A stretch of DNA of 64,000 nucleotides from Hemiscyllium ocellatum (lineage: Eukaryota): assembly GCF_020745735.1 (NCBI RefSeq), contig NC_083408.1:29046484-29110483 (forward strand), given 5' to 3'. The notes below the pieces were generated by a model. It worked only from the letters and a program-made list of their open reading frames with translations, was not told the origin of the DNA and searched no databases. This document shows positions 1 through 64,000 of the stretch, in pieces. Both the position numbers and the translations under genes were made by a program. Each line of letters begins with the position of its first letter. Position 1 is the first letter of the stretch.

Positions 1-181
1 AAGAGGCTCCTGGGACGATTGTCAGCCGGACATTACCGCCCAACTAGGAAGGCCTCAGCTCAGCACTCAAGGCCCAATCTCAGACCCCGTGCTCCTGGCG
101 GAATCTCCCTGCGTGGTGAGCGCTCTGTGGACAAACAGGTTCCCGCCTCCTGACGGTCTTACTAGACCAATGAAAGTGGGA

Positions 182-295
182 GTAAAAAGTGAGGTCTGCA
201 GATGCTGGAGATCAGAGCTGAAAGTGTGTTGCTGGTTAAAGCACAGCAGGTTAGGCAGCATCCAAGGAACAGGAAATTCGACGTGGCCCGAAACG
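182..295 (-). mobile_element. Penelope-like element terminal-repeat fragment
   Basis: 182-284 is nearly the reverse complement of 15013-15115. It breaks off at the hammerhead position. Confidence 0.7.
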
Positions 296-649
296 AAAGT
301 GGGAATAGAGCGAGGAACGGAATGAAAAGTGCCTGGATAGGGAGTCAATGACCATAGACCTCAGTCTGAAAGCGAAATCGATTGAAAAAGAAACGAGACT
401 GAAACCAATAGCTGAAATAGCAAGGAAACAAAATGAGGCGAAAGTTAGTGGGGAGAATCACATCATCACGATGTCTCCTATCTCCAGCTCACCAACTCTA
501 TCACCAGCCTTCCCTCTGGTTCGATTCTCCACCTTGCTCCTTTTCCTTGCTGGAAATCTGGTACCTCTCTCACTCCTAACAGCTCCACCCAACTTTCTTT
601 GATGACCCTCTTCTCCCACCATAGATGCTACCTAACCTGATGATTACTG

Positions 650-1480
650 CGCACAACTCTGGTCGCCCTTCAATAGGAAGGATGTTCATAAACCTGGTAT
701 GGTGCAGAAAAGATTTTTTTTAGATTAGATTACCTACAGTGTGGAAACAGATCCTTCGGCCCAACAAGTCAATACCGACTCTCTGAGGAGCAACCCACCC
801 AGACCCATTCCCCTACATTCACCCCTGGCTAATACGCCTAACACTACGGGCAATTTAGCATGGCCAATTCACCTGACCTGCACATCTTTTGACTGTGGGA
901 GGAAACCGGAGCACCCGGAGGAAACCCACGCAGACACGGGGAGAATGTGCAAACTCCACACTGGCAGTTGCCCGAGGCGGGAATTGAACCCGGGTCCCTG
1001 GCGCTGTGTGACAGCAGTGCTAACTACTGAGCGACTGTGCCGTCCCATTTACAAGGACATTGCCGGAACTCGCGGTTTTGTGTTAAAGGGAGAAGCTGGA
1101 TTGGCTGGGGCATTTTCCCCTGGAGCATGGGAGACTGAGGGGTGACCTTATAAAGTTTTCTCAAATCATGAGGCGTATTGATAGTGTGAATAGCCAAATC
1201 CCTTTTCCTAGAGTCGGGGAGTCCAAAACTAGAGGGCATAAGTTTAAGGTGAGAGGTGAGATTTGAAAAGGACCTGCGTGTATGGAAGGATCTACCTGAG
1301 TAAAATGGTGGAAGGATACAATTACAACATTTAAAATGCACCTTAATGAGTATATAAATAGAAAGGATTTGGAGGGATATGGGCCAAATACTGGCAAATA
1401 AAACTAGGTCAGGTTGAGATGTCTGGTGGGCGTGAACGGGTTGGACAGAAGGGTTTATTTCCATGTTGTATAACTCTATA
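650..1480 (+). mobile_element. CR1-type LINE 3' fragment interrupted by a SINE
   Basis: Typical CR1 3' sequence (ggtgcagaaaagattt...acaagga...gagactgaggggtgaccttata...ggagggatatgggccaaa), split by the SINE at 720-1045. Confidence 0.7.
720..1045 (-). mobile_element. HE1-type tRNA-derived V-SINE
   Basis: Reverse complement of the element at 10855-11162, with a (TTAGA)n tail at 720-731. Confidence 0.85.
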
Positions 1481-1664
1481 CCTGCAGGTCCTCTCTGAAT
1501 GGAAGTTGAATTGAAACTGCCCAATCTGGGACAAAGAAGGAGCCGAGCCTGCCGCGCCGCCCAACGCTTAAGAATTGGGAGTCGAACCAAGTGCCTCATC
1601 CAACTCACTATTGGGAGCAAGCGGCATCTCTGGCTCAAACTGCAGCACACGCCCTTATTTGGAG

Positions 1665-1845
1665 TAGGTGAGTATTGCAGGGGCTGGAGATCAGAGTCGG
1701 GAGTGTGGTGCTGGAAAAGCACGGCAGGTCAGGCAGCATCCGAGGAGCAGGAGAATCGATGTGTCAGACATAAGCGTAACGTCAATTCTCCTGCTCCTCG
1801 GATGCTGCCTGACATGCTGTGCTTTTCCAGCAACACACTCTCGCC
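1665..1845. mobile_element. Fold-back pair of Penelope-like terminal repeats
   Basis: 1701-1762 and 1779-1840 are inverted copies of the same repeat tail. Confidence 0.75.
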
Positions 1846-2416
1846 ACACACCGTTAATACCGAGTTTGGGGGAGAATTATAAAACAAAACACAGGGTTTC
1901 AAAGAGATGCCATTCAAAGACATTCGCCGAATGCTTCTACACTGTGATAACAGCACCATCTCCACCCATCCCTCCCTCCATACCCCTCTCTCCCTGCTAT
2001 GGTGAACCCCTGAGCCAGCAGTTGGTAAAACAGCATTTCGGGCGAAGGCGCAGACAGCATGGATCAATAAGTTCAAGAGGAGTGGGCTGCGGCAAGAAAG
2101 TCATATCGAGCACTCCGCATGCAACCGGTCAGATTGCCTCGTTAGTTTCACCACTTTTCTAACTCGCGTTGAAGACACCTCGGAGAAAGAAAGCGCGTGG
2201 AAGCGAAATTGCTCGTATTTTAACGCGCATGCTCGAAATATATCCCAAGCGGACCCTCCAGGGTCTGGGGACTGTCGGGAGATGTTTACTCTCTGAAGAG
2301 GGGGAGGAGGATTATTAGAAATCTGAGAACAAAAACAGAGTGGGAACGTTACTTTTGATTTCATGTGAGATTCAAGGCGCTGCCTCTCTTCCGAGCGGCC
2401 AATGCTGCAAACTTAC

Positions 2417-2593
2417 AGCGTCCCAGACATACGCCGACACGCCCAGATTAGCGCCCAGAATTTGGGCGATCTTCAGATTATACCCGCAGAACTCAAAGTT
2501 ATTATGTGTGATGTAGCAGCTCGGAGAGTAACTCTCGTCGTATGGAGCGTCGTTGCTGGAACGTTCGGAGGACTGCCTCGTCGTAGTTGTCAT
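2417..2593 (-). CDS. EEF1AKMT3: EEF1AKMT3/METTL21B-like methyltransferase, paralog A, coding exon 1 (59 aa; remaining exons presumably left of the window)
   Basis: ATG at 2593 on the minus strand. Translation MTTTTRQ...NNFEFCGYNLKIAQILGANLGVSAYVWDA matches the F-x-F-C-G-x-x-L-x-I...LGVxAxVWDA start of EEF1AKMT3. Ends in phase 0 at donor GCT|GTAAGT, the same position as in paralogs B-D. Confidence 0.88.
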
Positions 2594-2644
2594 CCTGCCC
2601 AATGGATCGTCCGATGTTTGTCGTGGGGCTGGGGCGCCCGACCG

Positions 2645-2745
2645 TCGTGTACATTTGCATGGAGAAAGCGCCCGGCGTGCCCTTCGGACGTCCCAGAGCT
2701 CCCCACAGCCAATCACACGTGCCGCCTATTGTTGCGCAATAAACA
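2645..2745 (-). promoter_or_regulatory. CpG-rich promoter region of paralog A
   Basis: GC/CpG-rich stretch directly upstream of the ATG. Contains octamer ATTTGCAT (2653-2660), a CCAAT box (agCCAATc, ~2707-2714) and the C/EBP palindrome TTGCGCAA (2732-2739). Confidence 0.55.
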
Positions 2746-5700
2746 AGGCCGTCATTGCCGCAGCCCGCCAGCTAGTAGCAACAGCGAGGAGGCGAAGGAT
2801 CTCCTCTGGACGGGGCAGCCGGGCAGCCCACCAAGCTCCTGTTCAACCGCTAGCGATTCCTTTACGATTGCTAGTGAGCATCCTACATGATCCGCCAGCC
2901 ACAAAGCACGCCTCCCTTAAGCGCACAGAGGTCGGACCGCCGTCACTGTCTTTACTAATCGGTAGAGACGGAATTGAACATTATATGGATCGCTTTAATG
3001 ATGCTGATAAAATAATCCTTTCAGATCTGGTTCCAAAGTCTCGGAATGAGTTCCACATTCATTGGACGAAATCATTTACTAGGGATTTGTACTATGAAAT
3101 AGCAAGAATCGTTATTTTGACCAGCTCCTGTGTGCACAACGCATCCTGATGCCATTTCATACTTTTGTTCATGTATTACTCTTTTACATTTTGTGTGCCA
3201 ATCAATCTCACTGCCCACTTTGGTAGACCATTCAATTCATTCATTACACTCTGCACTAAGTAATTCAGACAGCCTTCTGACACCCACTTACAACTTTCTA
3301 TTCTCGTTTCCTATGAACTGTGAGATGGTCTGTAACATGCTGGCATTCGTCGTGATCGCGAATACCTTGACTGCAGCAATCACCATCCCCCCTTAGACTT
3401 CTCGTCCATACATTCAGTTTATCTTGGTCAAAATACTTGCAACGGCGAAACCACAAATCTTTGGACAAGAAGTCAACGTTCGCGTCCACTAACCGTTGGA
3501 GACAGTGTTCGTCATTACTTTCCATATAAGGGGTTAGGGGGAGAATACAGTGAATTTCCAGTTCTGTCCTTGATCTCACTTGTATTAGGGAGATGGAGGT
3601 GTTGGTAGTGACAGACAAAAGTGACTTTGAAGACAACAGCTGAACCAAATGTAAAACAAGAAAGTCACATTTGGAAAGCTACCTCCAATCTAAATGCAGG
3701 AATTTGTGCCATACCATTGGTGCAGTTTCTTAGTAGTTCGATAAGAAATGTATTCAGGCCAACAGGTTCCTTTCCTCCACTATAAGTCTCTTATCGTCAG
3801 TACTAGGACGTCCATAGAAGGCACCGTCATTGAAACGGGTGTCAGGTAGTGCAGCATATTATCTTTATATCCGAGAAAAGCCAGTCCAATCACCTCCCAT
3901 TGTAGGGAATGAAAACTATGGGCAGTTACTGCAACCAAAGCGCATTTACTCCAGCTTCCCCCACTTCTCGGTCCAATAGCGGCTCTTTCACAAAGTTAGG
4001 AGCACCATATTTATACAGAGTCAGACAAAAGTGCGATCACTCCTGTTCAGAAAGTAAATATTCGTGCTAAAGATAGATATTATAGATATCCTTGTTGCAG
4101 GTGAGTCTTCTTTCGTCGAAAAACAGGGTCGAAGAAAGAAGAGAAACATTTTGAGACCGAACTCAATATATTGTTCAGCTCAGGCACGTTTGAGTTAGCA
4201 TGGTACGGGCTAGTGCAATATTATAATTTATGCTGTATCAAGGTCTTTAAAAATTTGTGCTTACTTTGAGCAATGTTTCCAGATTTCTAACTGTGATTCT
4301 CTGGATCTGGATGCAATTCTTATCAAAATTGAAGATGTTGAGTCATATCTAACTGACAAATGAATTCATTGAACAATAAACGATATGAATTAGAAGAAAT
4401 GGACTATTTGCCCTCCTTCAGCCTGCTGCTCCACTCAATGGCTGATCTGATTGTGTTTTGAATTCAACATTCTTGTCTACTCCTGCTAACCTTTGATCCT
4501 CTTTCAATACATAGTCTTTTTGAAAGTATGAAGAAGCTACAGAATTCAGATAGTTAATCACGTGATCTTCCTTCAATGCCTTCTCTGTTTTCCAGCTGGC
4601 AGACAGCCGCACCCCCGCATATCCAGCAACAGTCAGGGAATGTCCTACACTGCTTCTCTTCCCTATACTGTATCAATACTGCTCGAGTATTCCAAGAACC
4701 AATCTATCACTCCGCCCCATCTACTGCCACTGTATGACATTTTCCAAAAATACAACGGATATTTTACCTGAACAGTGTTGAAAACAGCTCTTTATATCAC
4801 GCCTTTGAGTTGCCACACTGCTTTTTCCACAAGTACCCACTGGATGAAAACAAACTTAATCAAAGTAAATATTAAGAAATATTAAAGCTTCAGTTTCCTT
4901 AAATATTTGTTCTCTAGTCATCAACTCCACGCCTCTCTTTGCCAGCAAGTATGAGGCTGAAGAGTATAACTTGCAATCATGGCTTTCTGTTCGATACAGA
5001 GGTGCATTACAAACTTAGATTGGCCTCATCAATAGTACTGCTTTCTTTCATCTTTGACAACTTGTGCCCACCATTGACTTAGTTTGACTGTTGCCTTTTT
5101 TGGAACAACACTATTGTAATGCTGTTCTAGTAAGTTTCCTACCTTCGATTTGAGCATATCCGAAACTTTTCTGTCAAGACCTAAACTTGCAACAAATCTC
5201 ATCTGTTCGCCTCAAAACACGGCCGGCATTAGACTTGCTATTAATTTATTTTGTAGTTTATTGAATTCAAACGTCAGCACCTATCTTGGGCAGCTGTACA
5301 CCCATCTCCTCAGAGAATTAGTTTGCGGTTCTGAATTACCAGTTTAACCACATTATCGCTGCCCAGAGTTCCCAAGGCATCGTCAAAAATAAAGTTGGAT
5401 TTTTACTGCGTTTGGAAGATTTAACTTGGCTTGAAATAACGGGTAGATTTTAAAGACATGGACTGGATGTTTTAAAAAACAAGGACGATATCTCAAATGC
5501 ATTTACGTGAAGAAATAAAATTGACGTCAGTTTTGATTGTGGAGTTCTGCCAGCGTTCGGGTATACTTAAATGGCAGTTTTAGTGCCCAGTCAGAGGACA
5601 ACTGCAGGTATAGAAAACCCGCGTTAATTCTGCCTTAGCTCTGTTTCTTTCTGTGCAATTGGAAAATAGTGCCACTAGGTCTTAACTCTGATTACAAATA

Positions 5701-6749
5701 GCAAATCATCAGTCCCCTCACCCCACGCCTTTCCAATCTGTGAGGGCCGTTACATCTCAGATTTACTCATCTCGCCCAGTGGACTAAGCGCCAGATAGTG
5801 ACCAATTTGCTGAGGCATTATGACATGAGTTTCCGAAGCAATTACGGGGCAAAACACTGCAGAAAAGCACGTCAATATCATTGGAGCACCCGCACCCCCA
5901 CCCCCGTCAAGCCATCTATTGGAGCCAACTCTCCTCTGAAGCAGCTTATGTTAATAACTTCATTGCCATTGTTACATTGTCCGGATGCAACCTTAGTCAT
6001 TTAGGAACATTTTGGAACACTGCACCAAATTTCACAACCACTGATAACAGCTGCGATGTGCAGTGGAACAAGACAAAATGATCATAGATGTTGCTTATAT
6101 TACAGGAGACACGGTGGTAAATGAAAAGTGAAAACTTCACAAACCCGAAACAAGGTGAACGCATGCTCTTTGGAAATGCCAGAACCTCGAACAACTAGTA
6201 CTAAGAGCACAGAACATTTCCCGAGAACAGTGCTAAGTGACCTCGGCATGAAAAAAAATGTTCAATGGCTGTGCGTCATTCAAAAAATGACAACCGTTCA
6301 AAGAAACAATTATGTTATCAACATGCAAGAAAAACATCAGTTTCATTTTGTTTTTTTCAGATAAGGCGCATCACTTGATAAGAAAACTGACGCTGTATAA
6401 CCCAGATGGGATTATTACTTAGGATCAGCTTGAAACCTCGAGTTGTAAACAAGTAGTTGGTTATTTCACTCGGCATTATTATCCACTATCCTGGAAATCT
6501 ACTTGCTGGCATCAAATCTCCCATTTTATAGTCCCCTCCCGACTCTGACAGAAGAAATAAGAAATAGCAACTATTCCATGCGTCGACTGTTCTCTTTACA
6601 ATGGGACCTTGATTGATCTTTTACCTCAACTCCACTTGTTTGCTCACTCCTTGTACCTCTCCATTCCCCAAGAGATTAAAAATGTATTCAACCCAGCCGT
6701 GAAATACTCGATTATGGAACATGCACAATCTTCTGAGGTAGACAACTGA

Positions 6750-7600
6750 AACAAGGCTAAGCCATTTTGCCCTCGGGGAAAAAGGGGAGTGGAAGTAGGT
6801 GCAATGACTATCACTGCAGAAGATGCACTAGAGAAATTAATGGAGTTAATGTCCCTGGTGGGTTGCATCCCAGAAAAGCAAAGTAAGTAGCGACAGAGAA
6901 AATGTGGGCTTTGGTAGTAATGATCGAAGAGTCGTTAGATGTTGAAACAGTCCCAGAGAATTGGAAAACTACTAATGTAGGACTCTTATTTTAAAGAAAG
7001 GACGATGAACACAAGAATCCACAGGCCAATTGTCTTAAAACCTGACGTTAGGGAAAATGCTAGAGTCTGTGAAGTATGTAATAGCAGACCATTTAGAATC
7101 GCATAATATGGTAAAATGGGGTCAGCATAGCTACATGAAGGGGAAATCATGCCTGAAGAAATGTATTAAAATTTTCTGAACAGGTAACAAGCAGGATACA
7201 TAAAGGGGGACCTGTAGATGGAATGGATTAAATTTCCAAAAAGACATTTATAATGTACTGCATATGAGATTAATTTATTGAACAGGAGCCCATGATGTTG
7301 GGGTAATATATTAAACACGGTTGGAGAATTGGCTAACTAATACAAGACAAATGGATAGGATACAGGTGGAAATTTCAGGATGGCAAACTGTAACTAGTTG
7401 AGTGTTACAAGTATCATTGTTGGAGTCAGAATTTTTTACATGTACGTGTATGACTTCGATGAAGTAAATGAATGTACTATCACTAAGTTTATGAATGCCA
7501 CAAACAATAAGTGGGAAGGCAAGTGGTGAGGATGATACAGAAAGTCTACAAGGGATGCAGCCTGGCTATGTGAGTGAGGAAAAACATGGTAATTTTGTCA
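6750..7600 (+). mobile_element. Degenerate CR1 LINE reverse-transcriptase region
   Basis: Remnants such as cagagaattggaaaactactaatgtagg, cagcatagctacatgaaggggaaatcatgcctga and ttggctaactaatacaagacaaa resemble CR1 ORF2. Confidence 0.6.
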
Positions 7601-7861
7601 AATATACCACTGCTCTATCTATGTCTCATTGCCTTATTCAGCCCATGGAGCCTGTTCTGTCATTCTAGAGGAATGATCATTTACCTCAACACCATTTTCC
7701 CGCTATCCCTATATCCTTTCCTGGCCTTAGTAACTAGAAATGTATCAGTTGATCCCACGGAATGAGTGAGTTTACGCAGCTCTCTGGGGTCGCGAATTCT
7801 AGATTTATTACCGTTTGAGTGAAGTGAAGAAACTCCTCCTCACTTCAGTCCTAAACAGCTG

Positions 7862-8140
7862 ATACACATTGACACATACGTGGAAACGTGTACACACAAA
7901 CACGCAAATAGAGACACAGATAGACAGTCACATATGCGTACAGACACTCATACACATATACTCACGGACATAAATACAAACTCAAGCACACACAGACTCA
8001 CTCACATAAATATATATTCGCTCGCTCACATGCACATTGACAGAGACACACTGACAAACACATTCCCAGGCACAAACGCGCACACAGACATACACATGAT
8101 ATACACATACAGGTGCACAGGCAGACAGACACACATATTT
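7862..8140 (+). repeat. Degenerate (CA)n-rich simple repeat
   Basis: Low-complexity CA/GA run. Explains ORF 7880..8146. Confidence 0.85.
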
Positions 8141-8589
8141 AAATAAATTATTCCGAAAGTGTTCAGTTTCACCTTGTATTTTAAAGTGTCTGCATTTAGA
8201 TGGTTTATTTTAAAGCACAGAGTCTCGGGGTGACAATTCGGAAAATGCGAATACCCCACAGACTATAAATAATGTGAATCCCTTGGGATTGCTCATATCT
8301 GTTGAGAAGTCGCGGATTGCTTTCTACCGCTCGAGAATGAAATAATACCACAGTAAAGCATCAGCTTAAGTTTTAAAGGGTGCCATGTGGTAGAACAGAT
8401 GAGCACGTAAAACTCGAGCCAGGTCGAGAGCAAATACTTCAAGCAAAAGCCAATTTCTACAAACCTTCGGAAAGAACAAAACGAGTAAATATATGAGTTA
8501 CAGTAATGAAATCAGATGAGATGACCCAAGGGTACGCGGAAGCCCGTGCTTTCATTAGTCTGTATTGTTGCACAAGTACCACATGAATG

Positions 8590-8700
8590 ATTTCTAATTA
8601 ACCTGTTAATATTATTACACACCTCTGGAGCAGGTGGGACTTGAAGTCGAGCCACCTTGCTCAGAGGCAGGGTCGCTACCACTTCGTTTCAAGACCTCTC
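8590..8700 (-). mobile_element. Short second-family tRNA-derived SINE-like repeat
   Basis: Reverse complement resembles 10548-10660 and 40480-40590 (agtggtag...cccacctgctccagaggtgtgtaataa...aacaggttgattag). Confidence 0.55.
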
Positions 8701-9914
8701 ACAGCAGTGCCGCATTCAATTGCTACACATCCGTGCAATTAAACCAATCTATTGAACATTAAGGCCCAACTTAGGACGCCGAGTCTGTCTGTAGGAGCTT
8801 TTAGAACTTCAAAAATAGCATAACCGGGAGATGCAATGATAGCATTCTCCGCTGATCTAAGTTGGGTAGTTAATTTACATCTGAACTCATTTAAAGTCTT
8901 GTAAAGGAGACCGGGGCATCCCTTGGTAAGCTGAAGTGTCAAAATCTTCACATTGTTTTATTTAAAGCATAAGGCCTGAAAGATAACAATTATGACAGTT
9001 ACGAAAAAGATAAGTAATTGCATAGACTGACTCAGTATATAATACGTCGAATAGAGAGCGACTCGGCTCAGCGTATGTTCCATTCATCCAAATGTTCTTT
9101 AACTTGCTGTGTTGCAAAATAGCGTAGTTTGGTGGAGGAGTGCGCTGACTATTTCTAACTGATGCCACTAAACGGTCAGTATGTGTGTTTAAAAGAAACT
9201 AAAAACAAATGAATTGTTCGTGATTTATAATTTCAATTTTTTCGTTCATCGAATGAGGGTATTGAAGGCAACAGGAGTTTTCTTAATATAGAAAACAGTC
9301 AGAAAACAAATACCGAGATCATTCAGCCCTTCCTGCTTGGGAGAGCCTCTCAATTGATCCCACTGCCACTTCTCATCCTATCTCAATGGTCTTTTCCTCT
9401 GTTAAAATATTTATCCAATTATCTAATAACTTATTTAAAAATCTGCTGCCTTTCAGCTAGAACCATCCTAATCATTATAGCTCGCAGTGTTAATCAGGAA
9501 CATGTCTACTCTAATTTTTCTGATAATCACCCTAAATCTGTATCTTCTGGCTACGGGGTCTTCTGCCAGCCTCGGAGGAACAGTGGTTGAGATTCCCTCC
9601 ATCAATTGCCTTCTGGAACTTCTCTGCTTTAAAACGGGAGAAAACAATGAACTGGGGACAAAGGTAACGAAAGAGGGTATAAGTAGGAGTCTTCAGGTTG
9701 AGATAAGTGCCGGGGCAGCAACTACAATTATTTTGCTTTTATTAAAGAGTTTATGTAACTCGGGTTTAATAGTGAGAGACAACGTTTCTGAAATGATGGA
9801 TGCCAGAGGACGGATGAACTCTAGTTAGAGGTTCTACTTTATTACGATTAGAATGAACTAATCACTTGCTCACGTAATTGTGCATAGCTTCGCGGGATTT
9901 AGTTGAGCAATATA

Positions 9915-10055
9915 AATTCAGCCCCGCCCACTGAAAAAGAAAACATGCAAAACCGTTCCATCAGCTTCACGCTTTTTTTCCCCTTCATTGGCCAGCAATT
10001 GACAATTTGCGATAAAATTTTAAGCCTATAAATAGCGGCAGGCTCCATGATGTAC
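9915..10055 (+). promoter_or_regulatory. Candidate core promoter of paralog B (GC box, inverted CCAAT, TATA)
   Basis: GCCCCGCCC 9921-9929, ATTGG 9987-9991 and TATAAATA 10027-10034 in typical Pol II order and spacing, followed by a CpG-containing segment ending at a donor. Confidence 0.55.
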
Positions 10056-10189
10056 ATCGCTGCCAGACGAAAAGGAAAGGCAAGCGCACGGTGCGGTAGT
10101 TACAGTGCTATCTTGTCATTTAGTGAAGGACGAGAGGCTGCAATAAAGAGAGGCGAAACGATCACTGAGGTGCGGTTAGGCATCTTGAA
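10056..10189 (+). other. Putative non-coding first exon of paralog B
   Basis: Starts ~30 nt after the TATA box, contains no ATG and ends at donor AA|GTGAGT (GT at 10190). The start position is approximate. Confidence 0.45.
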
Positions 10190-10547
10190 GTGAGTTTGAT
10201 GCGTTGCTGTTTCTGACTTAATTTAAACAATCCTCGTACCATTTTATTCAGCTAACCATTTATCATGACCAGTGTTATTATTATTTCAATTAGTTGCACC
10301 ACCGCTCTTATTGCTAGAATAATCATCAGCACGGATTTCCTGTCTTCGAGAAAAGGAAGTGTTACAGCTGGGGAATCAACCACATATATGATTTTTGTGT
10401 TTGGGGCCGGTTAATAAGAAGTCACCTTATCAACGCTAGAGAGAACTGAAAGTTGTTTTACGATGAACATACTCCTACATCCCGCTCGGTTTATTCGATT
10501 TACCGTGTCGATGAGGACATTGCCATTTAGCACATCTAGTTCCTACT

Positions 10548-10660
10548 TGGGGCTCTTGTAGCCCAGTGGTAGTGCCCCGATCTCCGAACTTGGGATTATG
10601 CCGTGTTTGCTCCTGAGATGTGTAATAACATCTCTGAACAGGTTGATTAGGAAATATATA
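10548..10660 (+). mobile_element. Short second-family tRNA-derived SINE-like repeat
   Basis: A-box-like tagcccagtggtag, plus a tail shared with 8590-8700 and 40480-40590. Confidence 0.55.
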
Positions 10661-10854
10661 GCTGAACTGTTGGTGTATAAGGGTATATTGAGTTTGTTAT
10701 AGATTAGATCCATGAGTAAGTTCCTTAAAATTCTGCACTTATAAAATGGTCAAAACACTTTAAGTAGCGGCAGTTCAAAGAGTTCCCAAATGTAACTATG
10801 AGTTCAGAGTTAGGGGTGTGAAGACCATAAAATGGCAGTTTCCCTTCACTTTAT

Positions 10855-11162
10855 GGGCGGCACGGTGGCACAGTGGTTAGCACTGCTGCCTCACAGCGCC
10901 TGAGACCCGGGTTCAATTCCCGACTCAGGCGACTGACTGTGTGGAGTTTGTACGTTCTCCCCGTGTCTGCGTGGGTTTCCTCCGGGCGCTCCGGTTTCCT
11001 CCCACAGTCCAAAGATGTGCGGGTCAGGTGAATTGGCCATGCTAATTTGCCCGTAGTGTTGGGTAAGGGGTAAATGTAGGGGTATGGGTGGGTTGCGCTT
11101 CGGCGGGTCGGTGTGGACTTGTTGGGCCGAAGGGCCTGTTTCCACACTGTAAGCAATCTAAT
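10855..11162 (+). mobile_element. HE1-type V-SINE, full length and young
   Basis: A box (tggcacagtgg), B box (ggttcaattcc), central V-domain (tgtgtggagtttg...ggtttcctccggg...) and a tail ending aatctaat. Confidence 0.9.
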
Positions 11163-12436
11163 CGTGGAGTGGCAGAGAATAATGGGGATTGTCCTATCTT
11201 CACTAGATACTTCAGTTATTCATGCCGACGTCAAGGCGTGGACAGCTCAAAAAACGCTTATTGCCAAAGGTTTGAATGATTCAGAGCGAGGCTTTGTTTG
11301 GAAGTCGGGCAAGATGTTTGCCTTTTTTTAAATAAGGGTTTCGGAGTTGGATCTGAAAACATCCCAGTCTGTAGGTGCCAGCCAAGAGTTCAAACGACAT
11401 AGAAAAAGAGACTGAGAAATGGAAATTGTGGTTGACCAGAAGCAAAGGGGGTGTGAGGAAATAATAGAATTTCTAACTACAGGGCATTTAGTCAGAGTGT
11501 AATGGAGTCCATGCTCGAACTGAGGCGTTTATAATCAAGTGCCGAACCGTAAGTGGAGGGAAGATTAAGGGGATGGTGGTGGAAAGACCGCAGTAAAACT
11601 CCTGCTTTGGGGGAAAGCAGGAACTGCTCGGGGACATCAAGTTGATTTCCGGGCGTGGCAGCACTTCTGTTTTTATTCAGGAAGTGAAGGAATCTTTGGG
11701 AGATAGAAAAATGGCAAGAAACTTTCGGAGGGAAAGTTAATGTCAAAAGAAAGTCTTCAGTTGACGCGTTCAGTTTTAAAGTAAACGATCACGTTTGTTG
11801 CTTCTCTCTGAGTGTAATACATGACTGATAACCTGAAGTGGTGTCTTGTTAATGTTTACACTGCTTAGCTCATGTCTTTTTTTACAAGTGGAAACTTGTG
11901 GCTTTATCATTTGATTAGATAAAGGGCAGATCGTGAAACATTGACATTCTCCGTTACTCTCGTAACATTACGCATAAAGAACAGGATACAATCCGCAACT
12001 TTTCACCGGTGGCAGTAAAAGTTGAAAATATTAACAGATTTCAAGGCTCGACCTCTCAGCGCCAGGGTATGGGTTATGACGGAAGAATAATATTTTCAAG
12101 TTATGATAATGACTGTGACTAGGACTTTCACTGTGGGCAAGTCGAGAGCTAAATACAGTCAAATGACTGACCCTTTCTGTGTTCTGTAACTGATCCCAGT
12201 GCTAATAAATGAATTAGTCCGAAGCAAGGCATTTGTTACAAACCAAGTTCATTCTAAATAGTCAATCCCGAGCTGTAGTATGTTACAGGGACTGGAAAAC
12301 TTCACATTTATACTTACCTCTTTATTGATAAGACCAGTAAAGTGTGTGCCATCGCTGTCTATCATCACAGTTTATCTGCACCTAGTTTCCTCGTTTAGCC
12401 TACCTGTTTAGATTCATTTACCCTTTTGTTTTCCAG

Positions 12437-12488
12437 AGAAATAATTAAGACGTTGCGTCTGGGTTGTGCTGCATTTGGACAAATTTCG
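12437..12488 (+). other. Putative 52-nt non-coding (5'UTR) exon of paralog B
   Basis: Strong acceptor cccttttgttttccAG| and donor CG|GTAAGA. No ATG inside. Confidence 0.5.
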
Positions 12489-14067
12489 GTAAGAGAGATG
12501 TTTGTGTGGCGTATTGCTACAGCTAATAAATTACAAGTTTGGAAATTTTCTGGTAGTCAGGTGGGCTAGAGGTACGAGCATTAGATGTATATAGGCAAAA
12601 CAAGTGCATCTCTCTAAACTGAAAGAAGTTTGAATTTACTACCAAAGAATGTTTGCATACCTCGAAACAATTGTGAGCATTAGGGAAGGAAAGCTTTTTT
12701 GAATGGCCAAATTGATTTTCAGAGCTCCTTTCAGAGTTAGTAAACATATCACACGTTGAATTATGATGGCCTTTCTTTGCGTGGGAATTATTCTTTTGTG
12801 ACACCTAATGACACTTGTAGCTTCCCCTATCTGCCACAAGGCGGAATTTCCATGTATTTGAAGATACGTCTGGCGCATTACTCGCCATTGTCACATATAT
12901 TTTCCTCGTTCTGGATTTTTCTAGGCGTTATTTATGTGAAAGTTGAGTCCATGGAACTTTTACATGCAAGATAAATAGTTTTCACCACTCTTTAAGATAA
13001 CATTTAAATTCGCCAGAAACAGAAAACAAAAGCAACTAAGGAAAAAGCATTATTAAATCTTCGTAAAGGAAACCAAGTTCTCTGGAGACATTATATTGGC
13101 TTTCCATGCTCCATGTTCGCTGGTTAATTAATTTTTTTGGGATAGGAAGTCGCAAAATCTATTCAACCTGTCTTCCAGCAACGCAAGCGTCTAACTTGGC
13201 AGGGTCCTACCGCCTAAAGAGGGACGTCAGGCCTGCGTTATGCATCAACACTGTCAGCTGCGAACCCTGCGCTTATTCAGCGCCCCTGCTGTCCCCAATG
13301 TTAATCTGTGAGGTCCCAATCCTACCCATTTCCGGCAACTCTCAGCCTTTAGATTTCTAAAGAGCAATGCCACCTGGGAGTCGCTGCTTCACTAACGGAA
13401 CCCTGACTCATCCCATTTTTTTTGTTCCTTCCTCGAAGAATTCAATGGCAGAAACAACATTTGTAGCAGGCTCTGGGGAGGCGTACATAATAACAGAAAG
13501 TCAGTTGATATTGTGATTCCACTCTCTGCCGTCATTTTAATATGTTGATGTCTCTTTGAATATTCCAATGGCCTTCCCTTGCTTAAAAGTCAAATTTTCC
13601 TTCTCTCACTGCTCCTTTTTTTCTGTGATTCCATCTGCTGTTTGGCACTCAGATTACTTCCCCTTTAGCCATTTGCAAGTCGGCTTATTGACCGTCAATC
13701 AAACAAACTGCATTTCGTACTAAGTACCCCGTCAATGTTAAGGTCTGCCCGGGCGTTGAATTGTGCCATCGATTTGAATTAACCCTGCTCATTGTTATGA
13801 CCCGAGGCCAATGTTGAGTTCATCATGAATCTGATGGCTTACACGGTAGCCATCTCCACGTTCAGTTTGAGAGGTCTTGGTATGAATCTCTTGTTTTCTT
13901 CTGCGATTTAAAACTATGGTGTGCTGTCTCCACATGCAAGTTTTGTTCATCTTTTTTTTCCCTTTGAAACAGAGATAATACTTGGAGTGAGCAGGGAGAC
14001 CTGAAACAGTCAGGATCGGAAGGAAACTGCGTGGGAATCGCAGAAGATCCGTTGAGAATCAGAAAGA

Positions 14068-14199
14068 ATGAGTAGCTTGGCGGAAAGCAACCCCCCTTTG
14101 GAATTGGAGGAGAAGAACTATGACTTTGGCGAACACAGTTTGAAGATCTCCACCTTTAAAGGAGCGTACCTAGGCGTTTCGGCTTTTGTCTGGGAACCT
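14068..14199 (+). CDS. EEF1AKMT3: EEF1AKMT3-like paralog B, coding exon 1 (44 aa)
   Basis: MSSLAESNPPLELEEKNYDFGEHSLKISTFKGAYLGVSAFVWEP, donor CCT|GTAAGT in phase 0. The exon opens at an acceptor (ttttttttccctttgaaacAG, exon start 13973), and there is an in-frame stop upstream of the ATG. Confidence 0.9.
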
Positions 14200-14839
14200 G
14201 TAAGTGTAGCAGCCGATTGCAACACAATGTTTGGGTTTGAAAGCATACTTCCTAACCAGTGTGCAACTAATTTGCTGGATGATTTGACGTGGATGTGCAT
14301 AGCATTTGAGGACCTTTCACTGGTTCTGCCTATATTGCTCGCAAGACAAAGCTTTTCCCTGTGGCTCGGTACACGTGACAATAAATTCAATTCAATTCCA
14401 TTGTTTATGGTCCAGACCAGAAGTCATTCATTCGTCCCCACACACTGAACACATCGGCTCTTCTTTTCTTCCTCGCGGGTTTAGCTGCTTTCTCTTGAAT
14501 GCTCTGGTCGTGTAAATAATACATTTCAAGTGAAGACATCCTGACGAAGCCTACAGTAGTGACCTGCTTGAGCGGATTCCGTTCCCACTCACTTCGCTCT
14601 TTTCCAGCTAGATCATTCTTTTTTTTGACAGTTTGGACCTCTTCATTCTGATATAATCCCTGAAAATCCTTTTTAAAACCTTCTCCTTTATTAACGTAGA
14701 ACTAAATTCACGGAGGCCTAGCAAATGGCCTCGAAGGTTCTGTGCATGTTTTACCCTGACCTCTGTTCTTCGCAATTCTATCCTCACCCAAGAATGAACA
14801 TTAGAGTCCTGTGCATTTTTCTGCTACAGTGTTGTTATT

Positions 14840-15116
14840 AATCTTCTTCCTGACCTCTCCGCCCCCACCCCACTCCGGCCTATCACCCTCACCTTGACCT
14901 CCTTCCACCTATCACATCTCTATCGCCCCTCCCCCAAGTCCCTCCTCCCTACCTTTTATCTTAGCCTGCCTGGCACACTCTCCTCATTCCTGATGAAGGG
15001 CTTGTGCCCGAAACGTCGAATTTCCTGTTCCTTGGATGCTACCTAACCTGCTGTGCTTTAACCAGCAACACATTTTCAGCTCTGATCTCCAGCATCTGCA
15101 GACCTCACTTTTTACC
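14840..15116 (+). mobile_element. Penelope-like element 3' terminal repeat carrying the hammerhead
   Basis: C/T-rich segment, hammerhead and tail, homologous to the end of the RT/GIY-YIG element at 58755-60679. Confidence 0.75.
14986..15021 (+). ncRNA. Minimal type-I hammerhead ribozyme motif (Penelope-associated), intact core
   Basis: ATTC-CTGATGA-A-GGGC-ttgt-GCCC-GAAAC-GTC-GAAT: stem I ATTC/GAAT, core CUGAUGA and GAAA, stem II GGGC/GCCC, GUC cleavage triplet. Confidence 0.75.
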
Positions 15117-15925
15117 CTTGATATTTTGAATCACTTGTTCATCTGCACCCTTACACCTCTCAATTTATCCACCTTGCTTTAAGGAGTACAAAGTTTCCTT
15201 ATTTGTATTCTTCCTTCCAAGATGCATTGTCGGGTGCTCATCTACATTATTTGACAGTTGCATTCCTATTGTGTGAAATTTATTTACGTCACCCTGTACT
15301 GTCCCAAAATTCTCCTTTCTTTACAATGCAACCCACGAATTGACATATCCCACAAATTTTTAACCATACATTCTGATTCTCGATTCCAAACCATTTAGAG
15401 TATGTAAACAATAGACACTTCAGTCTACTGCGTTACCCTAGTTCCTTTTCTCTCTTTCAGGAAGATGAATTTATGAACTCTGCTATATTTTGACTTTTTA
15501 AAGCTGTTTAATATCATACCTGATTGGCGGGGGGCAGATTAGTTTGCTAACCACATATCCAATGTTAAGCAACAGCTTCTGCATTTGTTTCCGTTCCTTC
15601 GTTGGAAAAGAACTCACATTAATCAAATGCCAATTTGTTAACCAGTTTACGCTACTCATCTTCTGGTTAAGCATTCTGATTGTAATAATGCTTTGCCTTG
15701 TCTTCACTATCTTTCTTTGAGATATAGAAATGCATATTTTGTTGTGTTTGATTCCTTGATGGGTAACCTTTGCCCTTTTAAAGGACAGGACAAGTTGCAT
15801 TTAAATAGCGACTTCCATGCAGAAAAGTGACCAAATATGGTTAAAAACCATTTCATCAATAGAACTGAGATCAAGGCACTCAGCAGGTATCACAACGGAT
15901 GACTGAAAGCAGCAATGGTCAATGA

Positions 15926-16130
15926 GGTGGGCTCAGTGGTTAGCACTGCTGCCTCACAGTGCTAAGGACCCAGGTTCAATTCCAACCGCGGACAATTGTC
16001 TGTGTGGGTTTCCTGCCGCAGGCTAGCTGGATTAGCCATGGTCAATGCGCGGTTACAGGGACGGGGAACGGATCTGGATGGGATGCGTTTCTGAGGGGCT
16101 GAATGGCCTGCTTCCACGTTGTAGAGATCT
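15926..16130 (+). mobile_element. Degenerate HE1-type SINE
   Basis: gctcagtggttagcactgctgcctcacag...ggttcaattcc head with internal deletions. Confidence 0.7.
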
Positions 16131-16182
16131 TAAGGTAGTTTCTTTAGAACCTTCACAAAGTGGGTGCTAGCGAAGGCGTGTG

Positions 16183-16315
16183 CCCTAATGAAGGGCTTTA
16201 TGTCCGAAACTTCGATTCTCCCGCTCCTCGGATGTTGCCTGACCGGTTGTGCTTTTCCAGCGCCGCATATGTTTGACTCTGATATCCAGCATCCGCAGCC
16301 CTCACTCCCTCTCCT
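16183..16315 (+). mobile_element. Penelope-like terminal-repeat fragment with mutated hammerhead
   Basis: ctaatgaagggctttatgtccgaaacttcgattctcc...gcttttccagc. Confidence 0.7.
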
Positions 16316-16641
16316 TATTTCATAAGCAAATGATCTAAGTAGACTTGAAATAATAAAAAGGGCAGTTTGAGCATATAAAGATTCCTTACTGCAACCAAAC
16401 CAAAAAGAAGTGGCCTCTGATCAGGGCAACAGTGAGCTGCGCGAAGCTGCCTGCCTGGTTCCCTGAACACCACCGATGGCGGTAATGCCGCTCTCCTTGG
16501 GAAACCGGGGTGACAGCATTCCTCTCAGTGACAGGGTGAGGTTGCACGCAGTCGAGAGGATCCCTAGCTGAGGTGCTGAACTGTTCCGCGAAGAGCTCCC
16601 GAGTTCAGCATGGATCTGGGTCAGAGTTAAGGAAAGGTAGA

Positions 16642-17310
16642 TGCGCGCGCGCTTGTGTGTGCGCGCGTGTATCTGTGTGTGTGTGTCGGGGGGGGGGGGG
16701 GGTCTGTGTATGTGTGTGTGCGCGCGCGCGAGCGGAAGGAAAAGTGCGGGACAGAGAGTCAGTGCGTGGGTGGAGTGAGTGAAAGACAATGGAGTGAGTA
16801 AACAGGGGTGAAAAGTGAGGTCTGAGTGAGAGGGGTGTGAGTGAATGAGTAGGTCGCGTAGAGTGAGTGGATTGTAGAATGAGTGAGGATGAAGTGAGAA
16901 GGAATAGGTGAATGAATGGTGCAAGCGAATGAGCAAGGAATATGCAATGAGTGATTGAGGGTAAGGTGAGTAAAGGTGCATGCGAGCGGTGTGTATGTGC
17001 ATCAGGGATGACTGAGTTAATCAGATGGAGTAGGGATTTATATGGGAAGGAGAAATGCATGAGAGTGATTGGATGGGGGGGAAGATAATGAGGGAGTGGG
17101 AGTGTGAATGTATGAGGGAGAACTAGTGAGGGCGAATGGGGAGTGAGAGTAGGGTGTGGGACTGTCTGTAGAGAAAGGATTGTGATGGGAGTGAGCTGGC
17201 GTGTGTATGTTAGAGAAGGTGAATGAAGGATTGTGAGTGTTTTTACGTTTGAAGGATGGATTGGGGGCAGGGGATATGGAGTGTGTTTGAAAACTTTGTA
17301 CTGAGTGAAC
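16642..17310 (+). repeat. (GC)n/(GT)n/poly-G followed by a long GT/GA-rich low-complexity tract
   Basis: Seen directly. Explains the spurious His/Thr/Leu/Pro-rich minus-strand ORFs 16421..17348. Confidence 0.9.
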
Positions 17311-18099
17311 AAAATAAACACCTGAACTGAAAGCCCGCTTGTTTGCAACTTCCATTTTTATATGAATTCCAGAGAGACAGTCTTGGAGTGTGTGTCAGTA
17401 GAGGTGAAAGCAAGGCCAGTGTTAATTAAATTCAACTCACAACTTAGGCGCAGCTTTCCCCCCACTCCCCTTCCTGATAATCAGGGCTGGGCTCTAGTCT
17501 ATCTCCTCACAATCCTGTTTGTTTCCTGCAAAGGCCAGTTTTAATTAACTATTTCTGCTTCTTGGCATTTTAATAGTTATTTTCATTAATTACTCAGTTA
17601 TTTACATTGACAATTTATTGTTTAGCAATTATCTAATTTAAGTTAATTTTCAATGTTCTGTCAAACTTTGTCATTATGAAACTTTGCCCCTGCTTCCTCT
17701 CACCCTCAAAAAGAGAAAACTTGAAATATAATCTTCCATGCAAAATGTTTGGCAAGTTCGCCCTGTGTTCAGACAACATTCTGGGTGTTAATGAAGCCAT
17801 GTGCTCCAGAACATCCGTCTCCTAGCCAAGGTATTTCACTACAGTCACAATACAGCAATCTACCAGGCATTGCAGAAAACTTCCAAGGCAATTTCTGGCC
17901 ACAAAGAAAGGGCCTGATTCAACCTGGCCAATTACTGCCCCATCAGTCAACTCTTGATTATCAACAGTGTGATAGAAAGGACCATCATTAGTATTATTAA
18001 GAGCTTCGTATCAAACAATAAATTGCCAGTGCCACTCAGCTCCTGAACAAGTTATACTCTTGTGTAAATATCACGAAGGGAGAACAATCTATGTGGTGA

Positions 18100-18910
18100 T
18101 GTGACACTGACCAATTCCAACAGCCAGGTAGCATTTGACCGAATATGAGGTCAAGGAGGTAGAGAAAGTCTGCAGTCAATGAGAATAATTTCCCACTGGC
18201 AAGCATAATTACTAACATGAAGGACGGTAATTCCAGTTTGTTGAAATTAAGTCATCTCAGTCCTAGGACAAGGCACCAGGAGTTCTTCAGAACAATGTCC
18301 TCTGCCCAAATATATTCAGTGGGGTTGTCACGAGGCATGCCTCCGTCATAAGGTCAGGAGAAGAATTGTTCATTCGTGATGTGATAGTGTTCCAAAGTAT
18401 TCGTGACTCTTCAAGTCTATGTTCATATGGAACAAAACCTGGATAATTTTCAGACTTGTGCTGGTAAGTGACAGGTAATATATACACTCAATAAGTACCA
18501 GGTAATGACCAGCTCCAAGAAAAGTGAATCTAATAATTTTCCATTATCTTAAACATTACTCTATCCACCATTGGCCAACAATGAAACACTGTACCACCAA
18601 CACAATGCACTGCAACAACTCTCCAAGGTTCCTTTGACACCACCTTCCAAACCCACGACTGCTTCCACCTAGAAATACAAGGGCAGCATGGAGCTAAACA
18701 CGATCTCAAGTTCTCCTACAAGCCTTATCCGAACATTTATCACTGTTTCTTCCTTATCAGTTTCAAATTCCTGAAACTTTTTTCCTACTAGAACTATGGG
18801 TTCACCTACACCACCAGGACTGCAACGGTCCTAGAAGGCAGATGATCACCTTTTCGAAGGCAAATGGGATGAGCCAAAAATGTTAGCTGCCGGTGACACC
18901 TAAGTTCTGT
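18100..18910 (+). mobile_element. Old CR1/L2-group LINE remnant
   Basis: Similar to the opposite-strand remnants at 31440-32110 and 56350-57850 (aagtggcaagtaacatt..., ccttccaaacccacgac). Confidence 0.5.
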
Positions 18911-20244
18911 GAAAAAAACTTTTTTTAAGGAAGTAAGATACCTTTAACTCTTTTATTGACATCGATAGTGATTCTGCTTCTGACCCTCAATTTGCTGTGT
19001 CATTTCTTTAGTCATGCTGGCTTTAATTAATGGTGCGCTACACTTCTTCCACTCCTGTCTTTGTGGTTACATCACCACCTTCCATAAACAATTGCCAGTA
19101 CGGTTTATTTTATGCTAGAATTATTGCTGCCACACATAGTTCAGGTTCCTCGATTGTGCTTTGAATACTGTGTGCAGTGCCGTACAGTTTAATCTTATCT
19201 TTATAGTTGTTCCTGCACTCTCATTTTTAACAGCTTATTCCTCTATGAGATAAGTTAATATTCCATGTACATTTACTGTATCCTTGTCCCTTACCTTGAC
19301 CTGATTTTTATCTCATTTCCTAATTCTTTCCTCTCCAGACTATGCAATTTGCACACGGCCATTCTCCTTTCTAGTTTAACTTTCTATCAACCTCCATAAT
19401 TATCCCAGTTCATTGAATTAGAAATATGGATAGGAAATTGATTGACAGGAAACAGCTAAAAAATGGTTAATGGATATCTTAGACTCGAGGAAAGTGTGTA
19501 TTGGAATTCCCAAGGGATTGGTATTGGGAATTTTGCATCAGTTTTCGATCTGCTGCCTATGTAACGATTAACACTGGCTTCATGTAATCTATCATACTGT
19601 CTTTTTACTTTGTTCCATACTTCTGGAGTTTCTGTAACAGGAATAACCCCTCCCCCACCCTGCAAAATCCATTATCGCCCATATCATGTGCTCCAACATT
19701 GATTACTCCAAATAGACTTCCCATTTCTTCTGCAGTTCGTCTTCAATTTTCCTACCCTTTTTTGTCTTTTCGATCTGTTCCAATTTGAAGTCAGAGCAGG
19801 GGCTGAACCGAAACAGAACGCCCTACTTCTGAAAGAGTTGTGCACGTTACTCTTGGATATTGACAATCTCTACTTTGTTTGGTATCGTGAATCTCCTGGG
19901 CCATATGCCATTCGGATGTTTTTAGACTTTGGGGTCTCGCGGGATTATGAGGTTCCGACATCAGCTGAATCTCTTTGGTAGCAATAAAAGTGATGGTAGC
20001 TTGACTGAGACATCAGAACCGTGAGTTAACGTGAAATGTTTTCACGGTCAAAACTGTGCCATGTTTTGGAAAGGATTTCCATATCTCTAATCTAGAAGGC
20101 TAGGAGTGCCACTGCTTTTACTTGCGCTGTGATGGTATTCCCACATTATTGAACTGATTTGCGAAGATTGTCAACCCATTGGCACCAATGTGTTTTGATC
20201 ATTGCAAATCTATTAATATCCAAGTGTAAATCCGTTTGCGATAA

Positions 20245-20400
<156 letters not shown>

Positions 20401-21118
20401 TAAATATCAGGAACAAAATAAAACTGGCGATGTTTCTTTAGTTATTCATGCAAATATTGATAAAAGGCTCTGGCAAAAGCCTCAGGTTTTGAAATGTTGC
20501 CATTACTTTCGCCACATTTGACGCCATGTTGGAGTCTTCAACAATTTCTGTATTAATTTCGATAGGGAAGGCTAATTTGTTATCCAATTTCAAGGCTTTG
20601 GAGCAATCTTACAATTGATACTAGTGAGGCTAATGGACGTTCTAATAATCGTGTTCCTGCGCCCTGTACTGTTCTTCGTCCGTTTTATTCATTAGGGTCG
20701 ATGGGGTTGAGCAGCCTACAATAGCAAACGCTGTAGTCTAATATTTTGAAACACCCTATGAAATGCTCACAAGATGAGCGTATTACAAAATGCTGGGGTA
20801 AGTCAAACAAACGGATGAATTATCCAACGCGCTGATACGTGCATGTAAGGCGAGTGGACAGTGCTTTCGAGAAGAATTGATTCTTCTTATTAGGGATATG
20901 ATTTTGGAAAGATCTGATTACACTTGATCTTCCTCTGAAGCTTAAGTTGCAGCTATGACACATAGAGTAGGTGCATGCAGCTTCTGTCTGGCTTTTGGGT
21001 TCAGTCATTAGGAGCCCATAGCCAAGTGTTGCAATTCATTGAGTGAGAAATCTGCATTACTTACCTTTTAATACGAGGCAGTGCTCAGATAATGATGTGA
21101 CATTATTGTTTTTACCAG

Positions 21119-21513
21119 GTGGAGATGTCACGTTGACGGACAGATCCTATGTTTTGAACCAAATAGAATACAACGTGCAAGCTAACATTCCAGCCAGCAG
21201 CAGACACCGTTCATCAATCCGGGCCCTGGCTTGGGGTGACGATCAGTGCAACTTTCCAAACGACTTTGATTATATTCTGGGTTCAGATATTGTGTACAAC
21301 CCCTCGCAATTTCCTAGTCTTTTGCAGACACTGTTGTACCTCTCCACGGACAAAACTATTGTTTATATGTCTTCTAACATGGCGGCCAGAGAAGGCGCCA
21401 TCAATTTTCACGAGGACCTCTTACCCAAGCAGTTTAACAGCGAAATACTTCATACAAGTGGAAGTAATTGCATTTACAAAGTGACTAGAAAACACCCGCG
21501 CCATGGGCACTAA
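21119..21513 (+). CDS. EEF1AKMT3: EEF1AKMT3-like paralog B, coding exon 3 (spliced protein 212 aa)
   Basis: GDVTLTD...RALAWG...FDYILGSDIVY (DxxY motif of the METTL21 family)...TAA. Acceptor tttttaccAG in phase 1, compatible with exon 2. 132+112+395 = 639 nt open. Confidence 0.95.
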
Positions 21514-21915
21514 TTTCTGATGCATATTTATTTCCTCACGTTGCAATCCACAAGCTGTGCACTCTACTCACTTAGCTTTGTGAGAATGTAATTATCTGAG
21601 TGAAAGTGAAATTAAAATTCTATCCGGTTCTGGAATGAAGCTTCCTAATTTAATCTGCTAAGGATGCAACTAACCCATTGGAATCCGCATTCTGTTGTGA
21701 AAAAAGATGTTTTTCAGTAAGCGAAATCCTTGGTGTCGTTTCTTCTTTTTGCACAGCTGAATCTGAGAAATATTGCAAAGGCATTTCTTTTTACTGAAAT
21801 CATTTTGTTTTGGGCTTTATGTTGCGGCCGTGCTCATTTTTGCTGCATCAAATAAGTACCATTAACTGAGATACAAACAAAGTAAAACTGCAGGAGCTTA
21901 TTTTTCGTTGACAGA

Positions 21916-21921
21916 AATAAA
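21916..21921 (+). terminator. Candidate polyadenylation signal of paralog B
   Basis: AATAAA ~400 nt after the stop. Alternatives are ATTAAA at 21611 and AATAAA at 22142. Confidence 0.35.
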
Positions 21922-22679
21922 TTACAAGACAAGCAGGCATCGTGCGTGAGCAATGCAAATGTTTAGACTTTGATAGAAACACTCAATAGCATTTTAGAGA
22001 TGGGAAATAGTTGACATATTCTGGTCTTCAACTCATCACGCGCGTTAATTATACTGACAGTCATCAACAAAGACAATAACCTTTGAATATGTTCCAGAGT
22101 AGGTGGTGCAGATTAAATAATGACAGATTTACATTTGTTGCAATAAAAACAGAAAAGGTTCAAATCGATTAACTATAAACAGAACAATAATAATGACTAA
22201 ATTTGCAAATTAAAGCTTGATTTTGCAATATGTGGACCATTTCCTGCACTTGTATAATACTAAACCCAAACAAGTGCAAGTTATTAAAACGCGACGCTAT
22301 TTACAGTTTTTTTAAAAAAGTGCGTTTGATGATTCTTAACAGCGGGCCACCACTGGACAATTCAGTTGCACGCTTGTGCCATTGCACTGAAACGGAGAAG
22401 CGATGTTCAATTCCTAAAGCATTGTTAGCAGTAACATAGAATTTGAAGAGTCGATGCTGCACTTCAGAGATTAGAGTAGAAATGCATCTTTTGAATTGCT
22501 ACTTTACGATTTTTATTCAGAGAAGGCATACAGCTACTCCTTACTGGCGTGGAATCCATTTGATATAATTAACATTCTTCGCCTGAAGACCATATTCCGT
22601 GTTTGATCTCTGCCTTAGGTCCAAAGGACCATGCTGTCATTGTACATGAGCCATAGAGCAAACAAGCATGATGATGAAA

Positions 22680-23090
22680 TAGGTTGCTAACTGGGATATG
22701 GCCTTTATTGCAAAGGAAATGTAGACGATTTGGGTGAGACCCCACCGATTATACATCCCAACTTTACAATATCTTTTAAAGGAGCAATATACTGGCACTG
22801 GATACAGTTCAGAGAAAACTAGTTAGGTTGATTCCTGAGATGGTTGAGTTATATCATGAGAAGATGAGCATACTGGTGGACTTTAGAAAAGTTTGAAGTG
22901 AATTTGTTAAAGTGGAGAATTCTAAGTGGAGTTGGTTAAGGGAATGTTGAGAGAATGGTTCCAATTGTGGGGAACCATGAGCTGTTTAGCAATAAAGAGT
23001 CTTCAGTTTACGATGGAGATGAGAAGTAATTTATTTTCTCGGATGGTTATTAATGTTTGGAATTTTTTTCATGCCCACGAGCAATGGAAA
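22680..23090 (+). mobile_element. Degenerate CR1 3' fragment
   Basis: ggccttattgcaaagg...gttgattcctgagatg...gagatgagaagtaattt pattern. Confidence 0.55.
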
Positions 23091-23094
23091 GTCG

Positions 23095-23532
23095 GATCAT
23101 AGAGTCATAGAGTCATAGAGATGTACAGCGTGGAAGCAGACCCTTCGGTCCAACCCGTCCATGCCAACCAGATATCCCAACCCATTTAGTCCCACCTGCC
23201 AGCACCCGGCCCATATCCCTCCTATTCATATACCCATCCAAATGTCTCTTAAATGTTGCAATTGTACCAGCCTCCACCACTTCCTCTGGCTATTCATTCC
23301 GTACACACACCACCCTCTTCGTGAAAAAGTTGCCACTGAGGTCCCCTCTCACCATAAACCTATGTCTTCTAGTTCTGGACTCCCCACGCCAGGAAAAAGA
23401 CCTTGTCTATTTATCCTATCCAAGCCACTCATGATTTTATAAACAGGTCACCCCTCAGAGTTCGAGGCTCCAGGAAAACAGCCTCAGCCTTTCAGCCTCT
23501 TCCTATACATCAAATCCTCCAATCCTGGCAAG
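23095..23532 (-). mobile_element. CR1 LINE 3' end with (ATAGAGTC)n tail
   Basis: catagagtcatagagtcatagag tail followed by reverse-complement CR1 3' sequence. Related copy at 46900-47335. Confidence 0.8.
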
Positions 23533-24074
23533 CTAGACAAACCATCTAGGGTTATGGGAAGGGTAAGATTGATTGCAGGTGTTGCAGACAAGAAAGTGAG
23601 GTCGAAGCTAATTTACAAGAACAGAGGCCGAAATGTTAAACCGCAAGTGCTTTATTAAAGAGTTGTTTATTCTCCAGGCAACAAAGTTCGACGAAGCAGT
23701 TTCTCGGCCCAAAAGTGTCCCAGTGACGTCACCTTTGCGTGATCGGGCGCTTACATTTCCAGTTCACTATACTGATACAAATACACAACAGAAGCGGCAA
23801 TCAAATCAATCATATTCTTTGTGAATCGTGGACCGAGAACTAGGGGGCTGAAGACGATTTTCTGCTTCAACTTATATATTATATAAAGTTCGCTAATATA
23901 TTTGAATTATGAATTTAGTCTCAGTAACTTTGAACCACTGAACTGCTGGATTGTCATACAAATCTAATTATTCCACTGACTGTCTATTTTGGAACAAGTG
24001 CTGAGAGAGCCAACAAGAGGCAAACACTGATCTTATCTCGCCCTATCATTCTGTAGGGCTAAGGATCCCTAACG

Positions 24075-24505
24075 TGTGGAAACAGGCCCTTCAGCCCTAC
24101 AAGTACACACCGACCTTCCGAAAGGCAACCCACTCCCAATTCCTGATGAAGGTCTTATGACCGAAACGTCGATTCTCCTGCTCCTCGGATGCTGTCTGAC
24201 CTGCTGTGTGTTTCCAGCACCACACTACCGTGACCTACAATTTACTCCTGACTCATGCACCTAAACTACACATCCCTGAACACTATGGGCAATTTAGCAT
24301 GGCCATTTTGCCTAACCTGCATATCTTTGGATTGTGGGAGGAAACCGGAGCGCGCGGAGTGAACCCATGCAGACACGGGGAGAATGTGCAAGCTTCTCAC
24401 AAAGTTCGTCACCTGAGGCTGGAATCAAACCCGGTCCCTAGCGCTGTAGGGCAGCAGTGCTAGCCACTGAGCCACCGTGTCGGCCCCACTGAGCCACCGT
24501 GTCCC
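24075..24505 (-). mobile_element. HE1-type SINE containing an inserted Penelope tail (24138-24228)
   Basis: SINE sequence resumes after the insert. The head motif ccactgagccaccgtgtc is tandemly duplicated. Confidence 0.8.
24138..24174 (+). ncRNA. Minimal type-I hammerhead ribozyme motif, intact core, variant stem II
   Basis: aaTTC-CTGATGA-A-GGTC-ttat-GACC-GAAAC-GTC-GAtt. Confidence 0.7.
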
Positions 24506-27500
24506 GTACTCAGCCACATGCTCTGACCGTTAGTAGAAGAGCTGTGCAAGTCTTCTATGAGAGTGAGAATAGCAATAAGTGGTGAGAACCATCACCAATT
24601 TCCCCCAATGCTACGGAGGAGTGAACGGATCTGCAGTAAAACCCACGTAAAATCACAGTCTGTACGGTAAATATTGAGGTAAAATAATTATTGGATACGA
24701 TTTGATCCCTCGGTACTTATAAGTAGACCAGGATTGCTTCATTGTCACTGTGCTAACAAATCCTGAAACTCACTGACGACAGCATGTTAGGAGGTGCATT
24801 GGCTGTCCGCCACATTCCCACGCTAGCTTCATTGGTTCACCACAACATTGCCAATGACAATTATGGACGGGCCGTGCTCAGGATTCCATTCACCTCATGA
24901 AGGTGATGCTGCAAATGGCAAGTAGAACAATGTAGAAAAGCAGACGGATCCACTCAGTGAACTGGGCCTTATCTTCCCTCATACCGCCATTGTGATGTTG
25001 CTACATTAGTTAAAGTTCTGATGAAATAGCAGGCCTGTTGCAATAGTATATGTTAAAACAAAATTGGTTGGCCCTTACCCCACATCCGTTTCAAATTAGC
25101 TTTTGCATAAACAGTTGGGAATTATTATGATTGTCGCTTGTCGGGGCTGTCTGATGCTGGTTCATGAGGAGACCCATTCTCTGTTGCTAGGGACAATCTA
25201 CATAACTAAATGGTATCTCTTACATCAAGACTTTCCGAAGAAATCGTTGCCTTGAGGTGTGTGTGCCGAATGGAACAACGTTTAAGTTACTGTATTAACG
25301 GCGTTAAAACTGCCTGGCGTACTCTCACCTTTGAACAGAAAAACTGCTCGAAAATATTGTAGCATATTGGAGCATTGGAATCGCACAATTAATAACGATG
25401 TGCATTCCTGTTTGTCATTGAGAAAACCGAAATTCAATTTTCTGCAACTCCATTCATAATTACTCGAAAATATATTATGGACACCGAATTCGTTTTCTGT
25501 TAGTTGTTGGGTCTTAAAACTCTGGGCTCCCTGTCAATCTTTTCCCTTGATTTCACTCCTAAAGGAGAATGCAATGTCGAAAGTGAATGACTCAGTTAAT
25601 AAGTTAATTTCGTCAGCGCTCGGAGGACTTCAAATGCCAAAGGTTGGGTTCTACCTCCTACCACTAAGGCGGATCGCCCATGTTAATGTTCAACACTCAC
25701 ACAAAACGAGGCGGTCAGACATCATTAAAGAGACAAGCGGGTAGGTAGGGCGCAAGACATTACAAAAGAGTTGAACATTTCAACACAATCATCGACTCAT
25801 CATCCCCTGGTTATTTTGTTCAAGCCAGCTCAGTAGTTATATATTTATTGTAAAGAATACCCTAATGTATAATGTTGGGAGGAAACTTGAAGATCGGTGC
25901 GTGGTTCCTGCTATGATTACCAGATTCCCAGCGAATTGTGATAGTTGAACCCTGTCATTTGCCAAGGTGTCAAGTGACTTCTCGATAGCAGAGAAATAAC
26001 CGACGAGAGAGAAATCATGTGACATATTAGGAAGCGATAAATTAAGCTTAATTTAAGAAAACGAATCTTAGTTATCACGTATAACTTCAATGTAAAGCCA
26101 ACAACGGAGAAGCTCGATACCATAATACCAAATTTAGAGGCAGGGAATTGCGTTCTTTACATTAGAAGGCCATCCCACGTTTGGCCATTTTGAATACATA
26201 GATTTCTTTGTCCCCCATGCTGTCAACAACGCTGCAATCAAAATATACAGATTTTGGTCGAAAAGATCGCTTTGATCAGAAAGTTTCAAATCATCAGCAA
26301 AATAATTTGCCTTGGTTTGAGTCGTTGCACAATGTCTGCAATAACTTGGCGTGGGATTGAAAGGAAGACCTTCGAAGCAAGGATGAAGTCATGATCCCGA
26401 AGAAAGTTAGTGTGACCAAAACGGCGGATTTTTACATGTGGTCTACACACCCGGGACTGTTAATTATGGCATTGTTTTGTACTTGTTCCAGGACGCTTAG
26501 ATGATTTGTTGTGGCAACATTTCCACCTGATAAGAGAGAGAAAACAATTATGTTTTGGTTTGCCCTTGATGATCGACCCTTTATTGAGATCATGGTAGCA
26601 AAAGAGCCGTAAATTCAAAGGTGACCCGTCTGCCAACTTGTCTCTACACAGTCTTGAGCATTGTACGGAATTGTTGTATTCTAAACTGCTCCCTTGGTGA
26701 GTGCTGCTTAAGCAGGGCTTATGCTAGAAAATTCTGAACTTGTAGTGTCATTCATAATAAGCGAGTTCTACTCCTTCACCACTGCCAGAGCTCTGCTTTC
26801 TTGAGAATCTGTAATGATTCCATATTTCCACCTGTATAGGAATGGCAATGATTCGTTCAGGCCTTCAAACTAGATTTCTGACCTTCAACCTTTCTATCTG
26901 GTTATTGTCCCTTTCAAAGCCTGCCTACCTTTCAGTTACCCTCAGTGTTAGCGCTGCCTGATCACATCACCTTGAAACGCCATGAGGATATTAATGATGT
27001 TACATTTTTTAATACCAGTTGTAGTGATTTACACACCTGATGCCAATTTTTTGAGCTTGTGCATTGGATTTATAGACAATAAGATTCTAATCCCCTTCCA
27101 CTTGCCCGGTGTATTTATAATATCTATCATACACGGATATGTGCGCCAAATGCTGCTTTAGATTCTCAGCATGCCCTGAAGCTTCTAATTGCCATCCAGA
27201 AGGATGCGCCTTTGATATACTTTTTTTTTAGGTCCCGTTTACTTTGACTTCAGTGACAACTAAAACGTTGCAACTGACGAACTCGCAATGTATGTTTACC
27301 AAGGACAAGAGAACGTGGTGAAACCATATTTTCTGCTGGATTAATAATCCTCTACCCTAAAACGGACAGGGCTGTTCATTGTCATCCATATTCCTTTTTG
27401 ATGTGGCAGGATGGTGCGGCTTGTGCGTTTCCAATCTCTCACTCACTAAGGAGGGTAGCTGAACCCCCCCGTCATTGCAGTGCCGATATCAACTGAATCA

Positions 27501-29859
27501 CCGTCTACCTGGGAACCCGGATGTTCTTCATCTTAATGAACCTGCAAAGAACAATTTCCTGCAAAGATAGGATATATGATTGTTAAGATAAAATAGCCCG
27601 ATAGAGATATAATTAGACGGACTGTAAAGAGTGCAGTGAATGAAGAGTAGGATCTGTGCGGAAGAGTTAATGGCCACCACTGGGAACTTGTTTTAAACCG
27701 TCTCGAGAGCCTCCAAAAAGCTGCTAAATGAAGTTGGCGTATCTGATCATAATCTTGAAAGCAATACAAATGCAGGAAAAATATTTAAACCTGCGGGGTT
27801 TCACCAACGCCTTATATAATTGCAGCAAACCATCCCTACTCCTGTACACAAATCTTCCTGTTTCAAAGCCAACCTATCATTTCCCTTCTTCACCGCCTGC
27901 TGCACATTCATGCTTACCTTCAGCTACTACTGTATAAGGTCACCCAAGTCGGTCGCACCCTCCCCTTTGCCTAACGTATGGCAATTCAGATAATAATCGG
28001 TCTTCCTGTTTTTGTTACTGAAGTGGATACCCTCACAACTATTCAAATTAAACTTCATCTAACATGCATTTGCCCACTCACTCAACTGGTTCAAATCACA
28101 CTGAAACACCTCTGCCTCCGCCTCACTGTTCTCGTCCTATCCAGCTTTGTGTCCCCTGTAAATTTGGAAATGTTATATTTAGTTCTATCATCTAAATCGT
28201 TCATATATCTTATGAACAGCTAAGGTCCAAGCACTCGAGAATCCCACTCGAAAAAAAAAGACTTGTTTATTCGTACTCTTTGTTTTTTTTTGCCAACTGG
28301 TTCTCTATCCATGTTCGGGAAGGAATTTCGTTTAAATCTTCAAATCTGCACAAAGAACTAAAAGCTCATGTGGCACCAAGTGTCAATTAACTGGAAGGTC
28401 CCTTTTTAAAATTTTGACATACAGCATAATATTATGTGACCCAACTTGAGTCGAGATAAAACTATAATGTTCTGATTTTATTGTGCGTGAGAACTCAGCA
28501 CTGGAACCAGTCACAGAAACAGTTATGGGCGAGATGAGTTACAGAGGTGATCAATTTTCAATATTTCAAATGAGAGAAGAACTGTTGCAAAACAAAATCA
28601 ACGAGAACAGAGAAATAACTTGCATGCTTTCCCAAAAACGTATAAAAATCGAGGGACTGGATTTCCTTTAACAGACTAATGCAGTTTCTATGACGTATGC
28701 GGATGCACCGAGGCAACTAAGGACCATCACGGGCTACTGGTGATCCTTCATTTGAATTTGCAGAATTGGAAGTGGTTGTGGATTATATCGAAGCATGGGT
28801 GGAATTCTCCAAATTTATACTAGATTCGTAACCCTAGAAGCTCAGCGCTTTAATCATGGTCGCTCATCCACTTCTAGAAATCTGCCAATGAATCCTCGGC
28901 GATTTGCGATGGGCTCCAGACTTCGGATTGAGGCAGAATGTCATATTTAGGCAACACTTCTCGAGCCCACTAGAGGTCCTTAGTCTTCGTGGAGCCAACC
29001 ATGGCATTACAGTCTAACTATTACCTACATCCTCTTTCCATCCTCATGTCCCACCGATATCCAGGAAATTAAACAGCGAAGGCAACAGGAAAGACCTTAG
29101 CGGCCCAGTGTTAAGTAACGCGATTGGATCCATTAACACCTAAAAGAAGAGACTTATGATGAAGAAGGCAATTCCTTCAAATACCCCTTCTCCTCTGCAA
29201 TATTGCCTTGTTCTAGATTCTGTTCTGCTATAGTTTGAGCCTGCAATGATTTGCTGAAAAAGCAGAGCTTTTCTCCTGACCCGAAAGGTCACTTAAATTG
29301 GAAGCGAAATTGATTGTATTCCATCTTCAATTATCTGCTTCAGGACTATTTTGAGCTTTACTAATGGTTTACTTAAAATGCAATCCATCTCGATTCAACT
29401 ACACCCAATAGCATTAGTCGGCCAAGTTTCGAAATCTGATGCGGCAGTTTGACCTCTACATATGCTGGAATATAAGAGCAATCGATCGCTCATAGCAAGT
29501 TTGGCCATTCTTCCGACACATTACATCCCACCAGCTCAATCTGCGCCGTCAACATTTCACCTAACAAAGTATCCATGTTTTGAATTTTTGATGAGACCTC
29601 CATGTTTTCTCTGACAGACTCTTCCATCCAAGCAACTTCAGGACATAAACACAATATTTTCTCAGTCTCACTCTCCCCACGTATAAGTCCCGGTCGCTTG
29701 TGGAATTCACTGTAGAAATGTTTTGGCTGTCGTGTTGGCTATTAAAATCTTGGCTACTTCCAAAGGGAATCCTATTGAGCCAACCTTTCACTAAATAACA
29801 CATCATATAAACCTTGGCAGAATAGTTTTTTTTCTAAGATTGAGGGCGATTTCATTGGA

Positions 29860-30265
29860 TTGAGGGTGATTTAGCGATTTGGATCAGAAATTGGCTAGCT
29901 GAAAGAAGTTTGAGGATGGTGGTTGATGGGAAATGTTCATCCAGGAGTTCAGTTACTAGTGGTGTACGCAAGGATCTGTTTGTGGGGTCACTGCTTTGTG
30001 TCATGAAGGCGTAGAAGGATGGGTCAGTAAATTTGCGAATGACACTAAGGTCGGTGGAGTTGTGGATAGTGCTGAAGGATGTTGCATGTTACAGAGGGAT
30101 ATAGATAAACTGCAGAGCTGGGCTGAGAAGTGGCAAATGGAGTTTAATGCGTGAGGTTATTCACATTGGAAGTAGCAACAGTAGTAAAGAGTACTGGGCT
30201 AATGGTAACATTCTTGGTTGTCTAGGTGAGCAGAGAAACCTCGGTGTCCATGTAATAGGTCCTTG
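29860..30265 (+). mobile_element. CR1 RT fragment
   Basis: Encodes S-K-F-A-N-D-T-K-V-G-G (FADDTK-like) and W-A-E-K-W-Q-M-E-F-N. Confidence 0.8.
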
Positions 30266-31439
30266 ATGAAATAAGAATCTAAAGTTCACTTTACTATAAG
30301 GGGGCTGCTGTTGGGTTCCGTTGAAACTAAGGTTCATGCCTCCACTGAGAGCAATGGTTCAGTTCCTGAATGCAGATGAAGACTCTGCTGTCTACAACCG
30401 CAGTGCGGGTGATGAGATCGAATGTCGTTCAGTCACGTGAGCATGAAACAGGCTACTCCTGGTGGGACATCCAAGCTCCAGGTGCTCATTGCCACAAGTC
30501 TGTGAGCCAACGTTTTGCGAATTTGCAATGCGTTTGTGAACTGCTAACTTCCGATTTATACTGCACTGCCGGAAATACCCGTTGAAACAGCTTTTTCACG
30601 AAGACCCCAAAGTGGGGATGGCCTCCACACGCTCGTCAAACAAACGGTTGATATAGTCACAGCTTCATACATTTCAGTCAGGCAACCCCAGTGTTTTAGC
30701 TGAGAGAGATTATGCGTTCGAACTGGAAGGTCTCAGATATAGTTTCCACCTCCGAATTGTCGACCGTAGGAGCAGCATCCATGCCTGCAAAATCTTTTGA
30801 GCACCATACTCCAAGAGAGATATGAACATGAAGATATTTGAAGCAGGCAAACATTTCAGCCGATGTCTCTATCACCATGCCTGCTTTTGTTCTGTGTCAC
30901 TGTCAGTATGTGGAGCCCGTGAAATATCATCTAATCAACTAACACGCCCATAGAAAGAACTGCGCTTGCTAGTTCAATGGTTGACCGATTTGGACACGTC
31001 CTGAAATACATACTGCAGCAGTTGGCGTGAAAACATGAGGGCAAAGGGTTCTACCCCTGTGCCATTGTCAACATATGTAACTGAGTTGGTATGCAAGAGC
31101 AGCAGAAGTGCAATCAAATAATCTGCAATCACATGGTCAAACTATTCCTCACCCCTTCAATACTATGACCCGGGAGATCAACACTGTTCTTAGTGAGGAA
31201 AACGTATGAGCAAGAGTACAAAGAGTCCACATTATTTCGTGAAATTACAACATGGCGTTATCTATATGCTCACCAATGGAGACCGCCCACTGTTGATATT
31301 CTAGTTCAGATTCAGGTAATTGCCCAAGATCCAGATGAAATTAATCGTGATTTCGTGGAGTTTACAAAGCGAGATAAAGGCAACGGGTTTGCCCTTTTCA
31401 CTGTAATTCCTTTTGTCTTGCTCAAGACAATTCGAGCAT

Positions 31440-32110
31440 AATTGTCCCGGACGGCATTTTATTGCCCGTCCTTAACTGCTGGACCTACACACATCTAGGC
31501 GAGTGGAGAGTATTCCATCTAACTCCTGGTCATGTATTAATACAAATCGAAAGAACTGTGGACGCTGTAAATCAGAAAGAAAAAGAAAAGTTGCTGGAAA
31601 GTGAAGTCAAACTTTACGTTTCGGGTCCGGTGACCCTCTCCGACATGTCTACCCAGATAGTGGATAGAAATTGGGAAGATAGCGGCGAACTAAACGTAAT
31701 TAATTGCCTTGGTCTCTGATTTGTTCTTGTAACTGCAGTTTACATATGGCTGGTCCAGTTCACTTTCCAGTCAATGTTGATTTCCAGGTTGAAATTGGAG
31801 AATTCACCATTGGTAATGCCATTGAATGTCATGGGGCAATGATTGCATTCTCTTTCATTGGGGATTGTCATTGCCTCACATTTGGGTAACACAAAAATAT
31901 TAATTGCCATTTATCATGAGAAGCCAAGATTCTGGCTCGGTTTTGTTGCATATGAGGGCGGGCTGCTTCAACATCTAAGGAAGTGCAAATGATATTGCAT
32001 ATTGTGCAATCATCAACCAACATCCCGCTTTTGACTTCGGATGGAAGAGAGCACAAAACGAAACAGCTGAAGATAGATGGACTCAGGACACGATACTGAG
32101 GACCTTTTAA
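31440..32110 (-). mobile_element. Old CR1/L2-group LINE remnant with a small Penelope-type insert (~31555-31645)
   Basis: Minus ORF with ...MLVDDCTI...DKWQ. Similar to 56350-57850. Confidence 0.55.
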
Positions 32111-32119
32111 CGTTATATC

Positions 32120-34370
32120 CTCATTTTTGAAGACTTCCTATTTGCCAGCCATTCTTTTACCTGCAAATATCTGCCCCCAATCAACTTTTAAAGTTCTTGC
32201 CTAATACTGTCAAAATTGACCTTCCTCCAGTTTGGAACTTTAACTTTTAGATCCTCTTTATCCTTTTCTATCACTATTTTAAAACTAATGGAATTATGGT
32301 CGCTCGCCCCAAAGTGCTCCCTCGCTGACACCTCAGTCACTTGCTCTGCCTTATTTCCCAAAAGTAGGTCAGGCTTTGCACCTTCTCTAGTGGGTACATC
32401 TACACATTGAATCAGAATTTTTTCTTGTACACACTTAACAAATTCCTCTCAAACTAAACTTTTAACATTATGACAGTCCAAGTCTATGTTTGGAAAGTTA
32501 AAATGCCTTACCATAACCACCCTATTATCCTTCAGATAACTGAGATCTCCTTAGACATTTTTTCTCAATTTCCCTCTGACTATTTGGGGTCTATAGTACA
32601 ATCCCTGTAAACTGATCATCCCTTTTTTATTTCTCAATTCCACCCAAATAACTTCCCTGGATGTATTCCCAGGAATATCCTTCCTAAGTTCAGCTGTAAT
32701 ATTGTCCATTATCAAAAACGCCACCTCCCAACCCCCAGAACCCCCCCCCCCCCCCACTCGCTTTCTCCCCTTTCTATGTTTCCTATAGCATTTCTATTCT
32801 GGAACAGTAAGCTGTCATTCCTGTCCATATCTCTGCAATTGTTCTGATATCCAAATCCCATGTTCGTAAGCATGCCCTGAGTTCAGTTGCCTTCCCTATT
32901 CGGCCTCTTGCATTGAAATAAATGCAGTTTCATTTATCAGTCCTACCTTGTTCCTGCCTGCCCTCAGTGTTTGAGTTGCACCCTTTTTCAACTGTACTAT
33001 AGTCTCAGTCCGATTGCTTTGCTCACTGTCTCTGTAGGTCCCACCCGATCTCCCCGCCTCCCACACCTTACTAGTTTAAATCCTCCTGAGCAGCTCCAGC
33101 AAATCTCCCTGCCAGCGTATGAGCCCACTTCCAATTCAGGTGTAATCCATCCTTCTTTTAAAGGTTACCTCTACCCCAGAAGAGATTCCAATGATCCAAA
33201 AATGCGAACCTTTCTCCCCTGCACCAGCTCCTCAGCCACACATTCATCTGCTCTTCCCTCCTATTCCTACCCTGACTAGCTCGTAGCACTGGGATTAATC
33301 TAAATATTAATATCCTCGAAGACCTCCTTTTTAAAGTGCACCCCTGAATTCCTATAATCTTCCTTCAGAAGCTCACCCTTTCCCCTTCCTATGCCATAAG
33401 TTCCAATGTGTGCAATCTGCTGGTCCATAGATCTTTTGAGAACATACTGCACCCGCTCTGAGATACCCTTGACCCTGGCACCACGGAGGCAACACACCTT
33501 TGTGATTTCTTGCTGTTGGCTGCAGTAAATCTGTTTGTGCCTCTGACTAGAGAGTCCCCTTATCACAATCGATTGCTTAGAAACTGACGTACCCTTGACT
33601 ACATTAGAGCCAGTCTTGGTACCAAGACCTGGTTATTTGTGCTACATTCCCCTGACAGTTCATCACCCCCTACATTGTCCAAAACAGTATGCTTTTTTGA
33701 GATGGGGATAGCCATTACCTATCTCTCTCTCTCCTACATTTTCGGGAGGTAACCCACCTGACTGTATCTGTGGTTTTTCGATCTTCATATAACTGCCATT
33801 CATCACATCCCCGAGCTCTTGTAAATTCCTGATTGTCTCGAACTGCTGCTCCAAACAAGCCATGTGATTTGATAGGATTCGCAACCAAACACACTTTCTG
33901 CAGACATAATCATCAGCAACATGGAAACTCTCCATAATCTCCCATATCTAGCAGAATGAGCACAACACTCTACGAAAGGCCATCCTTGCACCTCAACAAT
34001 CTACAGACTCAGAAAATAGCACCGCTTTACTGTTCAAATACACTGTTCCAGACTGACTTAGTACCCATGCTTTTTAATTTTTTAAAAATTTAATCACAAG
34101 ACAGATTTCAATAAAATATATAATCAAAAAAGAACCCACTCTACTCACAATTGTAGATTTGCAGTAAGGTGACGCGTAAAAAATATGCACTTAGCTTCTC
34201 CAGAGCTGTGAGCTCTCCCACACAAGTTCCTCCAAGGTCACCTGTCAATTACACTGTTTGTTTATTTTTCTTAGATGCACTCTGATGTCCAGAGATACTT
34301 GAACTCAAGCAGCAAAGGCCGTAGTTGTGCATATTCACTGCTGTGTCAGACAGCAGTGTAGGTTTCTTTT
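32120..34370 (-). mobile_element. CR1 LINE 5' part (ORF1 Cys motif, GDSL esterase, APE start), decayed
   Basis: YVCRKC, GDSLVRG, VCCLRGARV, HIGT and IWVELRNKKG...GLYYRP motifs. Frameshifted. Confidence 0.8.
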
Positions 34371-35354
34371 GTTGAAAAGTGCATAATTCTTAGACATTAT
34401 TATCATCCTTGGAATTTCGTTTTCAGATCAGAGGCAATTCCTGTCAATGCTTATCTTCAAACAAAAACAGTTGAAAGTCCTTCTGGATCAGAGGCTTAAA
34501 TCCACGATTTATCAGAAAACAAGTGACTACAGAGAGTTATGGTTTTATGGAAATATGTTTATGCGCTGAGTTTATGATACATATGTGAAATTTTTAAGGC
34601 TTTTAATAAACGTGATCTCTCAAGCCAATTTTTATTCTGGGATCTGTTGTTGAACAATGTCATCAACTGACATCACACCACTTGTAGTAGGGAACGATAG
34701 GAGAAATCCAGATAGGTTGTTGAAGCAGGATGTGGGCTAACCTCATAATGTTGAGCGCAAATCTGAGCATATTTTAACAGATTCAAAGATAAAGAATAAA
34801 ATCCTGTTTGATTTCCTGGTTACTTCCAGCACTTGAGTTCTTATCTTTTGGATTCATTAAGTAGGACAGCCAGCCTAGAGCACCATTCTTAGAGCTCTGC
34901 AATTTATCCCATGAAAAAATATTTGTACCAAAATGGGCAATTTTGCACTTTTCCGCACTTTGCATTTCCAAATTGTAGTTCACTCACTGAATCTAGTAAC
35001 ATCATTTATAGACTTGTTGAAGATTGGTATCCTTTCAAAACTGACTTCTTTATCACATTTCCTGTGCAGTAGAGATCTTAATTAACTGTTGTTATGCAAG
35101 AACTAGACGTCCCAAAACATTAAAGAACTTCTAATAGATAGGCAGGAAAGGAGCACAAGAAAGGTCACAAGAATCTTTGGGTTCACCAAGGTCACAATGT
35201 TACATTTCACTGATGTCAGAGATTTATCCGACTCCACATGCATCCTGATAGCATAGGAAATAAGAAGTTTTGTTCTGAGGAACAAATGCCAAATGACCTT
35301 CGCGTGAATATGGCAAACGGGACAATGGTTGTTCTGGGGAGATCAAATTGAAAT

Positions 35355-35720
35355 TACAAGATAATGCATGGCTTAGAAAGGGTGGACGCTGGGAAGTTGT
35401 TTCTGTTAGGTATGGACATTAGGACCCGTGGGTCTAACCTTACAATTAGCAGGAGTCAATTTAGAACGGAAATGAGAAGACATTTCTTCAGCCAGAGAGT
35501 GGTGGACATGTGGAATTTATTGCCACGGAGCGCAGAGGAGGCCGGGATGTTGGATGTCTTCAAGGCAGAGATTGATAAATTCTTGCTCTCCCAAGGAATT
35601 AAGAGCTACGGGGAGAGTGCGGGTAAGTGGAATTGAAACACCCATCGGCCATAATTAAATGGCGGAGTAGACTTGATGGGCCGAATGGGCTTGCTTCCAC
35701 TTCTATGTCTTCTGGTTTTA
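35355..35720 (+). mobile_element. CR1 LINE 3' end
   Basis: MHGLERVD...RTRG...RTEMRRHFFSQRVVDMWNLLP, the canonical CR1 ORF2 C-terminus. Confidence 0.85.
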
Positions 35721-36999
35721 TGAAGTTGCCCTTGACTGATTCGACCATTAAATGCCCGCTAAAATGCTCAAGGAACAACTCCATTGTATGAAAAAACCGG
35801 CATAATTGTGAGCAAGAAATAAACTTGGATAGCACACTCCATTTATTAGATTAAGCAAAGTACTGCTTACGAACTTCACTGAATATTGTGCCAACACTGG
35901 GTTGGCTGTCGCACAGTGTAGCAAAACAAACCATAACTTATAGCCAATGTTTCTGGCATTTCCAGCAACATGTCTGACTTTACTCTGAAACACCAGTAGG
36001 CTACGTCACCAGAGGTCGCAGCATAGTTCAACATAATCGTGATGGAGACATCCACGTTGATTCTAGATCTTAATCTAGGCTTTGGATCTTCATGGCATCA
36101 GATCTCAGCTAACTGTCTCTGTCCTTTCTCAGGCGAGGATTCAGTGCTCTTCAATTCTAGACACCACTTTGAATGGGTATTACTTTGGATAAGAGATTAA
36201 AATGCTGGTCAAATCTTAAGGACGTATCTCCCAATTGTGACTGCTGGGTGGTTAGGAAACCCTATTTATCCTCACCCTCACCAATCAATTGCAAATTTAC
36301 CTCTCTGGAGTAGGCCTGTCGTTTCTTGCAGGCCGGACTTCAATCCTCCACACCAAAATGTGGTACGTAAACTATTGTCAAGTTCGTCAATTGAGTGCTG
36401 AAGTGTGGAGTCGTTAGAGGATTACACAGACGAAAGCCTCAGCCAAACAATGTAACCAAATTTAAATTTTGTTCAAGGTCTGAGAGTTGCTTACTTTGTT
36501 CTGTTCTTACCCAGGAAGAAATGTATTGCAACATTAACTTTAATCAAACGACTTTTGTACTGGCATGTATAATGTTGCAATTTATGATGTCCTATGACTT
36601 GTGTATGGAATATATTCAGTAACAAACTGATACTTGTTACGAACTGATCTCTTCGATTTTGTTCATCCCTGCTCCCGTTTTAATTATGTTCCTGCAATGT
36701 TGATGTGACGCTTTACCATTACCTCGTGCCGACGCTTATATTGAAGCATCTTAGAATTTATTATTTTTAACATTTACGAAAAGTACTAGTATCTATTATT
36801 CTTGGCTCAAATCTATGTCATTCCGGGCACCTGATCTACTGTTTCAGGATTCCAAACAATCTATATGATCTACTCCTATACTGTACGCATAATTATATGG
36901 GAAGGGTACAGCAGGATTACTTACAGTCTTTAGCATCAACTTTTCAAAAATGACTGATCGTCCGAGCAGCCAATGTAAAATTGGCAACTATAGCTGAGC

Positions 37000-37537
37000 G
37001 GTATGGTGTCACAATGGTTAGCACTGCTGCCTCACAGCGCCAGAGACCCGAAAGAAGACTAATAGTTTTAGGAAAGTCTGAGACTAGTAAAGTTTGGTGT
37101 TAACAGGCATTTGTTTACTGGTGTACCCAGAGCACAGATTATTCTTTATAACTGAAATGTAATAATTAGGGAGAAAAATGATATTTGGAACTTTATTGTA
37201 GGAGTGCACGAATGTTGAAATCGAATGTCTCTTATGGAGGATTTTAAAGATACCGCAGCCCAAGTACACGGTCCGTTTGCAGTCTCCTTAAATGAGGGAG
37301 AAGGTGCTTCTTCAGAAGAATTGTGTGGAGTTTGCACATTCTCCCTGTGTCTGCGTGGGTTTTCTCCGGGTGCTCCGGTTTCCTCCCACAATCCAAATAT
37401 GTGCAGGTTAGGTGAATTGGCCATGCTAAATTGCCCATAGTGTTAGGTGCAAGGGTAAATGTAGGGGAATGGGTCTTCGGAGGGTCGCTGTGGACTTGTT
37501 GCGCCGAAGGGCCTGTTTTCGCACTTTAAGTAATCTA
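37000..37537 (+). mobile_element. HE1-type SINE head (37000-37050) and body (37322-37537) separated by ~270 bp
   Basis: Both pieces match 10855-11162. The intervening and following sequence is degenerate CR1-like. Confidence 0.7.
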
Positions 37538-39049
37538 CTTGCAATGGAGATTAACTATCTTGAATCCTGGGATGAAAGGTCTGCTTTATGAGTTGAGTAG
37601 AAATATTCTTTGGAGGTTGGAAACGGGACATGGGACCGGTTGTAACATGCGATTGACAGAGGAATTGACATGAAAAGTGTTGATTAATGGCAGCAGAGAC
37701 TTAATCTAAGGATCACCATCTCAGGTAAAGAGCGGACCATGTAGGACTACATGAAATTTGACGAGAATCAGAGCATCATGAATCATTGGAATTCTTTGTT
37801 CAGAGGAGCTACGTCAATGCTATATGGAAGTCTGTGGTCGATACACTTGGGAATAGTAAGGGGATATACAGATAAATGGGGTGAGAATTTTCATGTAAGA
37901 GTTCAGTCTTGACCTTACCGAATGCCAGAGCATGGTGGCTAGTAAAGTATGCTCAATTCCTCTTCCTATTTGTTGGAATAATGCTCACATTAAAGTCAAT
38001 TTGTGTTTGTTTAACCTCCAAATCGAGAACACACTTTAACTATAGATAGAGATCTTCGGCCATGAGTCGATGCGATCATGCCTAAATCATTTTATAGGAG
38101 TCATTCCATATCAGAAGGCAGAAGTTATCGATATAAGTACGACTGCCAAAGAAACCTTCTAAAACTCTCTTAGTGTTTTCATAACGAGTGTCCAAACTAT
38201 TGTTTCATAAGGGGCAATGGAGGTCCTCATTTAAAATGCTTGATACTTAAAACAGTAGGACAAAGGTGCGGTAAGACATAACGAACAGCCGTACAGATAG
38301 TCAGGGACGCAAAATTGAATTTCAAGACCGATATGATTCATCGACTCATGGAATCCATAATAGCTACATACACAAAATGTTTGTGGGGTTAAAATGGGGA
38401 AGGGAGAGCATGATGATATAGCTTTTAAAAAGTTTAAAATAGAATGTAACTAGTGCCAGAGATTGCTTCTCGAGGGAGGCAGTGAGTGTAGAATTTACAG
38501 AGAGCTGTGAATGAGCATTTCGATAAGATATTAAGAGATGGGGGCGAAAGTTATGGTGCAATGTGGCCACTACAAATAAGTGGCGACCAAATGTATCACA
38601 AAGATCTAGTTGCATCCCATGTGTTTTTAATAAACATACTATCCTCCACACTCCACTCCCAAAGGTTCAATGTTAAAGTATTCATGCGGCTTTCTAATTG
38701 GCTATAAGTCGAACTCATTTGAATGTTACGAATACCATTATATTAGTTCTTTGCGAGTTATTGAAAAATTGGAACTGATATGAAGTACTGTCTCGGTCAA
38801 GTTGACGCGGCGTTTCGGCTGAGTCGGAGTAATCCAACTTCCGATTCCAAGCACAATGAATACTCTGTCGATTATGACACTCTTAAATGTTGAACAGAAA
38901 GGTTTTTTCGAAGCGCAAAGTAGTACATTACCTTTATGTCAAACTTAGCAGCACCGTTCTCCCTCAAACCCCGACAATGCTTATTATCGGATCAATTAAT
39001 TCTCGACTCTTTTGCGGTGTACAAAATAGACGGAATGTTTCATTGACTA

Positions 39050-39145
39050 GCAACTGCAATTGCGCAGGATTGTCTATGAGGACATTGGGAACATCCCAAG
39101 GACGGGGCGGATTTGCAGTGGGTGGGGCGTGATATAAATGCTCGC
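39050..39145 (+). promoter_or_regulatory. Core promoter of paralog C
   Basis: ATTGCGCAG (C/EBP-like, 39059-39067), GC boxes GGGGCGG (~39104) and GGGGCG (~39124), TATAAA 39133-39138, about 80 nt before the ATG. Confidence 0.65.
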
Positions 39146-39219
39146 TCCCTGTGTTAGTCAGACGATTGAAGAGAATCGCCAGCATCCGCTGGGAATTGTC
39201 TGGAAGTAGATTGGAAACC

Positions 39220-39390
39220 ATGACCACCGCCAGCTGCTCGCAGAATTCCAACGACGACGACATCATGGACAAGATTCAGCCCTCGACCTATTACATGAAT
39301 CAGAACAACTTCGCCTTCTGCGGCTACTGCTTAAAAATCGCTCGGAACACGAGCGCTAACCAGGGTGTGTCTGCTTATGTCTGGGACGCA
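39220..39390 (+). CDS. EEF1AKMT3: EEF1AKMT3-like paralog C, coding exon 1 (57 aa)
   Basis: accATG in good context. MTTASCSQ...NNFAFCGYCLKIARNTSANQGVSAYVWDA, donor GCA|GTAAGT. Confidence 0.92.
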
Positions 39391-40479
39391 GTAAGTTCAT
39401 TAACTGGTCAGATCCAAGAAAAGCCGGTCTGCCACCCTTATGTACGAGTTAATTTTAAGAATTTGCCATCTACTTTTCAATTGCTCAGAAACTTTCGATT
39501 TACAAAGAGTTCAGCAAGTTGTAATGTCTGCTGGAATCCAGCGCCTTGGCGTGTTGGATTTGGGTGGGTGCAGGGTCCGAGGGAGGTATGGTCGCAGCTA
39601 GGGAATTGTCGGCCTCCTATCTCCATCCCGGTACATACGGATCGGGAAGAGACGTTCACGGCAATTCAGGACCTTAAGTGTGGGGACCATAGCCAGCAAA
39701 CATTACCACGTGTCCTTGCGAGGTTTCTCGGGCACTCTCCCTAAGGCCATGGCTGAAATAGCAAAGGGAAGATGGATAGGGTGGAGAGTTGGGGGCGGGG
39801 GAGATGGGGCCGGGGTGGGAGGGGAGGGGGCGTTTGGGCATAATTGAAACGCAACTGTGCTTTTGATCTCCATCTCCAGCCACGTTCTCTTCATCATTCC
39901 CTTTTGGATTCCCTTTTCGACTCTACCTGCATCAGCTCAACTTCTTAATGAGACCAAAGGACATGCCACCCTCACGATGGCTGACAGCGGCAGATCGTGG
40001 GATTTTCACCCCAGGTACCCTTGACCCCAACTGGACTGTGAAACGTCTGAGTGGCGCAAAATGGGGAGGAGTGATGGATTTTGCTGTCCCGCCATCCTGC
40101 TCTCTAACGCCCGTAGCTCCGGTAAAAGCCAGCCCCAAATGCATTGTCTATCCTGTGCATGAATTCCTCACAGACCTTTGACAGGTCTTGCTCATAGCAA
40201 AGGCTAGACTTTTCGAACTGGTGAAATAACTTGAGCTCAGAAGTGTCGCATTTTTTTTTCTTGCCGAAGTTGCTGAACCATGCTGTCTTACAGTCAGCCT
40301 CTGGTGACATGCCCTGAGCAGCTATTTAAAAAGGAAACCCCGGTTCCAAACACCTACGGAATCCAAGGATACTGATGACAAATCCGCTTATATCTTCACC
40401 ACCGCATCATGTCGTGTCATGACCTCCGGCTAACGTTCACGGGTTTGGGTTAAGCAGCACATATACAAGTGCCTTCTTC

Positions 40480-40590
40480 GGTACAGTGGCAGTGTCCCTA
40501 CCGCTGGACCGGGAGGCCCGGGTGCATGTCCCACCTGCTCCAGAGTTGTGTAAGCACATTTCTGAACTAGTTGATTGGGGAAAAAAATAC
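40480..40590 (+). mobile_element. Short second-family tRNA-derived SINE-like repeat
   Basis: Matches 10548-10660. Confidence 0.55.
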
Positions 40591-40788
40591 TTAATTTTGA
40601 AAAGACACAATTAATGGAAAGTATGTACTTCCTGAGTCAGCACTGCAGCAAGCTACACATCAAGTCAGCGGGTTAGACCTGATGCGACGAAAGTTGCCAG
40701 ATGATAACATTTGTTCCCAGTGCCCCCCCCCCCCCCCCATCTCCAGAGGAAGTCGCTCGTATCCGTGACCCATATTGATTTGGGGTAA

Positions 40789-40974
<186 letters not shown>

Positions 40975-41769
40975 TAACAGATGGCTTGTAAACGACTTTT
41001 GCTATTTTGTTGAATGCTAGCCATATAAAAATAGCTTTGTGAAGGAGGGAAAACGTGTTAGGAGGATTGTACCGACGCACTTGTGTGTGTTGGAGGGTGA
41101 CAATGAAGAAGAATAGAACACTGTAGTTGATCATTCAAAGGCGGAAAACCTCCTAGCCCGCCCCCCTCCTTTACCCTATAGCAAGTTTCAGAGTGACTGT
41201 AAATCCACAGTACATTCTAACAACCTGCCCACTCGCTTCTATATATTTAACATTGACCATTTCAAAGATGAAAACTCCTACCTTTGTAATATACTGCATG
41301 TGACACCATAGGAACAACATTGGTGTCGAATACAAAACAATATCCAAATACCAGTGATATGATGTAACTATGTCATGGTCTGTGGCCATCGAACACGTTG
41401 AGCTTGTAAATTGGAGTTAAGAAAAGTAGTAAAGCAGAGCGAGACGTTCAGTCTCAGTGCAGATGATAACCAAATATTTTAATGTTCATGTTAGATATTG
41501 CATTGTGCGATTATCAGAGATGACAAACTTCAAAAAGATGAGATGAACAGTCACCGTTTTTCTTACAGCTGTGAACTTTACTCGATCCAATAATATCTTT
41601 AAAATCATGCACGTGTCTTGATCGAGTAAAATGGTGAGAGCTGATTCTTCTGAATGGTTATTATTGAAAACGCGCATGTTTAGGATAATTGACAAAAATC
41701 ACGAGAGATATTAGGAGCTTTTACCTCACTTCCTTTCCACAACATACCACATGAAAAGCTGGTAGAAAC

Positions 41770-43190
41770 AGTGTCAACGGTGACTTTCAGGAACCCACAT
41801 CCTCCAACCTCATAGTCTGGGAACCCCACACCACCTGATTCTACCTCCTACCCAACATCCACAAACATGACTGCTCCAGTCGACCAATTGTCTCAGCCTA
41901 CTCCTTCCCCACCGAACTTATATCTGCATACTTTGATACCATCCTTTTCCCTTTAGTACAGCAACTCCCAACCTATGTTCAGGGCACCAGCCACGCCTTC
42001 CCCCTCCACCTCCTCCATGACCCTCCTTTCCGCAGCCCCCAATGCCTTATCTTCACCATGAACATCCAATAACTGTACACATCTATCCACCATGACAAAG
42101 GCCTCTGAATCCTATATTTCTTCCTCTCACGCTGACCCAGCCAGTACCCTTTCACTGACACTCTCATTCGACTGGCTGGACTGGTCCTCACTCCCCACAA
42201 CGTCTCCTTCCAGTCCTCCCCCATTCTCCAAACCAAAGGGATAGCCATGTGCACTCGCATGGGCCCTATCTATGCCCGCCTCTTCATCGGGTATGTGAAA
42301 TTGGTCCATCCTCTGCAGCTACATTGGCATCATTCCCCACCTTTTATTCCATTACATCAATGACTGTATTGACGCTACCTCATGTTCCCGCAAGGAAGTT
42401 GAACAGTTCATCAACTTCACAAACACTTTTCACCCCAAATTCAAGTTCACCTGGACCATCTCAGCCACCTCCTTTCCCTTTCGAGATCTCTCTATCTCCA
42501 TTTCCGGCAACTGACTCAACATGTACAACCACTACAATTCCACAGACTCCCACAGATATCTAGTCAACACCTTCCCCCCCCCCCCCCCGACTCTGCCTCC
42601 TGTAAAACCACTATCCCTTAGTCCCAATTCCTCTAACTCCACCGTATCTGCTCCCAGGAAGACCAATTCCACCGTAGAATATCCCAGATGGCTTCCTTCT
42701 TCAAAGACCACAATTACCCACCCCACGTGGTCGACAATGCCCTCCAGTGCATCTTTTCCACTTCCTGCACCTCTACCCCTGACCACCACCCCTCCAACTG
42801 AAACAAGGACAGAACCTTCCCCCCCCCCCACCCCCATACTCACCTTCTACCCCACTAACCTCTGGATACATTGCATGATTGTCCACATTTGTGCCACCCA
42901 CAAACATGCCCTACTATCAGAGAGATATTTCCTTCCCACCTGTATCTGCGTTTCAGAGGGACCATTCCCTCCTTGGCACACTTGTGAGGACCACACCACC
43001 CACCAACTCACCCTCTCCTCCATGCCATTGGAAGAAGTGCAAAACCTGGGTTCACCCAGGCCCCAAAGGATCCTTCCACATCCATCAGAAATTTATCTGT
43101 ACTTCCACACATTTCATCTACTGCACCCTTTGCATCCGATATTGTCTCCTCTACACTGGAGAGACGAGATTAACTTCCTTCCCGCGCACT
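41770..43190 (+). mobile_element. Decayed Penelope-like retroelement (RT + GIY-YIG) in intron 2 of paralog C
   Basis: G-I-A-M-x-T-R-M-G-P-x-Y-A-x-L-F (42239 onward), F-H-Y-I-N-D-C (YIDD-like), CLLYTGET (YIG-E-T-like). Many frameshifts. Confidence 0.8.
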
Positions 43191-43439
43191 TTAAAAATAA
43201 ATCAGACTTCCTTATTTAAACGATCGGAATTTACGTTCCGGTGAAGTGTTCCTTATTTAGAATAATGTCTGAGCATTTGCGTTAGGGGCATCTCGGTGCA
43301 TAATGATTCCAATTACTCAATTGAGTGAATCCCGGAATTCACCAGGACCTCACTGAGTACTGTGATCAAATAGCATAGTAGTGTGCTGTCAGAGTCAACC
43401 TTCAACGTGGATGAATAATTTCTCTCTTCGTCTTGTCAG

Positions 43440-43852
43440 GTGGAAATGTTACCTTTACAGATCAGCCGAACGCACTGCAACAAATAGAACACAACATCGC
43501 CATCAACATCCCTGCTGCCTGTAGACACCGTATAAATGTCCGCCCCCTGATTTGGGGTGAAGACCACATTAGATTTACCAACGAGTATGACTTCATTCTG
43601 GGTTCGGATCTTGTTTACAGCTCAGCTTCGTACTCCTCATTGATCAGAACATTGCATTATCTCGCTCATCCAGATACCATCATCTACCTGGCTTCCGCAT
43701 TCCGAAAAGGAAATGGCTCCCTATCTTTTCATGACGTGCTTTTACCTATGTACTTTAAATGCTTGGTTGTTGACAAGTTAGCGGACAAGGATATTACTGT
43801 GTACAAAATGACCAAAATCGGAAGAGGTCCTGAGGACTGGTTCCTAACGTAA
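43440..43852 (+). CDS. EEF1AKMT3: EEF1AKMT3-like paralog C, coding exon 3 (spliced protein 231 aa)
   Basis: GNVTFTDQPNALQQIEHNI...RPLIWGEDH...YDFILGSDLVY...TIIYLASAFRK...TAA. Acceptor tctcttcgtcttgtcAG. 171+112+413 = 696 nt open. Confidence 0.95.
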
Positions 43853-44099
43853 ATGTGGAACTTTAGCTCAAAGACACTGACGCTGGGGGTCGTGATAAGG
43901 GGCTCATTTTCCCTGTTCGTTCTATATAATTCAGAATTTAGATTCTTCAAGGCTATGTTATGATTGTCTCCTTCTATCATGTGGGTCATAATCTTCCAGG
44001 CATTCCATTTTCCTAAATAGCTCAGTTTGTCATGATGAATATCTAAATAACTAAATCAACATAGTGAGCCAATAATTAAATTGCATGTTATGCGCGCTC

Positions 44100-44390
44100 C
44101 CCAATGGTTAGCACTGCTGCCCCACAGTTCGATCTCGCCAGAGACTCAGGCGATTGTGTGGAGTTTGCTTATCCTCCCCGTCTCTGCGTGTCTGAGTAGG
44201 TTTCCTCCGGGTGCTCCGGTTTCCTCTCACAGTCCACAAAGATGTGCAGGTTAAGTGAATTGGCCATGCTAAATTGCCCATACTGTCCAGGCTAGGTGGA
44301 TGAGCCGTGAAATGCAGGGTTATGGGAATAGGGAAGGGTGCTCTTCGGCAGGTCGGTGTGGGTTAGATGGCCCTTCTTCCACACAGTGAC
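44100..44390 (+). mobile_element. HE1-type SINE
   Basis: Matches 10855-11162. Confidence 0.8.
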
Positions 44391-45444
44391 GTATGACCTC
44401 TATTTGAATTATATTTCAAACAATATTTAGTAACATAACATATACAGATAAATATGTGTCATAATAAAAGCACTCGGTGTAAAACCTAGAGACAAGTTTA
44501 CAGGTAACCTGCTGCCTCACTGCACTCTGTCATTGTCGGTCGATTGACGTTAATGGATATATTCGCACTGCCTTACTGGGAACCATCGACGTAGTGCAGA
44601 CGTAATTGGCCCAATGTATACACTTTGTAGTACATTTATGTTTAGGTTGGCGAAATTTACTGTAAAGTACTGTTAGTATGTAAGAGTGTCACTGTATACT
44701 CCCACACAGAGATCGGTCATAGTCATCATAGATGTTCGACGCAACAATTACGTCTGCCAACCGAAAACCTTTCCCACAGAGTTGTCAATTAACACAGGGC
44801 CGATGGCAAAAGAGCCAGTGACGTCATTTGTCGATGTTAATTAATATCTGCCATCTTCGACAAATAACAACTAAGCTATCAGTTGCCTCGGCATAGATTG
44901 CAGGCGTTTTGACAAACATGAAGTTGGAAACAATGTGCACCTTTGTCATATATTCTACTACAAAGCGTCGAATACATAGAACACCTTGCATCTGACGCAG
45001 AACGGTTTTAGTGCTGAAATGGGGAAGGGTTAAGTTGAACCCTGTCAATATGTTTCATTGTGACTGTGAAAGACGGAGTCGTGCTACTTCTGAGTGACAA
45101 ATTAATGCGCAGGTGGATTGAAATAAATGTATTGTATGCAACGGGCTAAACTGTCTTCTGGCGAAGGCATAGTACTTTCAACGCAGGCTAGTGGATAATA
45201 ACTGGAAGAATTAAAATTGCAATGTTGTAATTCGTTCGCTCGTGCATCTAATTTTCCCACCCTTGTGGGAGCCGCTGATGCGCGTAAAAAACGGGGGCAT
45301 TTCCAAAGGTATTTTCAGTGCAAGATAAAACACAATGGTTTTTGCTCGCTGTCGTGAAAAATGTCAATGTGTCAGCGAATCCTGCAAAGCAGAAAGAGGT
45401 CAGTCGTACTATCATGTTTATGGCCGTTCTTTACTTAAATTGCC

Positions 45445-45792
45445 CGACATCATGGCTCAGTGGTTAGCAATGCTGCCTCACAGCACCAGGGACCTGGGCT
45501 CGTTTCCCGCCTCGGGCGACTGACTGTGTGGAGTTTGCACATTCTCCCCGTGTCTGCGTGGCTTTCCTCCGGGTGTTCCGGTTTCCTCCCACAATCCGAA
45601 GGTGTGCAGTTTAGGTGAATTGGTCATGCTAAATTGCCCATAGTGATAGGTGCTTTAGTCGGGGTAAATGTCGGGTAGGGGAATTGATCTGGGTGTGTTA
45701 CGCTTGGAGGGTCGGTGTGGACAGGTTGGGCTGAAGGGAATCGAATCTAATCATCTCAGAACCCAATTTTATCTTGCCCTGTAAACTAGTCC
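45445..45792 (+). mobile_element. HE1-type SINE
   Basis: Matches 10855-11162. Part of the duplicated block. Confidence 0.85.
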
Positions 45793-46124
45793 CAGTCACA
45801 TAAGTGTCTAGATGACTGCACGTTTACAAGGAATCGTCTTCTTCCAATCTTAAATAAAGTGCAGTCTGGGCCTTAAATATCTCCGGATGAAAAATGCACC
45901 CTTATTTTCATTTGTTGGAGAAATTAGTCCAGAGATACACAATTGGTGACCCCCATCCCCCCCCAACACACACACATGCCCTACACTCCTGAGTGCACAA
46001 ACAAATGATGCCTAGATTTTAAACATCTATTTCTCATGCCTCCCCGAATGCTGACATCGACCAAAATCACTCCCATCAATTCTCCCTTCCAATCTCCGTT
46101 TCCCAATTTCGAACCACCAACTCA
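45458..46124 (+). repeat. Copy 1 of a ~670-bp near-identical direct duplication
   Basis: SINE plus ~330 bp of unique flank, repeated at 48249-48931. Confidence 0.92.
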
Positions 46125-46899
46125 GCACAATCTTAGCAGGAGTCACTTGTGGCTCCATATTTTCATCATCCGAGGTTGCCAGGCAGTGTCTTGATGACCC
46201 ACAGGCATTAGTTTCTCCTGAGCTGTAGAGTTTTCTCGTTCAGGGTAGTGAAATTCAATGGCCAAGTTTTGAGATGCTCCTCCAGGCCTTGCTCTGTCAT
46301 AGGCTTTTTGACATCGTTTCCCCTACTAAGGGAAAGCAGCAATGTAATGAAATTTTAGGGGAAACCAGTTCACGCTGGTAGCCAACATAACCATTCTTAC
46401 TGCAACCATTTTCTAACGGTATTTAAAATGAATAGATCTTGCGTTTCTGGGGGCGCTGTCTCAGAATTCCTCAGTGCCATTCAACATGGTGTGTCTATTT
46501 TAGCATTTGGGCCTGGTGTAGCTATTTTCCACACTTTTCACAAACACACATCATGATTGGAATTACATTTACAGAATTGCTCCATACTTACACTTTCCTA
46601 TCACAAGAGACCACTCGGCCTTTTAATACACTGCTTTTAGCTACTTTGGACGGTCCCAAGGGTACTGATTTCTTCTGTGATCTCCATCCAAGCTTCTTTG
46701 ACCTAGTCGTCTGGCATCACCTTCTTATCCGCTTGGCACAAAGACCTCTCACCAATTAACTACAGCATGAAGGATGATACACGAGAAGGGGCCGTCAACA
46801 TTGAATTCCAGGGAAGCTGAATTCAAGTCGGTGCGAATTAGTCTATTTTGCTGTAACACATGGATACACAATTTTTTATACAAACAAAAAGAGCTGAGT

Positions 46900-47335
46900 C
46901 ATAGAATCATAGAAATGTACAGCACAGATACAGACACTTTTAACTCACCCATGCCTACCAGATATCGTCTCGTTGGTCAGCACTTGGCCCATATCCCTCC
47001 AAACCCTTCGTATTCATATAACCATATCGATGCCTTTTAAATGCTGCATTGTATCAGCCTCCACCACTTCCTCTGGCAGCTCATTCCATGCACACATCAA
47101 AACCTGTGTGAAAATGTTGCCCCTTAGGTCCATTTTATATCTTTCCTTCTCACCCTAAACCTTCTCACTCTAGTTCTGGACTTCCCCATCCCAGGGAAAA
47201 TACCTTGTCTATTTATTCTATCCGTGCCACTCATGATTTTGTAAACCTCTGTAAGGCCACACCGCAGCCTCCGAAGCTCCAGGGAAAACAGCCACAGCCT
47301 ATCTAATCTCCCATACAACTCAAATCTTCCAACCT
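46900..47335 (-). mobile_element. CR1 LINE 3' end
   Basis: Minus ORF LDRLWLFSLELRRLRCGLTEVYKIMSG, with a catagaatcataga tail. Confidence 0.8.
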
Positions 47336-47711
47336 GGATTCATGTACACCAATGCCTGAAACAGTATAGCCGGTTGAGTCAAAGTCCTGGAATTCCCTCC
47401 CTACCGGCATTGTGGGTCAACCGACAGCAAGGCGACTGAAGCGATGCAAGAAAGCAGCTCACCACTATCTTTTCAAGGGAAGCAGGGATGGGCTATCAAT
47501 ACTGGCCAACCAGCGAGTTCCAAGTCGTACAAATGCATTAAAAAAATCTTTGATCCCCTTGGCTATCAAAAACTTATCTATCTTAGTTTTAAATAATGTC
47601 AATGACCTGGTTTCACAACCTTCTGTGGCAATGAATTCCACAGATTCGCCGCTCTATAGCTAAAGACGTTTCGTCTTATCTCTAAAGGCCTAAAAAGTTG
47701 TGACATCAGGC

Positions 47712-47830
47712 GAAGGTGTGGTGTTGGAAAAGCACAGCAGGTCGGGTAGCATCCAAGGAGCAGGGAAATCGACGCTTCCGGCAAAAGTCCTTTATCAAGA
47801 ATGAGGCAGGGAGCCTCCAGGGTGGAGACA
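47712..47830 (-). mobile_element. Penelope-like terminal-repeat fragment, hammerhead degenerate
   Basis: gtgtggtgttggaaaagcacagcaggtc...gacgcttccggcaaaagtcctttatcaagaatgagg. Confidence 0.7.
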
Positions 47831-48207
47831 CCTCAGATGCCAATAGAAACATCTTTCCAACATCCACTCTGTCCAGACTATTCAGTATTGTGCAAGTTTC
47901 AATCAAATCATCCCGCATCCTTCTAAACTCCATCGAGTTTAGTCCCAGAGTCCTCAGACGTTTCTCATGTAATTTCTCACACTGCCCCCAAATCCTTGGA
48001 TTTTCTTAGCATTCTAAGATTTGTTGATTTCTGACCTGATACTGAACAACACAATTATCTATACAAGAAAATTACAGAGGTCACAACTGTTTGAAGGTAG
48101 GAATTCTTCTATTCAAATAGCAGTTGCTTCTTTCAATATTGCAATCCCTGATCCTAAACACCCACCACAGGAAATGTCTCCCCACCATCCGATAAGGAGA
48201 TTTGATG

Positions 48208-49185
48208 TTTAGATTAGACTTACAGTGTGGAAACAGGCCCTTTGGGTGCAGTGGTTAGCAATGCTGCCTCACAGCACCAGGGACCTGGGCTCGTTTCCCG
48301 CCTCGGGCGACTGACTGCGTGGAGTTTGCACATTCTCCCCGTGTCTGCGTGGCTTTCCTCCGGGTGTTCCGGTTTCCTCCCACAATCCGAAGGTGAATTC
48401 AGCTTAGGTGAATTGGTCATGCTAAATTGCCCATAGTGATAGGTGCTTTAGTCGGGGTAAATGTCGGGTAGGGGAATTGATCTGGGTGTGTTACGCTTGG
48501 AGGGTCGGTGTGAACAGGTTGGGCTGAAGGGCCTGTTTCTATGTTGTAGGGAATCGAATCTAATCATCTCAGAACCCAATTTTATCTTGCCCTGTAAACT
48601 AGTTCCAGTCACATAAGTGTCTAGATGACTGCACGTTTACAAGGAATCGTCTTCTTCCAATCTTAAATAAAGTGCAGTCTGGGCCTTAAATATCTCCGGA
48701 TGAAAAATGCACCCTTATTTTCATTTGTTGGAGAAATTAGTCCAGAGATACACAGTTGGTGCCCCCCATCCCCCCCAACACACACACATGCCCTACACTC
48801 CTGAGTGCACAAATGATGCCTAGATTTTAAACATCTATTTCTCATGCCTCCCCGAATGCTGACATCGACCAAAATCACTCCATCAATTCTCCCTTCCAAT
48901 CTCCGTTTCCCAATTTCGAACCACCAACTCACCAACAAGCCCACACCGACCCGCCACCCACCCATACATTTACCCCTTACCTAACACTACGGGCAATTTA
49001 GCTTGACCAATTCACCTGACCCGCACATCTTTGTGACTGTGGGAGGAAACCGGACTGCGGAGGAAACCCACGCAGACACGGGGAGAACGTGCAAACTCCA
49101 CACAGTCAGTCAGTCGCCTGAGTCGGGAATTGAACCCGCGTCTACAGGCGCTGTGAGGCAGCAGTGCTAACCACTGTGCCACCGA
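48208..49185 (-). mobile_element. HE1-type SINE split by the duplicated block
   Basis: The tail part 48208-48243 and the remainder 48932-49185 are contiguous in intact copies (ggcccttcgg|cccaacaag). Confidence 0.8.
48249..48931 (+). repeat. Copy 2 of the ~670-bp duplication
   Basis: Near-identical to 45458-46124. Confidence 0.92.
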
Positions 49186-52100
49186 TGTGTCCTGATTCTT
49201 TGGAGTTCTCTACTCAGGAGGGTAGAGGAGGCTCAATGAATTCTACTATTCAAGACTGAAACTGACTGCATTTTGGGCACTAAGCAAATAAAGTGATTTG
49301 TGGATTTAGCAGGGAAAAAGGTTAATTATTATCTCAGCCTGTATAACATGATATCATGTACCCCTGCCCTTGTTTCTTCTTTTGTAAAGTCTATTGTTGT
49401 ATTGATTATGTTTCTTAGCAATAATTATCAGCTTCCATTAGCATTAGGGATGTCTACTTAAACTCGTTTTTAAGAACACCTCTGGGAACTTATGTTGATA
49501 TCTCCCGATTTTGTTTATTTTGCCGATACAAGTTTGATATTCCCACATTTGCTAAGAGGACCATAACATTGAAATGTAATAAGCAGCATAAGAGATGAAA
49601 GAGCAAGGATGATTTATTGGATTTGACAAATAACTGAGAAACTGCCGTTCTGCAACATTGCTGAGTGCACATGCCAGGTGATATTATGCAAGGTAAACTG
49701 CGTTCTCTGGTAATTGCAATGATGAGACTGAGACAGTCGCAAGTGCTTCAAATGTTCTGGCCATTAGAAGGCCTTCATTTATGGTTGTCGGGTGACATTG
49801 GGGTTGACACGCAGGAAATAAGAGAGGAACAGGGGCGCTGGAATACTAAATACCTCATATGTCTCCAACAGGGAAGCAATCAAACTGGCATTGTGCATCT
49901 GAAGTTCACAGTCTAGTGCTTTGAAAGATCTGGTACAATCCACCAGTACAACATTTGAATTGTGCTGGTGCACTGGATATTGCACAACTTGCCAACAACT
50001 GAGCTGTGTGTTGGGATGAGTTTGCCCAACACCTTGGAGGAGGAGGAAGTAGAGGAGTGAGTCTCACTAATGTCCTTCTGAAGGTCTGTCTTTACCTGAT
50101 CTGGCCAACATACGCTTTCAGATATATGTGGTTGAGTCATAAGTGTCCTCCGAAATGTTACAGAAAGCCATTCCAGTGGTCTGCAATTACAAAAACAAAG
50201 TGGAAGGGCCACCCGGCATTGACCTACACACTGAGAGGAACATTTGCACACAGAGAGCAATCCTGACCCTGCAAAGTGATTCTTAGTAAAATCCAGGGTC
50301 TGATGACAAAATTGGGAGAGAGGTCCTGCAGACTAATAAAGCAGCAACCTGATAGAAATGTTCACAGAATTTAAGCTTACAACTAATGTTCCCAAGACCC
50401 CGACAAAAGCCTCGGTATGTCCTGGCATATAATCAGTATGGACTTGCTTTGGTAGTTCTCAACATTGACTCGGAGCCCATGGAAGTCTAGTGACATCATT
50501 TCAAACATAGATAAGGGAACCAGTTGCTGTCTACAAACTACCACGCGATAAATTAGATAGTCCACCAAGTTCAAGAAACTTTGAGGGTGGTTAGAATACA
50601 GAATGTACTCGAGATGGGGGACGGCAGGTTCAATTGATATCACTAAGACGCTACCTTGTCTTGGGAGCGCCATTGCTGATCGACTGGACCAAGTCTGAAA
50701 GGACATTTCTTATTGGATCTAAAAAAATTAAGTTATTTTTTCGTCAGTGGATTAATAAAGTGAGGAGCAGTTAAATTAACTTAGATGCAAAAACTTCGGA
50801 AAACAATGTAATGAAATGTAATAATTTATTCAAGGGCGCATATTTTGGTGTTTCGTTATGTCGTCACTGAAAGAAATGTAGCTCAAAATTAACTCTAAAG
50901 GAATTTTGAGCTGCAAAGCACCGTGTTTCAATGTATTCAATATCCTTTCAATTGCGTATGAAACGCTTTCCATCAATATGAAAATGCAATAGTTGCCACG
51001 TTGTGGCACTTTGTCTCTCTCCCCCTCTCCCGCTCCCGTCCGTCCACCGCCCCTTCCCCCACCCCCCCCCACCCTCTCCCCCACCCTCTCCATGCCCTTA
51101 CAAATCCCAGTGTTTCGTCATCTAACATTCTGAAGTTGACTTGTTACTGTCGTCTATTGGCTCGGCGTTGCCGCTTATCCCCTAGGTCCTTTCTGAAACA
51201 CGGATGCTTATCTTTACTGTGCTGTAAACTTCGTTCACGGCGATTGGGATAACTGAACATCTGTTTTATGCCCCTCAAGTCTCTGCTCTATTAGTTGTTC
51301 AAATATTGTGAAATCACATACGATCGCAGGATGGTGAAGTGAATATTTCACAGAGGTCATAATATTCAATGAGTAGGATGTATAGAACTCCTGTCCTGAT
51401 CAGAGCCATTCATTTCAGTTCAGGTATAGCCGCGCTGCTGTTCGGAAGTTAGTTCAGGGTTTCTGGCCCAATGATAATGGATGATTATATAGCAGTAAGC
51501 CGGGAGGGTATGTGCCTTAATGACTTGGTGCTGTCCTTCCTGTTTTGTCCTCCAAAATGGTAAAGGGACACCATTTGAAAGATTGGAGATTTGCTTATCA
51601 TTCCGAATATCTAAAGGAGAATTTTTCACTGGGAATTTCTTAAGTAAATAACGATGTCGGTAACCTTTTAAAATGCGCCCAGGTTTCCCGGGAGGCTTTC
51701 TCATCAGGAAAAGAGATAGCTCCGTCCTGCGTTTGGAACTACGACTGAAGTTTTCACGATCAATGAAAGAGAATAGACAATACACCATGGATGCAGCTTC
51801 TGCAACAAGAGATGTTTTTAAAACGGATGATACTAGATTAGCGCTGATGTTGCAGATCTGCGATTAAAAATAAAGCTGGAAAACGTCATTCTGGCAGCGT
51901 CTATGGAGAGAGAAAGGGAGTTAACGTTCCTAGTTCAATATGATTCTTCTCAGGAATTTCAGAGTCGATCATTTGATTTTTGGAAGAGGTTGTTTGAAAA
52001 TTGCTTTTGGATTCACCTACATTTGGAAGAGCAGATAGATCCTTAGCCATTACTGGACGTTGAAGTATTTTCAAATTAATTATTTTGAAGAACAATGTTT

Positions 52101-52249
52101 GTTAGTATACAGGAGACGACTGACTAGTTCGCTCTGAGCAAACGAGCAAGAGGCACGCGCCAGATCTTCTGATTTCGGTGGTAATTGAGTGGTAGCGATT
52201 GGCCACACCACAAGGCTAGGTCCCAAGTACAACTGCAAAATGGACGTGA

Positions 52250-52400
52250 ATGTCCACATGGGACAAGAGGCCTTTCCACTTGGCCATCACGTTACAGCAT
52301 TATGAGCAGAACACTACTCCCTCAGTACTGCGTTAAGAATAGACTTTGTGCTCCAAGAATTAGAACCAGACGTCAACCACAATATTCTGTTTCTGGGGTA
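52250..52400 (-). mobile_element. Possible ancient DeuSINE/SacSINE1-like remnant upstream of paralog D
   Basis: actccctcagtactgc is the reverse complement of the recalled Deu-domain core gcagtactgagggagt. Flanks are heavily decayed. Confidence 0.35.
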
Positions 52401-52599
52401 TCTTGAGGAGTCGGATAAATTCACCAATTGAGACATTGGGGCCTAGTTGTTTTGATAATTCAACGCAAACGCAAGAAAGTTCGACTTTCCACGATCCTCT
52501 GTGCATTAAGATAGTGCTTTGTTGTTGGGGCCACCATTACTGATACTCAAATCTTTGTTGGCAAAATTATCTGCTATGTAGGAATGCTTGAGAAATGAT

Positions 52600-52665
52600 G
52601 ACACATCATTGGCTGTGACGCAATCTGAGGCGCCATGACGCCGCATAACTCGATATATAATTCCA
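52600..52665 (+). promoter_or_regulatory. Core promoter of paralog D
   Basis: ATTGG 52608-52612, TGACGCAAT (ATF/C-EBP composite-like) 52616-52624, second TGACG at ~52636, TATATAA 52654-52660. Confidence 0.65.
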
Positions 52666-52755
52666 GTTCCAACAATTGCTGCCAATCTGTAGCCGGCGTC
52701 AATCTCATTGCAAACCATTGTGTGCGGGTTCAGGAGTTCAAATTGAAAAAAAAAC

Positions 52756-52926
52756 ATGGCGACGACCCAGAGTCGGGAGCAATGTAGCTCCGAAGCTCGC
52801 GAGAGTGAGAATCGCACCCCGACTGCTGCAATTCGCAGGAGCAACTTCGAATTTTGCGGATTTAATTTAAAGATCGTCCGATTCATGGACGCTGAATTGG
52901 GCGTCTCCTCGTATGTCTGGGAGGCT
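52756..52926 (+). CDS. EEF1AKMT3: EEF1AKMT3-like paralog D, coding exon 1 (57 aa)
   Basis: aacATGg Kozak context. MATTQSRE...SNFEFCGFNLKIVRFMDAELGVSSYVWEA, donor GCT|GTGAGT. Confidence 0.92.
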
Positions 52927-53872
52927 GTGAGTGAACTGCGTTTGTAGAATGGAATAGAAGAGAAACGGCATTTTGCTAACTTCGAAAAAAACCCACTCTT
53001 AGTTGCATATCATTTGACATCTTAGGAAGATGAGTTTTGAACATTTTGCAGGTGTCAAGCATAATTTACATGTAGTTCATTCTATAAATGTGAATTGTAT
53101 TTCTTTCACATATTTTAATGCATTAATGTAACCGATGCCTCTTACATACTAGCATATCCGTTTTTCAAAACTAAAATGGGATTCAGAGGTTTAAATGATA
53201 GGATAAATACGAGTTGCACGTTCCAATTGTCTGCCTTACCTTGAAGGTGCGATTCACAGAGAGTGTTATATTTTCGAATTGAGTTCACCCCGCAGTTTTA
53301 AATACACGTAGCAGGACTGAAAAGTATTTGTTGAATGCACGGCGGAATTTCTGATAGTTTTCATTTATTGCAGTGTCAGCCATAGCTGGGTGATAGAACT
53401 GTGACTGCTCTGTCAGAGGCTCGTGGAGTTAATCTCTACTGGAGACTATAGTCATGCAATCTCGAGTAACAGCGCGGAGGAATGCTGCATTGTAATCGAC
53501 ACTGATCACGATAAACGTTAAAGTCAGGTTCTCACTGCCATCCAGTGAGAACGTAAGACCCCACAACTCTATGCGTTTCACTCTATCTGCCGACTCCTTC
53601 AATGGAGAGGACTGAAATAGGTGTCTGTTGTCGCTCTAAAACATTTTGCCCTGCGCGAATTGACATGGTCAGTAAGTCAAATATACTCAAACGGCTGCAT
53701 GACGCTTTGAGCAGTCTTAAGGTGCTACTCAGAGATAATCGAAATGCTATTGCAACCAATGAGCGATTCGTGAAATGCGCATAGAACCTTGCCTTCTCCT
53801 ACTCGTCGAGATTAATCTACTCTGCAAACTGGCTTGCAACGGGACGTCCGCTTCCAAGCAAACATTTCTTAG

Positions 53873-54142
<270 letters not shown>

Positions 54143-54154
54143 TGAGTGATGAAC

Positions 54155-54545
54155 GTAAGAATGTAAGAAATGGGAAGCATGCAGACAATTGGCTCTTCGA
54201 GAGTACTACGTCAGTGAACATAATCACGGATGGCATTGTGCATCAACTCCTTTTTCCTCACTAACCCCATATCTCTTACTGACCGTACTATGCAATCATT
54301 TGTCTAACCCAGATCTTTCTTGAATAAACTCAATGACTGAAAGACTACAACTTTTTAGAATACAGAATTTCAAAGTTCAGCATGCAATGAACTGCGTAAT
54401 CCTGCCTAAATAATCAGCCCTTCCTTCTGAAATTGTGAATCGTCTTCTACATTCCCCAGACAGGAGGTTTCTCCACACCTACTTGCTCAAACCATTGCAA
54501 TGTGATGTTTCATGAAGTCAATCCTTATTCTTCTAACATCTAATG
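54155..54545 (-). mobile_element. Degenerate CR1 3' end
   Basis: taagaatgtaagaaat tail followed by reverse-complement CR1-like sequence. Confidence 0.5.
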
Positions 54546-56349
54546 ATTTAACCCTATCTTCCTTTACCATCTGCATCATGTCCCCTGCCCTGTCTCTTTC
54601 ATTTTCATTTATCTCAAGTTGTGCCAGGAATGTAGGTCTACATTTTCCATAACGGTCAATATAATCCAATAAGTGGTCTCTGCCATGTCCTTTTTGTCCA
54701 CAGACCTACCAGTTCAAGTGTCCTATTAGGATGCCCATTCCCTAGAATTGTGATCTTTAGTTTCTCCCATATTCACCCTAATTTCATCTCCCAGTTTCGC
54801 TTGTCATTAGACCCACCACCTGCTTCCTTTACCATAATTCCCACTAAACTGCACATCACCAAAACTCACTCAGCACTTCCCATGTTAGAGAATAATGCTA
54901 GTAAGTTTCTCCTATTTTCCATCAGTCAACCTCATGTCTCTCCTCAGATACAGAAAAGAAAAACCTTAGCTCCTTGTCAATTCCCCTTTTCTCTCCCAAA
55001 ATTTGGTATCTCATTCTTGACTCCCTAATTCAGAACTATCATTCATGACTACCACGGTTCAATCCCTCCGATTAAGCTTCCACTACTGTCAATTGCCAAA
55101 ATTGTTCTGATCAAAGCCACAAATTATTGACTGCAGAAAACGTAAATGATCCTTCTGTGTCCTTCTTGTTCTGTCATCAGAATTGATGCACTTGACCAGT
55201 CCATCTTGCTCTTACCTGGTTTGATTATTAACAATCCAGTGGTAGACAGAATACATGTTACAATAATACAACAGTAACATTCCAAAAGTCTCAGCTGTTC
55301 TTTGGAACTGGAGACAGGTGTTATTGGCACTCACTATGGATCTAATCCTTGTTTTGTCTCTAACAATTACCACTCCTTTTGCCTTTTATCCTACAATTGT
55401 AATCTCTAAACATCTCTTATCATTTCACAAGCCCTATGTTCCACTTGTCTCTGCCACCTTTCAGCAGCACAATATCCCTGACTGTCCCATCTTGCTTCAG
55501 CTTCAAATAAAAATCATGCTGGAGTCAAAACATTAACTCTGTTTCTCTCTCCACAGATGCTGCCAGATCTGTTGGGTTTCTCAAGCAAGCCTCTTTTGAT
55601 TTCAGATTTGCAGCATACACAGTATTTTGTTTTCATTATTCATTTACAAAGAGTTTTCTTCCAGTTCCTGCAGCATAAACCTGGGTGTCCCCTGAGGGTC
55701 TATTCTTAATTCCTTCTGTTTTCTATTGACATACAGACTCACTAATACTATCCAAAATATGGCATTAATTTGTACATGCATGCTGATGACACCCAACTGC
55801 ACCTTACCACCACTTCACTTGGCTCCTTAACCACTGCAGAATTACCAGGCTGTTTTTGTAAAAATAAATTGAGCATTGCACGAGTGGAGAGTTCCTCCAA
55901 TTAAATATTTGGGAATTGCTGACAAAAATACACATTTTGTTCAAAAGTTTGTTTTGCATACATCTAGACATTGCATCAGAATGCAAATTCATATTGGAAC
56001 CAACATTTATACTGCTTGAAAGGAGAGTGCTGACTGGTTAGCAAGTTAACTCTATTTGGCAGAATCTTTATGATGGAGAATACCCCCAATAATGTAGGTC
56101 ATACATCCCAAAGACTGGTTGATCATATCAATCACCATGTCAATTCAACTATTTACTGCAAGCAAGATATTGAGATTTACCAATGAGCTCGTGCTTACAA
56201 AGGAAACAATGCGAGATGAGATTCTACAATTGGACAACAGTATCCTGATAATCCTGAATATAATGATGCTAATTCCAGGGAAGATTTGCACTGGCCATTT
56301 AATTGTCATTTGGGCATTCCAAATGTGATCTTGCCTGTGTGTATTTTTT

Positions 56350-57850
56350 TTTGTCTATTCATTCATGAGTTGCAGCCATCCCTGGCTGGGCCATTATTTA
56401 TTGCCATGGAGAGAGTGGTGGTAAGCTCCCTTCTTGATTCACTATAGATGATTTGTTTTAGGTGGAGCCAGAATGATGCGAGGAAGGGAATTCCTGGATT
56501 TTGATCTAGAAACACGGAAGGAATGATGATATATTTTAAATGGAATGGTTAGGAGTGTGGTGGGATCTTGTAAGTAGTGATGCTTCCATGTATTTAATGC
56601 CAGAGGTTGCGGTGGGTATCTATGATGAAGTTTAAAAGGTTTTGATGAATTTCTGTAGTTCATCTTATGGTTGGTACCCACTAATGCTACTGAATAATGT
56701 AGGGATTGGATATCTGGTGCCAATCGTGCAGGCTTTTTCATGCTGGATGGTGTCAAGCTTCTTGAGTTTTGTTGGAACTATACTTCAGATTCAATTCCAG
56801 CCTCATGAAACTATACTTATCCAAGCAGTTGGGAGTATACCATCACACTCCAAACTTGTGTCTCGTAGGTAGACCACAGGCTCTTTTGATAAGGTTAGTT
56901 GCTCACTGCAAGATACCTGCTCTTGTACTTACAGTATCTATATGGCTAATCCCATGCATTTTCTGGTCAAAGGCATCCTTCAGGATGTTGATGGTAGAGT
57001 ATTCCGATTTGGTAATGTCATTGACTGTCAAGGGGCGATGGTTAGATTCTTTCTTGTTGGAAATTGTTATTGCCTGACACTTCTGTGGTTTAAATGTTGC
57101 TTGCCATTTGTCAGTCCATGCCAGGATATTGTCCAGATTTTGCAAGATTTTGGATATGAACTGCTTCAGTCTTTGGAGAGTTAGGCAGTATTGCAGATGC
57201 TCAATACTGTGCAATCATCAGTGGCCATCTCCAATTCTGACCTTATGATAGAGGGAATGTCATTGTTCCATCAACCGTAGATGGTTAAACCTAGGACATA
57301 ATCTTGAAGAACATCTGACAGATATCCTTGAACTGAGATGGTGGTCCTTCAACAAACAGAATCATCTTCCGTTACACCAGGTATTACTCAAAACAAGAGA
57401 AAAGCTTTCCTCTGGATTCCTATTGATTCCAGCTTTTCCAGGGTTACTTGATGCCACATTCCATCATGTGTGGCCTTAATATCAAGTGCAATTATATGCA
57501 AATCACTTCTGGAATTCAGCAGTTTGGTCCAACTGAACAAAGGATGTAAAGAGGTTAGGAACTGACTAGCCTTAACAGAACCCATGTTTAGCATCAATGA
57601 GCAGATTATTGCTTTACTGATGATTGAAAGTGGACCAATGGAGTGACTATTATTGGTTGGACACAGGTTTTGTTTTGTGTAGAAGACATTACTGGGCATG
57701 TTTGGATATTGTCAAGCTAATAACAGCTTGGCTCGGTGTGTGTGTGTGTGTTGGGGGGTGGGTGGGGAGTGTGGATCTGTTGGTAAGCTGGCAGGTGATA
57801 GGTTCTTCAACACAAGTCTTCAGCAAAATTATAGGAATTTTTCAAATCAC
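56350..57850 (-). mobile_element. Old CR1/L2-group LINE remnant
   Basis: Minus ORFs IALDIKATHDGMWHQ...KLESIGI and LDNILAWTDKWQATFKPQKCQ. Confidence 0.7.
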
Positions 57851-58754
57851 TGAGTCAATACTGTACCTCCATTTCTACTATTGATTTCATTCCACAGCTC
57901 TAATTCTGCTCATAGGTCTCACAGTGTGTACTGCACTGCATCAAATTATTTTTACAGTCAGTGCACACACAATTGGCAGTAGGACCCTCATCAACCCTCC
58001 CTGTTCCCCCTCAAAAAAGTCAAACAATTTAGTTAATCACAATTTCCTTTAATACATCCATTCTCTCCCTCCTTCATTAATCTGGATTTATCTATATGAA
58101 TGTTATGTGGATTAGCTGGCAGGAGTATTTGCTAACATCTTTAAATGCTCCTTACTATGAGCTGAAATCCCTACCTGCTCTAAGAAGACCACCATCATCC
58201 CAGTGCCAAAGAAAATTCATGCAATATACCCCAATGACTATTGCCCAGTGTTACTAACCTCCATAATTATGAAGTGCTTTGAGAGATTAGTCATGGCTCA
58301 CATCAACTCTAGCCTCCTATGTTGCCTTGATCTTTTGTAATTTGTCTAACATTGCAACAGGTCAATGGCAGATGCCATCTCTCTGGTCCTACACTCATCT
58401 ATGGAATATCATGACAATAATGACACCTATGTCAGGTCTTACTTATTGACTACAGATATACCTTCAACACCATAATTTCAATCAAATTCGTCTCTGAACT
58501 GTGAGACCTTGGTCTCAGCTCCCCCTTCTGTAACTGGATCTTTGACCTCCTGACCCATACATTGTAATCAGTAAGAAGACATAACAACACCTCCTCCATG
58601 ATAATCCTCAGCACTACTGCTCTACAAGACTCTATACTCAGCCTCTTATTATACTATTTAAACATTCACGAATGTGTGATCCAAGTCTGCCTGAACTCCC
58701 TTTACACATTTGTTGATGATACCATTATAGGTCAGAACAATGATGAGGCAGAGT

Positions 58755-60679
58755 CAAGAGTGTAAGGCTGGAAAAGCACAGCAGGTCAGGCAGCATCTGA
58801 GGATCAGGAGAATTGACATTTTGGGTATCAACTGTTCATCAGGAATGAGGCATGTGGGCCAGGAGGGCTGAGAGATAAATGGGAGAGGCGTAAAGCTGTG
58901 GAAAGGTAGCTGAGGATGCAATAGGTAGATAAACATGGGGGAGAAGGTGATAGGTCAAAGATGAGGGTGCAATGGATAGTTGGGAAAGATGATGGGCAGG
59001 TCAAGAGGCAGTGCTGAGTTGGAGGCTTGGGATAAGGTGGGGAAGGGGAAATGAGGAAACTGGTGAAATCCACATTAATCTTGTGTGATGCAGGGTTCCG
59101 AGGTGGAAGATGAGGTGTTCTACCTCCAGGTGTCGGGTGGTTAGGATTTGGCGATGGAGGAGATCCAGGACCTGCATGTCCTTATGGAGTGGGAGGGGGT
59201 CTTATGTGTTCATCCATGGGGTGGTGGGGTTGGTTGGTGCAGATGTCCCAGAGGTGTTCTCTGAAACCATCCACAAGTTGGCGTCCTGTCTCCCTGATGT
59301 GGAGGAGACCACAATCAGGTGCAACAGATACAGTAGATGACATTTGTGGAAGTGCAGGTGAATCTCTGATGGATGTGAAAGAATCCTTTGACACCTTGGA
59401 CAGAGGTGAGGGGGAGGTGTAGGCGTAGACTTCGCACTTCTAGTGTTGTCAGTGGAAGGTGCTGGGAGTGCGATGTGGCCTGGTGGGGGTTGTGGATCTG
59501 GCAAGGGAGTCATGGAGGGAATAGTCTCTCCAAGATACTGATAGGGGTGGGAGAGAATTATATCCCTAATGGTGGGGTCTGTTTATAGCTGGTGGAAGTG
59601 GCGAATGATGATGCAATATATATGGAAGTTGGTGGGATGGAAGGTAAGGACATTGGGGGTGGGGTTTGGGTTCTGTCCTTGTTGCATTTGAAGGGGTGAT
59701 ATTCAAGGGCAGAGGTGTAGGAAGTGGAGGAGATGCACTGGAAGACATCATTGACCACTTGGGAGGGGAAATTTCAGTCTTTGAAGAAGGAGGCCATTTA
59801 CAATTTTCTATGGTAGAATTGGTCATCCTGAGAACAGATGCAGAGGAAGCTGAGGAATTGGGAATAAGGGATGATATTTTTACAAGAGGCGGGTGGGAGG
59901 AAGTATAGGGCAGGTAGTTGTCGAAGTCGGTGGGTTTGTAGTAGATGTCCATGGTTAGTCGGTCACTTGAGGTGGAGGTGGAGTGGTCCAGGAATGGGAG
60001 GGACATGTCTGAGATGGTCTAGGTGAATTTGAGGTCGGGGTGAAAGACGTGAAGTTGATGAACTGTTCAACCTTCCAGTGGGAGCACATGGTAGCACCAA
60101 TTGATGTAGCAGAGGAACAGGTGGGGGGTGGAACCAGTGTAAAGATGGACTGTTCCATGTACCTGAAAAAGCATAGCTGGGGACGATGCACGTGTCCATG
60201 GCTGCCTGTTTGGTTTGGAGGAAATGGGAAGATTTGAAGAAGTTGTTAAGGGTGAGGACCAGTTCAGACATGTAGATGAGGGTGTCAGTGGAAGGGTACT
60301 GATTGTGCTGGTGCAAGAGGGTGAAATGCAGGGCTTGAAGGCCTTCATCGTAGTGAATAGATGTGTGCAGGGACTGGATGTACATGGTGAAGATACGGTG
60401 TAGGGAGCTGAGGAAACAAAAGTCTTGGATGAAGTGAAGGGCATGGGTGGTGCCCTGAACATAGGTGGGTATTTGCTACACTAAGGGGGTGGGGGGGGGG
60501 GGGTGCGGGCTGGGTGGTGTCAAGGAATGCAGAAATGGGTTCAGTGGGACAGGAGGAGGCTGAGACAATGGGTTGACTGGGGAAGTCAGGTTTGTGAACC
60601 TTCAGTAGGAGATAGAATCAAGCAGTGCAAGGTTCTCTGACTATGAGGTTGGAGGTTGGGACTGTTAAGTTTGGAACTG
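58755..60679 (-). mobile_element. Decayed Penelope-like element (RT + GIY-YIG + terminal repeat)
   Basis: LPFLD, DIYYKPTD..NYLPYTSSHP and LLHIRETGRQLVDGFREHL motifs. The terminal repeat with a decayed hammerhead is at 58755-58850. Confidence 0.85.
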
Positions 60680-60815
60680 AATGATGAGACAGAGTACAGG
60701 AAAGAGATTGAATGATTAGCAGCATAGATTTAAAAACATCAGCAAAATGAAGGATTTGGACATTGACTTCAGGAAGCAGAGTGGAGTGCATGCCCCTGTC
60801 TGCATCAATGATGAG

Positions 60816-61150
60816 TGGCACAGTGGCTCAGTGATTAGCACTGCTGCCTCACAGTGCCAGGGACTCGGGTTCGATTCCAGCCTTTGGTGACTGCCTGTGT
60901 GGAGTCTGCATGTTCTCCCGTGTCTGCACGGGTTTCCTCCAGGTGCCCTGGTTTCCTCCCACAATCTAAAGATGTGCAGGTTAGGTGAGTTGGCCATGCT
61001 AAATTGTCGATAGTGTTCAGGGATGTGTAGGTTAGGTGCATTAGTTAGCGGTGAATGTGGAGGAATGGGTGTAAGTGGGGTACTCTCGGAGGATCGGTGT
61101 GGACATGTTGGGCCGAATGGCCTGTTTCCACACTGAAAGGGATTCTGTGA
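60816..61150 (+). mobile_element. HE1-type SINE
   Basis: Matches 10855-11162. Confidence 0.85.
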
Positions 61151-62019
61151 TGCTGAAGAAGGGTATCAAGTTTTGGGAGTGATGACCACCAATAATCTGT
61201 CCTGGTCCATCGACATTGGTATGATGGTCAAGAAAGCAGAACAATGCATCTACTTCCTCAGGAAGCTAAGAAATTTGGCATATCCACAAAGACTCTTACC
61301 AATTTTTATAGATGCACAAGGGAGACCATCTATCTGAATGCACCACAGTGTGATATGGCAACTGCACTTCCTCAGAGTGCATGAAACTACAGACAGTCGT
61401 GAATACAGCCCAGTTCATCACTTAAGCCAGCCTTCCATCTATTGACTCCATCTGTACTTGCCTGCTGTCTTGGAAAGCAATCAATATAAAACCACTCCAG
61501 TTATACTCTCTTCCACCCTCTTCCATTGGGCAGAAGATATAAAAGTTTGACCAGTGCTTCTTCCCTACTGTTGTCAGATGTTTGAATGGGCTGCTTAAAT
61601 TTTAGTGTTGATCTCTCTCTCTCTCTCTCTCTCTGTGCACCTCCTGTGTGTTTGTAATATTGCATTCTATACACTCTTCAACTAGCCTGATACATTTTGT
61701 ACATTACGATCTGCTTGTATAGCATGCAAAATAACACTTTTCACTGTACTTTGGCACAGGATAACAATAAATCAAACTCGAATCGAACACAACGTCTTTA
61801 ATTCTATCTCAATTTATTTTTACTAATTATTTTCTCAGTCTAGAAATTAAACTTACTGACCTGTAGTTGCTTGGCTTATTCTTGCCCTCTCTTTCTTACT
61901 TGCAATTATCCAGAATGAATGGCACTGCCCATGAATTTCAGGAAGACTCAGCAATTTGCACTCTCACTGCTTTCAGTATCCCTCAATGTATCTCATCCAG
62001 TTCCAGCTCCATGTCAACT

Positions 62020-62370
62020 TAAGGACTGGTTAGGGATAGTCAACATAGCTTTGTGCATGGGGAGTCATGTCTCACAAACTTGATTGAGTTTTTTCAAGTA
62101 ATGAAGAGGATTGATAATGGCAGAATAGTGGATGTGATCTATATGGATGTCAGTAACGCATTCAACAAGGTTCCTTGTGGTTAGCAAGGTTAGATCACAT
62201 GGAATACAGGGTCAACTCACCATTTGAATACAGAACTTGCTGGAAGATAGAAACAGAGGTGAGAAGTGAAGGGTTGCTTTTCAGACTGTGACCAGTGGTT
62301 TGCCACAAGGATTGGTGCTGGGTCCACTGCTTTTTATTATTTATGTAAATGATTTGGATCTGAACGTGGG
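62020..62370 (+). mobile_element. CR1 RT fragment
   Basis: S-Q-H-S-F-V-H-G-E-S-C-L-T-N-L-I-E-F-F, VDVIYMD and PQGLVLGPLLF motifs. Confidence 0.8.
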
Positions 62371-62371
62371 A

Positions 62372-64000
62372 GGTGTAGTGGAGAACGGCGGGAGTTGGAT
62401 GGAAGTGGGGTCGGGGCGCGGAGCTGGTCGGGAAGGTAAGTGATTGATATTTGAGTGGAGAAGGAACATGAGACACTACACGTGTAGTGTTTCCCACCCT
62501 CCCTTCTCCTCTAACCTAAAAAAAAAGGTAAGATACTTAGTGTTCTTGTTTTGGAGACTAAGTGTAGAGTTATGGCAGCGCAGGCAGTGGAATGTTCCTC
62601 CTGCAGGATGTTTGAGGTAGGGGTAACCACCGATGCTCCTGCCAATTTCAGCTGCCGGAAGTATATCCAGCTCCAGCTCCTCATAGTCTGCGTTAGGGAA
62701 CTGGAGCTGGAGTTGGAAGAACTGAGAATTATTCGAGAGGCTGAGAGGATGAAAGATAGAAGCTGCAGGAATATAGTTACGCCAGAGAACAGAGGTAGCT
62801 GGGTAACAGTTCGAGGTGGGAAGGGGAGGAAGCAGGCAGTGCAGGGATCCCCTGTGGTCGTTCCCCTCAACAATAAGTATACCACTTTGGATACTGTTGG
62901 GGAGGATGGCCTAGCAGGGGTAAGCTGCAGTGGCCGGGTCTCTGGCACGAGGTCCGGCTCTGAGGCTCAGAAGGGAAAGGGGGGGAGGAGGAGAGCGCTA
63001 GTTATAGGAGACTCTATAGTTAGTGGGACAGACAAGCGGTTCTGTGGACACGGGTGAGACTCTCGGATGGTTTGTTGCCTCCCGGGTGCCTGGGTCCGAG
63101 ATGTCTTAGACTGTGTCTTCAGAATCCTTAAGGGGGAGGGTGTGCAACCAGAAGTCGTGGTGCACATTGGCACCAACGACACAGGTAGGAAGAGGGGTGG
63201 GGAGGTCATTCAGGAGCTCAGAGAGTTAGGCTGGAAGCTAAAAGCTAGGACGGACAGAGGTGTCATCTCTGGGTTGTTGCCAGTGCCACGTGACAGTGAG
63301 GCAAGGAATAGGGAGAGAGTGCAGTTGAACACGTGGCTGCAAGGATGATGTAGGAGGGAGGGCTTCAGGTATTTGGACAATTGGACTGCATTCTGGGGAA
63401 GGTGGGACCTGTACAAGCAGGATGGGTTGCACCTGAACCAGAAGGGCACCAATATCCTGGGAGGTAGGTTTGCTAGCACTCTTCGGGAAGGGGGGGGGGT
63501 TAAACTAATTTGGCAGGGGGATGGGATCCAGACCTATAGTCCAGCAAGTAGGTTAGCTGTTCTTCAGGATGTCCAAGAATGTAGGGAGGCTGTGGAGAAG
63601 ATAGCACTGACAGGGAATACTTGTGGACACAGAGATGGGCTCAAGTGTGTATACTTCAATGCAAGAAGTATCAGAAATAAGGTGGGTGAACTTAAGGCTT
63701 GGATTCGTACTTGGGACTACGATGTTGTGGCCATCACGGAAACATGAATAGAAGAGTGACAGGGATGGTTGTTGGAGGTTCCTGGTTACAGATGTTTCAG
63801 TAAGCTTAGGGAGGGTGGTAAAAAAGGAGGGGGTGTGGTGTTGTTAATTAGAAATGGTATAATGGCTGCAGAAAGGCAGTTCGAGGGGATCTGCCTTTGG
63901 AGGCAGTATGGGCTGAAGTCAGAAATAGGAAAGGAGCAGTCACCTTGTTGGGTGTTTACTATAGGCCCCCCAATAGCAGCAGAGATGTGAAGAAACAGAT
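62372..64000 (+). mobile_element. CR1 LINE 5' end: 5'UTR, ORF1 (Cys motif, coiled coil, SGNH/GDSL esterase) and start of ORF2 APE; inactivated by point stops
   Basis: ATG 62572 MAAQAVECSSC...ELELELEEL, then LVIGDSIV, VHIGTND, DGLHLN and CVYFNARSIRNK...VAITET. Premature TGA at 63055, 63346 and 63745. Confidence 0.9.

What the first reader, a model, noticed from the sequence alone, without database searches (positions are those of the whole stretch)
14986..15021. Intact minimal hammerhead ribozyme in sense orientation inside an intron of paralog B
Seen: ATTC CTGATGA A GGGC ttgt GCCC GAAAC GTC GAAT. This gives a 4-bp stem I, the full catalytic core, a 4-bp stem II with tetraloop, and a GUC site (predicted cut after 15017). 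Helix III is reduced to the self-complementary ACGU. Known: Penelope-like elements carry such minimal type-I hammerheads, which are thought to cleave as dimers. Inference: it lies on the transcribed strand ~790 nt downstream of B's first coding donor, so it is made in every B pre-mRNA and could cut it co-transcriptionally.
Basis: partly seen in the sequence, partly recalled or inferred. Interest (0 to 1): 0.72.

Follow-up and report, generated by a model that had tools for sequence, protein, structure and literature searches.

The report
Penelope-type hammerhead relic in an intron
The 36-base hammerhead ribozyme motif is really there, but it is one copy of a common Penelope-type retroelement fragment that landed in the first intron of a methyltransferase gene, and the evidence does not suggest it cuts that gene's RNA to any meaningful extent.

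Summary
The letters at 14986-15021 are exactly as described. [quoted passage not shown] It is not a stand-alone feature. It sits in an interspersed repeat with 9 copies in the window, on both strands. The repeat shows PLE insertion hallmarks: 5' truncations, a common 3' end in two classes 36 nt apart (the optional PLE "tail"), a head-to-head hairpin doublet, and a 10-bp target duplication on a sister copy.

It does lie on the sense strand of intron 1 (14200-20265) of an EEF1AKMT3/METTL21B-like gene.

The proposed co-transcriptional cutting is not supported:
- Published PLE minimal hammerheads are inactive as monomers.
- The only other sense copy in the intron has a dead core.
- Predicted folding favours an inactive hairpin.
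- Copies decay freely (only 2 of 5 full copies keep the core).
- This copy looks intact because it is young (98% identical to a sister copy).

No Rfam hammerhead model matches. The scan has already noted this kind of element hundreds of times elsewhere in this genome. Verdict: an ordinary member of a known kind, of low interest.

The parts
14986..15021 (+). Minimal type-I hammerhead motif: helix I 14986-89/15018-21, core 14990-96, extra A 14997, stem-loop II 14998-15009, GAAA 15010-13, palindrome ACGU 15013-16, C17 15017; predicted cut 15017|15018
15018..15079 (+). Proximal 3' part of the retroelement copy. It is the best-conserved segment of the family and contains a predicted stem-loop UGCUG/CAGCA (15049-53 with 15063-67) followed by an AC-rich run. 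The short class of copies ends about here.
15080..15115 (+). Optional 36-nt 'tail' extension, present in copies A, B, C, G and absent in D, E, F, H. The end of the element is set by the end of the 98% match to the sister copy at 284-182.
   Evidence: compare PMC11167929
14841..14985 (+). C/T-rich upstream part of the same element copy (pLTR-like), homologous at about 66% to the copy at 58993-58847(-). The true 5' end is uncertain and may reach 14758.
14749..14757 (+). Possible upstream half of a target-site duplication, TTTTACCCT, repeated at 15110-15118. Weak: about 0.1 such matches are expected by chance, and it overlaps the last 6 nt of the element.
14068..14199 (+). First coding exon of the host gene (EEF1AKMT3/METTL21B-like paralog B), 44 codons, donor GTAAGT at 14200
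14200..20265 (+). Intron 1 of paralog B (6,066 nt); it holds the motif and one decayed sense copy
20266..20377 (+). Exon 2 of paralog B (SAM-binding motif ELGSGTG), acceptor AG at 20264-65, donor GTAAGG at 20378
21043..21513 (+). ORF containing the last coding exon of paralog B (Methyltransf_16 positions 68-160; PDB 4qpn METTL21B E=1.3e-25)
16170..16305 (+). Second sense copy of the family in the same intron. Its hammerhead is dead: CUAAUGA (G5->A) and ACUU instead of ACGU.
24126..24243 (+). Only other copy with an intact core (24139-24174). Stem II is GGUC/GACC and helix I has only 2 contiguous bp. It lies 2.6 kb beyond the stop codon of B, inside another repeat.
182..294 (-). Sister copy of the same young subfamily (98% over 103 nt from A15.1 on). 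It is 5'-truncated inside the hammerhead with a 9-nt inverted piece, and is flanked by the 10-bp direct repeat TCCCACTTTC (295-304 and 172-181).
1698..1843 (.). Head-to-head hairpin doublet of two truncated copies (65-nt arms, 91% complementary, 16-nt spacer inside stem-loop II)
47699..47818 (-). Decayed copy (core UUGAUAA, GAAGC, stem II mismatches)
58733..58993 (-). Decayed copy (all three CpGs of the motif mutated, stem II lost) with the upstream pLTR-like part
55549..55620 (+). Distant, strongly decayed relative of the tail (E=5.6e-5)

Best explanation
The motif is the ribozyme module of a dead, 5'-truncated copy of a Penelope-like retroelement, at least 275 bp long (14841-15115). The copy inserted, in sense orientation, into intron 1 of an EEF1AKMT3/METTL21B-like gene after the local gene duplications. 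In the active element, the hammerhead and the segment just downstream belong to the terminal repeat. The hammerhead is built to work only when two copies pair through the ACGU palindrome, swapping helices I and III, probably with help from the element's own protein. Reverse transcription starts at one of two internal sites downstream of it, which explains the shared 3' ends and the optional 36-nt tail (inferred from PAc). In this intron the motif is a lone passenger. It is transcribed with the pre-mRNA, mostly folds into a non-catalytic hairpin or pairs with flanking sequence, has no competent partner nearby, and is removed with the intron. It looks intact because the insertion is young, not because the host keeps it. 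Shown: the sequence anatomy, repeat membership, insertion hallmarks and gene context. Inferred: the link to an autonomous Penelope element, and the lack of meaningful cleavage.
For: Anatomy and non-randomness. [quoted passage not shown] Repeat family: 9 copies, and the consensus carries an intact hammerhead. 5' truncations and a common 3' end in two classes 36 nt apart match the optional 30-40 bp tail between two RT start sites described for PLEs. Further insertion marks: a head-to-head doublet; a 10-bp target duplication on the sister copy; no tRNA-like head. Youth: 98% identity to the sister copy. No in-situ selection: only 2 of 5 full copies keep the core, and the hammerhead columns depart from the majority as often as the tail columns, 14.3% against 11.2%. 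Not shared with paralogs: their intron 1 is about 1.0-1.5 kb and holds no copy. Poor prospects for cleavage: published monomer inactivity and protein dependence; a dead cis partner, an alternative fold and low helix I probability. Intronic copies of such elements are commonplace: 44% in Xenopus.
Against: The core is perfect, including three mutation-prone CpGs. This subfamily has a better helix I (4 contiguous bp) than the family consensus, which has a U-U mismatch. Nearest-neighbour energies ignore hammerhead tertiary contacts and co-transcriptional folding. Thousands of related transcripts, or a Penelope protein if expressed, could supply a partner or chaperone in trans. No RNA data for this genome were available. 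No Penelope RT/GIY-YIG ORF was found among the ten largest ORFs of the window, so the link to an autonomous element rests on architecture, literature and unchecked earlier scan notes. With five sequences, covariation is not significant (64-78 of 500 shuffles reach it).
Confidence: 0.75

Rival explanations
1. Conditional, low-level cleavage without a host function. The intronic copy is occasionally cut when it pairs in trans with another transcript of the same family, or when the Penelope protein is expressed. This yields a minor amount of cleaved intron with little effect on mRNA output.
For: The core is intact and the ACGU palindrome is shared by family members. Dimeric PLE hammerheads show some activity in vitro. 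The PAc hammerhead cleaves when its protein is added. Earlier scan notes report the family as very abundant in this genome (unchecked).
Against: The swapped homodimer is predicted 7 kcal/mol less stable than two misfolded monomers. The heterodimer with copy E scores -12.8 and with copy C -4.0. No in vivo ends were seen for PAc. From general knowledge, slow ribozymes in introns do not disturb splicing (hammerhead-in-intron experiments of Dye et al. 2006 and Fong et al. 2009; recalled, not checked here).
Confidence: 0.15
2. One reading: an active intronic ribozyme that cuts the B pre-mRNA co-transcriptionally and thereby lowers or regulates expression of paralog B.
For: Sense orientation, intronic position and intact core. 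Domesticated intronic hammerheads exist in amniotes.
Against: It lacks the loop-loop contacts and stable helix III of the domesticated intronic hammerheads. It is a lone monomer with a dead neighbour. The insertion is young and absent from the paralogs' introns. Family copies decay freely. Published data show monomer inactivity.
Confidence: 0.06
3. Not a ribozyme in practice. The conserved letters serve the retroelement as a hairpin or protein-binding site (the predicted two-helix hairpin UGAUG/CGUCG plus stem II), and the hammerhead resemblance has no catalytic consequence in this family.
For: The alternative hairpin is the predicted MFE for both intact copies. In vitro, hammerhead mutants did not affect PAc insertion.
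Against: Every one of the roughly 15 invariant hammerhead positions is present, together with the class-specific extra nucleotide and palindrome. The chance expectation is 0.01 per window. Stem II shows a compensatory change. Mutation and rescue of C3/G8 showed genuine ribozyme cleavage for a PLE hammerhead.
Confidence: 0.04

Closest known systems
Minimal hammerheads (min-HHRs) of metazoan Penelope-like elements (Cervera & De la Pena 2014, PMC4209133)
   Same: Type-I topology; full core; an unpaired nucleotide between A9 and G10.1; a G10.1-C11.1 pair; no loop 3, with a palindromic 15.x-16.x; a short open helix I; dispersed mostly as single motifs in truncated copies; dual motifs on opposite strands close together
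   Different: Stem II is only 4 bp here (6-8 bp in the Schistosoma and Drosophila examples). The link to an RT/GIY-YIG ORF was not shown in this window.
Poseidon element PAc of Anolis carolinensis (Frangieh et al. 2024, PMC11167929)
   Same: The hammerhead lies upstream of the internal reverse-transcription start region. There are two alternative 3' ends separated by a 30-40 bp optional tail, and an AC-rich stem-loop near the start sites (here UGCUG/CAGCA followed by an AC-rich run).
   Different: In PAc the hammerhead overlaps the ORF start. Here the reading frames that open in the motif close after 17-26 codons in the family consensus, so this tail does not obviously encode the ORF start. 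No sequence similarity was tested.
Animal non-LTR retrozymes (Cervera & De la Pena 2020, PMC7229834; Li, Clavereau & Pollet 2026 preprint)
   Same: Non-coding, hammerhead-bearing, PLE-related short repeats; monomer copies are spread evenly and often sit in introns
   Different: Retrozymes are head-to-tail tandem arrays that can release circular RNAs. This copy is single, and the nearest sense copy is 1.2 kb away and broken.
Conserved intronic hammerheads of amniotes (RECK, CTCL, DTNB; De la Pena & Garcia-Robles 2010, as reviewed in PMC6155905)
   Same: A type-I hammerhead on the sense strand of an intron of a protein-coding gene
   Different: Those have closed loops with tertiary contacts and are conserved across classes of vertebrates. 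This one is minimal, young, repeat-borne and not shared by the paralogs.

Membership tests
PLE minimal hammerhead (min-HHR) | Conserved core C3 U4 G5 A6 N7 G8 A9 ... G12 A13 A14 A15.1 ... U16.1 H17 | tested here: met
   all positions canonical, C17 at 15017
PLE minimal hammerhead (min-HHR) | [quoted passage not shown] | tested here: met
   A at 14997; G14998-C15009; criterion from PMC4209133
PLE minimal hammerhead (min-HHR) | No loop 3; positions 15.x-16.x palindromic, so that helix III forms only between two copies | tested here: met
   ACGU at 15013-15016
PLE minimal hammerhead (min-HHR) | Belongs to a within-genome consensus family with covariation in the stems | tested here: inconclusive
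   9 copies. One G-C to U-A, one C-G to U-A and one G-U in stem II, but with 5 sequences 64-78 of 500 shuffles reach the observed values.
PLE minimal hammerhead (min-HHR) | Lies in the terminal repeat of an element encoding RT plus GIY-YIG endonuclease | tested here: inconclusive
   No RT or GIY-YIG domain in the ten largest ORFs. The remaining 159 open segments were not scanned. Earlier scan notes of Penelope copies elsewhere in the genome were not checked.
PLE insertion signature | Variable 5' truncation, and a fixed 3' end with an optional 30-40 bp tail (two RT start sites) | tested here: met
   Short ends in D, E, F, H; long ends 36 nt further in A, B, C, G; criterion from PMC11167929
PLE insertion signature | Inverted (head-to-head) partial copies at the 5' end, and target-site duplication | tested here: met
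   65-nt inverted arms 1698-1762/1779-1843. 10-bp duplication and a 9-nt inversion on the copy at 182-294. For copy A itself there is only a weak 9-nt candidate.
PLE minimal hammerhead (min-HHR) | Self-cleavage as a dimer, abolished by core mutation | not testable with these tools
   Needs in vitro transcription; only nearest-neighbour energies were computed
Rfam hammerhead families (Hammerhead_1, _3, _II, HH9, HH10) | Covariance-model score at or above the gathering threshold | tested here: not met
   No hit at gathering on the whole window, and no hammerhead family even at E<=10 on 401 nt or 71 nt
Non-LTR retrozyme | Two or more head-to-tail copies, each with a competent hammerhead | tested here: not met
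   Single copy. The next sense copy is 1.2 kb downstream with G5->A and a broken palindrome.
Domesticated intronic hammerhead | Closed loops 1 and 2 with tertiary contacts; conservation at the orthologous or paralogous intron | tested here: not met
   Helix I is open and 4 bp. Paralogs C and D have short first introns without a copy. Orthologs could not be examined.

The most novel reading that the evidence does not exclude
Intact sense-strand Penelope hammerhead relics in host introns are cleaved in trans, as swapped dimers with abundant element transcripts and assisted by the Penelope protein, whenever the elements are de-repressed. A burst of Penelope expression would then collaterally cut the pre-mRNAs of many host genes, this methyltransferase paralog among them.
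Probability: 0.04. Interest if true: 0.7.

Novelty: new member of a known kind. Interest (0 to 1): 0.12.

Why it matters
If the motif did cut its host pre-mRNA, it would be an example of a retroelement ribozyme acting on a vertebrate gene, and possibly an early step towards the domesticated intronic hammerheads of amniotes. As it stands, it is a tidy textbook copy of a Penelope-type minimal hammerhead. It shows in one window the class features: an extra nucleotide after A9, palindromic helix III, an optional tail, hairpin doublets and target duplication. Its practical value is as a well-annotated control locus for end-mapping experiments. It is also a reminder that such motifs in this genome are repeat-borne and should be masked as a family before individual copies are flagged.

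Tried and rejected
- Rfam at gathering and at E<=10 on three nested ranges found no hammerhead family. I read this as the models not covering helix-III-less variants, not as evidence against the motif.
- Single-sequence nhmmer with the upstream (14400-14990) and downstream (15100-15700) flanks found no other copies. Unfiltered blastn was needed to see the low-complexity upstream homology to the copy at 58.9 kb.
- Covariation counting on the five full motifs went in the right direction but was not significant.
- Pfam on the ten largest ORFs found only the host methyltransferase and no RT or endonuclease. I listed 169 open segments of >=75 aa but did not scan them all.
- Exact-pattern scans for more copies outside the window were blank: two of the metagenome collection and one of the viral collection. 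These collections are unlikely to hold this host's DNA.
- Earlier-findings look-ups by sequence and by some word sets were blank.
- The paper by Lunse, Weinberg & Breaker on dimeric cleavage is not held, so it is cited only through the review PMC6765202.
- ARAGORN found no tRNA-like SINE head. The bacterial promoter/terminator scan is irrelevant to a eukaryotic intron.
- A third CTGATGA...GAAAC match at 51683-51707(-) has no convincing stem II and no family context, so I treat it as chance (absent).

Full report
**Observation.**
- In standard hammerhead numbering, helix I is 14986-14989 paired with 15018-15021.
- The core C3-A9 is 14990-14996, and a single extra A sits at 14997.
- Stem II is GGGC/GCCC (14998-15001 with 15006-15009), with a UUGU loop and a G10.1-C11.1 closing pair.
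- G12-A14 are 15010-15012.
- A15.1-C-G-U16.1 form the self-complementary ACGU at 15013-15016, and C17 is 15017. The scissile bond would therefore be 15017|15018.
- I wrote a descriptor for this architecture and ran it on both strands. It finds only this site in the window, and 200 dinucleotide-preserving shuffles average 0.01 hits.
- The 28-nt core string has a second, 3-mismatch match at 24143-24170, against none expected. A relaxed descriptor finds just these two.

**It is part of a repeat.**
- A profile nhmmer search finds nine copies of a unit of about 140 nt, on both strands: 293-190(-), 1788-1669(-), 1769-1859(+), 14969-15107(+), 16170-16305(+), 24126-24243(+), 47818-47699(-), 55549-55620(+) and 58864-58733(-) (alignments).
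- The family consensus carries an intact hammerhead.
- Five copies span the whole motif, and only two keep the core (15k and 24k). The 16k copy has G5->A and ACUU. The 58k copy has lost all three CpGs and stem II. The 47k copy has two core changes, GAAGC and stem II mismatches.
- Hammerhead columns depart from the majority as often as tail columns do, 14.3% against 11.2%. Genomic copies therefore decay without selection on the ribozyme.
- The copy in question is 98% identical over 103 nt to the copy at 284-182(-), with unrelated flanks. It belongs to a young subfamily, which is enough to explain its intactness.

**What kind of repeat.** Several features match Penelope-like elements (PLEs).
- The motif meets the criteria that Cervera & De la Pena (PMC4209133) give as emergent signatures of PLE minimal hammerheads: an extra nucleotide between 9 and 10.1, a G10.1-C11.1 pair, a palindromic 15.x-16.x with no loop 3, a short open helix I, and families with compensatory changes.
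- Stem II is GGGC/GCCC here and GGUC/GACC at 24k. With five sequences, however, the covariation is not significant.
- Copies are 5'-truncated at different points but share 3' ends that fall into two classes. D, E, F and H end just after an AC-rich run that follows a predicted UGCUG/CAGCA stem-loop. A, B, C and G end 36 nt further on.
- Frangieh et al. (PMC11167929) show that a PLE reverse transcriptase starts at two internal sites in an AC-rich stem-loop downstream of the hammerhead. They also show that the optional 30-40 bp tail of genomic copies is the stretch between those sites. The pattern here fits that PLE-specific signature.
- Two truncated copies form a head-to-head hairpin (arms 1698-1762 and 1779-1843).
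- The sister copy at 182-294(-) is flanked by a perfect 10-bp duplication and starts with a 9-nt inverted piece of stem II.
- There is no tRNA-like head.
- I did not find a Penelope ORF in this window. The link to an autonomous element therefore remains inferred. Earlier notes of this scan report abundant Penelope copies with the same ribozyme design elsewhere in this genome, but I could not check them.
- For copy A the verified extent is 14841-15115. A 9-nt repeat, TTTTACCCT, at 14749 and 15110 may mark the target site, but it is weak evidence.

**Gene context.**
- The window holds a cluster of EEF1AKMT3/METTL21B-like genes (Pfam Methyltransf_16; best solved relative METTL21B, E=1.3e-25).
- Paralog B has exon 1 at 14068-14199 with a GTAAGT donor and exon 2 at 20266-20377 with good splice sites. 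Its last exon lies inside ORF 21043-21513.
- Paralogs C and D have first introns of about 1.5 and 1.0 kb without any copy. The insertion therefore postdates the duplications.

**Would it cut?**
- A hammerhead whose helix III is only ACGU cannot close on itself. The active form is a swapped dimer, in which the core of one copy cuts the site of the other.
- Published tests found no detectable cleavage by single PLE minimal hammerheads and low activity for dimers (review).
- The PAc hammerhead cleaved only with its protein present and left no detectable RNA ends in vivo.
- Here the only other sense copy in the intron is catalytically dead and pairs poorly: the forced double hammerhead scores -4.0 kcal/mol.
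- The isolated motif is predicted to fold into a hairpin that pairs core UGAUG with CGUCG across the cut site (-11.4). The helix I + II fold scores -8.4, and the swapped homodimer -15.7 against -22.8 for two misfolded monomers.
- With 50-200 nt of native flank on each side, helix I has at most 3% pairing probability and stem II 5-28%.
- These energy models ignore tertiary contacts and kinetics, so they only lower the odds. Together with the literature, they make efficient co-transcriptional cleavage unlikely.
- From general knowledge (not checked here), slow ribozymes placed in introns do not prevent splicing.

**Comparison and novelty.**
- The element works like, and by sequence criteria is, a PLE minimal hammerhead.
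- It is not a member of any Rfam hammerhead family by score.
- It is not a retrozyme array, because it is a single copy.
- It lacks what defines the conserved intronic hammerheads of amniotes.
- Intronic copies of such elements are common: 44% of copies in Xenopus.
- This scan has already flagged the same kind hundreds of times in this genome, including the sister motif in this window.
- It is an ordinary new member of a known kind.

**What remains open.** Three things are unresolved: whether lone intact sense copies are ever cut in trans when Penelope elements are expressed; the exact 5' end and target duplication of this copy; and the direct link of this family to an RT-encoding parent.

Noticed in passing
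window 2420-2527(-), 14068-21513(+), 39295-43816(+), 52819-54025(+): A cluster of at least four EEF1AKMT3/METTL21B-like paralogs, three in tandem on the + strand and one first exon on the - strand. Intron 1 is 6.07 kb in B but about 1.5 and 1.0 kb in C and D. No third exon was found for D.
   Followed up: partly
window 1698-1762 and 1779-1843: Two truncated copies of the hammerhead family joined head to head into a 65-nt-arm hairpin (91% complementary). The 16-nt spacer falls in stem-loop II, as if the cDNA had snapped back there.
   Followed up: partly
window 172-304 (- strand copy): The sister copy is flanked by a perfect 10-bp direct repeat, TCCCACTTTC (295-304 and 172-181). It begins with GTTTCGGGC, an in-place inversion of GCCCGAAAC from the 3' half of stem II.
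   Followed up: partly
window 24060-24400 versus 724-961: The 24k hammerhead copy interrupts another, SINE-like repeat whose uninterrupted relative lies at about 724-961. The 5' junction falls at ATTCC|TGATGA, where the host repeat has CCCATTCC. Helix I and C3 of that copy may therefore come from the target by microhomology.
   Followed up: partly
window 47767-47802 (-): The core of this decayed copy reads UUGAUAA, i.e. C3->U together with G8->A. This is the core covariation reported for Schistosoma PLE hammerheads. The copy is otherwise broken, so this may be coincidence.
   Followed up: no
window about 62270-62440 (+): An open segment with the LINE-type reverse-transcriptase motif GLPQGLVLGPLLF..YVNDL, probably a non-LTR element fragment unrelated to the hammerhead family.
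   Followed up: no
window 45607-46073 and 48400-48881: Direct repeats 98-100% identical and spaced about 2.8 kb apart: a recent local duplication, or two very young copies of a larger repeat.
   Followed up: no
window 10853-11160, 37250-37537, 45440-45651, 48231-48557, 60811-61146: Another abundant interspersed repeat family (about 300 nt, 65-90% identity among copies), partly adjacent to the hammerhead copies. Not identified.
   Followed up: no
window 51683-51707 (-): CTGATGAG...GGGAAAC matches the loose core pattern but has no proper stem II, no palindrome and no repeat context. It is most likely chance (0.41 expected per window).
   Followed up: partly
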